A DNA stretch of 57,651 bases, the filler included, from Sphacelaria rigidula (Eukaryota): NCBI GenBank assembly GCA_964200075.2. It is 5 parts of 5 records of this genome, joined end to end, with 100 filler letters (N's around TTAATTAATTAA, not from the genome) between each part and the next. Parts side by side here need not be neighbours in the genome. Positions count along the whole stretch, not along the records: positions 23,103 to 34,552 come from CAXNAA020004907.1; 4 more parts are not named here. One strand, written 5' to 3'. The notes beneath the pieces were generated by a model, which did no database searches, was not told the origin of the DNA, and was given only the letters and a program-made list of their open reading frames with translations. Below, piece by piece: positions 1 through 57,651 of the stretch. The position numbers and the translations under genes are program-made. Each line of letters begins with the position of its first letter. The first letter of the stretch is position 1.

Positions 1-1645
1 CCCCTTGCTCCGTTTTGAAAGGGAGGGGTGGGCAATGGCCAAGCGATCAAGGCAAGTAGCGAATCAGTACGTCCCCCCCCCCCCCCCCCCCCGCTACCAT
101 CTCCAAATCTTGCGGTTAAAAAGCTTACGCTCCGACGTGTGCCAACTGGACGGCGATGGAGTCACCCCCGATAATCACCTAACCCGCACAAAATCTTCTA
201 CCTGACGTGTTTGAAACATGCCCGATTGAAGAAATGAAAATACTAATAAGCAGTTACCGTCTGAGGCAACTATCAACCGCCCATCCCCTAGCCCCCTTAC
301 CCCTCCTCAAAGTTTGACCGCGCATCTACCTCTACCTAAAACTGCGAGCCACTTTCTAGCCTTGCCCCGGGGACACGAGAATTGGCGAGCGTTTGAAGCC
401 AGTCACTCTTCAGGCAGCACTCGGGAAAAACGTGCAGCCGACGAAGAGCACTGCAGAAGTAGTGCGTTATTCCCAGAAGATGCGCCGCAGTACTACAAGA
501 ATCGCAGAGGGGAAATCATCGTGATTGAGTTGGAGGGCGCTGCGGTGGAACGTGTGGGAACTGCCGTGTTCAAGACGCCGTTGTTTCACGTCATCGTGGC
601 TGCTCTGATCGCTCCTGGTTAGGAGAGGAGGAAGAGCAAAGCAATCCGACGAAGACAAGAAAAAACATCACCGAAATTCATCGAAGTTAAAGGGCGGCTA
701 AGTCGGCGGCGGCCATGTGGCCGATGAAAATGCGGTGGGTTCGTGAGAAGCATTGATCGATCGTTCGGATCGAAGCAGGAAAGAGCGGGAAACCGTAGAA
801 ATATCGAAGGCCGAATCCACCACAACAATACGTAGCAACGGAGAGAGAGAAAGGAGGAGGTGGCGGTGGTACTTGTAGCCAAAACAAACGACATGCTACG
901 TGCGAACATAGAATTCAAGATGCGCACACACTTGTTATTTCTTAGATACACGGGTGCCACACACATCTACTGATGTCTCCGCATGCCGCAAGCGACTGCC
1001 CACTGCGCTGCACGCACGCCCTCGACAAGTCAATCCATAATCAGATTATAGAGGTGTGATTTTCGAGTTGTGACACACGCACATGCGGTATAGAATCACC
1101 CACAATTTTCGTGGCGCATCACGATCACACATTGGTGTCACAAGTCACACGTGTTTCGCGCGGAGCTCTGAGCAGGTACGTTCCATGTCAAATCCCGCCC
1201 GCCCTCCCAAAAAACGCTTTGAGATATACTGTGCGTCACTTCCCGGAAGCTCCGGATGAAAAAAAAAACTTGTGTGGCCGACACAAGCATGACTGGCGTC
1301 TGGTTGGGAGATGACTGGTACTCAGAACCTACCTACTACTTCGCACGAAACAGGGGCATTCTACTGTAACTCTACATATCGCACTGTTTTTAAGCACTCA
1401 TACCTTCGATTCGGACGCGGATTGTTCCGTCGATGGTGATGGCGGCTGAAACTCCATCGCCCACTCAGGAACAATATCTTCGGCACTGAACATCCCGCCA
1501 GTCTTTCGTAACCACACGGTATATCCCGCGAATGCCACTGCCGTTCGGGGGCGGGGACCGGGGGGAAGGGGGGAGGAAGGACGTACTTATTTGTTGCTTG
1601 CCTGATTCGTTTGACCATTGACCACACATCCCTTTTCAGACGGGG
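1..1645. repeat. Inverted pair of a dispersed ~75-bp repeat (1-75 on +, ~1575-1645 on -)
   Basis: Motif approximately ctccgtYtYgaaagggatRcgtggtcaatggtcaaacga..aggcaagcaac..at.agtacgtcccc followed by poly-C. Further copies at ~41212-41285 and ~47710-47780 on other contigs. Confidence 0.65.
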
Positions 1646-2884
1646 CGGGGGGCGGGGGTGGAAATGGAACGAAATGCACTTGTATGAACATCAGCGACCC
1701 GTTATTGAACCTGTCACTCGTCGGACGGCTCATGAGCTACCTACCTGAAATAACAAAAATAATCGTAGAGAAGGAGTCTCAGATCTGTCGTCCATGAACA
1801 CGAAATGCGTGACAGGGGGGTTCGAGAAGCCAGGGTGCTACCTTTGAGCTGCTCCCTGTGCTCGGCGTTCAGTGCTGTAGGTAGCAACTGTAGACAAAAG
1901 AGGCCAGATGCGCTAGTTCATAATCCCGAACGGTACACTAGTAGGAAGAAATATATAGGTAGCTCATGAGCGGTTCTACGTGGGAAAACTTTCCTAGATG
2001 AGAAAAAGAGGCGCTGTACTTTTCAAAGCCAATAAACATCGGCTGAGAAATTGGGTTGAACTGTTGTCGACCCGCTTTTGGTTCTTACGTATCGATCCGT
2101 CTTCTGAGATGTTCAGGGTTCGGTGGAGACTTGAAATGGATTTCGAGCCTCGCGTAAAAAAAGGCAATTGTCAATAACGTTTTGACTGGGGGACTGGGGG
2201 GGGTATGGAGTCACCTCATTCCAATGAGTCGGGTTCAAGCTACGCGCTCCAACTCAACGAACGTTTTATGACTTGATTTGAACGTGCGAATGCGCTGCAA
2301 TGCAATTCCCAAGAGACCAACAATACGCTGCGCTGAAACGGTAACCAGCAGGCCCGCCACCACTATAGTCCCGCTATTGTTTTCCCGATGTTCCAACAAG
2401 ATTTCGACATGAACGGGGGAAAGCATAACAGTGGAAGCAAAGCGACTTCAAATAAGGGGTCGGGGCACGTGTTCAGACACGTACGACCCGCCAACTTGCT
2501 CGTGGGTATAGTAACGTACGGTACCGTTAAGGCACAACGACCGCCAAAATTGAAAATGCTGACAGGAGTTGGAGTTGCTGACCCATAGAATGACACTTCA
2601 TATTTCTTGAGCCGGAAATTGTACGAACCTACCTAACTACCTACCAACCTACCTATCTCGCAATTTTAAGGGATCGAGCACTAGATCAGCTTTCACGCAG
2701 CCCCACCCCGTCAATTTCCCTCCGTTTTTATTTTCGCCAACTTTTGTCCACACCTTCTCGGACGACAAACACCAAAAAAAAGAGGAGACCTGTAATACTG
2801 CTGTCGGGATGCAAACTGAAGAAATCCGCCCAAGCAGGTGTTAATGTACCGGTTTAACTGCCAGGGTCCACTTTTGATTGACCG

Positions 2885-2995
2885 ATTGATTGGTTGACGC
2901 AAATGATCTGATCCCCCAATGGTTGGGATCTAGCCGACGTCACAAGATAGACCTGCCCAGGGTAAGCACCACGGAAATACTCGCTAAAGGAAACT
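2885..2995 (+). repeat. Dispersed repeat (second copy ~4840-4955)
   Basis: Shared gattgattg..ctgatcccc..cacaagatRgac.tRcccagggtaa..actcgcta. Confidence 0.6.
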
Positions 2996-3034
2996 CGACA
3001 GAAAGACAAGAGAAAAAATATATATAGGATGGAG

Positions 3035-3388
3035 TGTGTGTTGTCATCCCATCTGTTCTGGACGCCAGTCTACACCTTCCGGTATACGTGGCCGCATCAG
3101 CCGGGGTCACACAGGAAGAAGGCCAACACAGGAGCTCTTTCATTTTCATTTTGCTTTAGTACTTCAACTTCCTTCTGCGGTGCTTGTCTTATTTTTATCG
3201 CGAGAGGGGTTCAGCGGTCCCTTTCCCTCGCCGACCGCAATGTCGAACCTCCTGTACCCACGATTAAGTCGCTCTCCACTCTTAGTATTGGGTCAGAAAA
3301 AATCCCAGATCGTGTGACTGTAATAATATTCGAACCCACGACCCAACCGTCAGAAGATTTCGAGGTTACAAACTGAGCCACCGGGGGG
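3035..3388 (-). mobile_element. tRNA-derived SINE
   Basis: The minus-strand head has an A-box-like TGGCTCAGTTTG (~3369-3380) and a B-box GGTTCGAAT (3328-3336). The ~350-bp body matches a second copy at ~39638-39987. Confidence 0.75.
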
Positions 3389-4334
3389 AACGGCCGTAAA
3401 GTAACCTGAGCAAAAAAATGAGAGGCAGGAAATAAAACAGAAAAAAAAGGGGAAAAGATAGAAACGGGGGAAGTGTTGCGCTGTGCTGTGTGAAAACAAG
3501 GAAATGTGACATCTGTGGTGTTACTCTGCTGCTGTACATTACTTTGAGTGAATCAGAGGATGGTGTTTTTTTTCCTGAGAATTTCGCAGTCACCTGAAAA
3601 AAACCGGGAAAGACAACAAGAACGTTTTTCATTAGAAAATTTCCCATCATCAGTACAAGTTCGGAACATTTTTCTAGCAGGTCGACGTTGACGAGCCCTA
3701 CTCCATGGTGTACTCCAACGGTGGGCATTAAACATACCACCCATGGAGTAGGCCCGCCTGTCGTAAGCGGTTGCGCAGCATATCAGAGTCCTTTTTGTGC
3801 GGATAGACTTGCGTTGCAGGGCTACAACATGAGAGCTGTGATAGTGTGGTGTGCTGTATCTGTTGCACGGGCGAGATGTGGTGTGTGCAGTACAAGCTAT
3901 GCCAGCTGACAGTGATTTTTTAGGATTTCTGGGCCCGGCTGTGGGTAATTCGAGAAGTTAGGCTCTGAAATTTTGACACGTCGTCTTCATCATTAATACG
4001 CACAACCTTCCGGGAGATGCAACGAAAAAAAGGGGGGGAAACGTACACTTTGAGCGATTTGAAGTTTCTGGAAAAACTGGAAAAATGCTATAACTCCGTG
4101 AAAATAAATAAATACGTCGGCATTCGTCTCGGGTTGTTGTACGTACTTGTGTGCAGAAGGTCCTGGTGCAATTTTCGGCTAAAAACGCCTCAAATTGGGA
4201 GCAGCAGGGCACTTCTTGTGTGGCACCGCTGCGCCCCTTTCACCCAAGTGATACAGGAGACTCCAGTTGTGTAGGTCACGATTCGAATCATGACGGATTC
4301 CTATTTTTTTGTTCCATCCGGAAGATTATACATC

Positions 4335-4503
4335 ATGCAGTACCTTTTTTTTCAATTTTTTTCTTCATTCAGCGGCGGTGCCGTGCGTTACCAGGTTGGT
4401 CTGCAGGTCACAACGATATACTCAAGTCGAGCTGATTTGGGAAACTTGATGAGTTATGGTGTGACATACAAATGCGGGATTTACTGCTGGCCCAGCTCGT
4501 AGT
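4335..4503 (+). repeat. Dispersed repeat (reverse-complement copy ~54458-54622)
   Basis: Shared agcggYggtgccgtgYgttaccaggttggtctgca...gctggcccagctcgtag. Confidence 0.7.
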
Positions 4504-5399
4504 CACACAGGGTTGCGCCTCAGCGCATGTTTTTTCTCCCGTTTGATTATGGACGCCGCCCTAGTGCGTACATGTCGGACGTACGTCAATATTTGTGTGA
4601 GGGGTGATCGCCCTAGATCCATGTTTCAGTACGAGCGCCCGTGGGAAGGCTTACTTCGTGCGTGTTGCCTACACAGAAGACATTGATACGGCTAGGCTTC
4701 AGGGGCGAATGAGTCAAGTGGCGACGAGAGCGGCCGGAACTGGTCGCTACTGCCGCGTTCATCACCCCGTGCAGCGAATCTGCCTGGCACTGACTAGAAC
4801 GAGAAGTTTCTATTGATATGTTGATTGGTTGGTTGATTGATTGATTGATTGTTGCACATGAACTGATCCCCGAGGAGTCATGATTCAGACGCGGTCATTA
4901 TCCACAAGATGGACGTACCCAGGGTAAACAAAATGGGAACACTCGCTAGAGAACAGTGATGAAATGCAAAAGGTAGAGCAGATAATAGAGTAGACTGAAG
5001 AATAGAAATAAAAAACTAGAAATAGCCAGCCTCTGCAACATTGCAACATGGCTTCAGGGATACTAGCACAACGCAGGGAACCACGTCGTCAAACGCTCCA
5101 CATACATACTCCAAGGACCACACACAGGGTATATATCTATCGCACACAGGGTATATATCTATCGCGCAATATGGTACCCCATTTTATTCAGGTGGATACC
5201 GAGCGACGTTATTGAAGCTAGACAATCTCGGGAAGCCTTATCCGTGAATAAAAAAAACGGCTTGTTTCTGGACTACAAAATGTATAAGCCGTCTGTTGCG
5301 GCAGTTAGTCGTTGACTGCAATTTCCGGGTATAAACCTTCATGCGCCACACACGAACGCCAGAAGCCCTCGTGTACTTGTACTTCATCGATGATGCGGG

Positions 5400-8300
5400 A
5401 TCTCTCTCGAAAGGTTCGACGCTACTATAGTTTACTCATGCCGTCGGCCAACGAAACGGCGAATTGAAGCGCAATATTATGGTGGGAACTCCTGGCCTCG
5501 CCAATCTCTCATGACTTGCTCTTCTACAGAGACTGGCTGCGGTATACAGGTTAACATGATTGCTCTGAGCCGAGTGTGCGAGTAGTGTGTGCTGCCGGTA
5601 TGTCAAGGGGCTGGTGATAGCTGGAGTATATTCCGAATAGCACGACATCAAGCAGCCAAGGGGGTAGTGGTAGCAAGAGTAAACTCAGAGCAGAACCGTC
5701 GTATTCAGATACACAGGTCAACGCCAAACGCCATGCACCGCGTCGATACGGAATAGACACACTCGGGGGAACATAGGGTATCGTATCGATCACACCAATG
5801 GTTTACGCACTACCATGCAGTGTTGTTTCCTTTCCATTAATATAAAGGCGGTACCTTTTGAAGGTTGTACCTCCAGACACACCGCACGTGGTGTTTGATG
5901 ATGCTGGACGTCTAGTATTCGTTGCTTGATGCGGCAGGTGGTTGTTGAAGCCACAGGTTTGGCGGCGCAATGCACTCAGGGCGTTGTGTGGATTGAACGC
6001 GGTGGTCATCACCAGGGTGCCCCAATTTATTTCTCTACACTCTGTCTAATGGCGATTTTAGAGACTACAGAAGAAACACGGTTTAGAGCCAGCAAAAAAT
6101 CTTGCCCGCTGTCTCGCCAAACTTCGTCCGCTCATGGGTGAACGATAGAAGCACCACAGCTAACAAGCACGGTTCAGGCTTCACAATATCACTGGGGATG
6201 CCGGGATCTCTGTTCTCGCCACCCCTCGCGCGAGAGCTGGCGGGGTAGCTGTTTGGGTGCGAATTGTGTCTCCCACCCGGGCCCCTGTGGAAGGGTCCCT
6301 GGCAGGGAGAAAGGTCTCCTTACAGACAGTTCCAGAACTTTCGATATACACTTCATGACAGCCCGATAGCCACCGAGGTGGTTGCTGTTGTGTTCTAGCA
6401 GTGTAAACTCTCGGTCAGGTGGTGTGAGGTTTTCACCCGATCACTTCGGGATCCGCCAACTTTGACTTTGCCGAGATCTTCCGGAGTCCTGCGCCTTCCG
6501 GCATCCTCGTCTCGTACAACAGACAGCGAGTCAGCCGTGTGTGCTGTCTTTGAAAGTGAGCAACGGCCTCAACGCTTTCAACCATCACGGCGGCGGGCCC
6601 AGAGGTTTATTTTAAAATAGACAAGTTTAATTAGTACCCAGAGAGTATAGTACCGCTGACTACAGAAGGGCGACCTAAGCTCTGAGCACACACCCTGAGG
6701 CAATTTATCATCAACATGTCACTTGTACTCAAATATTTTGAACAGTAGCCGCTTGTCATTTGCGCAGTGACGCACGTTCTTCACCCTGCGGATTTCCCAG
6801 TCGCGGTGTGCTGCCTGTAGCGCCAGCGCTCCGTGTTGATGCGATTACCTATCTTCCAAGGATGGTTCCCTCAATGGGAAAGCACTATGGAACATGACTA
6901 TGGCAGTATTTTGTACGACTGCCGGTAACCAGTGTGAATATGACTGGGGTCCGTACGTTTCCATATCATGGAGAGGGAATAATACTCCACGTGCGGCCTG
7001 CAGAGTTGGGTCAAGCTTCTGGCATGACGTAGACATGGATAATTTCTAGTGATGTGTACAACCGAAGGTGTTGACTACATCGCGACCCCAACTATTTTGG
7101 GGGGGGAAGGGGGTGGAGGGTGATGAAAAAATATGTATCGCTGACCGAAACACTCTACATTACAGCACGAACACTTCACAATACAGCACAGCACAGCACG
7201 GTACAGTAAAGTTCAGACAAGTTTTAACGCCTCCGTATTTTCGTGGATGATGGCAAAAAATCCCGGGTTTGGGGCTGTACGCTGCACACGTGCTCCCCAT
7301 TTCTTCAGGGTAGAGTGCAGCGCGATACGAGCGTGGCCGACTGTGAGAATGATTGAAGTGTATGAAGCGTGTGAGGGGCAGAGTGCAATTGACACTTAGA
7401 AGCGAAGTGAGGTGGCTTGGGACGAGGGAAACCGGAGCTCGTCGTTGCTTCGATGTCTAGCACTCCGACTGCACGGACCAGCTCCATAGTGTTACGAGCC
7501 ACTGCTGCTCTCATACCACACCTCTTTCTACCTCAGAAAGACAACGCCGACAACCTTGCGATCACCAGCATTTTACTGCAAAAGGTCTTGCGGGTGAAAA
7601 TGAAGCTCGGCAACTAGACACAACAACATGTCGGGAAAATTGACTCAAACCTTACCCGACTTGTCTCAAGTAAGAATTTTGCCTTGGTAGCTACGTTGAG
7701 TAAATCGCTGTGCTGACATGAAATGCAGACATATCCGGCTCTACTGAGTCTAGTAGAACACGAAACATACGCACGTGACCTACAGACCATGATAACTCCT
7801 TTGCAAAAGGTTTGGCAGGATTTTAATTCCTGTCGCGAATTAAACAATGTGGCGGAAGTTTGGCATCTCTTACAAACGCCGGGGCTTCAAAGCGTACTTG
7901 ACGTGGCTTCAGCATAGCCAGCCTGCATGCAACACTAACTGATTATTGTCGTGTCGACAGCAATGGGACCACCCTGCATCTTTTTTCTAGCGATCGTGTC
8001 GGCTGCATCTTCTGTGCCCAGACACTCCGCACGCAGTTGATGATATTTCTACTCATGAAGTGCTCGATGAGAAAACTTAACTTGCTACGCATAGCTGAGA
8101 CATTTATCCTATCAATGCAGCAAGTCCAATCTTGATACGAGCTGGGGCAGTCGAAAAATGTAGAACCCCTCAGCACACAACAACTTCTCCAGTTTTCCGA
8201 ATCAGATGTCGCTGTCACCTACGGACCAACATGGTTCTAAAAGGCTCCGCCGCTGTTGTACTGCATTGAGTACCGGGTGCGTCCCATTTCGTAGCGTGAG

Positions 8301-8460
8301 AACGTGTTGTGAGCTTTTTATTTTAATTGCGGCAGAATTACTTATGATCATTTTGACACGCACGGTCAACAATGCACCGGGAATGCTGCGAGATGGGATC
8401 AAGCCTGTCAGCAGCTCCATCATGGGAGACAACCTCCGAGCCGATTGTCACATACAATGA
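5400..8460 (-). mobile_element. Highly decayed non-LTR retrotransposon (LINE) RT remnants, interrupted by other repeats
   Basis: Minus-strand peptides DSENWRSCCVL (cf. D.NYRPISLL) near 8200 and RLYINGKETTLHGSA*TIGVI (cf. L.ING..I..V...KYLGV.ID) near 5790-5850. Many stops. Confidence 0.35.
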
Positions 8461-8814
8461 GCACAGGCACGAGTATCCAACTAGGACAGGGCTGCAACGC
8501 TTTTCCTCGATCCCCTCCCCGATGGTGATATTTTTTTCACATTTGGAACAAAAAGTACGCGGTGACGATGATCTTCAGCAACTGCGCGTCCAGGGAAGCG
8601 GAAAAGTGTTCTAGATAGGACTTCGAGGAAGCCCAACCCACACTGAGGCGAGAAAGACCAGTTTCGCGCCTTTGGGGGACACAAGCTCGTGCGAAAGTAT
8701 CGAAATCACTTGTCAACTGATTTGTATTAAATGTTTCCTCAACGACGAAAACTAGATAGTGCAAAAATAAAAATCATGTCGGGATTTGAGCTCGTGACCT
8801 CCGTAACTTTTTTT

Positions 8815-8957
8815 TTCAAGGAAGGAGAAAACCTCATCTAACACTTATCCCGCAAGCGGCTTCGTGTGCCGATTACTCGGAGGCTCGGCTAGACCGCCTC
8901 GCGGCAGTCATGTGGGGTGGGCGCCTCGAGCGTTCGGAAAGCTTCGCTCAAGGCAAG
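8815..8957 (+). repeat. Dispersed repeat (second copy ~37705-37852)
   Basis: Near-identical agcggcttcgtgtgccgattactcggRggctcggctagacc...ctcgagcgttcggaaagctt. Confidence 0.8.
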
Positions 8958-9599
8958 TAAAAAAGGTGAACTCACTTAAATTCCCTGTCAACTTGGCGCA
9001 GTGCGCGCACCATCCTACTCTCATGAGTTTCGAGCCTAGTCTCTCAGTTAGACCAGTGGTGTCACACAAAAAGTTCCACGCGGGGCCCAATCTGAAGAGA
9101 TTTTAGCCGCAATTTCACCAGGATCTTGTGCGCGCAAGTAGAAAGTTCGTGACCGGGGATACCGCCGTTTTTCTTTTTTTCTTTTATGGAGTAATGACAT
9201 TTTCTAGTAAATTTCATATCGCTCTTGACTCTTTTTCTTCTCTTGGTATTCCCAGAAGTGTTGCGCGTGTTGATGACAAAAGTATCGTGTCAAAATTTCA
9301 GCGCCTAACTCCCAAGATTAAGCCCCGCATCACCTGTTGACCGAAAAAAAACTGTGGGCTGGCCCAGCTCGTACACCCTTGCCGCGAAGATAAGGTGAAG
9401 ACGAAACCACGATCAACACTATTCTGTCAGGCTACGAGCACAATCTTGGGCTTGAGCGATAGCTGCTATCATACTCTACTATAAACTATGGTGTGCAATG
9501 AATGTATGTTACAGTAGTGGGCGGTTTAACTAATCATTTTGCGGCATTCTGTGATTCTTTCGTGATCGGCGATTTTCTTGGGCTTATTTCGCTCGCCAC

Positions 9600-9930
9600 C
9601 CCTTATCACATCGGGGATCTGAAGATATGTGTATCCGCTCCACCTTCCAAGAAGAAAAAATCATCTATACTCAATATTGAGTGACTTACGGGCTGACCGG
9701 TCATCGGGGGTCCTGCCACGTTTCAGCCCAGGTTCCTACTCTTCTGTTTTTTCGGTCGATCGAGCCGGTCCCGATCACATTTGTAAAGAAATGTACAGTT
9801 CTATTTTTTCGAAATTCTACCTACTCAGTGCACTAGGGCCGAAAAACTGTTTTTCACGATCAATGACACCCTCCTGGTAAACGGGGTATTTACTCGTTTC
9901 GCCCGATGACACCAACTAGCACTAACTTGG
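9600..9930 (+). repeat. Dispersed non-autonomous repeat family (related segments ~44640-44945 on +, ~48953-49640 on -)
   Basis: Shared ctcaatattgagtgacttacgggctgaccggt...ggggtcctg and ctagRgccgRaaaactgt segments. Both translate to the LSDLRADR/LNDLRADR look-alike. Confidence 0.6.
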
Positions 9931-11019
9931 GCACCGTGTTTCGAAGATCTGTTTTGTTGTACCAAAATCTACCGACGCCAGCAACTTCGAGTTCTTTCCA
10001 AGAGAGGCACGCGAGGAAAACCCCTAAACACTCGTGAACAGTTAGACCGCCCACTACTGTGCGCCAAGGTTACGCAATAGGGCGTAAGTTTTGTGCGGTG
10101 GCATTTTGGGGTGCAGAATGGAAACTGACCGTGCAATGTGGGTATATGTCGTACCATTTGTTGGGAAATGTCGACTGTTAGTTTGTGGGCTATGGTCGAC
10201 AGATCGAGCCAGAGTTCTCGGGGAAGATAGCCATAGTCATGCTCTATAGCTGACGACCAGCATGATCGTGTTTTCATGTTTCATCGAGTCTGCTGACTCC
10301 ACATCTGTGTTGTTGTTGAAGGGGTGATAAAAAACGTGACATTAAATCAGGAAGACCAGCGCAACAGCAAGTACTCTTTGCGGAACAGACAGAATGGTTT
10401 AAGACAGTCTGCGGGACAGTGACCTCATCTACCTGTGCAGCACAGCACAATGCATAGTGCATATGCATATTATAGATGCCGTACAACAGCGCACACTACA
10501 GTACAGCATTTTCTGTGAGGCACTCTAGCTGCCCTTGGGTAAATCGGCCAAGTACGCCTGTTGGCCGGTTGAGTTGGACTGACCACCCACGGACGGCACT
10601 TGTACAGATTGCAATATCAAACAACATCCAAATCTATCGAGAGTTCAACAAAAAAATCCAAAATCACCCACATGTGGCGCCTGTGTAGAGGGACAGTTTG
10701 ATCCGTGGCCCGATTCCACTCATCGTCTTGCTACCTATTTGTAACCTAGTGTCTCTCACTGGCACGCTATAGATAGCAGAGGTTGTAACTTTCGCTCCCA
10801 TGTGGACATCTCAGACCCGTGCTGCGCACGCGCGTTGACCGTTCATCTCGACGTAGCAAGGGTTATGGCGACATATGTCATAATGTGTTGCCATAACCCT
10901 TTGCTGTAGAGCGAGTCAATCGGTATGTTTGTAGGTACGGGTATGACTTCATAGCACAAACATTACTTTCGGGTCGGTCATCTAATCCAAATAATTCACG
11001 GTTCGGACGAATCATCGCC

Positions 11020-11165
11020 GGTTCGAATCACGAAATCCGCAATTTTTCAGACCTGATTGCTCGAAAGAGAGGAAAAAGTCCACCGATGATCAAAAAGGTT
11101 CCCACGCAACTTTCACGCCATTCCGCGTGCTCGGACTGCGTGTACCTGGGTTGCAACGCTGTAAA
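11020..11165 (+). repeat. Dispersed repeat (reverse-complement copy ~19660-19795)
   Basis: gtgtacctgggttgcaacgctg is shared exactly with the reverse complement of cagcgttgcaacccaggtacac, and the flanks are similar. Confidence 0.65.
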
Positions 11166-11265
11166 CAAGGCCCAAGGATTGATTCGTACGGTCGAATCAT
11201 TACACTAAAATACAGTAATTTCCAGACGAATAATTTATTCGTCCGACCCCTGAAATATTTTTGAC

Positions 11266-11357
11266 CGGTCGCACTACACTTTATAACGCATTTCATAGCG
11301 CGAATCCAAATATATTTGCCCGGTCGCACTACACTTTATAGTGCATTTCATAGCGCA
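11266..11357 (+). repeat. Local duplication of ccggtcgcactacactttataRYgcatttcatagcgc
   Basis: Two ~37-bp copies seen directly. Confidence 0.8.
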
Positions 11358-11404
11358 CAGGCTTGATAGCACAACAAGGGCCTGCCGGGAGAAAAAAACT
11401 GGAC

Positions 11405-11452
<48 letters not shown>

Positions 11453-11552
11453 NNNNNNNNNNNNNNNNNNNNNNNNNNNNNNNNNNNNNNNNNNNNTTAA
11501 TTAATTAANNNNNNNNNNNNNNNNNNNNNNNNNNNNNNNNNNNNNNNNNNNN
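11453..11552. other. Artificial contig spacer (N44-TTAATTAATTAA-N44, stops in all six frames)
   Basis: Seen directly. The same 100-nt spacer recurs at 23003, 34553 and 46103. Confidence 0.98.
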
Positions 11553-13489
11553 GAGTACACCCCCCCCTCCCTGGTTAGATACCCATGAGGCAGTGTAAAA
11601 GCTGTGTCTGTCTCTGGAAGTGGCGATACCACAGAATAAAGCAACTCATTGTTGGCTGTCATCCAAATGCAAGATAATCAATAAATAGGCTTCGGGCCGA
11701 ACAATCTTAACAGGATGCAGTTCACCCTTTATGCGACTCGCTGAACACACCACGGCGCTTCACGCTTGGTAGTTTGAGTGCAAGCCTGGTCCGGCGCGAA
11801 AACCCGGCGTGCTCCGTCCTGGCATTGTAGGGATGCGAGGTCAATGGTCAGATGACTATGGCATCATGATCATGGGTACCCCCCCGCCCCCCCGCCCCCG
11901 TGTCGGAGAACTGCCCAAACAGTCACCGATCCGGTACATTACCCTGTGCCTAGGAGTAATATACCCACACAAAAAACGTATGCCTTAATTATGATTGGCC
12001 GGCTGACACTTTCTACGATAGCCCCCTCCCCCCCCAAGAAAAAACTGCATGATTTGGGGCGGCAAGATCTTCACGTAATTCGGATTGGAAAACACCGAGC
12101 ACAACGAGCAGCCAGAAATTCTCACGCTTGGGTTCGTTCTCGCCAACAATGTCGCCCGTATGAGGCGCTTCATGCAGCCTGAACCCAAGCATCAGGCGCT
12201 GTAGCTCTGTGTCCATTCTTTTTGAGACGATTTTGGGCTGGTTTGGGAGGGGGCTCTCGTGAAAGAAAGTGTCGGCTGTTCAATCACTTCATGAGCACTA
12301 TTCACTCAACAATACGAACACGAAGTAAAGAGGATCCCCTGTGGAGGTTACTCGACAATTGTTTTGGTCGCAATACGGTATATCATACATATAATTATAT
12401 ACTCAGCGACCCTTCTCTGAGGATTGGCCGTCTTCGATCCTCTGTTGTTTTTCTCCGTTATAGTAGGACGAAGTTGACATTCCCCACAAGAAGAGCCGGT
12501 GTTGAAATTTGCTCCGACGAAGTCAGATTTGCAATTTTGGTTTTATCAACTATTTTCTCGTCGTCCGTGGTACAAGGAGAAGCGTTATTCTTTCTTCTTC
12601 GTGACAGTGGTATCTCAGGAGAATATACTCCGGAGTATGTAAAAAATGAATCGCTTTTTCGCGTTTCGATTTCCCCATCTACACCGGAAAAAAAAACATT
12701 TCCCCCCCCCCCGTCAATTTCGTCGTATATTTCAACGTCCTCTTATTGAATGCCTCCTTCGAAATCTATTCATTCATCATGCTCATATCATGTGCTTTCA
12801 CACAGATTTTGTTCTCTGAAGAAAAGAGAGGATTGACTTCTCGGGAGCAGAAAACTTGATGATGTTCCAAAAGTGTGAGAAAGTAACGCTTGTTTTTGTT
12901 TTATGTAATAAATTACACGTTTGGGACAACTTTATTTCAACAAAAACGTTTTTCAACAACTGCCCCCATCATGGATAATGAGATTTTGATTGCATGTCAG
13001 CGGACGGCAGACAGTGTCACTGTTGTCTTCCGCATGCCAGTGGCAGCAAAGATTTTTTGGAAGGTGGTGTTGGGATGTTGCACCTACCTCGCTTGGACCA
13101 GGGCGTGTTGTTTCCCATCAAGGAATGGAGGGAAAAAGCATGACGAATGAGATGGGGCTGTATCTCGAAAGATGCTGCGAGAAAAAGGCAACCCTTGGTT
13201 GAAAGGTTATCCCTTCATCACCAGTAATACATATATATATATACATATATTCTTGGGGCGAAACAGAAAAGCGCATACAAGAAAAAAAGCCCACACTTGC
13301 CCACTGATCGTTTCACCAGCAGCAAAAAAAAATCTGACCACAAAAGCACACTTGTCTGTTGTCATTATATTTAACCAGCTTCCTCGAACTGCGGCCGATT
13401 ATATGTATATTAATAATGTACATGACATGGATGGCTTGGTAAGTCTTGCTGCTGCGATGATCCTTCCAAGCACTCTTACTTCGCCTATC

Positions 13490-14490
13490 CTCTGACAACG
13501 TGGAGGATCACTACTGCACTACACCGACAGCATGGGGCATAATTATTGTTACAAACATGCGAGATCCCATCGAACGTCATTCGTGCACTGTGCATTTGAA
13601 AATAAAGTTTTTGCCCATCGTATGCACAGTGAATCGTATGCACAGGTCCTCAAGAAGACCAGATGCCGAAGTGCCGAAGCCATCGTCCGGCAACGACGAC
13701 TTCTCTTCGCGGGAGCCCTAGTTAGACAACCAACCGGACGGACGAATACCGAAGCGAATATCATTCGGAGAACACTAGTCGGGGGGGAGGATCCAGGACC
13801 AGGGTGCCCGGAACAAAACTGGCTGAAGTGCCTGAGGGACGATCTTCACGCTTTCGGAGCCACAGACGCCGCTCTACGCACGACAACCGCCAGACATTCG
13901 GAATTGACCGCGTCCTATGACGCTCAGCAACGAATAAGGAGGGGGGTTGCCGTGGCACGCGAGAGTGCTGCAGGGAAAGGAAAGGTTCATGACTTCACGG
14001 CACAGAAATGAAGAGGAGGCCAGCTGACCTCGTGCGATTGGACGGGAGACCAAAGAAGCCTACCTAACACAGCAATGATGACGGTCCAGAGAAGGAGGGG
14101 TGAGGGGTGACCCCCCCCCGATGAGCGGTGCAGCTATGTCGTGCGGTACTTGTCGTGATATGCCTGGTATGCTTGTACGTACGGATTGTCCCTCGAGAGG
14201 TCGAAAGATAGAACCTTGCGATTCTGAGTCCTATGGTTGGTGGTCTTCGGGCCCTTGAGTTTCACCCGTAGTCGGACCGTATGTTCATTTCTACTTGGCC
14301 TCGCGCGTCGAGTTTGAAAACCGGGTACCACCCACTGAGGTGCGAATGGCCACCTGCGGCACCGGACCTTCTGAGGTTCGCCATATATATGTATTCTCGT
14401 TCTTCTTTGTTATTTGTTCCTGTTTTGCTTGTATCGCGTTTTGTGATATTTAATCTGGGTCTATTTCGTTGTTTTGGTTTTGTTTGATTT
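13490..14490 (+). mobile_element. 5'-truncated LINE (RTE-like) 3' end: post-RT coding tail plus 3' UTR
   Basis: ORF 13532-14011 contains SYAQVLKKTRCRSAEAIVRQRRLLFAGALVR...GPGCPEQNWLKCLRDDLHAFG, the typical C-terminal tail of RTE-type ORF2 (I..RRL.W.GH..R...RP...W...L..DL). Frameshifted, with a T-rich tail at ~14400-14490. Confidence 0.7.
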
Positions 14491-15384
14491 CCTCATACCT
14501 TATCATAGGTAGCTAGCCTGTGACCAAGGAAGGCGCCCACATCAAATGCCCAGTACGAACGTACCGCGCAGATATCGGAACGGTTTTCAATGTCAAGACA
14601 ACGACAACAACAGCAACAACCACAACTCCGTAGTTCATTTACTTTCTTCCTCATATACGCTCCGAAGAACAGCAAGTACAATCTGTGTACCGTAAAGAAA
14701 GTTCTCAAAATATTTACCCTGTTTCTAGCCGCCGCTGCACAAAACACCACGACAGAACAGCAGCCACGATGCAATTTAAGGCGAAGGGGAGGATGCATCA
14801 TCATCATATACCCTCGGTTTGAGCATCAGCTGAAGCACCCTAAACCTAACCCCTTGCGCATGTGCAGGACTGTGAATATTAGTCGCCTGTTCAGGAGTCC
14901 AGCACACGCCCGGGGCAACAGCCGGAGTAACTTGGACCAATCAAACGCTATTACAACACATATTTACCACGCATATCATATAGGCAAAAACTTTGCAAAA
15001 AGCCCCCGCGGCTGCTGAAACGAGCTGCAAAACGCTCCACACACCATAGACAGTACCGCACCATAAAAGTGCAGTTAGACGGTACCTTGCCTATAACGAC
15101 TGTGTGTGTGCGGGGTTGTAAAAAATCTTCAGCTCCTGTGGATGTTCTGTCGGTTAGTTGGGCTTTTGTAAACGCGAGAGAAGAAGCCTGGTGCAGCGCG
15201 CATACTGTTTTGGGCACTTGCTGTTGTAGTCAGCAGCCGCTCAGCACACATACCACAGCAACCCAATTTCAAAATATAAAGAAACAGTTTTTTGGGGAGG
15301 GAGGGGTTCAGCAGAGCAATCTTCATTACAACGCATACAAAAATAGGGAAAGCTACGACAGCTACAGCGGTCGCGAGCAAAGTA

Positions 15385-15445
15385 CAGCAGCAGCAGCAGC
15401 GGCAGCGGCAGCAACAACAGCAGCAACAGCAACAACAGCAACAGC
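15385..15445 (+). repeat. (CAG/CAA)n microsatellite
   Basis: Seen directly. Confidence 0.9.
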
Positions 15446-15535
15446 TGAAGGACATAAACACCAGGACAGGAGGAGGACGTCAGCTTTACTTGTTTTGTTT
15501 TATTGCCGGCGGGGGGTCTGGGTTGTGTTCTTGAG

Positions 15536-15758
15536 ATGTCTGGAAACAACAGCGGCAGCGGTAACAAACGCGTGAAGGCAGAGTCTCCGCTGCAGCTGCC
15601 CAGTAATGATTCAAAGCGCATAAAATCCGAGAGGAGCGGCGGAGGCAGCAGCGGTTCATTGGGCGCCGGGGGGGCCAAACGAGCAACGCGTGCATCAACT
15701 GGAGCCCCGATTGCGTTGACGGCTAAGGGTTCCCTCTATCGGGCTCACAAGGATACTG
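15536..15758 (+). CDS. Probable first coding exon of an unidentified, possibly nuclear, protein
   Basis: ATG at 15536 opens MSGNNSGSGNKRVKAESPLQLPSNDSKRIKSERSGGG...HKDT and ends at a good donor G|GTGAGG (15759). KRVK and KRIK are NLS-like. Downstream exons not identified. Confidence 0.5.
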
Positions 15759-18700
15759 GTGAGGGAGGACAGAAAAGGAGAGGCGGGTGTTGTTGCTTGT
15801 TTTTGCATGAGCGTGTTCGTGTGCAATTAGCATGATCATCCGGGCCCTACATAGAAGTTGTGTCGCAGCAGCAGCAGCAGGTGCCTCTGTAAAAATTCAC
15901 TCTTGCATATCAATTTGGTCGTAAATATAAGGGGAATTCATGATACACCTTTACTAGGTAATACACCTTATATATATATCATGATGTAGTGGTGGATGAT
16001 GTGGCATGTGGCCCCATTGTACGTATGCGTATTTTTCTTCCATGTGTCTGTTTATTTTATTCATGCTCGCTTCACCGTTCAAAATCACCGCCTGGTGTTG
16101 GGTGGCGATGATTATGGGTACATTTTTCTATCCGTGGTATCAGGCTTTGGAGTCTTTCTTGTGCTCCCAGCTCCCTCTCCCTACCTTCACTCCGTCGTAT
16201 CCCCGCCCTCCATCCTCATTGCATGTCTACTCATTGATTGTTGAAGCGGACTGCTCGCGTGGGTGAGGGTGTATGCATGGAGGATGTGTTTTGTCACACA
16301 TAAAAATCAAGTTGAGTAACACGTTTTTCTTTTTTCTTTTTTTTATCATGGAAGACACGTTCATACAGCAGGGCACATGCGCGCTTGCAGGTCTCCCTAG
16401 CACATACATGCAGTTTCATGTGTGGGGAGATACAGACAGTACAACAACTGTGAAAAGGATATACCTACGAATGTAGACAATGTGAGAAGGCAAAACACAT
16501 ACAAGCGCAAAGCGAGCACACACGAAGAAGACGGAGAGACCGAATCGGCGGTTCGAGCTTATGCATGCACACCACGAACAAAGGCAACATCACTCCCAAG
16601 TGCAAGCACGGAACGAAAGAAGTAACTGAAGCCGATTGCGTCATGTTGATGTGTGCAAGTACGAACAACTACGTGACACAGCTAGCTGCATTTCTTTGGT
16701 GCCATTTACTCCCAAGACACACGGCAACAGCGCGGGGTCGGAACGAAAGAGCGCATACACACACATGAAAAAATGCATGGGGTCAACGACTAACACGAAC
16801 ATCACCCTCATCCATGAGTAACTTCTCAAGTCAATCATGGCTGCTTGCATACACTGTACACGAACCCACTGCATGCCGCATACGACCTAACTGGGTGACG
16901 ACAGTTCAGACAGCACAACAACAGTCCAACAGTTGTCCTTCTGCGCATGCTACTGCCTGTTGCACTATATACATCTGTACTGTCTGTAGTGTAGTGAAAC
17001 TTCTTCGACATCAGTGCGTCACGGAGTTGTCAAATATGACGATGCGTATTTTTCAAAATATCCCTGAATCTTGTGTGTGTGTGTGTTATATGTTTCAAAC
17101 TGCGGTTTCCCCGCCTTCTCCTCGATGCATGCGCCTTGGGAAAAAGCAAGTGCGTCCATGATCATGTATGGCCATAATGCCGCTCCTTTCGGCTGTGTAA
17201 ACGAGGCATAGCCTTTCAGACCCTCCCTCTCCTGCCTCTCTCCCGCCTCCCTTCTGCCTCTCTCCCGCCTCCCTCCTGCCATCCTCCTTAGCCATATTTC
17301 TGTGTGTCGTATGTCGCGCTGGTGTGTTTTTCGTCTTCGTGTCTCCCTGTCTGAGTTCTCTCACAATCATTGCTGCCATACAAATTGCGGTACAATAAGA
17401 CACCACGAAGCAAAACTCTCGAAAAATGCGCGAATGACACCTGCGATAGGCAAAAAAAAAATGCAAGATGAAAGAGATACATTGTACGTGGTATAGTAAA
17501 TCTTGAATATTTTCCGATTAGTATCGTTCACAGATACGGACAGACAGAGGTATAGTATGTCATTGATGTGAGGTGTGCGCGGTACGCTGGTCAGTGCATG
17601 TCATCTCTCTCTTGTATGAATTTTGATCTGCGGCACGAACCGCGACAGACTTGCCAACGTGTATGCACAGTATGTGTGCATGTATGTGTGTATGTGTATT
17701 AGCCCGGGTCCGCACTCCTTCTGCCCTGCATCATCCTGTCCTGTTCTGTCCGTTGTTGTCGTTTGCACAACAACAGTCGTACCATGAACTGCGGTCGAAA
17801 TTACGCTTACGCGTTCGCCAATTTTCCCGTCTCGGAGGGAACAGGGACCAGTATGTGCCACAACACCAGCGCTTCACAGCAGCTGGCTGTTGCATGTACG
17901 CTCACAAGGTTATCACCACCACAATTGGTCCGTTGTGGTACCACCTCTGCACAGTACAGTTTTACAACAGTCTTGTTAGTTGGTCTCCTCTCGAGGTCTG
18001 CTGTAGCTGATTATGACCCCCCCCCTCCGATTATTTCTTGTTGCTCTGGGTTTGTGTACATCGCAGTGTACATACATGATCTCTGTTTCATCTTGCCCCC
18101 TCGAGCCTGGTTCCCCCCTTGTCACCGAACATTACCGCGAGGGAAGGCGTACGTCCCGTATGATATGTATATAGTTTATGAATTCGCAAGGTGGTAGTCA
18201 AGGGCCCCCCTCTTGGCTGCTTCGGCCTCGCGACTGCAATTGGTGATGATGACAATCTATCCATGTTCCTCTTCCATGTATGTGCTTTGCTCCGCAATGT
18301 AGTAATTTCTCTCACGGTATGCACACGAAGAAAATGAGTCTTGTGCATCCCATGATACCTGATACCGCGCCGCTTCTGCAGAGACGGATGCCTGTTAGCA
18401 CATACAAACACACACCACACCATGGTGAGGTGAGTTGATACAACATGCCGCACAACAGTTGATGCTTACTTGATTGCCTGAACCAACACCGTATCATAAG
18501 TGTTGAACACCAGTGTGCCATCTGGACCTTGCATAAATCCTTCAACGTCAAGTGAAAATGGTGCCGATTCGACAGATGGTCCACGGTAGTCGAAAAAGGT
18601 TAGAAGGTTGACCTCCAGAGTACCGTTCGGCACTTACTAACACGTTTTCGATTTTTCTTTCACCTGTGCGGTATTTCCTGCTAGCGGCAGGCGGCCCGCG

Positions 18701-20449
18701 GTTGAAGAGTTGAGTGCGCCCGCACGTGCGCGCATGTGTATTTGTAGTAGCGCTTGTACATGGTATATACAGTACATCTATATCTGTGACTAAGAGGAAG
18801 GCGTGCAAAATTTCCCCAGTTCGTGCCGCCTGGAACGTGAATCCTACTTACGGGAACACCCACGAATGATATGTATTATGTATCTCTTTTCATGGCCAGC
18901 TTTGTCTTCTGAGTCTTTTGCATAGACTTTTCAAGTGAAAAATCATGTCGTGTTCAACTGATGACCCCATCCTGGCGGCCAAAAGACCAAAGGTTTGTAT
19001 GTAGGAGCTGGACGATATACTTGCAACAACCAGTGCACGAGCCATGGATGTACGAGCATTCATTATTCTGCACAGGAGTTGACCGTTCGACCTCGTCAGG
19101 GAGGGGGGTCATGTAGATCGCACGGCCAGCCATGTTTCCATTCGTTTTTTGATTAAACTGAAATATGTATGATAAGTCGATAAATTACACTGTACCACCC
19201 TCGGGTGGTCAATCAGCGGGTTTCGCGAAGCAGGTCTCTCAGGGCCAACGCGCCACTTCATATATCGATCTTCATGGATTGACGTCGTGGCTCCTTCAGT
19301 CGAGAATGGTTCCCTCTCGACTCTCGAGGTATCCGAGGGCATCCGTTCCTTACTATCAATATTTTGGTCAGTGAGAATAAGCCGCGGAATCCTGAAATTC
19401 CGACTTGGTAGATCCACGTCATTTATATTCCGATTGCTTCACGTCATTTGGTCCTCGTTTGTGCGTACGCGCTTCCTACCGAAAAGGTCCAAAACATGAA
19501 ATTCTTGATGTGCCTTTTTCTTTTTTCTATCGGAAAAGTTCACTTTTCTTTTCTTGTACATGCTAAGAAGGGTCAGACAAACAATGAGTCGTCTGGAAAT
19601 TACTTGGTTCTAGTATAATTGATCCGACTCGTCGAATCAATCCCTAGGCTTTGTTTTCAGCGTTGCAACCCAGGTACACGCAGCCCAGACACGTGGAATG
19701 GCGCAAGAGTTGCGTGGATCCCCCTTAGACCAGCGGTCAAAATTTTCCTCCCTTTTGGGCAATCAGACCGAAGAAATCGTGGATTTGGTGATTCTTAGTC
19801 GTGACGATTTGTCCTAACCATGGATGCTAACGAACACTCGCGTGGCTCTGACTGTGCAGTTCCAAGTGAACGTGGCACACCCTGGACAAAATACATGTAA
19901 CGGTCAAGAGAGGCAATAGACAAAAATGTACTGCGCAAAGTACAAGCGTATTGCAACCGTTGTCGGCATTGTACGAGCTGTCCCAGAGTGTGGAACATTG
20001 AACACTGCCTGTGACGACGGTTCACGGAACTATAACCCTAACTCTAACCCGTACCAAGGCATACAACAGTAGTGCCGGGCCCGCTCGCAAGAGATGTCTT
20101 CGTGAGAAGATGGGTCTCAGATTTTCGAAAACTCGGAAAATTGCCGAAAGAAATTGGGCTCAAATAGACGAGACAAAGCAAGAAATTGAGCGGCAGGAAA
20201 TCGAACGTTGTCATGCAACGAAAGTTGGTACTGTACCCATGAAGAATAACTGGCGTAAAAAGAATGGTGAAGAAATTGCTGGGCTGGGAATAAGAAATGA
20301 TCGAAAAGAAAAATAGATGCAATTTTCTTGGCCATCATACGTACGTGGTACGAAATGGTTACGGGAGAACTAACGCTCATATCGGCTGCTGAAGTAATGC
20401 TTTTGAGTCTAGCTCAAGATAGGTGTTTCTCATGAGCGGGCCGGCACTA

Positions 20450-21190
20450 CGAGAGAACCCCTCGGGCACGGGGGGGGGAGTGAAGGGTGCACTAGGTAAA
20501 GCATGCGCTGGTAGACCTCAAATCGGCGCCTACGGTGTGCCAATTTGGACAAAACACGTCCTGGTCTAGGCAGGAGCACTTGGTACTGCAAGTCCCTCGA
20601 AGATCCGAGCATCGGTGTTCATCCTAAAGTCAAGTAACAGCCATTGTTTCCGACCATTTGATGAACTCTGTTGTGCCACGAAAACTATTTTTGGTTATTG
20701 TTGTTCCGTCTCCAGACGGTCCAGTCCTGTCCAGCCTGGCCTTATTTTTTATTGTTGTTGTTTTTTTTCTCTTTCTTTACGGAGCTTTTTTGGCAACCCG
20801 CGAGCCCCTCAATCAACTCCTCAATTCCGACGTGCAGTGACAGGTATCGGAGCAAAAATCTATGATAGATGAAAGGTGATTTCTCTTCATGGATGTACGT
20901 ATTAGATGTTTGTTAGTCGGAAAGATTTCCCGCGACTCTACTCTACAGGATACAGTAGTACTTCACCACTGGGTCGATTGGAACCTTTCCGGAAATTTAT
21001 TACTTGATTTGAGTGTAAACACGGATGTTCGGATCGTTGGCGGGACTGACGGCGCCAACTGCTCCTCGCGTGCGCAGAACGCATTTTCGTCAAATTCGGC
21101 GGCTGTGGCGCCGTTTTGTTTGAGGTCTCCCAACGCCACACTTTGCCTCGGGATTGCTTCGCTCCCCCCTCGCCCGAGGGTTCTCGGTAC
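20450..21190. mobile_element. MITE-like element with ~190-bp degenerate inverted ends
   Basis: gagaaccc.tcgggc... (20452) versus ...gcccgagggttctcggtac (21172-21190). A third end-copy lies at ~43480-43672. Confidence 0.55.
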
Positions 21191-21895
21191 GCCTTGGGTT
21201 GGGGCTAGGGTTAGGGTTGGCGTTATTTACAAAAGTATGTTTCCGAGATATGTCTTCATCGACCAAGTGGTATACACACGTCACAGTAAATGAGAGTTAG
21301 GTACGGTACCACGTGAAAGTAGCACACTCTGGACAACATACGGTCGATACTCGACTCATTCTACCATAGGGGGGTGTACTCATCCTACCATAGAGGAGGG
21401 GGGAGGGGGGGTATTGGATTGCACGAAAAAAGAGGCTCATACGTATGTCAGACGACCTGCCACACTTGCGGTGCGCTTGTATTTGGTTCAAAACGGTGTC
21501 AATCGGTATGAATGAGCGTTACATAACTGTAACAAGCTTGTTCGAGCAACCGTTGCTACTTTCAATGACGATTTGATGTTGAATTTCGTGTAAGAAGTAG
21601 CCCAAAGTACCCCCCCCCCCCATCGTAGGATGACTGAGTTGCAAAAGACAGAAAAATGTAATGTACTGCGCAAAGTAAAGGCCTATTTATTGCGACCATT
21701 CTATTGCCGGTCGACAATAATTGCAATTCGCCTGTACATGATGCAGAATATTTCTCGCCTATTCCAACTATTGAGCCATGTATTATTGTTATTGATAGAG
21801 AGTTTCGGAAAACAATGCTATTCATTTCAGGGTGCAAATATCTCAGGATCAGGGTGTAATAAAAAATGATTTCCCCCCGCCGTCGAATGTGGTAT

Positions 21896-22976
21896 CTGGC
21901 ACCGAGTTCATGGGTATGGGTCGTTATGAAATAATTAAACTCAAATGAGCTACTTTTTCGTTGTTGTCCATGATTCTCGAACGGATTTAACCCGGGATTT
22001 CTGCATAGGTGTACACACGTGCGCTACTCAAGCCCCATGTACCGCAGAGAGGTCAAGAAGGTTGAGTTGTTCGGGCTTTCTTCATGCCCAGGCCCGATCT
22101 GGGCTTCATTTCCCCCCGCCAGCTGGCTACAGTCCAGAACAGTACAGTATCTCGATGATATTTTCACAAGCACCATTTCACCATGAAGGAAGCTTACGGT
22201 ACACCTTCGAAAGGGGGCGGTGCTCTAGCACACGGGGTCGCACACGCAATAGAGATACATGTTCACGTCAGCTATCTTGTGTTGGGTGCGTATAGTGCTT
22301 GGTCGTCTTCGCCATTGCTTTCTCTAAATAATATCTGGCGCGGCACCGACTGCACCTTCACCACGAGATGCGCCAACCCTGGCCAGGCGGTGGGCATCGC
22401 GTGAGTACTGTTGTCTGTACGGCACCGATCAACACGAGCCATCCAGAACAATAGCACGACGGCCAACAATACTCACCCAGCAGCATTGATGCTGATATAG
22501 TCTTTTGCTCGGGTTTGCGACGTCCGGGAGCATGAAACAACGCATAATGACGACGATAGCACCGTCTGATTTCTTGCCCGGCCCGTATCCAAAGCCGCGG
22601 GAGGGTGCAGGAGGAGGAGCAAGTTGAGCGCAAATGGAGACTGCGACGCCAACCCCGACCACCGTAACCATACCGCAGGCACGACAACGCTCATGGCGAA
22701 CGTTTGGTACACCAACCCTTATACGGAAAGACAAAGCACTCCTTGTGAGGCCGTTGTTATCGTGGATACCATCTCTCCGCAGCACGGTCCTGTACTGCGG
22801 CTGCGGGCTGCAGAAGGCCGGTAAACACAAGTGTGACGGAGTCCATACTAAAATCAAGTTTGCGTTATGAAATGCGTTATGAAACGTAGAGGGACCGGTA
22901 ATAATTTGAATATAATTACTTGAAATTAGTGTTTGCGTTATAAAATTTGGCCCGTACCCATGAGCCCGCCGCCTGG
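21896..22976. mobile_element. Possible TIR-bounded non-autonomous DNA element containing a decayed coding fragment
   Basis: Left ctggcaccgagttcatgggtatgggtc versus right-end reverse complement caggcggcgggctcatgggtacgggcc. A cgttatgaaa motif is repeated near both ends. Confidence 0.4.
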
Positions 22977-23002
22977 TATCTCCTTCACTTTTTTTCGTTT
23001 TT

Positions 23003-23102
23003 NNNNNNNNNNNNNNNNNNNNNNNNNNNNNNNNNNNNNNNNNNNNTTAATTAATTAANNNNNNNNNNNNNNNNNNNNNNNNNNNNNNNNNNNNNNNNNN
23101 NN
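23003..23102. other. Artificial contig spacer
   Basis: N44-TTAATTAATTAA-N44. Confidence 0.98.
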
Positions 23103-23139
23103 CTTCAGCCCCATATTTTGTTTGAACCCCAAAATATAA

Positions 23140-23356
23140 AATCGGCTGTTTGTTGCTGTGTTAAACGATGCCCTCCCCTCCGATATCGACCTTGAAGATC
23201 ATCTGGGAAATGCGATGGCGACCTTCAGGGTTCTGAATGGCAACCACCGGACGGGTGCAGTGCACAACATCGACTGCAGGCGCGGCACGGACACGGCGAT
23301 CATGGTTCAAGTCCATCGTCAGATGTCTCCTGCAACGGAGAGGATGGTTTCTCAAG
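23140..23356 (+). pseudogene. Exon A: ParB/Srx-like core
   Basis: NRLFVAVLND...TFRVLNGNHRTGAV...IMVQVHRQMSPATERMVSQ. GNHR matches the ParB/Srx G.HR motif. Donor G|GTGGGC. Confidence 0.7.
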
Positions 23357-24102
23357 GTGGGCTAGCATGAGTATTTCGTTTTGCTTCCTCTTTTTGTCTT
23401 AATATTCAGATTTCGCTTAGGCGCCTTGGCACGAGGGACATCTAGCCATAGCTCTGCACCGCAGTCAGCTGCGAAGTGTAGAGAATTGAGTGTCGCAGGC
23501 TATGCGGCATAATTACGGGGAAAAAATGGCCGAATTGGCATTTGCGCTTTCAGTCCGTTGTGCCGCGGGCGCACAGTGATGGTGCTGCACCAATTGTGGT
23601 CGTACAAGAACGCATGTCGTACTGTAGTCGCGCCGTGCCTTAGATGGCGCGTAGACGAGACCTCCGGCGCGCCAAGGCGTCGCGCTTGTAGAAAACGTCA
23701 AAGTCCCGGCTAAGATTGTTGTATCCTAAAAGCAAATGAACAGGTTCTCGACAGAAAAATGCGATTTCACCGCTCAATTTCAATTTGTTTTCCACGGAAG
23801 TTTGATACGATATACATCGGGTATAGGTGGGGCCTCTACCGTTTCCCCATCTCCTTTGTTATTATTTTCTTTGTACGTTATTGGTGATCTAAATTTTGGA
23901 ACGGATTATCCTGTATCGTTTTTGTCGACAACTCATTGGAAAATAAGATGTCGAGGGGGGATGATGGGGACTTCACGAATTACCTCATGCGCATCGTGTC
24001 GAAATTTTGTTCAAAGGTACATAAGCCATACAGCATAATCATGTTTCTTTTTTTCGTGACATAACGTTTCGTCTGTTCTCTTGACTCTTTTTTCTGCATC
24101 AG

Positions 24103-24254
24103 ACTTGAATTTGATCGCCGCTACTTCGGTCGAGCGCTTGTTGGTCGATCAGATCAGGTGGTACAGGACCATCGTGAGGGCTGTCCAGCAGGGCCAAGGC
24201 TCTTCGCTTACCGAGACCCAGCTTTGCAATCTCGTCAGGAAGGAGTTCATAAAA
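24103..24254 (+). pseudogene. Exon B: end of ParB domain and first HTH helix
   Basis: Acceptor ttttttctgcatcag. The G|AC join gives SQ-D-LNLIAATSVERLLVDQIRWYRTIV...LTETQLCNLVRKEFIK. An alternative GT donor follows 24258. Confidence 0.7.
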
Positions 24255-25220
24255 GCAAGTGAGCATTCGCGTGTTGCCTACAAGCCACTTGACCACACTC
24301 GTGCCCGTTCGACGCGGGTTTTGAAAACTATTCTGCTGTCGCCGTGAGATACTCAAAACCGTTGGGATCACGCACTGTCGTCGTCGTCGTCTGTAGCAGC
24401 GGTTGATAATCCATCCCTTCTGGGGTCAATTTGTAGATGATTCTCAGTGAGACTAAGGCCGCTTCTCACAGGCTGAAAAAAATGTCTCTGAGAAAAGTCG
24501 TTTTGGTCAGTCTCCAGAGACGTTTTTCAGAACACTATCTTATAAGGCAATTTTTTATTTGAAAAAAAACTGTGGAAACTGGCCGAAATTTGCAGGGAGC
24601 GGGATTTTGCCAAATCCCTCTGCAAAAAGCCATCGATTCGCGAAGACGTTTCTCTATCTGGGAATTGCCGTTCCACAATGCATTTCTCGCACACCGTCAC
24701 AATGGTACAGTCAGGGCTCCATCACGTACTCCTCCCATACAAGCATTGTACAGTCAGTGCAAAAGTAAGTGTGCATGTTGTATGTACAGTATCGTGGCAA
24801 CATGACCGCAGGACAGACAGTACAGACAGTACAGCGCTTTTTGCCTTCAGCGTTACTACCGTAAAATAGCACGATGTCGCCCCTACTGGCTGTGTTGACT
24901 GCTCGTATCGTTTCATGCTAGTCGTGCCCGCCACCGATCGCAGACTCTGTAGTAGTCTGTGTACTGAGAGGCTTGCTACCGCACTGCTAACTGTCGCTTG
25001 GATTTGTTGTGTGCAGCGTGGGACAAACCGTCTGCTGCGCAACACATTACACCGACACGACTACAGCACCAAGCGGCGATCGGCTGAAGTAAGGGTTGAT
25101 ACGCCTATTATTCCGTTCCCTATTATACCGGTGGCTACTGTGCGTGTGCACGTGCGTGTGTGTGAGTGTGCGTGTCTCTGTGTGTGTTGTCATCCCATCT
25201 TTCCTGGGGTTGTCTACGCA

Positions 25221-26477
25221 CACGTGGACAAATAGCACCCTGTAGGACGAGCTGCACAGGGTTCTCCACAGTCTTTGTGAAAGCCCCTGTGCAGCATTTG
25301 CAAACCCTAGTACCTGCAATAGCATTTTGCATAGCGTTTTTGTCGAAACCCTGCAAGCAACCCTGTGGAGAGGCCTTCCCAATTTCGGAAATTCCGAATT
25401 ATTTTGATATAAAATCTGTACATATTTACTTTTTTGAATAGCTTCTCCTGCTGTTCGAGATAAATCCTCTTTTTGCCCGATTCAGATCGGGCAAAAATGA
25501 ATTTATCTCGAACAGCAGGAGAAGCTATTCAAAATAGATCCTTTTTTCGCCCCTTTAAATTGGGGAGAAAAAGTGATCCATTTCGAACAGCTTATTCTCC
25601 TGCGCAAATCCCATGCACACTGGCAGATTTGGAATTAAAACAGCAAAAAAAGCTCAAAATAAATGTTCACTTTGCCCTCCAATTTCATTCGGAAATTGCG
25701 GGAAAAGAGATTCATTGCAAGCAGCGTCAGCTGTGCATACCCCGCATACTGCACCGTTACCAGCGTATGGGATCATACACGCAACAAACGTTGTTGAGAG
25801 CAACTCATCCTATAGCCACAAATGATGAATGTTTCTCAACAGCTTTCGCTGAGTGGAGATCCCACACATTGGTTACGTGTGTATGCCCACACCTGTGCGT
25901 ACACCACAAACTCGGCATGATAAGATGCTAGCGGAACGGTGTATACCTCGCACATCAATCCACATTGCTTTTGAAAACCCCGTGGTGCGCAGTCTACCAA
26001 AATCTCTCAACCGAGTATGCCTTTGTTCAGAGAGGTTTTCTCTTGATAGTTATTAGAAGTAGAAAGTAGTTCGTTCAATACAACAAATCAGGTACCTCAA
26101 TGTGTACACTGACGCAATCCACCGCACTCAATCGTGAGTTCGAGTCCTACTGCAGCTATTTCTTTACCGTTTTTTTCTGCCAGTACCATGCCCATAATGT
26201 ATGGAGTACTTTGTATGTGCGCTGTAAAGGCTGTACAGCATATAACAGCGATGAAATCTACACGGAGTGATGACGCCCTGTGAAGCGCCCTGTGTGGCAC
26301 AAAATAATACCCTACAGTCAAATCCCCGCGAGAAACCCTGCACAATTTCCCTGAAACCCTGTGAAGCGTCCTGTGGGGCGCAAAAACAACAAATACAGCC
26401 AAATCCCCGCGAGAAACACTACACAGTTTCCCTGAACCCTGTAGACGTGCCTCCACAGGGTGCTATTTGTCCATGTG
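25221..26477. mobile_element. Nested non-autonomous TIR element with CAC...GTG ends and subterminal repeats
   Basis: cacgtggacaaatagcaccctgt versus right-end reverse complement cacatggacaaatagcaccctgt. Two ~80-bp tandem units at ~26276-26442, plus an internal palindrome. Confidence 0.7.
25432..25534. repeat. ~100-bp near-perfect palindrome
   Basis: ttttgaatagcttctcctgctgttcgagataaat..ttttgcccgat-tcag-atcgggcaaaa..atttatctcgaacagcaggagaagctattcaaaa. Confidence 0.9.
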
Positions 26478-26788
26478 TACGTGTTGGTTTACCTCAGGTG
26501 ACTCAAGCACGAAATGCAAATGATGACAACTACCACCGCCTGCACGCAGGTTAGATGATGGCCTCGGGTGTACAAATCCCCAGGATGTTTTCAAAGTCTG
26601 AAAGGGTGGGTTCTGAAGACTTTTTTTCTCTATAAACGTCTCTGAGGATAGTCGTTCAGATAATTTTTTCAGTCTACAAGAAACAGCCTTAAGTACCTAA
26701 AGCATCGTGTCTTGAACTCCAGGGCCCACTCGAGTGCATTATGCTCGGCGCTGTGACCGCTTCCCTCCGTTGTTCCCTCGGCCAACAG

Positions 26789-27027
26789 CAAAAAGAAAAG
26801 CCACCTGTCAAAAAAACCCTTACAAAGTACATCAACATCGCCACCAACTTCAAGGAAGCCGCGCTCGACGTATTCTTGGACACCAGCTATCTCAACGGCC
26901 GCAACGATAAGCACCCGAACGTCAAACGTTTCGACCGCAAGAGAGTGACGCTCAAGATGGCCGGCAGGCCAGAGTTTCTCAAAATGAAGGAGCACGAGCA
27001 GGAGGTCTACATCTACCGCTTGGCAAG
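26789..27027 (+). pseudogene. Exon C: recognition-helix-like segment of a ParB-type HTH
   Basis: caacag|QKEKPPVKKTLTKYINIATNFKEAALDVF...YIYRLAR. Donor AG|GTACGG. Confidence 0.7.
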
Positions 27028-27257
27028 GTACGGCTGGTTGTGCGTGCCTCTGGCTTTGTTACAGTCATGTGTTCAAACCTTCTAGCCGGCTTGATGGCAC
27101 TCATGCTTGAGCTTTTCTTGTCGATCCAACTCCTATTTTCGCAGAGCACGCCCGATGGGCGTCTGTCTAGCTGGAGCAATCGTTAGCTGTGCCTTCAAAT
27201 CCGACGTTTGTACATCTTTATTGTTGTTGGCCATAAGCTGCGCCTTCGCACTTGGAG

Positions 27258-27799
27258 GCTCGCGTATTCTTACAAGAAGATCGAAGACGCAGCGAAGGCA
27301 GCAAAGAAAGCGGAGGGGGATTCAGCCCAGGCGGAACAGCCACCTGCCAAAGACGTCACTGCCAGCAAAGCGCCTGCTAATGCTCCTGCCGAGACACCTA
27401 CGGCAACGACGGCGGCGACGCCTGCTACGACGACGGCGGCGACGCCTGCATCGGAGCCGGAGAGTTCGACAGGTGAATGAGTACCGTGCCCCCGACGTTC
27501 GTAAACAAGGCATCACGTGTAGCGGAGGATGCGCGTATATCGGCAGCATATTGTGAGTACGTTTCCGAGCAGAAGAGAACCTAACCCATACTTCACATCT
27601 GCGGGGAGCGGCACCCTCGCCCGCATGCGGTTTCTTCTGTGTTCCGTACGATTACCGATTAACAGGAAATATCCAAACGCGGCCCACCCTTACACGTTTC
27701 GATTGTGTTTCGGTGTGCAGGAAAACGGAAGAGATCCTCGACTCTAGCACCCGTCGTCCCCCCTGAGGTAGACAACACCGGGAGACAAGAACAGCTGAG
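27258..27799 (+). pseudogene. Exons D (27258-27472) and E (27721-27799): Ala/Thr/Pro-rich linker and GKRKR
   Basis: Donors G|GTGAAT and AG|GTAAGA, acceptor gtgcag, phases consistent. The exon D acceptor (GAG) is weak. Confidence 0.65.
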
Positions 27800-28017
27800 G
27801 TAAGAAGGATATCGGCTTGCACGGTGCATCGTTAAAATCGCATGCAAAATACCTGCATTATTTTCTACGAACAATGTCTTCATCGGTATGTCTTACCGTG
27901 CAATGGTGCATCACCTCGTTTTGTGTCTTGATTGAACCGTATGCACAAACCTAAACCGACCTTGCTGTATGTTTCAGCGCGCGCGTCGATGTTTTCGTAT
28001 ATTTTCTTCATGAATAG

Positions 28018-29432
28018 GGCGGCTGTAGCGGAAACGCAGGAGCTGAACGTGCTACTGGCTTCGTAGAATACCCAAGAATCCCCACTTACAGCGGAACCAG
28101 AGTCCATTAAGCTGCTGTTCTTCAACGTCGCGTCTGACCCCTCCGTTCTTGACGACACAACGGCTGCGGAAACTCGACTAGTATGAACGTTGACTGAACT
28201 TCACGGTCTGCTTCACCAGCAAGGCACCCTCGCTATTCCGCTGAAATGTACGACGGCGAAATTCCCCCACCTTCGCCGTGAGTACGAGTTCATTTTGTTC
28301 TGGTGAATGGCAACTACCCCACGACTGGCTATTCCAAACCCTGTTCACGATACGTCGCCTGGCCTCGATCTTACAATCGTACCCAATTGAGAAGCTAAAG
28401 CCTCTAGACTTACTACACAAGTGCGCCATGCGTCTTGCCAGTGAGTAAGACACCATATCTTGTCGTGGTGCAGTCGTTGGAGTAACATTCGCTAGCTTGG
28501 AGCCGCCACAGGAGGTGTTTTGCGGCACCTCGAGATCGAGAATTCAAAGTGGTGCTGTTTTACAGAGTGCGCTTGCCGCGCCGTCTCGTTGCTTCTCCTC
28601 GCTCCTCTCCCGTTCCTCTCTTCTCCTCACGTTGGTGTAGCTCACGACTTGTGCTTTCCCTCGCCTCATGGTCTCGTTGCTGGATTGGAAAACGCAGGTG
28701 TACTACAGAGTGTGGAGTTCAAAACCGAGGAGTTTCCATGTTCTACCCTCTACTTGGAAGGGCAAGGTGGACGGGTGGCTGCCGAAATCAAACAGCACTA
28801 CAGACATCAACAATCCTCTGTGCTCCTTGCGCACAAGGCCACCGACTTCACACTTCATGGACGCGCAGTACAGCAACGTCGGGAGATGCGATCGGCACTC
28901 CCCAAGCACCACGATCCGCCGCGAGAACAGAAGTTCGAGGATGTTGGGCTGGTTGTGGCATCTAAGCACCCAGTCACGAAGACGTACCTCCACCCGTCCA
29001 TGGCCGAGCACCTGATGACAAGGTATGCGTGTGTTAGATCCCTTGTTGTAGAGTATCCTCGACCTGCAGGTGTGGAGTATTCAACCCTGCCATGCGGTAG
29101 TACATCGAACTCACTTTGCTCGCCTGGTTATAATAATAGAGAGTGCCCGCCCGGCTATAACACGTTGTCGTTGCCACCGCGTGGTTATCTCCGGCAGATT
29201 CACTGAATCCGGTGATACGATCATGGTAACCGACTTCGGGGAGAACCCCCTAGCCGCTGCCATCATCGAGACAGGACGCCGTCTCTTCGCTTTGGTGTCC
29301 GCAAAGACCGACAATATCGCGAAGCAGATGGATGCTGCGTGCGCAGCCGCAGTTGAACACGGTTGGTTCTCTGAGCTTTGCCCTTCCAAGTCCGCAGTGG
29401 GTGGTGTGGTGTTGCCCTCGTTCTTCCCGTAG
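28018..29432 (+). pseudogene. Exons F-H: beta-class amino-methyltransferase-like fold
   Basis: PESIKLLFFNVAS (cf. DESIDLIFTDPPY); TLTELHGLLHQQGTLAI (cf. LKECYRVLKPGGSLYI); LRRVLQSVEF; SSVLLAHK (cf. EYILVFSK); HPSMAEHLMTRFTESGDTIMVTDFGENPLAAAIIETGRRLFAL (cf. KP..L.ERLI..ST.PGD.VLDPF.GSGTT..AA..LGR.FIG). Confidence 0.7.
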
Positions 29433-29632
29433 CATACCCATCCTCGTGCCGTTACCACGAAGTACGACGGAAATTTGGAGGAGATAGCGGAGAAAAAGGA
29501 AGAATCCGAACAGACGGCAGCGTGTGATAAAGAGCAAGCGGCAGTATAATGCAAGGACACAGCTTGCAACCCAGGGCACAAGCTTGGCAGGCAAGTGTAC
29601 AACCGTCAGGCTGTTACAACTTGTAAATACCG

Positions 29633-30003
29633 TGTAACCTGCTCAGTATCCAAATATCAGCCGAGGTTCACGCAATAGGTTCTTGACTTCTCTCTTAATT
29701 ATCTTGATTCTAACTCCGATACCCACTCAATCAATTCAACCCAGACCAGCCAATATCTCTCACCGATGGTTAGACTTCCTTTTGCTGGCTAGCAGAGGGG
29801 AGCAGTTGATGGTGCTCACGAGGGGGGGTTTGTTCGTGGCTACAGTGAACAAAGCCCGTATCATCCCTGTGATTATACAGGTTCACATTCGTACCCGACA
29901 AACTCTGAACAGACCTGTAGTCTCCGGAACAAACGCACGGCATGGCTAGAATCGACAACGGGTCTGAAGCGGCTTCAACAGACTAATATGCGTCTTCATG
30001 ACA
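29633..30003 (-). repeat. Putative 3' LTR (371 bp)
   Basis: On the minus strand it starts TGTCAT, directly after a G-rich GGGTGGGTTAT tract (30004-30014), and ends GGTTACA. No second LTR is in the contig, so the left boundary is inferred. Confidence 0.6.
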
Positions 30004-30324
30004 ATAACCCACCCAGACAACCCTTTATTACAGCTGCGAGGATTTATCCTCAAAGCAGCGAAAACTAAGGTTTTACTTCACTTGTAAAGTCATGAGCGAC
30101 TAAAGCATACCTGAAGGACCACTCCCGTACCTGGCATTCCCGTACCAACAACCCTGTACCCTACTCCCACACCTCTAAAGAAGGAAAGCATAGACTGCTT
30201 CGAGGAGCAGAAAATAAAAACTGCTCGGAAACGCGGAAGCACAAACTGCTTCGGCGTGCTAGCGATCAACGAAGAAGCACAAATTGCTTGTGCGTCGTAG
30301 CAAAAGTCAAGGGGGAAAACAGGG

Positions 30325-30405
30325 AGGTACAACAGGGAGCAGAGCTTCAACCTGGGGGAATCCCAAAGGTACAACAGGGAGCAGAGCTTCAACCTGGGGG
30401 AATCC
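30325..30405. repeat. Tandem duplication of aggtacaacagggagcagagcttcaacctgggggaatcc in the Gypsy 3' region
   Basis: Two copies seen directly. Confidence 0.9.
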
Positions 30406-30657
30406 AAGAAGTGCTAAAAACTGCAAGACCTAAAATCTGAAAATCGGTGATCCAACGAGATCGAGCGCCAGATGGAGGGGATACTATGGCTCCAGTAGTC
30501 GTAGGTAGCGGTCGTGTCAGCAGTTCTTGATCGTTGCCCGATGTTGGTCGCACCATTGTTGTATAGTAGAAGAGGGTTCTGGTGGAGAAAAGGGGGGCAC
30601 ACAACGCTTACGGGAAAAAATGGGGGTGGGTCAACAGTCGCGACAAAGAAGCGTGGT

Positions 30658-32667
30658 TTAAAGCGGGGCGTGGACGTCGTGGGTGTGGTCGATGTTGCGC
30701 TGGAGACCGCGGCGAAGTCCTTTGGACTTGAGGCGCTGGAGACACCAGGATTCGCGGGGTGCAGATGGGCTGGTGGTATAAAGTGCTGGCCGAAGCTTGA
30801 GCTGTATGGGTCCAGGGTCATCGATGAAGCGCACGATGTATGTGTCGGCCGACACCAGGTTAGCGGAGTGAGTCTGACCCAACCACCAAAGGCTGTCGCT
30901 GCCCTTGAACCAAAGGTAGCTGCCCTTGGGCAGGAGTCGCTGGTTCGCAAAGAACTTCGTCTTACAAGTCTTCGAGGGTACAAGTTCGTAACCATCGGCG
31001 ACAAAGCGTAGTCCCTGGTCGTGGTGAAGTTCGCGGGCTGCTGCGCCACGGCGCATGTTGCGATATTTCTTGTTGTGAGCAAGATACTGATGTTGAGATT
31101 GCGTCCAGTAAAGGAGGATTGTACGACGGTGCAATTGCAGGTCGGATTCGCGTTTCCAAGACGCTCTCCGAGGACCGTGCCAGTGTGTCTTATACATGAC
31201 AGCGATCTTGCCTCCTCGACCACGGGTTATCTGGTGGCCGGAAATGGAGGACACAGCCAACCGAAGGGGCTGTTCCGTCACGTCGTCGGCTGTAACGTGG
31301 TAGGGCGGGGACTTGGTCGAGTAGCTGTTGAGAACGTACTGTGTGAGTACGGCCGGCAGGTACTTGGGCACGTCGCTTGTATCATGCGGGTTCGTGCAGG
31401 GTTTGCATCTGTGCACGGAGACGCGGGGCCCGGTGTCTTTGCCCTGAAAGGCGTGAGGCAAGTCGAGATAGAGCAGTTTGTCATCAACGGGTTCTCCATC
31501 CGGTGATGATGACGATGGTCCGACTGTCAGGATCTTGCATGGTCCTGTCCAATTGAGGGACAACTTTGTCTTCAAAATTGTTTCGTTGGCTGCCTTGCTG
31601 GTGCCTTGGCGAATGGTCGACAAACTGTTGTAGATCCAAACCCGATCACCAATTTTCCAGTTAGGGCGTTTGTGCATGAGGTTGTGGAGACCAGTGTTAG
31701 ATCTCTCCAGGCGCGAGGCATTGATAGCGTGTTACTCGCGCACGAGGGTGACCGCTTTGCGTTGTCGTGTATGTGCGAGCTCGTTGTAGGATATCTGATC
31801 CTGATCCAATTCTTGGTGACCGTCGAACGTGTGTCGCTCGAACACGATGATAGGCAGCCGAGGGTAGCGTCCAAGATGAAGTTCGTTCGGGGAAAGGCCT
31901 GTGACGGCATTTACCGAGTTGTTGTAGGACAACATGATGTGCGAGAGATGTAGGTCCCAGTCAGTTTGGCGGTCATTGACAACCATAGAGAGCATCTGGG
32001 CCATGGTGTGATTAACTCTTTCGGTACCACCGTTACCGGTTGGGTGGTAGGCGCTCGTGGCAATTTTGCGGATACCCAGGAGCTTGTAAAGCTCATCCGA
32101 AAGATCTGAACAAAATTGCTGACCATTGTCTGAAAGTAGTCGCTTCGAGCAGCCGTAGTGCTTAATGTAATCATGGACCAGTATGTCGGCCGTTCCGGCG
32201 GCAGTGAAATCTGCGGCGGTTACCGCGTACATGGACGCGTGACGGCTAAAGTGGTCAGTGAAGAGTAAGATATAGGTGTTGCCGCGACTTGTGGTCGGGA
32301 GAGGGCCGAAGTAGTCAAAGGACACAAGGTGGCCGGGCTAGTCGGGGAGTCCCATAGAGATCACGGGCCAGCGTACTGTATGTCGTGAAGTTTTTCGGGC
32401 TTGGCATTTGAAGCATCGCCGAATCTGAAATCGGGTGGAAATTTCCATGCCAACCCACCAGTAGAAGCGTTCCAAGAGCGCGAGGGTGCGGGTGACATCA
32501 AGGTGGCATGACAAGTCTGTATGGCAGCCTTTTATGACCCAGGGGCGCATTAATAATGGCACATATATGCGCGTTGGTTCGTCATTGAGTAGTCGAGCGG
32601 TGCGTCCCGTAGTTGAGGCGGCAATTGCGCCTGTCAAGGGCGTGGGCCGACGTACGAGTAGTTGCAC
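30658..32667 (-). pseudogene. Gypsy integrase (HHCC zinc finger, DDE core, C-terminal chromodomain and extension), disrupted
   Basis: GCH..SCHL...RFYWW...CFKCQARK; SFDYFGPLP..LLFTDHFSR..LLSDNGQQF..HPTGNGGTERVN; WTGPCKI; VSSISGHQ..MYKTHWHG...SWKRESDL. Confidence 0.92.
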
Positions 32668-33499
32668 GCCTTAATCCGTAGTAAAAAGGGTGCCTTTACG
32701 CACAAGCTCGTATACGTCAGAAATAACTGGCGGTGGCAGTGTTCCAACCGGGGCCAGAAGTGTGGACGGGAATGGAACTGGACAGTCAAGCTGTAAGTAC
32801 CGAATGGCTGCGCGACATAGCGGTTCTGCGTTTTGTTCACGAGCCCAATCACGGTGGGGGTAGCTGGCGAGAAACTCGCGTAGTTGGCCTTCCGCTGGCG
32901 AGCCGACCAAACCTGGTAGGGCAGGCGGCGGGGGAACAGGCGACGCGGCAAAAATGCCGACGTCAATATCTGTCTCGGGAGCAGGATATGAGGCGTCAGT
33001 TCCGCGCTCGGGGGCAGGAGATGTTTGCGGCGCCAGTATGGGCGGTGGGGGTGTATCAGTGCGCGAAAAGATTTTTCGCCGCGCGTGGCGCACGGTGCTG
33101 AAGGTTCTGCGGAGCTTTGCGTGTTGATCCGTGAAACTTGTGCTGGGTGGCTCATAGAGGTTGAAGGCGTTGTTGGTGGCGGCGGGGCACTCGGTGTGGT
33201 GCGGGCGGCGGATCGGGAGCGTGTGTTGTCGGAGATAAGGTGGGTGACTGGGGGTGTCTCCGCGAAGAGTTTCGCGCGAGTACCGAAAGTGCGAAAATCT
33301 ACAAAATCTGGGGTAGTGGGCTTTAACCCACCCAAGACGGCGTCATATGGTAGAGGGCGAGGTCCTCCCATATGCATACCTGTTTCCGGGCACTAGAGGT
33401 CGAGGGCGTAAACGGACGTTGAAAAACGTCTGATCGCGTAGATTCCGGGTTCATCGGGTTCCGTTGAACGGCAAGCCGGGCTGGAATTTGTGGCCGTAG

Positions 33500-33900
33500 G
33501 AGGCAGAGGCAGGCGGGAAAGGAGATCCGCGTTCCCGTTGGTTTTGCCTGGACGGTGCTTAATGGTATATATGATGTTAGAAACTCCACCAACCATCGTT
33601 GTACACGAGGGTTGTGTTCACCAACCTTAGCGAGTTGTTCAAGTGCTCCATGATCCGTATAGATCTCGAAGGGCACGTGAAACAGATATTGTCGAAGGCG
33701 CTTAATGGCCCAAGTGATTACTCCGCCTTCCAGTTCTAGCGGGCTACAATTGGCCTCGTTGGGCAGGGTAGCACGGCTGATATAAAGGATGGATCGGACA
33801 GAGCCATCAAGCTGAGGTTGATTCAAAACTCCTCCAAGTCAATTTGTGCTGGCGTCAGTATGGAGTTGGAAAAGGCGGGAGCCATCTTGTACTGCCTCCC
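33500..33900 (-). pseudogene. Gypsy RNase H, frameshifted
   Basis: FQLHTDAS..LGGV; ILYISRATLPNEANCSPLELEGGVITWAIKRLRQYLFHVPFEIYTDHGAL; GKTNGNADLLSR. Confidence 0.9.
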
Positions 33901-34033
33901 AATCAGGTAAGTAAAGTACGGGCTTTTCGGTAAGCGTCTTGAGTAATTCGCGGGTGATAGTCTCCATTTCTGTGGTGAAAGAAAACACGGCTCCTTTCTT
34001 GAGTAGCTCAGTAAGGGGGCGAATCCGTTTCGA

Positions 34034-34552
34034 TCAATTCGGCAAACATTTGCTGTAGTAGGATAGGCCACCCAACAATGAGCGAAGTCGATAAATGTTA
34101 GCTGGCATCGGCAAGTCAGTCATCGCCTTGACTTTTTGTGTATCCGGGTGCAGGCCTGCTAGCGAAATGGAATGCCCCAAGAAATCCAAGTCAGTCGCGC
34201 CAAGGCGAGCTTTGGATGGAGACAGTTTCAAATCGTGCGTACGTGGGCAAGAGGGAAATTCTCGTAGAGTACGTCTATGTGCAATACGTGAGGCATCGAA
34301 AGCGATAGCGTCATCCAAGTACATGATGATGTGCTCGAGACCCTCGGTGACGCATTGCATTAAGCGTTGAAAGCATCCCGGGGCAGTGGCGGCGCCTTGA
34401 GGCATCCGAAGCCACTCATAGAGTCCGGACGAGGTGCAAAAAGCCGTCAGTGGGACTGTGTCAGGGTGTATAGCATTCTGGAAAAATCCAGAAGCGAGGT
34501 CGAAGGTGCTGAAAATTTTGCCTTCGCCTAAGGGGTCGAGTCATCCTACGAT
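34034..34552 (-). pseudogene. Gypsy reverse transcriptase (partial)
   Basis: KIFSTFDLASGFFQ..TAFCTSSGLYEWLRMPQGAATAPGCFQRLM..MYLDDAI..DFLGH. Confidence 0.93.
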
Positions 34553-34652
34553 NNNNNNNNNNNNNNNNNNNNNNNNNNNNNNNNNNNNNNNNNNNNTTAA
34601 TTAATTAANNNNNNNNNNNNNNNNNNNNNNNNNNNNNNNNNNNNNNNNNNNN
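34553..34652. other. Artificial contig spacer
   Basis: N44-TTAATTAATTAA-N44. It truncates the Gypsy RT. Confidence 0.98.
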
Positions 34653-34825
34653 AGAAAATCCACGTATATCCAAGCTCACTACAGTTCCGTCCTCATCTCC
34701 TGGTGGGTGTGTCAAATTGATGTAGGCGTAGGGTCGATAACGTGTTCACGTCAGCCACAGACGTGCACACGTGAGTAAGTTGATGTGTAGTAACTGAAGT
34801 GAGCTTGGATATACGTGGATTTTCT
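34653..34825. repeat. Inverted repeat at the start of contig 4 (34653-34686 versus 34792-34825)
   Basis: 34 bp with one mismatch, starting at the first base of the contig. Confidence 0.8.
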
Positions 34826-35612
34826 GAAGAACCGAATGGACGGTACTTGCAGGCTACAAGACAAGAGGGTCACTGTAGTTTCAGACAGCATCAGAATGGT
34901 GGTATTGGTTTTCCTTTTTGGATAAAAATAGATGGACATAAATAGGGGGGGCGGGGCGACCGAACCACCACAGTAGAATCCGTTCTGAAAAGAATATTTT
35001 TCCTTGAAAGGAGTGGGTAGCGTTGTCAAGAGCAACGTTGACGAGCAAGCTGGACTTCTGCACCCACCGCGCTATACATGTAGAAGGGAGGAACGCTTAC
35101 ACCACCATAACAGCCCGCGAACACGGGAACGTTACAAATTGCGGATGTCTTTTGTCCGAGGATAAGCCTTGAGCATCGGAATATTTGTTTTGAAACAAAA
35201 GCGTACATACACTTCACGGTCGTAATGTGTGGCCTCGCTCACGCTCAAAATATTCTCACCCGCAAATCGTAAACTTTCGTGTTTGTACCCAACAACTTTG
35301 ACCTCTGTTCACACACTTGCCAGGGCTCGAGGTCGAATCCGGCATCAGTCACCGCAACAAAAACGATAGGCCCGCCGGAGCAAGCGTGCCACCAAACTGA
35401 TGGAGGATCCAACATCAATTCAGTACACACACACACACTGCAGTGATGTATCTCATCGTCGTACGTACCAAAATCTCTCCATCTTCCTTAAGTACGATGC
35501 CGAGGTGTGTAACGGTATTTATACTCATAGGGCCTCGAAATGAGCTAATTTTGTACCACCAGATTCCTTGTCGGTGTAAGTTCTGTACTTGGTCAAACTG
35601 AGCTGCATTCAC

Positions 35613-35759
35613 CTCGTCACGCCCGAAGTGAAGAGTGACCCCCCCGAATAAGGCTGAAGCGTTGGATGCAATGGCGAAGCGAACGTTGTGGAAGATGAGA
35701 CGGCCACTCTCGCCGAGGCCCAGCGAGTTGAACGCAGCGGTGTCGGACACAGTGACGTT
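35613..35759 (-). CDS. Probable internal exon (49 codons) of an unidentified secreted protein
   Basis: cag|NVTVSDTAAFNSLGLGESGRLIFHNVRFAIASNASALFGGVTLHFGRDE|gtgaat, phase 0-0. Confidence 0.45.
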
Positions 35760-36738
35760 CTGGGAACACGAAAGCAACGGCAGGGTGATGACCGGCGAGG
35801 GAGAGATGGAATCACGGGTTCGGGTCCCGGCAGATAGAGACTGTGGACCTCTTTCCAACAAGAGCTGTCTGATTTTTGTCGTCAACACATGAGGACAAGG
35901 GTAGCAAATCGTTTGATTTGCACGAGAGTCCATGTGGTGCGGGAGTGCTGATCCAATCTGCGATACCAAACCAAAACAAGACGTGTGCGGGGAGGGACAC
36001 ATGTTGGTCCCTTGCGACCATGGAATCGTCCTGACGAGGGAGAGAGAGGGAATAAACGTGTGGGTCCAAAACACGCAAAATGAGGGTACTGTAACATATA
36101 TGATGCCCGTGACCGACATTCATTATACACATATAGTATCTTCGATGGGCCTGTCACACGGGAGCATCAGAGGCGTGGGTGAACGCGACGGTGAAGTCCT
36201 TGTACAGTATTACGTGCAATATGTATACTGTACGACTGCTTTTTTTACAGCTGACGGACGCGATGCGTGTCCCCGTCCATTGCGCACACACTCGTAACAT
36301 GTGTTACACCGGTGTACTCTCTCTAGCCGACCATCCAGCGCGAACGGTCACGCAGCGATGCACGAAGGACTGTCGAATCCATCACCCATCGTTCTCTGCG
36401 CATACGTACTGTATCCAGTGTTCCACGGAAAATAGACAATACGACGAGCTGGACAAGCTACACGCTCGCCGTCGTGAAGTAGCCGTAAGTATAGTCACAG
36501 CGCATGGGACAACGTCTTTAGACCAGCACTACACTACAACGAAGATCACATAGCCCGCGGCTCAGCCTGCACGAGATGATAAAGAGTACCATCAGTGAAC
36601 GGGTCTTCTTGCGATCTTGAGCACAGGAAACACCCGCCAAACAAACAGAAAAGCGAAGATTGCGACTTTTGGCCCCGCATTGTGCAAACTCTACCTTCAT
36701 CTCCTGGCACATGACCGGGGCTAGCAGGAGTACCGCAC

Positions 36739-36880
36739 CGGTGACCTCAGCAGGGAGATCGTCGCACTTCCTTAGCACCACGTCGTACCTCGCCAAAACG
36801 TCCCTCTCCTGCTGGACCGCGTCGATCGCCAGAGAAAATGCCCCACATACCAACACGCAGAGTGCCGTAAACAGCCGCAT
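36739..36880 (-). CDS. Probable first exon with signal peptide of an unidentified secreted protein
   Basis: MRLFTALCVLVCGAFSLA-IDAVQQERDVLARYDVVLRKCDDLPAE. Basic-hydrophobic-small-residue signal pattern. Candidate donors after 36746 (gtcacc) or 36739 (gtgcgg). Confidence 0.5.
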
Positions 36881-36999
36881 GCTGGTCTTGATTAGACGCC
36901 AAGTCCGATTGGAAAGGGTGTTGGCGGTACGGTGGTTGTCTGTTGATGGGTAGACGAAGCTGTACTACCGTACTACAGGCATGAGATGATGCGCAATAG

Positions 37000-39420
37000 C
37001 TCAAGTAGTCGTACAAGTGTCTGCCTCGCACGCCGTTCGTTGCAGGGTGGTGTTGAGTTTCTGTTGATGGAATGCAGAGGCACAAAGTAGTCACAAGTTG
37101 ATGGAATGGACAGTGAGTGCATGTGCGGATCTGTGCGTAGCCTGGAAAATGATTTTCTGCTTTGGTCAACAGGTGGTGATGATCAAGATATAATGTGTGG
37201 TACGGTGGCTGTCGAAAAACAAAGTACGAAGTACATGTTGCTTTGAGAATGGGACACAACGTGGCTAATCACTGACGTTTTCTTACCCCGGCCAGATGGC
37301 TGCGGACCCCCACTGATGACCGACTGACACGTCCCGACAGCACCGCTGTAGACAGCAAGCGACACGAACACACTGCTCGTGGGGTCGGAGATGTGCGGGA
37401 TATCTTTACGTTACATAGGTGAATCATGAGACAACGACCAATCATGTTTGGAACGAAAATTTCGTTTTCGGTATCTAAGTTTGAGAGCCTTGGATGGGCT
37501 ACATACACAGTACAGCGCAGCACCATACAGCACATCAAGATTGGCCAACCGTAGCAGCAGGGTTTAAGAGTGGTAGAATGCACCACAAGAAGCAGACATC
37601 AAGCGATGATATGGCTGCCTTCAGCTGCATACCAACTTACCCCGGGACGCAAGGGGCAAGAGAATAACGAAGAAAAGACATTTCCATCTTTTTTTTGTTC
37701 TCTATGGGAGGAGGAAGCCTCACCCAACGTTCTCTCTCTGAGCGGCTTCGTGTGCCGATTACTCGGGGGCTCGGCTAGACCACCTTACGACAGTCATGCG
37801 GGGTAGGCTCCTCGAGCGTTCGGAAAGCTTTGGTCAAGGCAGTGTGAGGCGTATCCATTTGCCTTTGCGGCGTCGATGCAGGTGAGAGTGGCAACGGTCT
37901 CACGTGGAGTACGATACAGTACTCGTAGTAGTGCCGCAATGTACGAACCGTGCAGTGTGTTGTGTGTTTCTCTTGAGCCCACTATTATCGACACTGTGTT
38001 TTCAGACATGTCGGAAATTCGCGGAGTTTTCGGACTCTGCGTTCAGACTACACTGAGAATGAAGCGGCTTGATATTTCCCCGAAAGCTTCATTTTTGGAA
38101 AGTTCGAAACATGCGCACTGCGACGCAGCACTACGGAAAGCTTCCCTGGATATACGCCGTGGCGCTCGCAAGCATTCGACAATCAGGAGGTACCTTGGCC
38201 GTCCCTACTCGTACAATTCCGGAGATGTCCGGAGAAACAATGTCGACAACAGTGACAACCATCTCATGTACAGTAGTAGTGCCGCAATGTACCGCACAAC
38301 AGTACGGTGCATGTATGTCTTACTGCTGTAAAGAGCGGCATGAAGCAGACTCCTACACGCTGTATCGAACCCAATTCCCGCATACCATGTTGTGCGTGCA
38401 TGCTGAGCACTATCGTCTAATACTGTCTATGTTCACCAGGGTCTCACCATTGCGTCGAAAGGTCGAAACGCCTTGTTCATGCAGTAGCTGACGGTGTATA
38501 ACACCCTTGCCCTCTCCCAACAAGGTGGCTGGCCTGCCGGCATGGACTACATTGCTGTACAAAAAGTACAGCCTGTAGGCCTCAACGCAAGGTGTCAGCA
38601 TTGCCCTGTAGCCATTCGCATCATGTCATCCAAACACACACACCAGAGCTTCCTCGACGTGCTGTAAACACAGCCGTGTGATGACAATTCTGTGCTCACC
38701 AGGGCTTCATGAGCCCAAATCCTTACACACTGCATACAGTACTGCACATTGATGGTTATTGGCAGTTGAATAACCCCGACCATGTCCCACCAATCCGGAC
38801 CATTTCCTGTTGCCCCGCGAACAACATCTAGAAGTGTTACGTACACGAGCAGTACAGCAGCAGCGTCACGCGGGGGAACGTTTTTTTGTTGCTACGTACG
38901 AAGTAGTATTTTGATGTTGAACACCTCGGGGGGAAAACAGTGGATGATGGCGAAAGCTGTATCCCGCATTCGTGAGGATGCTCCGCATGTGCTGCGCATG
39001 TACAGTAGCAGTGGCCCAGACAGCACCGCTCCCCGACTCAGGAAGCATCCGCGTGGATGATCAAGGTGTGTTGACATCAAGACAGGCAGTTTCTCTCGTA
39101 GATCACAATGGCGAAAGCGCTGTATGCAACGAGGTATGACAGAATCCGTGCACCCAAGGGTGAACAACACCCTCCTCTGGGAAACCTGACCTCCGGCGTC
39201 ATGGGAGAGCACAGCGCTCGCGTAACACCACCGGCAGAGGCACGGGAAGATGCCATCAACTAGACGATGCGATATTCGCATCGCAAAATGATTTACTGAG
39301 ATCCATCAATGCCGCAAATGAAACGAGTTGGCTGGAGTTTAAAACGTTTGCATTTTTCTCCACACCAGCAGAGTGGTGCTGTAGGGAGCCAGCCCCATCT
39401 CTTTCTGTGATACAACCTGT
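37000..39420 (-). mobile_element. Decayed LINE (RT, with possible RNase H and Cys-His tail), interrupted by repeats at ~37600-38300
   Basis: Minus-strand peptides in the expected order: AALMDLSKSF (cf. FLDLSKAFD), FPRGGCCSPL (cf. VPQGS.LSPL), LIIHAD (cf. YADD), GVCLDD, VRSHLAG, CTHC..ETQHH. Confidence 0.55.
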
Positions 39421-39637
39421 TAACCCCACTACAACGCAAACCCGTGCAGTACATCGCAAACCCGTGCAGTACAGTACCATGCTCCCCAGTGCAGCACGAA
39501 AAAGCGCAACTTGGTGCAGTGAAGTGCAGTGCGGCACAGAGTATTGTACAGCTTGTGAAGAGTCATGCTCGGGTATGAACAGCGTCGACTGCAAGAAGAA
39601 ATACAGTGTGCTGTACCGTACTACCGTACTGTAGTGC

Positions 39638-39987
39638 GTGTGATGTCGTCCCTTCTATTCTGAACACCCGTTTGCGCCTTTCGGTATATGTGGGCGCACC
39701 GGCCGAGGTCTCACAGGAGGAAGGTCAACAGAGGAGCTCTTTCTTTTTCATTTGTTTTTGGCACCGCACCTTCTTTCTGCGGTGCTTGCCTTTTATTTTT
39801 TATCGCGAGAGGGGTTCAGCATTCCCTTTCCCTCGTCGACCGTGAAGTCGAATTTTGTGTACCCACGACATAGTCGCTCTCCACTGTTGGGCATGGTGTG
39901 AGAAGAAGTCCCAGATCGCTCCAAGAATTGGACCCATGACCCAACCGTCTGAAGGTTTCGAAGTTACTAACTGAGCCACCGGGGCGA
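39638..39987 (-). mobile_element. tRNA-derived SINE (same family as 3035-3388)
   Basis: Colinear similarity over ~350 bp. Head GGTGGCTCAGTTAGTAAC. Confidence 0.75.
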
Positions 39988-42254
39988 CCGGTTCGTGTGC
40001 AGCGGTCATTTCCAAGACTCAAGACTCAAGATTCACGACGTGCGACATGCGACATGCGGGCGTGGGTTATGTGCATTTGTGTGGGTTGTGCGTCCCATGA
40101 CGTGAAGTACTAATCGCACCTGATGGCCTTTTTTTGCGCAACGATCGCATGTTGGGAACTTGCGCCCGGGTTCCAACGCCCCCTGCGTGGAGCGCGATCA
40201 AAGGAGTGTATGTCAGGGTCTCAAAAAGTCTTGAGGCTCGGTTTGCGGTTGCGCAGACCAGAGCCGAAGGCCATGTGCGGCTCCCCGCAGGGGCCACGGA
40301 GAGCGGGAAAATGTTGGGCCTGTCCCCTTCAGAATACCCTCGAAACTGGTCAAAACGTTGATATTTTCCACGGCGAAAGAAGGAGCCTCACCCCCCCCCC
40401 CCCGCCCCCCAAAAAGACCTCAGAAAAAAATCGCCATCGGAGAAAAAGGCCGCAGATGTTTGTTCGCCGAGGCGAAATGACTGCGGCCCGAAATTCATGT
40501 CTGCGGCAAGCCGCAGATAAGACCGTCGGGACTCCGCGCTGCGCGCAGATTTTCCTGAATATCTGCGCTGCCGCAGCGCCGCATGCCCTTTTCGAGACCC
40601 TGGTGTACGTGGACATGAATTTCGGGTTGTGAAGTTGGACGGTGCAACAGTACGACGATCGCATGCGGCGACCATGATATATGATGGCGCGGCAAACAAA
40701 ACTCAAAACTCCGTTGTCGCTGGACGGCACAGCATGAGGACCGCACGATTGGAGACTCTTGGGATCACAAGCACTGACGTACATTCTACACGCACCCACC
40801 CCCGGGTGCATTCGATTTACTGTTAGCACTCGCCCTGCATGAACGTCGGGGGCTGCCGACGGTCTGTTCTTTGTTAGAGCTTCCATCTGCGAGATCCCTG
40901 AGCGTCGGTTGGGCTACAGTATCATATCCTTGTCTGCTCCACGTGGCGCTGTTCCACGTGGCGCTGGCTGGCTGCCTTCCTGTGCACGCATGCTCGTGGG
41001 GAAAACTGAGCTCGCGGGGTTCTCGTGTGCACGGAGCGGCGGGCCAGTGGCGCGGAATCAGTTCAGCGATCGTTCCGCAGAGGGTAGCTAATATTGAGGG
41101 GGCTGAGGAACAACAACTCGGTTTTCGTAACTGATGGATGCCGTATCCTGAAATAATCAAATAATGAGCGCCGAAGTGTTGGAAGCGTTTCATATTTGGA
41201 GTAGGAACGGTGCTCCGTCTCGAAAGGGATACGTGGTCAATGGTCAAATGACGGAGGCAAACAACAAATGAGTACGCCCCCCCCCGCCGGTACATTCCCT
41301 GATCGTAGATGTGGAAGATCCCTAAGACTCACAGTTGGGATGCAGCATCTGGAGCACTTTTGAGACGCCAGCCGGGGCAGTCCGACCGTGTGATACGGCA
41401 CCGCAATCGATCTCGAGGTAAGGGCACCACAACACCCCTGGTGCCGTGATACCGCGCGAGGCAGAAGTGCTAGAGATCGCCAGCACGTGACTACTTTCCC
41501 CTTGTTCCCGGTGATGATTGTGAGTTTCGAACGGAATAAGGCACATCTATATTTGGAGATAACATCCTTTCACATGAACCCCCGAATCCTACGCTCACAA
41601 AATACGAAAAAAAAAACACACGGCTACCACGCTGTGCCCATCTATCGTTGTCCGGTCTCCTCCGGACAGGTGGTGAAGTGCCTGCACCACTCCTTCCGTC
41701 ATCCCGTTCGACACATGCCACATCCACGGTTAAAAGTGGATCTCGATCGACACACTCCGAACGTACAGCGCCGGTGGGAAACCTGAGGGAAATCACCGGG
41801 GGTCACGCCGGCTAAGGGGGCGCAGCGCGAAGATAACTGAGCTCCCCTTAGTACGAAGAAGACACGGCAACTGTACCGTTCAGTACTTCGGAGGCGTCGA
41901 TCTCGTCCGCCGATGGAGCACTCGTAGAAAACCACAGGTTGGCCGAGGCACGTGAGCCGACGCTGGGACTAGGACCGATAGGCGAGAGACGAAGTCCCTC
42001 CGTCCGCGTTGCTGCAAACCGGCGATTGTTGGTTTGACTGCCCCCACCGAGCCCTTCCTAGCCGGGGTTCGTTTCAACAGTACGCCATAACGTTGTTGCG
42101 GGTCTCGAGGTGGTGCGCGTTGTGAGGCTGGAGGACGTTCAACGATGGCGGACGGAACCCAGAACCACAGCAAATGCCCGGGCTGTCCTCGACAAGCGCG
42201 CACGGGAGGAAGCGGCGGGAATTTTCGATACGGTGGTGGCGGTCGGCACATGCA

Positions 42255-43060
42255 ACGCCAAATTTGGGGTAGATTGGGTACGATCTCAAGTACTCTACCC
42301 CAATTCGGGTAAGCACTCTCAGCAATAGCTGGGTATAGAGCATCACTTGTGTATGACCTCATTAGTCTACCCAAAAGTTGGGTACGTTGGGTAAGATCTC
42401 GAATACTGTACACACATTTTGGGTAGACGGGGTACGATTTCTATACCCAAGCCAGATGTTGGGTGAGGCCGTGTCTTAGCACATCGTTTTTCGTTGGAAA
42501 GAAGAAGTGCGGTGGAATTGATTTGAGCGAATTCGTTCATTTTTCGCGGTTTCGGTCAAAGCTTTGGATCGAAAAAAGGCAGTGAAATTCTTGAAGCGGT
42601 ACTTGTCCGCTTGTCCACAGTACAGTATTGTCTGCGCTGTATGCATAGGCTGTGCTTTAGTGTGTGTGCATGTGTGCATATTTCGTACAGTAGGATATGA
42701 AAGACAAGCGGGCAACGTGCAGTACAGACGGCGCAGGACTATCTAAACTCTCTGCTTACAGTGCGATGTGAAAAGGCTTTGAACAACGTGCAGCTTTGTA
42801 CTGCCTGCACTGTCCATGAGTGTTCGCACGTCGGTCGTCCACCCTGCCACGCAGTTCCGTTGCCGATCCCCACCATGAAAGAAGATGCTCAAGGTTTCAC
42901 AACAGAAATAAAGACATGATACCCAACTCCTGCAGTGTGACTGGGTACGATGTCAGGTACTCTACCGCATTATTTGGGTACTACGAGTATGACTTTTCAA
43001 AATACCGAGTATTGGATATACCCGCCCCGACCTGCCCTTGCACAATTCAAGATACCATGG
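42255..43060. repeat. TACCCAA-rich repeat family (also ~46345-46720)
   Basis: Repeated tacccaa/ttgggta units. The segment translating to SMTFQ(N/S)TEYW is shared between 42950 (+) and 46380 (-). Confidence 0.6.
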
Positions 43061-45847
43061 AAAGCGCTGCCGCCATCCTCCCTTTGTTTCATTTTTTTTT
43101 CTTTGTATCATCGTTCTTCCTTCTTCTCCTTTTTTTTCCCCCCCTTGCTCGTTTTTCCTGTTTTCTTCCTCTCTTTCACTTTGGCAGACATTTCCTTGTT
43201 CGTCTTTGGCCCGTGTCTAGATTCTTGTAGTCTTTTGTTTTTTCATGTTTTATATATCTTTGAAACACAGCACAGACGTGTGTTTTCAGCATGCATGGCT
43301 GGATGCCTAGGGTACCGGTTGATGTGCAACAAATCTAGGTCGAATCGACGCAATACATGGTGGTGGTGATGATGATGCTGATGGTTTGTCAGAATACTTC
43401 TTGCCATTCGTCTGTGAAAAAAACACATTTGTACACAGCGGATTTTCTCTCAAGTAGGCGGTGAAGTATTCATGGTGGATATTACTCTATTTGAGTGTGA
43501 ACATCGATATTTGGATTCTACTGGGGTTGACAGTCCCCGAGTGCTCCTAGCATGCGCAGGACGCGTTGTTTTGTCCCAAACCGGTGCCGCAGCGCCGAAT
43601 GGAGGTCAACTAGCGCGCACTTTGCCTAGGGAACGCTTTGCAGTCTGCTTGCCCGAGGGTTCTCGGTATGCTTGGGTCGGAGTTGTTAACGTTAAGGTTA
43701 TTTCAAAAATGAATATCAAACATGGATGTTTCGACGTCGAACTGGGGCAGACGCATGTCCTTGTACACAACCCAGTTACCAACCAAAAGTCCGCAATGTT
43801 CGTTTCCTCCTTGTTTCCGTCGTCCTTCGATGTCAACCCCTCGCCCTTCGTCGAGATGGACGGGCCCGTGGATTTCGAGAAATCTAACCCGACCCCCGAT
43901 CTCTCTCGAAACGCTGTACCTAAACAAGTATCATATGATTTTTCGCCAAGACAGGACCAGAAAACCTCTCGCGCCTGAACTCGAACGCGTAACCTCAATC
44001 TCGACCTTCCTCACTGGTTATTGGAGAGTCTCGAGAAAAAAAAACAGAAGTCAGGGATAAAAGCGAGAAACGACTGGATTGTTTACGCTCAAACCCCAGG
44101 TTTGTTTTTATTTTCTTTCACCACGTAGGTGTGGACCGTGGCCAACTTTTCAGGGTTTAGTATTTTCTGTTCCGAATGCCACGTGGTCGGTGTAATGAGT
44201 TAAAAAGGTACAAGTTGCCCCGTGCTTTTCTACGCTTGTACTCTGCGCCCACCCGTGCGGTGTTACCCGTACAGCGCGGGAGAGCATGTACAGAGCCTTG
44301 CTACGACAGGTTGGGTGTTTGATCCCAGGGGGAAAAGACTCACAGATGTTTCGGACGACCTGACACACTCAACTCGGGGTTCATTTGAAAATTTGAAAAT
44401 TAGTCCTGAGTTGCTGCGCTTGTCTCTTGTCAGGGTTCAGTTTTCGGGGCTTACCTAGGAGAATTTGTCATATCCTGGCCTTGAATCCCAACTCCTAAAC
44501 CCCAACTCTTGAGTTTTTTCCGACCGGTTTTGTGTTTCCGGAACTTTCTCTTGTCGTATATGGGGATATTCGAAAGTGTTTTCGAGTGCCACCGCTTATC
44601 TCAGTGAGTGTTTGATTCCAAAGTTTGGGGATCGGGAGATAGTACTACACGCCCCACATTCCGAAATACGATCACATCTGCGCTCATCATTGAACGACTT
44701 ACGGGCTGACCGGTTTTCGAGGGTCCTGGGACTACCCAGCCCCAGGTTCTGGCCCTTGAGTAATTTTGCTCGATTGAAGCAATCTGCATCGTTGTCGTGG
44801 ACAAATGACAGCGATTTGTTTTTCAATCTCTACCTATTAATTGCGCTAGAGCCGGAAAACTGTGTTTTGTGGACCAGTGAAGGTCGACAAGACCCCCTGA
44901 TGAACAAGGTACTTACTCCGGATCACCCCGACAGCACCACTGGAGGATTGTGTTCTGAGCGCGACGTACTTATCTTCCCAATATCTATGGACGATAGGAC
45001 TTGTAGGCGGCAAGGACGGATACGACACGAGAAAGTTCAGAAAAGCACCCAAGAACGAAAATTGCCCAACCGAGCTCTGCATAGTACAGGCGAGGGTGAA
45101 GCAGTTGTGATCACCATCATGAATGATTTCACGGGCCCTCACTTTTTGTTTTCACCTATTCATTGAGCCAGAGCCGAAAAGAAATATGTTTCGGACCAAA
45201 AAGGGTCAACGACACCCCCTGTCAATTCAGCTCGGAAGTCGTTCAATATTGAGCGTAGAGACGATTTTTGTTTCGCGATGTGGAGCGGATGCCTAGTATA
45301 TCCCGACTCTCGAACGCTAGGATCAACCGCTCGCTAGGATGAGGGGTGGCACGCGAAAATATACATAGCGCGATCAACACCCACGATCGCAAGTGCATTA
45401 GGAAGGTTCCTAAGTTTGTTGTCACCGTAGCCCCGGGCAAACTGCAGTCGGAGAGCCGGTCGGCTAGGGACAGGCAGGCTGCACGCCAAGCTAGGCCCCG
45501 CAACACGTTCTTCAGCTGTAAGATGGACGTCAACAATTTCCGAGCTTATGACGTCCATCTTATAGTTGAAGAGTGTTCCGGGGGGTACGGAAGCAAAATA
45601 CTTCCTACTGTATTTGCGACCATGGGTGTTGATCTCGCGGTCCGTCGGGGGCGGCGCATCCGGCAACGTCCCTGGGGCGGAAAAACCTTCGGCGGGCGCG
45701 GAGGAAGGACACAACAGCCTCCCGTATTGTCGCACTGCGATGCAATACCACTCGTCGTGTGGCACACGTACCTCAATTACATGACGACCAGCACGGTCTG
45801 ATCAAGCTACACCCTGGGTCCCGTATCGAGTCGCACAGTCTCGTTAC

Positions 45848-46102
45848 GTACACGAAGACCAGAATCACGTCTGCGATGCGTGGTCCCGCTGGCGAAGACG
45901 ACGTTGTCTAGTCCCGCACCGGAGCAACACCGCCTACGGACACACGTGCCCCGGAGGTCGACTCCGACTCTGACCACGGTGGTCGCAGTCGACCTCCGGG
46001 GCACGTGTGTCCGTAGGCGGTGTTGCTCCGGTGCGGGACTAGACAACGTCGTCTTCGCCAGCGGGACCACGCATCGCAGACGTGATTCTGGTCTTCGTGT
46101 AC
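45848..46102. repeat. Perfect 116-bp inverted repeat with a 23-nt loop, ending exactly at the contig end
   Basis: Arms 45848-45963 and 45987-46102. The ORF track shows identical peptides on both strands. Confidence 0.95.
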
Positions 46103-46202
46103 NNNNNNNNNNNNNNNNNNNNNNNNNNNNNNNNNNNNNNNNNNNNTTAATTAATTAANNNNNNNNNNNNNNNNNNNNNNNNNNNNNNNNNNNNNNNNNN
46201 NN
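46103..46202. other. Artificial contig spacer
   Basis: N44-TTAATTAATTAA-N44. Confidence 0.98.
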
Positions 46203-46790
46203 CTTGCACTGGGTCTGCATACATGTGTGACATCAGTCTCTGATATGTCACTGCAAAGGATATCTCCCACAACATATCTTTTTCACCTTTTTTTATTTCA
46301 GGCTTTTTTCGAATTCGCTTCTGTGGGTACAGCACAAGTATTTCAAGGACAGGGTATACCCAATACTCGGTACTTTGAAAAGTCATACTCTCAGTACCCA
46401 AACATTTGGGCAGAGTTTCGAAATCGTACCTCATCTACCCAAAAATTGGGTGGAGTAATAGAGATCGTACCCAACTTACCCAAATGTGCGGTGGAGTGTT
46501 GAGGTCGTAGCCAAGTGACACTCTATACCCAGATATTGCTGAGAGTACTTACCCAAAAGTGGATGGAGTATTTGAGGTCGTACCCAATCTACCCAAAACT
46601 GGATGAGAGTATTTGGAGCCGTACCTAATCTACCCAAGCCTTCGGTGGAGTAAACACCCGGGTATTTTACCCAAGTATTCGCAAGTATATACCCTCCCCG
46701 ACCTGCCCTTGCAGTATTTGAAAAGTTCGCACGCGATTCTTTTTTTTCTTGTATTTGCTGGGCCATCCGCCCTCTCCAACACGCGTCCAG

Positions 46791-47017
46791 TCGAGGCCCG
46801 CAGCTCGTACAAGTGCACCAGGGTATAGGGCAACGCGATGGAGATGCAGAGGGGAGGGTGTTGACTGCAGAACTGGATTGCGCCTTTGTGGTGAACACCT
46901 ACACACCCAACTCCGGAGAACGTTTGAAGAGACTGGAGTTTAGGACCGACTCGTGGGATCGAGCGTTCGCGGCGTACCTGGAGCGGCTGGAGGAGACCAA
47001 GCCTGTCATTGTGATCG
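46791..47017 (+). CDS. APE1: AP endonuclease (APE1/ExoIII family), penultimate exon; acceptor could be 46791, 46804 or 46822
   Basis: LVQVHQGIGQRDGDAEGRVLTAELDCAFVVNTYTPNSGERLKRLEFRTDSWD...KPVIVIG. Donor G|GTAAGT. Confidence 0.9.
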
Positions 47018-47799
47018 GTAAGTTTTCGTGGTCCCTAGTGCCGGTTTCAGCCAAAATGCTACGAGCGTATTCGACACTGCTGTGCCTAAGATACATCAAC
47101 CAGCAAGATATGCCTTTTCAGCTGAACATGACCCACAACAATACGAAGCATACGAGCAACGCTCTCCCAAACCGCGGACGGAACAATGTCCATGGTGACA
47201 TGCCAATAGCCTGAGCTGACTGACGTTGTTCACATTGATGTTGCGAGTCCCTCCCCCTGTTTTCTCGTAAGTTCCGTTTGGCCCTTCAATCAACTCGCTG
47301 TCCGCCCCGCCTCCGCGCCACCCATACATACCACGCTAGCCCTGACAAGCACCTTTCTATCCCTCCGACCCTACCCTTCTATCAGCGTCGTCCTCGAACC
47401 TACCCTGGTGAAAGAGGTGACCCTCTCATATCGTCGTTTGGAGCGCGTGTTCATCCCCCGTTCCCCACGTAAGCCGGCATCTCTCTCTACTGCACCGCCA
47501 CCGCTTCACGACCGTTGTCCTCGAACCCGTTCTACTTCGTAATGTTTCCCCCATTTTCTAGCGCTCCACATCCGCGTTTGGTTCCTCAAAGGACGAACCA
47601 CCCACCAGCGGAGCAGCTTCTTGTCGTTTTTGGCTGGGTTCGCACCGTCGTCCACACCTCCACATTTCCCTCTTCCTCCGATTGCCGATTTCCCCACAAG
47701 CATCCAATTTGTTCCGTCTCGGAAGAGATGCGTGGTCAATGGTGAAACGACTTAGGCAAGCAACGCATGACCATTCCCCCCCCCCCCCCCCCCCCCCCC

Positions 47800-47830
<31 letters not shown>

Positions 47831-48952
47831 ACACTCCCCCCCCCCCCCCCCCCCCCCTCGCTCCTCCCCCNNNNNNNNNNCCAATTCAGAAACCACCCCA
47901 AGAACATTCCCCCCCCCCCCCCCATCCCCACAAACATCCAATTGTTGATAAATTCCCCCCGCTTTAGCGGTATTAGCCCCTCCCTCTCTCCCCCACTCGT
48001 CTTCCTCCTCGTCTGCGTCACCCATAGGACCACTGTCGTGCTCCGTTGCTTTTCCCTTCGACTTGACGTACCACGCGTTCCTCCCGTTCCCGCATCTTGA
48101 CGCCCAACTTTCGAATTTGCCTCAACTTGAGTGAGTGGTAGGAACCTCTTTTCCGCCCATGAATTTCGCTCCATCGCCGTTATTTCAGACTCGCTATCGC
48201 CCGCGGGTTTCACCTGCATCCCCCCCCCCCCCCCCCCCTCCTCGCTTTTCCTCTCCCCCCCTCTCCTCCCCCCCTCCCCCGCCCGCTCGCTTTTTCGCTT
48301 CGCTGCTTCCTCCTTGTCATCCACACCGTCGACGACAGCATGCACGTTCCTCCCTTACATCACCGGCTATCCTCGAAGGACGTGCTCCGCCTTAGAACGA
48401 GTTTTACCCCAAAGCGATTCGGCCTCTACTTCGCCTAGCGTGCGTCTCCCGTCTACCCCGTCGCCTCCCCATCCTTCGCACCCGACCACTGCCCACATTC
48501 CCTCGTTACTGCTAGCCCCAGTGCTACTTATATTTGACAGCGATTTTTTGTCCATTCTACTGTTGCGCGGACTTGTGCATGGTATGGCGAAGACTATTGA
48601 ATAGATGAGCGTGGGCGCTCAGCGATATACTTGACATCAGGGGCCGCGTACACTGTCATGGCCGGGAAAGCGGGAGGCTTTCTCCGCGCGGCTGCCGTTT
48701 GTCTCTTCGTCGCGAGCACTACTGTACGAGAAACGAAGCGCGGCGGCGACGATGGACGTGTACCCATAATATGTACGTTGGTTTGCATGTTTACCGGCGG
48801 CGATTTGTTGAAGCACCTGCAGGGAGATACCACAAGAGGAGATGTGCGCCGGTCTTGTTGTGCCTTACAAGTCCATACGTATTTGCTCTAGTAGTCAGCA
48901 TCAGAAATATTCGGAATTCGCAGTTGTTATGATTTTTGAGTTTTTCGCGAGC

Positions 48953-49465
48953 ACTATTCTTCGTTGGTACTTGAAAATGCTAGCGTCGGTAGATTTAGGG
49001 GGAAAGCGTAGGCCGCGCTCAAACCACAGTGCCTAAGTTGGTGTGTTTGGGGCGATGCAGACTAGATACCCCGTTCGTCAGGTGGGTGTTGTTGACCGTG
49101 TTTGGTCCAGTACAAATCGTTTTCCGGCTCTTTCGCAACGAAACGGTAAATGTTCAGATGAATGAATATGTATACACTTCTTCAAAAACACGATCGATAT
49201 TGTCTTTCCCCCCTATACTTCACAGACCTGAGTCCAGCATGGTCCGTGGATGGCTTATTCCGCTTTTTTTCGTATACTATTCTCCATGAGTACTCGAAAG
49301 TGCTAGCGTCAATGGTTTTGACCAAATCAATAAAACGTGCTCAAATCACAATGCTCAGGTTGGTGTTGTGGGGGCGATACGGAGTGAAGATCCCGTTTAT
49401 CAGGAGGGTGTTATTCACCGTGACTGGTGCAAGAAACATGATTTTCCGGCTCTAGCCCATTGAAC
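48953..49465 (+). repeat. Degenerate direct duplication (~48953-49145 and ~49276-49465) in the APE1 intron
   Basis: actattct..gtactYgaaaRtgctagcgtc...ttttccggctct occurs in both copies. Confidence 0.7.
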
Positions 49466-50584
49466 AAGTGGAATTTAAAAAACATGCATTTTTATGTATT
49501 GAGATATATGACCGGGATCGATTCGGTTCACCGAAAATACTGAAAAGCTAGAACCTGTGGTTGCACTTTCGCAGGACCCCCGAAGATCGGTCAAGCCAGT
49601 AAGTCACTCAATATTGATCCCAGATTTTTTTCCTCCCAATATTTGTCAAGAGGGTTGTAACATCTCCAGATCGCCACTTTTTTTCATCCAACATTCACTG
49701 TGATGAGCGGTGGCAAGCGAAAGAAATTTAGAGAACCTCGAAGTAAATAAGCAATTACGAATTCTGGAGACTTCTGATGCTGACTTGTGTTGTTCTGTGA
49801 CTTCCAGAGGTGTTTGTGTTGTGCGTGATGGGTGCTTTGAGTCCGGACGCAGCACTCTACAATATGACGGGTCGAGGCCGGCCCTTCTTCGAGGGTGACA
49901 CCACATAGCCCCGTTCATGCGATTTTGTATAACGGTTGGGGAAGAAGGAATGAATACAATGCTCTTGTTCTTGTCTTCCCCTACCATTGTTGGTTAGCCT
50001 TCCTCTCTGGTCTAGGCAGTGGTACTTCTGCCGGTAGTTCTATAGCTTGGTGCTGCCACAAATCTGGTAGACCACACAGACAGAACGGTGGAACAGGACG
50101 ATGCAGAGAAGGTGAAATAGGTGCTCACAACTGGAATAACACGCGTCGTCCAACGCGGGGATTGTCGATCAGCAAAATGGTATGCGCGGAGCCCACAACA
50201 CCCTCTCTCATGATTTTCCAGAACCTGGAAACGCAGCAACAGACTACTCTGAGTTGTTCATTGCAAGGAGGGAAGACCCGAAGCTCAATTCTGCACCGTG
50301 CGCGAGGAACACCGGTGTCCCTCCAAATAGTACCTCGTCACGGCTCTTGCCGCTTGAGAACTGCCCCTACACCTGCTCGACAGTCGAGACCTATTTCAGC
50401 GTTATCCTTTTACTTCTGGGTTCTGGCTCGATGAGGTGGGAGTCGAACCCCTTGAAGCACCCGAGCTCAGGACGACCATACAGTGAACATGTTGCCGGTA
50501 GATTTGACCATCACCCTCGGTTTTGCCGCACTGCTTTCCCACCTGGTACTGCGATCGGCTCCACGATCTAAGAACTGAACCTCA

Positions 50585-51285
50585 TTGTGGCGGTTTGCAA
50601 GGATCTGAAATATCGTACTTCCGGATTCCCCAGCATTGGCGAAACGGCAATGGTAGTACACTTTCGAGCTCTTCCCACAAGGTACACTCGTCCGAAGCGA
50701 TCACATCTGTTCCCATCTCCGCACGAAGTCCGACTCTTGCATGCAGGGGTTCGGCTACCGAGTTTGCTCTCGACAGGCAACCAATGCACACACAAATATA
50801 ACCGGATGTAGCGAGTGCCAACAGGAAAGTGTTATGCACGTCAAAGCCCTACAGGAGTCGTGCAAGCAAAATCTCTACGGCCGACGGTAACCCATGGAGG
50901 CAGAAACTCAGGCAGTAAAATGGCTCTGCTAGTGTCATCGATTGGAAGCGCCTGTACACAGTACCATGTACACATATACAGCACTACAGCACAGCGCGGC
51001 ACAGCACGTACATTGCCGTGCGCTCAGGAGCAGTATAGCGCCGCCTCACGTGTTCACTCGTTGGGCCCAATTTTTGTCTGTGCATGGGTTGGTTGTCACG
51101 GGCAAACCTCGGTAGCCAACTGTCCGCATGCGAGAGTTGGACGTCGTGCGGAGATGGAAGCATATGTGATACCCTCGCACGAGTGCACCTCGAGGAAAGA
51201 GCTCGAAATTGTGCGATCGTTGTCGCTCTCCACAGTTGGAAATCTGGAGATGTAGTAAATCAGTTCCTTCGAAACCGCCACAAAT
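50585..51285. repeat. ~210-bp degenerate inverted repeat (50585-50792 / 51077-51285), MITE-like, in the APE1 intron
   Basis: The arms share tgtggcggttt, tttcgagctctt, ccatctccgcacga and ggctaccgag. Confidence 0.75.
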
Positions 51286-51593
51286 AGGTGCAGGTCTCCC
51301 CAGGTTATGGTTTTGCGTTATTTGTTGTGGGGAACAGACATAGGAGACAGGTTTTCAACGGTTTCGGGCAATCATATCATCATGAATCGATGCGATTGTT
51401 TTGAGGAACAGTCTTTACTCGCAGCCTATTCCTGTTGATCAAGAAAAACGTCCAGATATACTTGCATCTGCCGTTTGCCCCAACAACGTTTGAGGCGAGA
51501 AATGATCGGGTGGATACCAGGGCCTGTCTTTGCCTGGAAAACGACTGTCTTGACACTCTGTATTTTCGGTGGATGTAAATCTGTGCGCCTCAG

Positions 51594-52066
51594 GTGACCT
51601 CAACGTGGCCCACGAAGACATTGATTTCTTCAACCCTTCCAACAAGATCACACTCAAGGCAGCGGGCACCACTCCTCAAGAGCGCGGCTCGTTTGCGACC
51701 AAAATACTCGGTCGAGATCCCCCGACATCGTGCCTCGATCCTCCCGAGTCTTCCCAACGATCAACCGAGCAGCACGGACAGCGGGGGTATGACAGCAGTA
51801 AGGGAGGAGTCACACTCGTAGATGCCTTTCGCGCTCTGCACCCTACGGCGAAGGGTGTGTTCAGCTATTGGTCCATGCGTGCCGGAAACCGACCGTTTAA
51901 TCGAGGGATGAGATTAGATTACTGTTTGGTGTCGCGTGTGTTAGCGGACAACCCAGAACGCAGGAATGGTCGTGAGTTGGGGGGGGTTCACGATGCATTC
52001 GTGTTAAATAATGATATGCTCGGACTCAGTGACCACTGCCCAGTTGGGTTGATCCTACGCCTTTGA
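51594..52066 (+). CDS. APE1: AP endonuclease (APE1/ExoIII family), last exon
   Basis: The cag|GT join completes GDLNVAH. Also AGTTPQER, LVDAFR..HP, FSYWSMR, GMRLDY and SDHCP, ending at TGA 52064-52066. Confidence 0.93.
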
Positions 52067-55000
52067 TTCGGTCGCTAGTATTCGCGAGGGTTGCAGTATG
52101 TCGGTAGCCATATGTTCGGATTGGTGGAACTCCTTAGATGTCCTGAAGGTCGCATCCCCACCTGACTCGCAGCCCAACTTTGGTCCGAATCGAGGTGCAA
52201 TCCGACTAGCAGTTTGTGTTTTACCTTCACCCGGTGCGGAATCACGTGGCATTACGGTCAGCTTTTGTACCGTATGGGTTCTTAGTACAACACCGCTATT
52301 TTGTACCTGCTGCTGTGGGTAGGTTGCGTAGATCCCAACTTTTCAGTTTTCGATAATTGGAAAACCCCCGCATAAATAGCGTCACGTTGTACGTACATCA
52401 TTTCTGTGCCGTGTTAATTCACAAGTTGCTGCCGTTGTAGGGGTTGGAGTACCAAATACCAACAGAGACAGGGTGTTGTCTCTCGAGGAAGAGTATCCAG
52501 TAAGCGGGGTGGTCAGATGATGTAGCAGTGCAACGCCTGAAAGGTAAAAAACACTCCGTGTGCTGGAGACATCCAAACATGCTTCAGGTTGAAGACCGGA
52601 TAGATCTTGCAGTCTGCGGGAACAGCAGTCATCAGCAAATCGAATGATGTTCGAATTTGCGGGCTTCCGGTAGACCCGGATATTGATGGTTGCTGGGAAT
52701 GCCACCGAATGATGTTCTAACTTTCCTTGGAAAAATCGGTGTGACTGCCATGTGCAAAAATCAAACGCGACGTAGGCAGTTGGCACGGTATATTATTTGA
52801 AAACCTCCCAGGATGTGTTTCGAACTTGACTGTTTCCGAAAAATCGTGCGAGTGGCCTGATGCCAACTTCGTGTTCCGCGCATTTTTGCCCATGCCCCTC
52901 GTTTTTTAGTACCAACCTCGTAAATTGAAAACAGAGTCCCTCTTCATCGCCGGCATTGCATCACCGCATATTATCAGGTTTTCCCAAAACCTCTTCGAAT
53001 TTGACATTACCGCATTTAGTTTTATTCCCATGGTACAAGGAAGATTTGGACGTACACCATGTCACATATCGTGCAACTCGTAATTTGCACACTGACGGAC
53101 CAGAAACACCACTTAAAACTCACAGATCGTTCACCCTTTTGCTATTGTGTGGCAAAAGATTGGAAAAACAGGAACATGAAAACAACCAAGCGTGATGTCG
53201 TGATGCCCTCCTTCACAGAGGTGGTTGATCAGAGGAGGCAAAACCTACATGCGAATCAAAATGACGGAAGCTGACTACACCATGCAGCTGGGAACTCCCA
53301 CGCTTGGGGTTGGTTCCCACCGTCACTCATATGCGGCGGTTCACGCAGTCGGGAACCAGCTTCATGTGCTCCATGGCCATTATCTTCCTGACAGATTTGG
53401 GACTGGTTTAGGCTTGGGCTATCGCGGTATCACTCCCAACAGTACACCGAAACTGCCGGGAGCCCGTGAATGTCTCCAGTATGAAGAGCCGAAACGTTAC
53501 GAAAATACACGTCGCGTGTAGTCACCGTAGTGTACAAATGTGTGCGAAGTTCTGAGTGATTTTTTTCACGAGCCACGAAGAACATCGTGTACGACTGTAT
53601 TCGTCTTCTGTTTCGTGAGAATACCTGGTACACTCGTGATATAAAGGTTCGATCATCTCGGATATGTGACGGCGGATATCAGTCGCTTGTATAGAAGGCG
53701 TTCTCGATGTGCGTGATATGGGCGATAGGTCGTATTCCAGCCGTACGTCAGGTAATATTCCAGTCTGGTTTTGCAGTATCGCCCCAGGCTGGTCACTCGT
53801 GTTTAGCTACCCAGCTAAGACTAACAACAGAGCTGTCAGCCACCACTTGGAATCATCTCGCTTGCAAGCAAGTCAAGAGCACCTCTTCTGCACGTGAACG
53901 TGAGCCTGTTGTTTTGCATGATGTATGCAGTGCTGTTTGAACCGAACTCTGATGAGTCTCTGGTGCAACACCGTTGTGTGCTGCAATAACGGTTATGCTG
54001 GCCGCTGGTGTTACACCACCCCCAGCCTATGTCCCACGAGCTTGATACGCCAGCCTGAGACTCGACCACGACAGATAGCATAGCGTCGTGTGTTCTGTGT
54101 ACCCCTGAACATCGCGTGTGGACTTATTCTGACAGCAATGGCGAGGGATCCGACAAGCATAACACGCCGTGTGACGAACGTGAGAGGTGCTCCGAATTCC
54201 GGACAGAATTGAGAGATCCGTAAAACTAATTTCGTTCTTCTTGCCGTTTTTTTTTGAGAATTTCTTGAAATTCCTTGAGGAACCGGACCTTTTTCGGGGA
54301 TATGAAACCTTTTCAAAAGTTGTTTCGTGCCTTCAGGCAAATTCCAATTTCACGAAGTGAATTTGGTTTCTGCAGAGGGTACAAATTCGACAAACCGTTT
54401 TTTTGCGACTCCGTTTTTGCGACTTTTCTTCTGCTAGATTTTCCCACACTAAAACCCCTACGAGCTGGGCCAGCTTAAAAGCGGCTAAACGTTGTCGAAA
54501 CTAAGCTTTCCCAGTCTCCCGAATAAACCCGATGTAAGCATATCACTGTGAAGTGCAGACCAACCTGGTAACACACGGCACCACCGCTAAATGAAAAAAC
54601 AAGATGAAAAAATGTGCTGCATAAGATACTCGTCTTGCCGGGAAACGGCTCGCGTCTCAGCGCCGGATTGCTGGGCAAAAGGAAGATATTCCGGGACAGA
54701 ATCTGCTCAATTAAATTAGCGGGTGACGCCCGCATCACGAGCCGATGAACCTCCCACACACAGATTAGGGTAACTCAAAGTGAAGTGGAAGAAGCGCAAC
54801 TATAGCCGAGTGCTCGAACTCGGCACTGGCCCAAAATTGAAGACCTCTCCAGAATCAAACGGAGGACTCAAAAACATGGGACATGTCCTGTTTTACTACT
54901 GTATCGCAGGGAAAACACTGAAGCCATCTCTCATATGTTGGGGCTTCCACTGTCTGTTCTGATGTGGTATGTTCACGCATTGCGGAGACGGTTTGGATTG

Positions 55001-57651
55001 CATGAGCTGCGTGCGGTATTGTCGTTGTGGGTCTCTCCAGAAAACAATGTTAATCGGCACGCAGTGCTGGCTGCACACTGTTGAAAGCTTCGGTTTGGGC
55101 GACGGCGATAATACGAACACGATTTATGTTTCAATACATTACGCTTCCGTACTACGACACATCACCATACCCCGGGTGCGTGCGGCAGACCTTCATTTAG
55201 GAGTAAAAGGGCCCAGCCGAGACCACGCCGGTTTCACCGCCGAAATCTAAGACCGCAACGCCACAACACCGAGGTTTTGTCGACAGAAACTTTTGGGACA
55301 CGGAGCTCCTTCCCCCCCCCACTCCCAGAGGACAGCGTTTCCGAAATTGTGATGATTTTTTGGATTCTTCTTGTGATTTTCTTGTGAATTTCGTTGTTGT
55401 TGAAATTGATCAACAAACACTGATAAAAACCGAAAAGTCTGGCGGGCTTTGAAAGGTTCGTATATTTGCTCCTGCTCCTCGCCCGCCCTGTCCCGATGAC
55501 CTCGGATGCCGGCAACGCTCACACATTTCTATGTTAAATACACGAGAGCACGGCAGCGACAGCCTGCAGCCGTCGTAGCAACCTTATCTCACGCCACGCC
55601 AAATTTGCCCGGACTACTAGTGGTAGGTAGTCGAGGCATACGACACGGAACATGACCCCATAAATGTAATCATGAAAGTTGATGAGCTTGGAGGGGCGGT
55701 GTGTCCGTCAGCGGTCTCCATGCCAAGGATCTCAGTAACCCGCAGATGACCGCATCCGCCAGCGCCTCGGCAATAAACTAGGGGACAGCAGGCTGAGTGT
55801 TCCCCACCCCCCTCAAGAAGTCAAATTTTCGAGCTTGGGGCCCACGTGTCCCGAAATATATTATTGACAGACCCTGGCAAACACCGAAAAAAGTTGAAAT
55901 TGGAAGCGCTCTGGGCACAGGGTAATCTATACCCATCATGAATCTGAGTGAGAAGAGATTGCAAATTAGTCGTACATTGGAGATGACCCAAACCCTGGCG
56001 ACTCAATCCCGGGCAACTGCATGTACGTAAAGGGTTGATCGTCAGCACTCCTTCGGCTAACGGCGTTTTTCTGTGTGCTGATGCCATCGCTTGAGGTATG
56101 CTGCACACATGTTGGGACAAATTTCCCCCCCGGTGACATCCCAACCTTCACCTTTTTGTTTCGCCGGGTTCAAATGAGCCGCACGGCATTGCAACGTAGA
56201 CGCATCTCGAGCGCAACGCATGTGAACGCAGCAGTGTGTTATATACGCGCGCAGTACAGCACGATACAGCTCTGTATACATGCAGTGCACAGTATAGAGC
56301 ACGGTCGAGGAACAAAACGAAGGGTTTCGACGGCTTCGAGGCAAATTTTCAAAACATGGTTCACACAGTACAGTACAGTGAGTATTCAGTACACGGCGGT
56401 AGTGCAGTGTAGCGAGCATAGATGGGTTCTGCGATGAAACGTTAAGACTGATTCCCACACGCTCAGGATCAACCCGCGGTATTGCGAGCATGACGAGTAT
56501 AGACGGGTATCCCGACCAAACATTTGGTCGACGTACAGAGACGCGCCATAATCACAGGCGTAGTCACAGATACCTACTTTCTAAACAAATCTACGCAGTA
56601 CAAGTCGATACGCACTCGCTGGCTCACTACTTCACTACCTGGGTATTCGGAGCGAAACAATGTCTTCTCGACCACGACCATCGGGGCTCATGTTGCTCCG
56701 TTTTACGGTAGTAGCGTCATCACGACATTTTCACCCCCCTCTAAATCCAAGTTCACGCCCAGGCATTTTTCCCGCCTTCGAGGAAGTCGGAAAGAACCCC
56801 CCCCAAAAAAATAATGGCACTACATTCCAGCACGTCTACAGCACAACCATCGCATGACGAAACGTCAGGTCGGTCCAGTCTCCGACGCATACACTGCTCC
56901 AAAGCGGCCGGCAAAACACCACATGCTATGTAAAGCAGCAATTAAAAAGGCGCAAACGTGTGGAAGGCTGGTGTTGTGATGGTTTTCGCTATCCCTGCGA
57001 CTGTAGTCTCACGAGTCCAGATACCCCCCCGCCCGCGTACACATCCGTAGTAAACGTTCCCGTACCCCTCTCCTGGCGCTGGCTGTAGGACAGCGCGGTG
57101 GAAATCAACACCCTTGTGTGGCAGTTGCCTAACCTCAATTTTCGCGAGGAAAGGACAACATGGACACAACCTGAAGCGGAGTAGCCGGTGGCTTAGCTGG
57201 TGCAGTTTCCGAGAAATCCAACATGTCATCACCCGGTGGTGTTCCATTGCATCGCCGATGGTAGTAGGATGTAGCTGTAACTACGCATGTATACGCGTTG
57301 GGCGGGGGATTATCCTCAGCACCCGCTTTTCTCTATCGGTTCGCCGGACCTGAAAATATAGCGCGGACAAACGTGGACGGCATGAGAGCAGTCTTATACC
57401 AAATTGCTTTCAAGAACCCATCGTGCGTAATACAATTGGAGCGTGTCTCGCGCGAAAAACATAACTTCCATGTATTCTTTTGTGCACTACATACATGCAT
57501 TATCCAGGAAAGATTTGAAGCTCCATACGCTGGTAGCGCCGATAATTGCCAGGCTTGGCATGAAAACGATGTTTCAGTTGTTATTATTATTATATCCATC
57601 ACATTAGCTCGATCTCTCGAACCCGTGGTCACAGAGTGCAAGGAGCATACC

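Follow-up and report, generated by a model that had tools for sequence, protein, structure and literature searches.

A decayed brown-alga gene copy from Sphacelaria rigidula with a probable pseudo-methyltransferase domain of a likely transposon accessory family

Abstract

Here, we describe a gene copy from Sphacelaria rigidula that is best read, at a probability of roughly 0.7, as a dead member of a multi-copy brown-alga transposon accessory family, with a pseudo-methyltransferase domain that has a non-catalytic role. The region would comprise three exons of a domain with the fold of beta-class N6-adenine/N4-cytosine DNA methyltransferases, whose SAM-binding and catalytic signatures appear to have been lost family-wide before this copy decayed. 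By analogy with METTL14, MTA9, DNMT3L and the DIRS1 domain, the domain would most plausibly act in DNA binding or scaffolding beside a ParB-like domain.

Description

The window is the whole stretch of DNA that was analyzed, 57,651 nucleotides of assembly GCA_964200075.2 in which five parts are joined by filler N's (positions 23,103 to 34,552 come from CAXNAA020004907.1). A decayed eukaryotic gene occupies the + strand from about 23140 to 29430, with its methyltransferase-like part in three exons within 28010-29429. Relatives of this part were found by phmmer among 1.84 billion representatives, which marks it as a real but decayed coding region. The region 28018-29432 does not form a single continuous frame, being split by two GT..AG introns that hold four of its six stops. 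Those 6 stops in 338 codons compare with 11.3 ± 3.9 in equal-length segments of the window, and counts of six or fewer also occur in 10% of such segments and in 2.1% of shuffles; stop density by itself is weak evidence of coding.

All exons lie on the + strand and were placed by tblastn with P0046, a full-length relative of 1014 aa from Ectocarpus sp. The ParB/DndB-like core exon (23140..23358, containing FRVLNGNHRTGAV) matches P0046 aa 67-137 at 37% identity, confirmed by translation, and is followed by an exon for the helical region 3' of this core (24096..24263; aa 135-192, 38% identity) and by a conserved middle-domain exon running from KRVTLK to YIYRLAR (26789..27028; aa 190-269, 45% identity, E 6e-16; also matched by P0005). 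An Ala/Thr/Pro-rich low-complexity linker at 27286..27477 (+), within an ORF at 27208-27480, weakly resembles P0046 aa 412-481 in composition. The N block at 23003-23102 conceals the sequence upstream of the ParB/DndB-like exon.

An exon at 28010..28277 encodes the domain's first half (beta4, motif IV position, helix and beta5); it matches P0046 aa 524-601, is 84% identical to relative P0003 by phmmer, and ends at a GTGAGT donor at 28278. Its intron (28278..28697, +, GT..AG, phase 1), recognized from splice signals and the gap between tblastn pieces, holds in-frame stops at 28304, 28388, 28442 and 28493. The middle of the domain, with SxYLxGxxGR, AHK and the KHPxxxT of the motif X region, is encoded at 28698..29022 (P0046 aa 611-706; P0001 80% identical, E 9.7e-68 by phmmer). 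Removal of the next intron (29023..29197, +, GT..AG, phase 2) yields HLMTR/FTESGD, which matches NLLTRFTVDRD in relative P0029, and the third exon (29198..29429; P0046 aa 705-782, 43% identity; hhalign register) encodes beta1, a degenerate SAM loop and beta2. The two peptides first noted here, NVAS for DPPY and VTDFGEN for DPFxGxG, are indeed present on the + strand at the motif positions: NVAS at 28124..28135 (frame of 28010) where catalytic motif IV reads (D/N/S)PP(Y/F/W), and VTDFGEN at 29226..29246 (frame of 29196) at motif I. Nothing in the window matches the SET-like part (P0046 aa 800-1014) by tblastn at E<=10. A minus-strand gene in 26000-30400 was considered and rejected, despite one minus frame with just 4 stops, as Pfam gave only a sub-threshold Abhydrolase_6 match that falls in a low-complexity stretch. 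No tRNA was detected by ARAGORN.

The window copy died after motif loss, through point nonsense mutations together with a small deletion; its SET-like part is absent. A TAG at 28064..28066 (+) replaces a family-conserved Trp (TGG; relatives read S-x-W-N there), a TGA at 28184..28186 (+) replaces an Arg (CGA; P0003 has R), and a TAG at 29430..29432 (+), where full-length relatives read on (Ser in P0046) and the tblastn alignment crosses to 29450, is probably a third nonsense codon. These agree with the few single nonsense codons that had been reported outside the motifs. In addition, a 2-residue in-frame deletion in the exon at 29198-29429 removes a family-invariant Asp after beta2.

Predicted structures support a beta-class amino-methyltransferase fold. 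A Foldseek search with the AlphaFold2 model for relative P0010 (pLDDT 78.1) has 62 matches at E<=1e-3 and puts beta-class N6A/N4C DNA methyltransferases at the top, M.RsrI first (E 1.1e-8), then TTHA0409, M1.HpyAVI, CcrM, M.MboIIA, rotifer N4CMT and M.PvuII. VIA-align superposes the model on CcrM at Z 15.2 (rmsd 4.0, 190 residues), and beta-class matches reach Z 13.6-15.2 versus about 11 for MT-A70 enzymes. At Z 14-15, the beta-class matches span about 190-200 of the model's 274 residues. The secondary-structure order (motif IV strand, followed by the HP...T helix and last by the beta1 loop with beta2) is the permuted beta-class order. Profile-profile comparison by hhalign against 10 canonical enzymes aligned motifs X and I over 166 columns, in the register of the preliminary description (E 4.6e-5, probability 69%), and N6_N4_Mtase clusters make up 25 of the 30 named matches by language-model features (score 0.91), which we use as a lead only. 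A viral origin is not indicated: among viral structures, enzymes from phages and pandoravirus match best, with 8-17% identity, and one from a phaeovirus gets no further than E 1.8e-4.

By sequence, the domain escapes recognition: Pfam gave 0 matches at E<=1 for three window frames, its N6_N4_Mtase model gave none at E<=1 in 8 of 8 relatives, NCBIfam and PADLOC gave no match, and PDB searches by phmmer and with the family profile returned no methyltransferase. These nulls would suit a chance or generic Rossmann-fold likeness in a domain from another family, as would hhalign probabilities of just 31-69% across comparisons and models that are both predictions from alignments of 47-51 sequences. 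We nevertheless consider such a likeness very improbable, because it is the beta-class N6A/N4C enzymes in particular, with their circular permutation, that lead the structural matches, ahead of other methyltransferases, the element order matches, and a second member (the intact P0046) and a second library (of viral structures) give the same result. As the P0010 and P0046 models match beta-class enzymes, the recognizable scaffold described earlier is borne out by fold and not by ordinary sequence searches.

Both motifs are non-canonical throughout the family. In the ungapped register given by the S-x-x-L-x-F-x-N pattern and by VIA-align start offsets (the hhalign alignment is not confident at motif IV, and its low-confidence extension inserts a 4-residue gap there), the motif IV position reads N-[VILFT]-[AGS]-x in all 19 relatives that cover it, with N in 19/19, Pro at the next two positions in 0/19 and an aromatic residue at the fourth in 0/19. 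DPF and GxG are absent at motif I from all 7 relatives that cover it, a smaller sample than for motif IV. A whole-sequence scan for [DNS]PP[YFW], F.G.G or G.G[ST][ST] found none in 51 family proteins. In the canonical control alignment, 10/10 enzymes share the Y of DPPY and, within LDPFxGS, its D, G and S, and acidic residues of the family occupy the positions of the invariant G and S; hhalign pairs GDxV(L/M)xxxxxxx with GDIVLDPFAGSFTT at motif I. Judged from these alignments, the residues for DNA methylation are gone in every family member examined, the fold probably being kept for another job, and both normal SAM binding and methyl transfer by the domain are most likely lost.

The same tallies date the loss. 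Were the degenerate motifs simply decay of this dead copy, with living relatives being ordinary enzymes, the private changes in its SAM loop (VTDFGEN versus VTAFDEN in P0029, the nearest relative there) and its deleted Asp would be expected; yet uninterrupted relatives in 5 genera carry non-canonical motifs (19/19 and 7/7), and the close relative P0003 reads FFNVASDP exactly as the window copy does, which makes decay of this copy scarcely credible as the explanation. Since uninterrupted relatives share the degenerate motifs, motif loss is older than the death of this copy, as the preliminary description had proposed, and inspection of intact homologs for canonical motifs, by which it was to be judged, found none that carries them.

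The named members of the family come from few taxa, and the domain is strongly conserved. The phmmer search gave 45 matches at E<=1e-3, of which 19 have E<=1e-10 and two E<=1e-30, with six named relatives from five brown-alga genera (Nemacystus, Pylaiella, Laminaria, Ectocarpus and Scytosiphon). The exon read-through found no match in word-index searches of proteins of near and longer lengths. Metagenome contigs scanned with a single exon yielded 143 pattern matches, none of them a relative. Family-wide, identity is at least 85% at 29 positions, including (P0010 numbering) N11, G83-R84, H104-K105, P151, T155, R168, G194-R195 and D203. Because the fold is kept together with the near-invariant N of motif IV, GR, AHK, KHPxxxT, R, GR and D, a non-catalytic role is probable.

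The gene is multi-copy, with many contigs 80-95% alike in DNA runs. Against one contig, the middle-domain exon (26798-27028) has 8 codons with synonymous differences (47.7 sites) and 11 with non-synonymous ones (183.3 sites), a count that covers 21 of 25 differences in that exon and lies outside the methyltransferase-like domain. Contigs of run X8 diverge from the window sequence at 26798 and 27028 in this exon. In one putative RNA run from one study, contigs cover only 26798-27028 and 28696-29009 and diverge at those limits, a lead to an expressed, spliced paralogue.

The conservation can also be read as that of an active methyltransferase with an unorthodox site, which writes 6mA/4mC on its own element or acts on another substrate. 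The motif IV N belongs to the catalytic residues permitted at that position and is invariant (19/19), an invariant Asp lies two residues past the canonical motif II acid, GD is kept before beta1 in 6/7 relatives, and KHP...T is present at motif X; the invariant N, the Asp and the kept GD leave room for a non-canonical active site. In the available sections of PMC12477816, the domain of the Ectocarpus protein is handled as a predicted N4C/N6A methyltransferase, and red-alga PAG2 relatives are recognized by PF01555 in the portion of bioRxiv 10.1101/2025.02.11.637652 that we consulted. Against this reading stand the 0/19 relatives with a PP-aromatic motif, the 0/7 with a glycine-rich SAM loop, the acidic residues at invariant G/S positions, and the complete failure of the Pfam model. 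In known amino-methyltransferases, the aromatic residue of motif IV stacks on the base that is flipped out, and losing it cripples the enzyme. We regard an active enzyme as possible but unlikely, and a pseudo-methyltransferase as the better reading.

With the motifs non-canonical, the focus shifts to the binding of DNA and to the SET-like part. Full-length relatives consist of a ParB/DndB-like N-terminus, a helical middle, a low-complexity linker, the methyltransferase-like domain and, in some, a SET-like C-terminus. The introns, this SET-like part and the likely transposon-accessory family are features beyond those of the preliminary description. A ParB/DndB-like N-terminus in the full-length Ectocarpus relative is weakly supported by sequence comparison: Pfam DndB matches P0046 aa 72-151 below threshold (E 0.0066, with 16 of the required 29.1 bits), a language-model atlas places a ParB_N cluster at rank 10 (0.93, a lead), and a DGxHR/GxxR signature, which we take to be the defining mark of the ParB/Srx family, follows a beta-strand in P0046 (RVIDGNHRVAAL) and in the window (RVLNGNHRTGAV). 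The window ParB-like exon alone has no Pfam match, the ParB/DndB-like N-terminus has no NCBIfam or PADLOC match, and the P0046 AlphaFold model has pLDDT below 50 over residues 1-158, its ParB-like part. Of the earlier suggestion of a DNA-binding or modified-base-reading module coupled to a ParB-like clamp, the coupling holds in that the same polypeptide has a motif of the 'DGNHR' type (VLNGNHR at ~23270 in the window). The ParB likeness itself consists of the sub-threshold DndB match, the language-model lead and the motif, and a role as a clamp or as a modified-base reader would be conjectural.

The SET-like C-terminus of the full-length Ectocarpus relative is likewise weakly supported. PF00856 matches aa 331-472 of relative P0020 below threshold (E 0.017, with 16 of the required 22.4 bits), and has no match in P0046, where the SET-like part is of low confidence in the full-length model (pLDDT below 50). 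A single protein of a giant brown-alga transposon might use its ParB-like and dead methyltransferase domains as DNA-recognition modules to aim a SET-type histone methyltransferase at its own element, a tentative idea that we think rather unlikely; if it were true, the dead domain may still grip or flip a base, and the element would mark its own chromatin independently of DNA methylation. DNA methylation is reported to be scarce or absent in the brown-alga lineage.

The family is probably the ParB + methyltransferase accessory gene carried by giant DNA transposons, in Ectocarpus by Sola1. In the window, no transposase-like ORF and no Pfam family of any kind was detected among ORFs of at least 140 aa in 1-23400 and 10 low-stop segments elsewhere, a scan that covers part of the window with a Pfam that may be without a Sola1 model, and no terminal or flanking inverted repeats surround the gene. 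The link comes from PMC12477816, which, in the passages available, describes a 1104-aa ParB-like + N4C/N6A methyltransferase accessory protein of the 21.5-kb element Sola1-1_Ec32 in Ectocarpus, presumes its domain active and puts forward methylation, by this protein, of the DNA of the transposon that carries it. Contrary to that proposal, as far as these passages set it out, the motif evidence suggests that the family domain would be unable to methylate its own transposon. Whether the domain binds SAM, and the 6mA/4mC status of these elements, bear on how giant brown-alga transposons handle chromatin. In our literature search, that partly available paper was the only description found of the brown-alga ParB + methyltransferase domain, and no paper was found that calls it inactive.

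Described side by side from the same passages, the Sola1-1_Ec32 protein and the family reported here share a brown-alga host, a length of ~1000-1100 aa, a ParB-like N-terminus with an N4/N6-type methyltransferase, and multiple copies; they differ in that the former is presumed to be a working enzyme and that those passages mention no SET-like part. Similarly, the consulted portion of bioRxiv 10.1101/2025.02.11.637652 reports the red-alga Plavaka transposon genes PAG2 (PF01555 + SET) and PAG3 (ParB-like + 2OG oxygenase), and so the same set of ParB-like, N6/N4 methyltransferase and SET domains on giant DNA transposons. By the description given there, the red-alga set is divided between two proteins with a Pfam-recognized methyltransferase, whereas the brown-alga family has one polypeptide with a degenerate domain.

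Like the beta-class enzymes of PF01555 (M.RsrI, CcrM, M.MboIIA, M1.HpyAVI, M.PvuII and rotifer N4CMT), the family has the permuted fold, the element order and the motif surroundings: S-x-x-L-x-F precedes motif IV, motif X has HP...T, and motif I is flanked by GDxVL ahead of it and GR behind. Unlike them, it lacks (D/N/S)PP(Y/F/W) and DPFxGxG, falls below every Pfam threshold, shares only 8-17% identity with them, and is eukaryotic with introns. Phage and plasmid ParB-methyltransferase fusions (M.PhiCh1-I, with the motif ADGEHRWRAA, and a phage 'ParB/Sulfiredoxin' protein in BFVD) also carry a DGxHR domain N-terminal to the methyltransferase, but they keep DPPY and FxGSG and are without the long linker, SET-like domain and introns.

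Beta-class enzymes such as CcrM act as dimers. The dead domain could be pictured as forming a heterodimer with another, active methyltransferase for which it would serve in regulation or DNA binding, like METTL14-METTL3 and MTA9-MTA1; methylation would then go on through the other subunit. We judge this quite improbable: it has MT-A70 complexes at Z ~11 among the structural matches and otherwise precedent only, in inactive METTL14 (PMC4738411, in the part available), and there is no canonical partner in the 51 family proteins and none in the scanned segments of the window. The searches saw family relatives only, so this missing partner is weak evidence against it. A non-catalytic role alongside the ParB-like domain is the reading that we prefer. 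The family differs from METTL14, ciliate MTA9, DNMT3L and the DIRS1 domain in having no known active partner, in its other accompanying domains, and in being beta-class N6_N4 where those are MT-A70, PCIF1-like or C5. It shares with all of them a fold that outlives its catalytic and SAM-binding residues. PMC4738411, in its available part, describes inactive methyltransferase domains in eukaryotes, METTL14 among them, and in DIRS1 elements, and the DIRS1 retrotransposon domain is, by that account, likewise borne by a mobile element. The family described here would add a beta-class N6/N4 mobile-element case to this short list of pseudo-methyltransferases.

Description

The window is eukaryotic and repeat-rich, with five ORFs of at least 200 aa in 57.6 kb. 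NVAS (28124-28135, + strand) and VTDFGEN (29226-29246, + strand), noted in the preliminary description as replacing DPPY and DPFxGxG of a methyltransferase domain (motif IV, (D/N/S)PP(Y/F/W), and motif I), were both found in the translated sequence of the reported region. Over 338 codons, the + frame from 28010 is interrupted by 6 stops (window segments of the same length average 11.3 ± 3.9); 6 or fewer also occur in 10% of such segments and 2.1% of shuffles, and the low count is only mildly unusual. One antisense frame (28010-29026, minus strand) has 4 stops in 338 codons, below the sense-frame count; a minus-strand gene there is without family or homolog support, the few stops probably being a by-product of codon composition. 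With the reported region as query, Pfam (E<=1, any frame) and a word-index protein search gave no match, and PDB sequence searches no methyltransferase. When 1.84 billion representatives were searched exhaustively with phmmer, 45 matches came back at E<=1e-3, with P0001 (80% identity, E 9.7e-68) and P0003 (84% identity) as top relatives. The named relatives all come from brown algae (Nemacystus decipiens, Pylaiella littoralis, Laminaria digitata, Ectocarpus sp. and Scytosiphon promiscuus), and a 1014-aa Ectocarpus protein, P0046, was added to the family by profile search. On homology, the frame at 28010 is the remnant of a real gene.

A multi-exon layout was obtained by tblastn of P0046 against the window, with + strand matches of its residues 67-137 (23152-23358), 135-192 (24096-24263), 190-269 (26789-27028), 524-601 (28025-28258), 611-706 (28703-29026) and 705-791 (29196-29450). 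Introns on the + strand were placed at 28278-28697 (GTGAGT..AG, phase 1) and 29023-29197 (phase 2) by splice signals, and the spliced peptide, in which HLMTR joins FTESGD, agrees with relative P0029; on these grounds four of the six stops in the frame fall in intron sequence. The exons carry three stop-codon lesions, all on the + strand: a conserved Trp has become TAG at 28064, an Arg (R in P0003) has become TGA at 28184, and a TAG at 29430, past which P0046 reads on, is probably nonsense as well. A 2-residue deletion takes out an invariant Asp following strand beta2. By tblastn, nothing in the window corresponds to the SET-like C-terminal third of P0046.

Directly 3' of the gene lies a decayed Ty3/gypsy retrotransposon (~30400-36400, minus strand) with reverse transcriptase, RNase H and integrase (Pfam RVT_1 E 3.5e-17, RT_RNaseH E 7.9e-23, Integrase_H2C2 E 2.6e-10, rve E 1.4e-7), which may have cut off the 3' part of the gene, where the SET-like region would lie. 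Within the 2.5-kb intron that separates exon 24096-24263 from exon 26789-27028 lies a 1.27-kb insertion (25216-26482) resembling a short non-autonomous DNA transposon, with 49-nt inverted repeats at its ends (78% complementary; pair I11) and an 81-nt tandem duplication (26271-26432). Blocks of N at 11453-11552, 23003-23102, 34553-34652 and 46103-46202 (44+44, with 12 bases between) are spaced every 11,550 bases and are thus read as masking, not assembly gaps; another stands at 47871-47880. The block at 23003-23102 covers the 5' end of the ParB-like exon and anything upstream. Contigs of one putative-RNA run from a single study cover only 26798-27028 and 28696-29009, and diverge from the window at their ends, which match the exon boundaries deduced from protein homology. 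The contig over 26798-27028 has 25 differences from the window, mainly at third codon positions, and an expressed, spliced paralogue is a possible source. Elsewhere, an 88-nt repeat in three copies (5-92, 41210-41297 and 47709-47796; 69-74% alike), each leading into long poly-C, may represent the terminal part of an unclassified repeat family; poly-C stands at 11404-11452 and 47778-47868, with further poly-C or C-rich tracts in the window. A dispersed direct repeat of ~350 nt (3036-3393 and 39638-39991) consists of three adjoining pieces (D3, D6, D8) that are 80-85% identical. ARAGORN found no tRNA in the window.

Pfam N6_N4_Mtase matched none of eight relatives at E<=1, and the family profile matched no methyltransferase in the PDB. 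An AlphaFold2 model of the 274-aa relative P0010 (51-row alignment; pLDDT 78.1, pTM 0.74) gave 62 Foldseek matches at E<=1e-3, headed by beta-class N6-adenine/N4-cytosine DNA methyltransferases: M.RsrI (E 1.1e-8), then TTHA0409, M1.HpyAVI, CcrM, M.MboIIA, rotifer N4CMT and M.PvuII. VIA-align gave Z 15.2 against CcrM (rmsd 4.0, 190 residues), 13.6-14.6 against other beta-class enzymes and about 11 against MT-A70 enzymes. The full-length P0046 model (pLDDT 51.7 overall, confident at residues about 520-770) has the same leading structural matches (M1.HpyAVI, E 6.2e-9). Matches in a viral structure library were N4/N6 methyltransferases and a phage ParB/sulfiredoxin fusion; as a lead only, 25 of 30 named matches by language-model features were N6_N4_Mtase clusters (score 0.91). 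Structure prediction settles the fold of the modeled domain as that of a methyltransferase where sequence methods fail.

The motif register was set against an alignment of nine phage enzymes and E. coli YhdJ that never varies at the Y of DPPY or at the D, G and S of LDPFxGS. Profile-profile comparison of the family with these controls (E 4.6e-5, probability 69%, 166 columns; probability 31-40% under other settings) pairs KHPxxxT with HPTQKP and GDTVMSTAADKDDL with GDIVLDPFAGSFTT, and sets V-T-D-F-G-E-N opposite D-P-F-x-G-S-G, the register previously proposed for motif I. Motif IV lies beyond the confident alignment, and a low-confidence extension puts a 4-residue gap there. The ungapped register has better support, because S-x-x-L-x-F-x-N parallels S-V-D-L-I-F-x-D, the N ends the first strand in the P0010 model, and VIA-align ranges begin 10 residues ahead of what we take to be the motif IV positions in CcrM, M.RsrI, M.MboIIA and M.PvuII. 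The PP-aromatic is absent in either register.

The 19 relatives covering motif IV (P0001 and P0031, with intron read-through or misalignment there, were left out) all have N at position 1, followed by V/I/L/F/T and A/G/S with no Pro at positions 2 and 3, and by G/V/S/A/M/R with no aromatic at position 4. P0003, a close relative, reads FFNVASDP, identical to the window. DPF and GxG are missing in all seven relatives covering motif I, which read AFExN or AADKD; the position of the canonical invariant Gly is usually acidic. The window's VTDFGEN differs at two positions from VTAFDEN of the nearest relative, and its lone Gly is therefore a private change. None of [DNS]PP[YFW], F.G.G and G.G[ST][ST] occurs anywhere in 51 family proteins. 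The earlier proposal holds in its core, the loss of the catalytic motifs being older than the death of this copy, and the suggested search for canonical motifs in intact homologs turned up none. Judged by its motifs, the domain is probably (roughly 70%) catalytically dead. Identity among family members is 85% or higher at 29 positions, including N11, G83-R84, H104-K105, P151, T155, R168, G194-R195 and D203 (P0010 numbering), and argues for ongoing constraint for a putative non-catalytic function; pN/pS is roughly 0.4 in a partial count of an exon outside the domain. The fold most plausibly serves DNA binding or scaffolding, and the base-reader and ParB-clamp roles raised earlier are speculation.

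The N-terminal part is probably ParB-like, given a DGxHR-type signature (…RVIDGNHRVAAL… at the start of P0046, …RVLNGNHRTGAV… in the window), a sub-threshold Pfam DndB match in P0046 (E 0.0066) and a tenth-ranked ParB_N cluster in Atlas; the P0046 model is unreadable there, and 'clamp' is unsupported. P0046 and relative P0020 have a SET-like stretch at the C-terminus; Pfam SET falls under cut-off on P0020 (E 0.017) and has no match on P0046. SET domains carry NHSCxPN where this stretch (P0046 ~800-1014, P0020 ~330-522) has YYMNACDAG or YYINSCEP, which looks non-canonical, and this second 'methyltransferase' domain may also be degenerate.

Many contigs in DNA runs of the source organism are 80-95% alike, and the family is therefore multi-copy; no transposase, in the segments scanned, and no terminal repeats were found around the studied copy. 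In PMC12477816, an accessory gene of the 21.5-kb Ectocarpus giant transposon Sola1-1_Ec32 encodes an 1104-aa protein, with domains called by InterProScan or HHpred, that is proposed to bind and modify its own element. Judged by the description there, the brown-algal family is probably this accessory family. No paper in the literature searched calls the domain inactive, and the motif loss revises the published functional assumption. Red-algal Plavaka elements, as outlined in bioRxiv 10.1101/2025.02.11.637652, have accessory genes PAG2 (PF01555 + SET) and PAG3 (ParB-like + 2OG oxygenase), and PMC4738411 lists inactive eukaryotic methyltransferase domains, those of DIRS1 elements included. Pseudo-methyltransferases are already known; a beta-class example joined to ParB-like and SET-like parts in a transposon-linked brown-algal family is new. 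The family looks like a one-protein form of the domain set seen in the Sola1 and Plavaka accessory genes.
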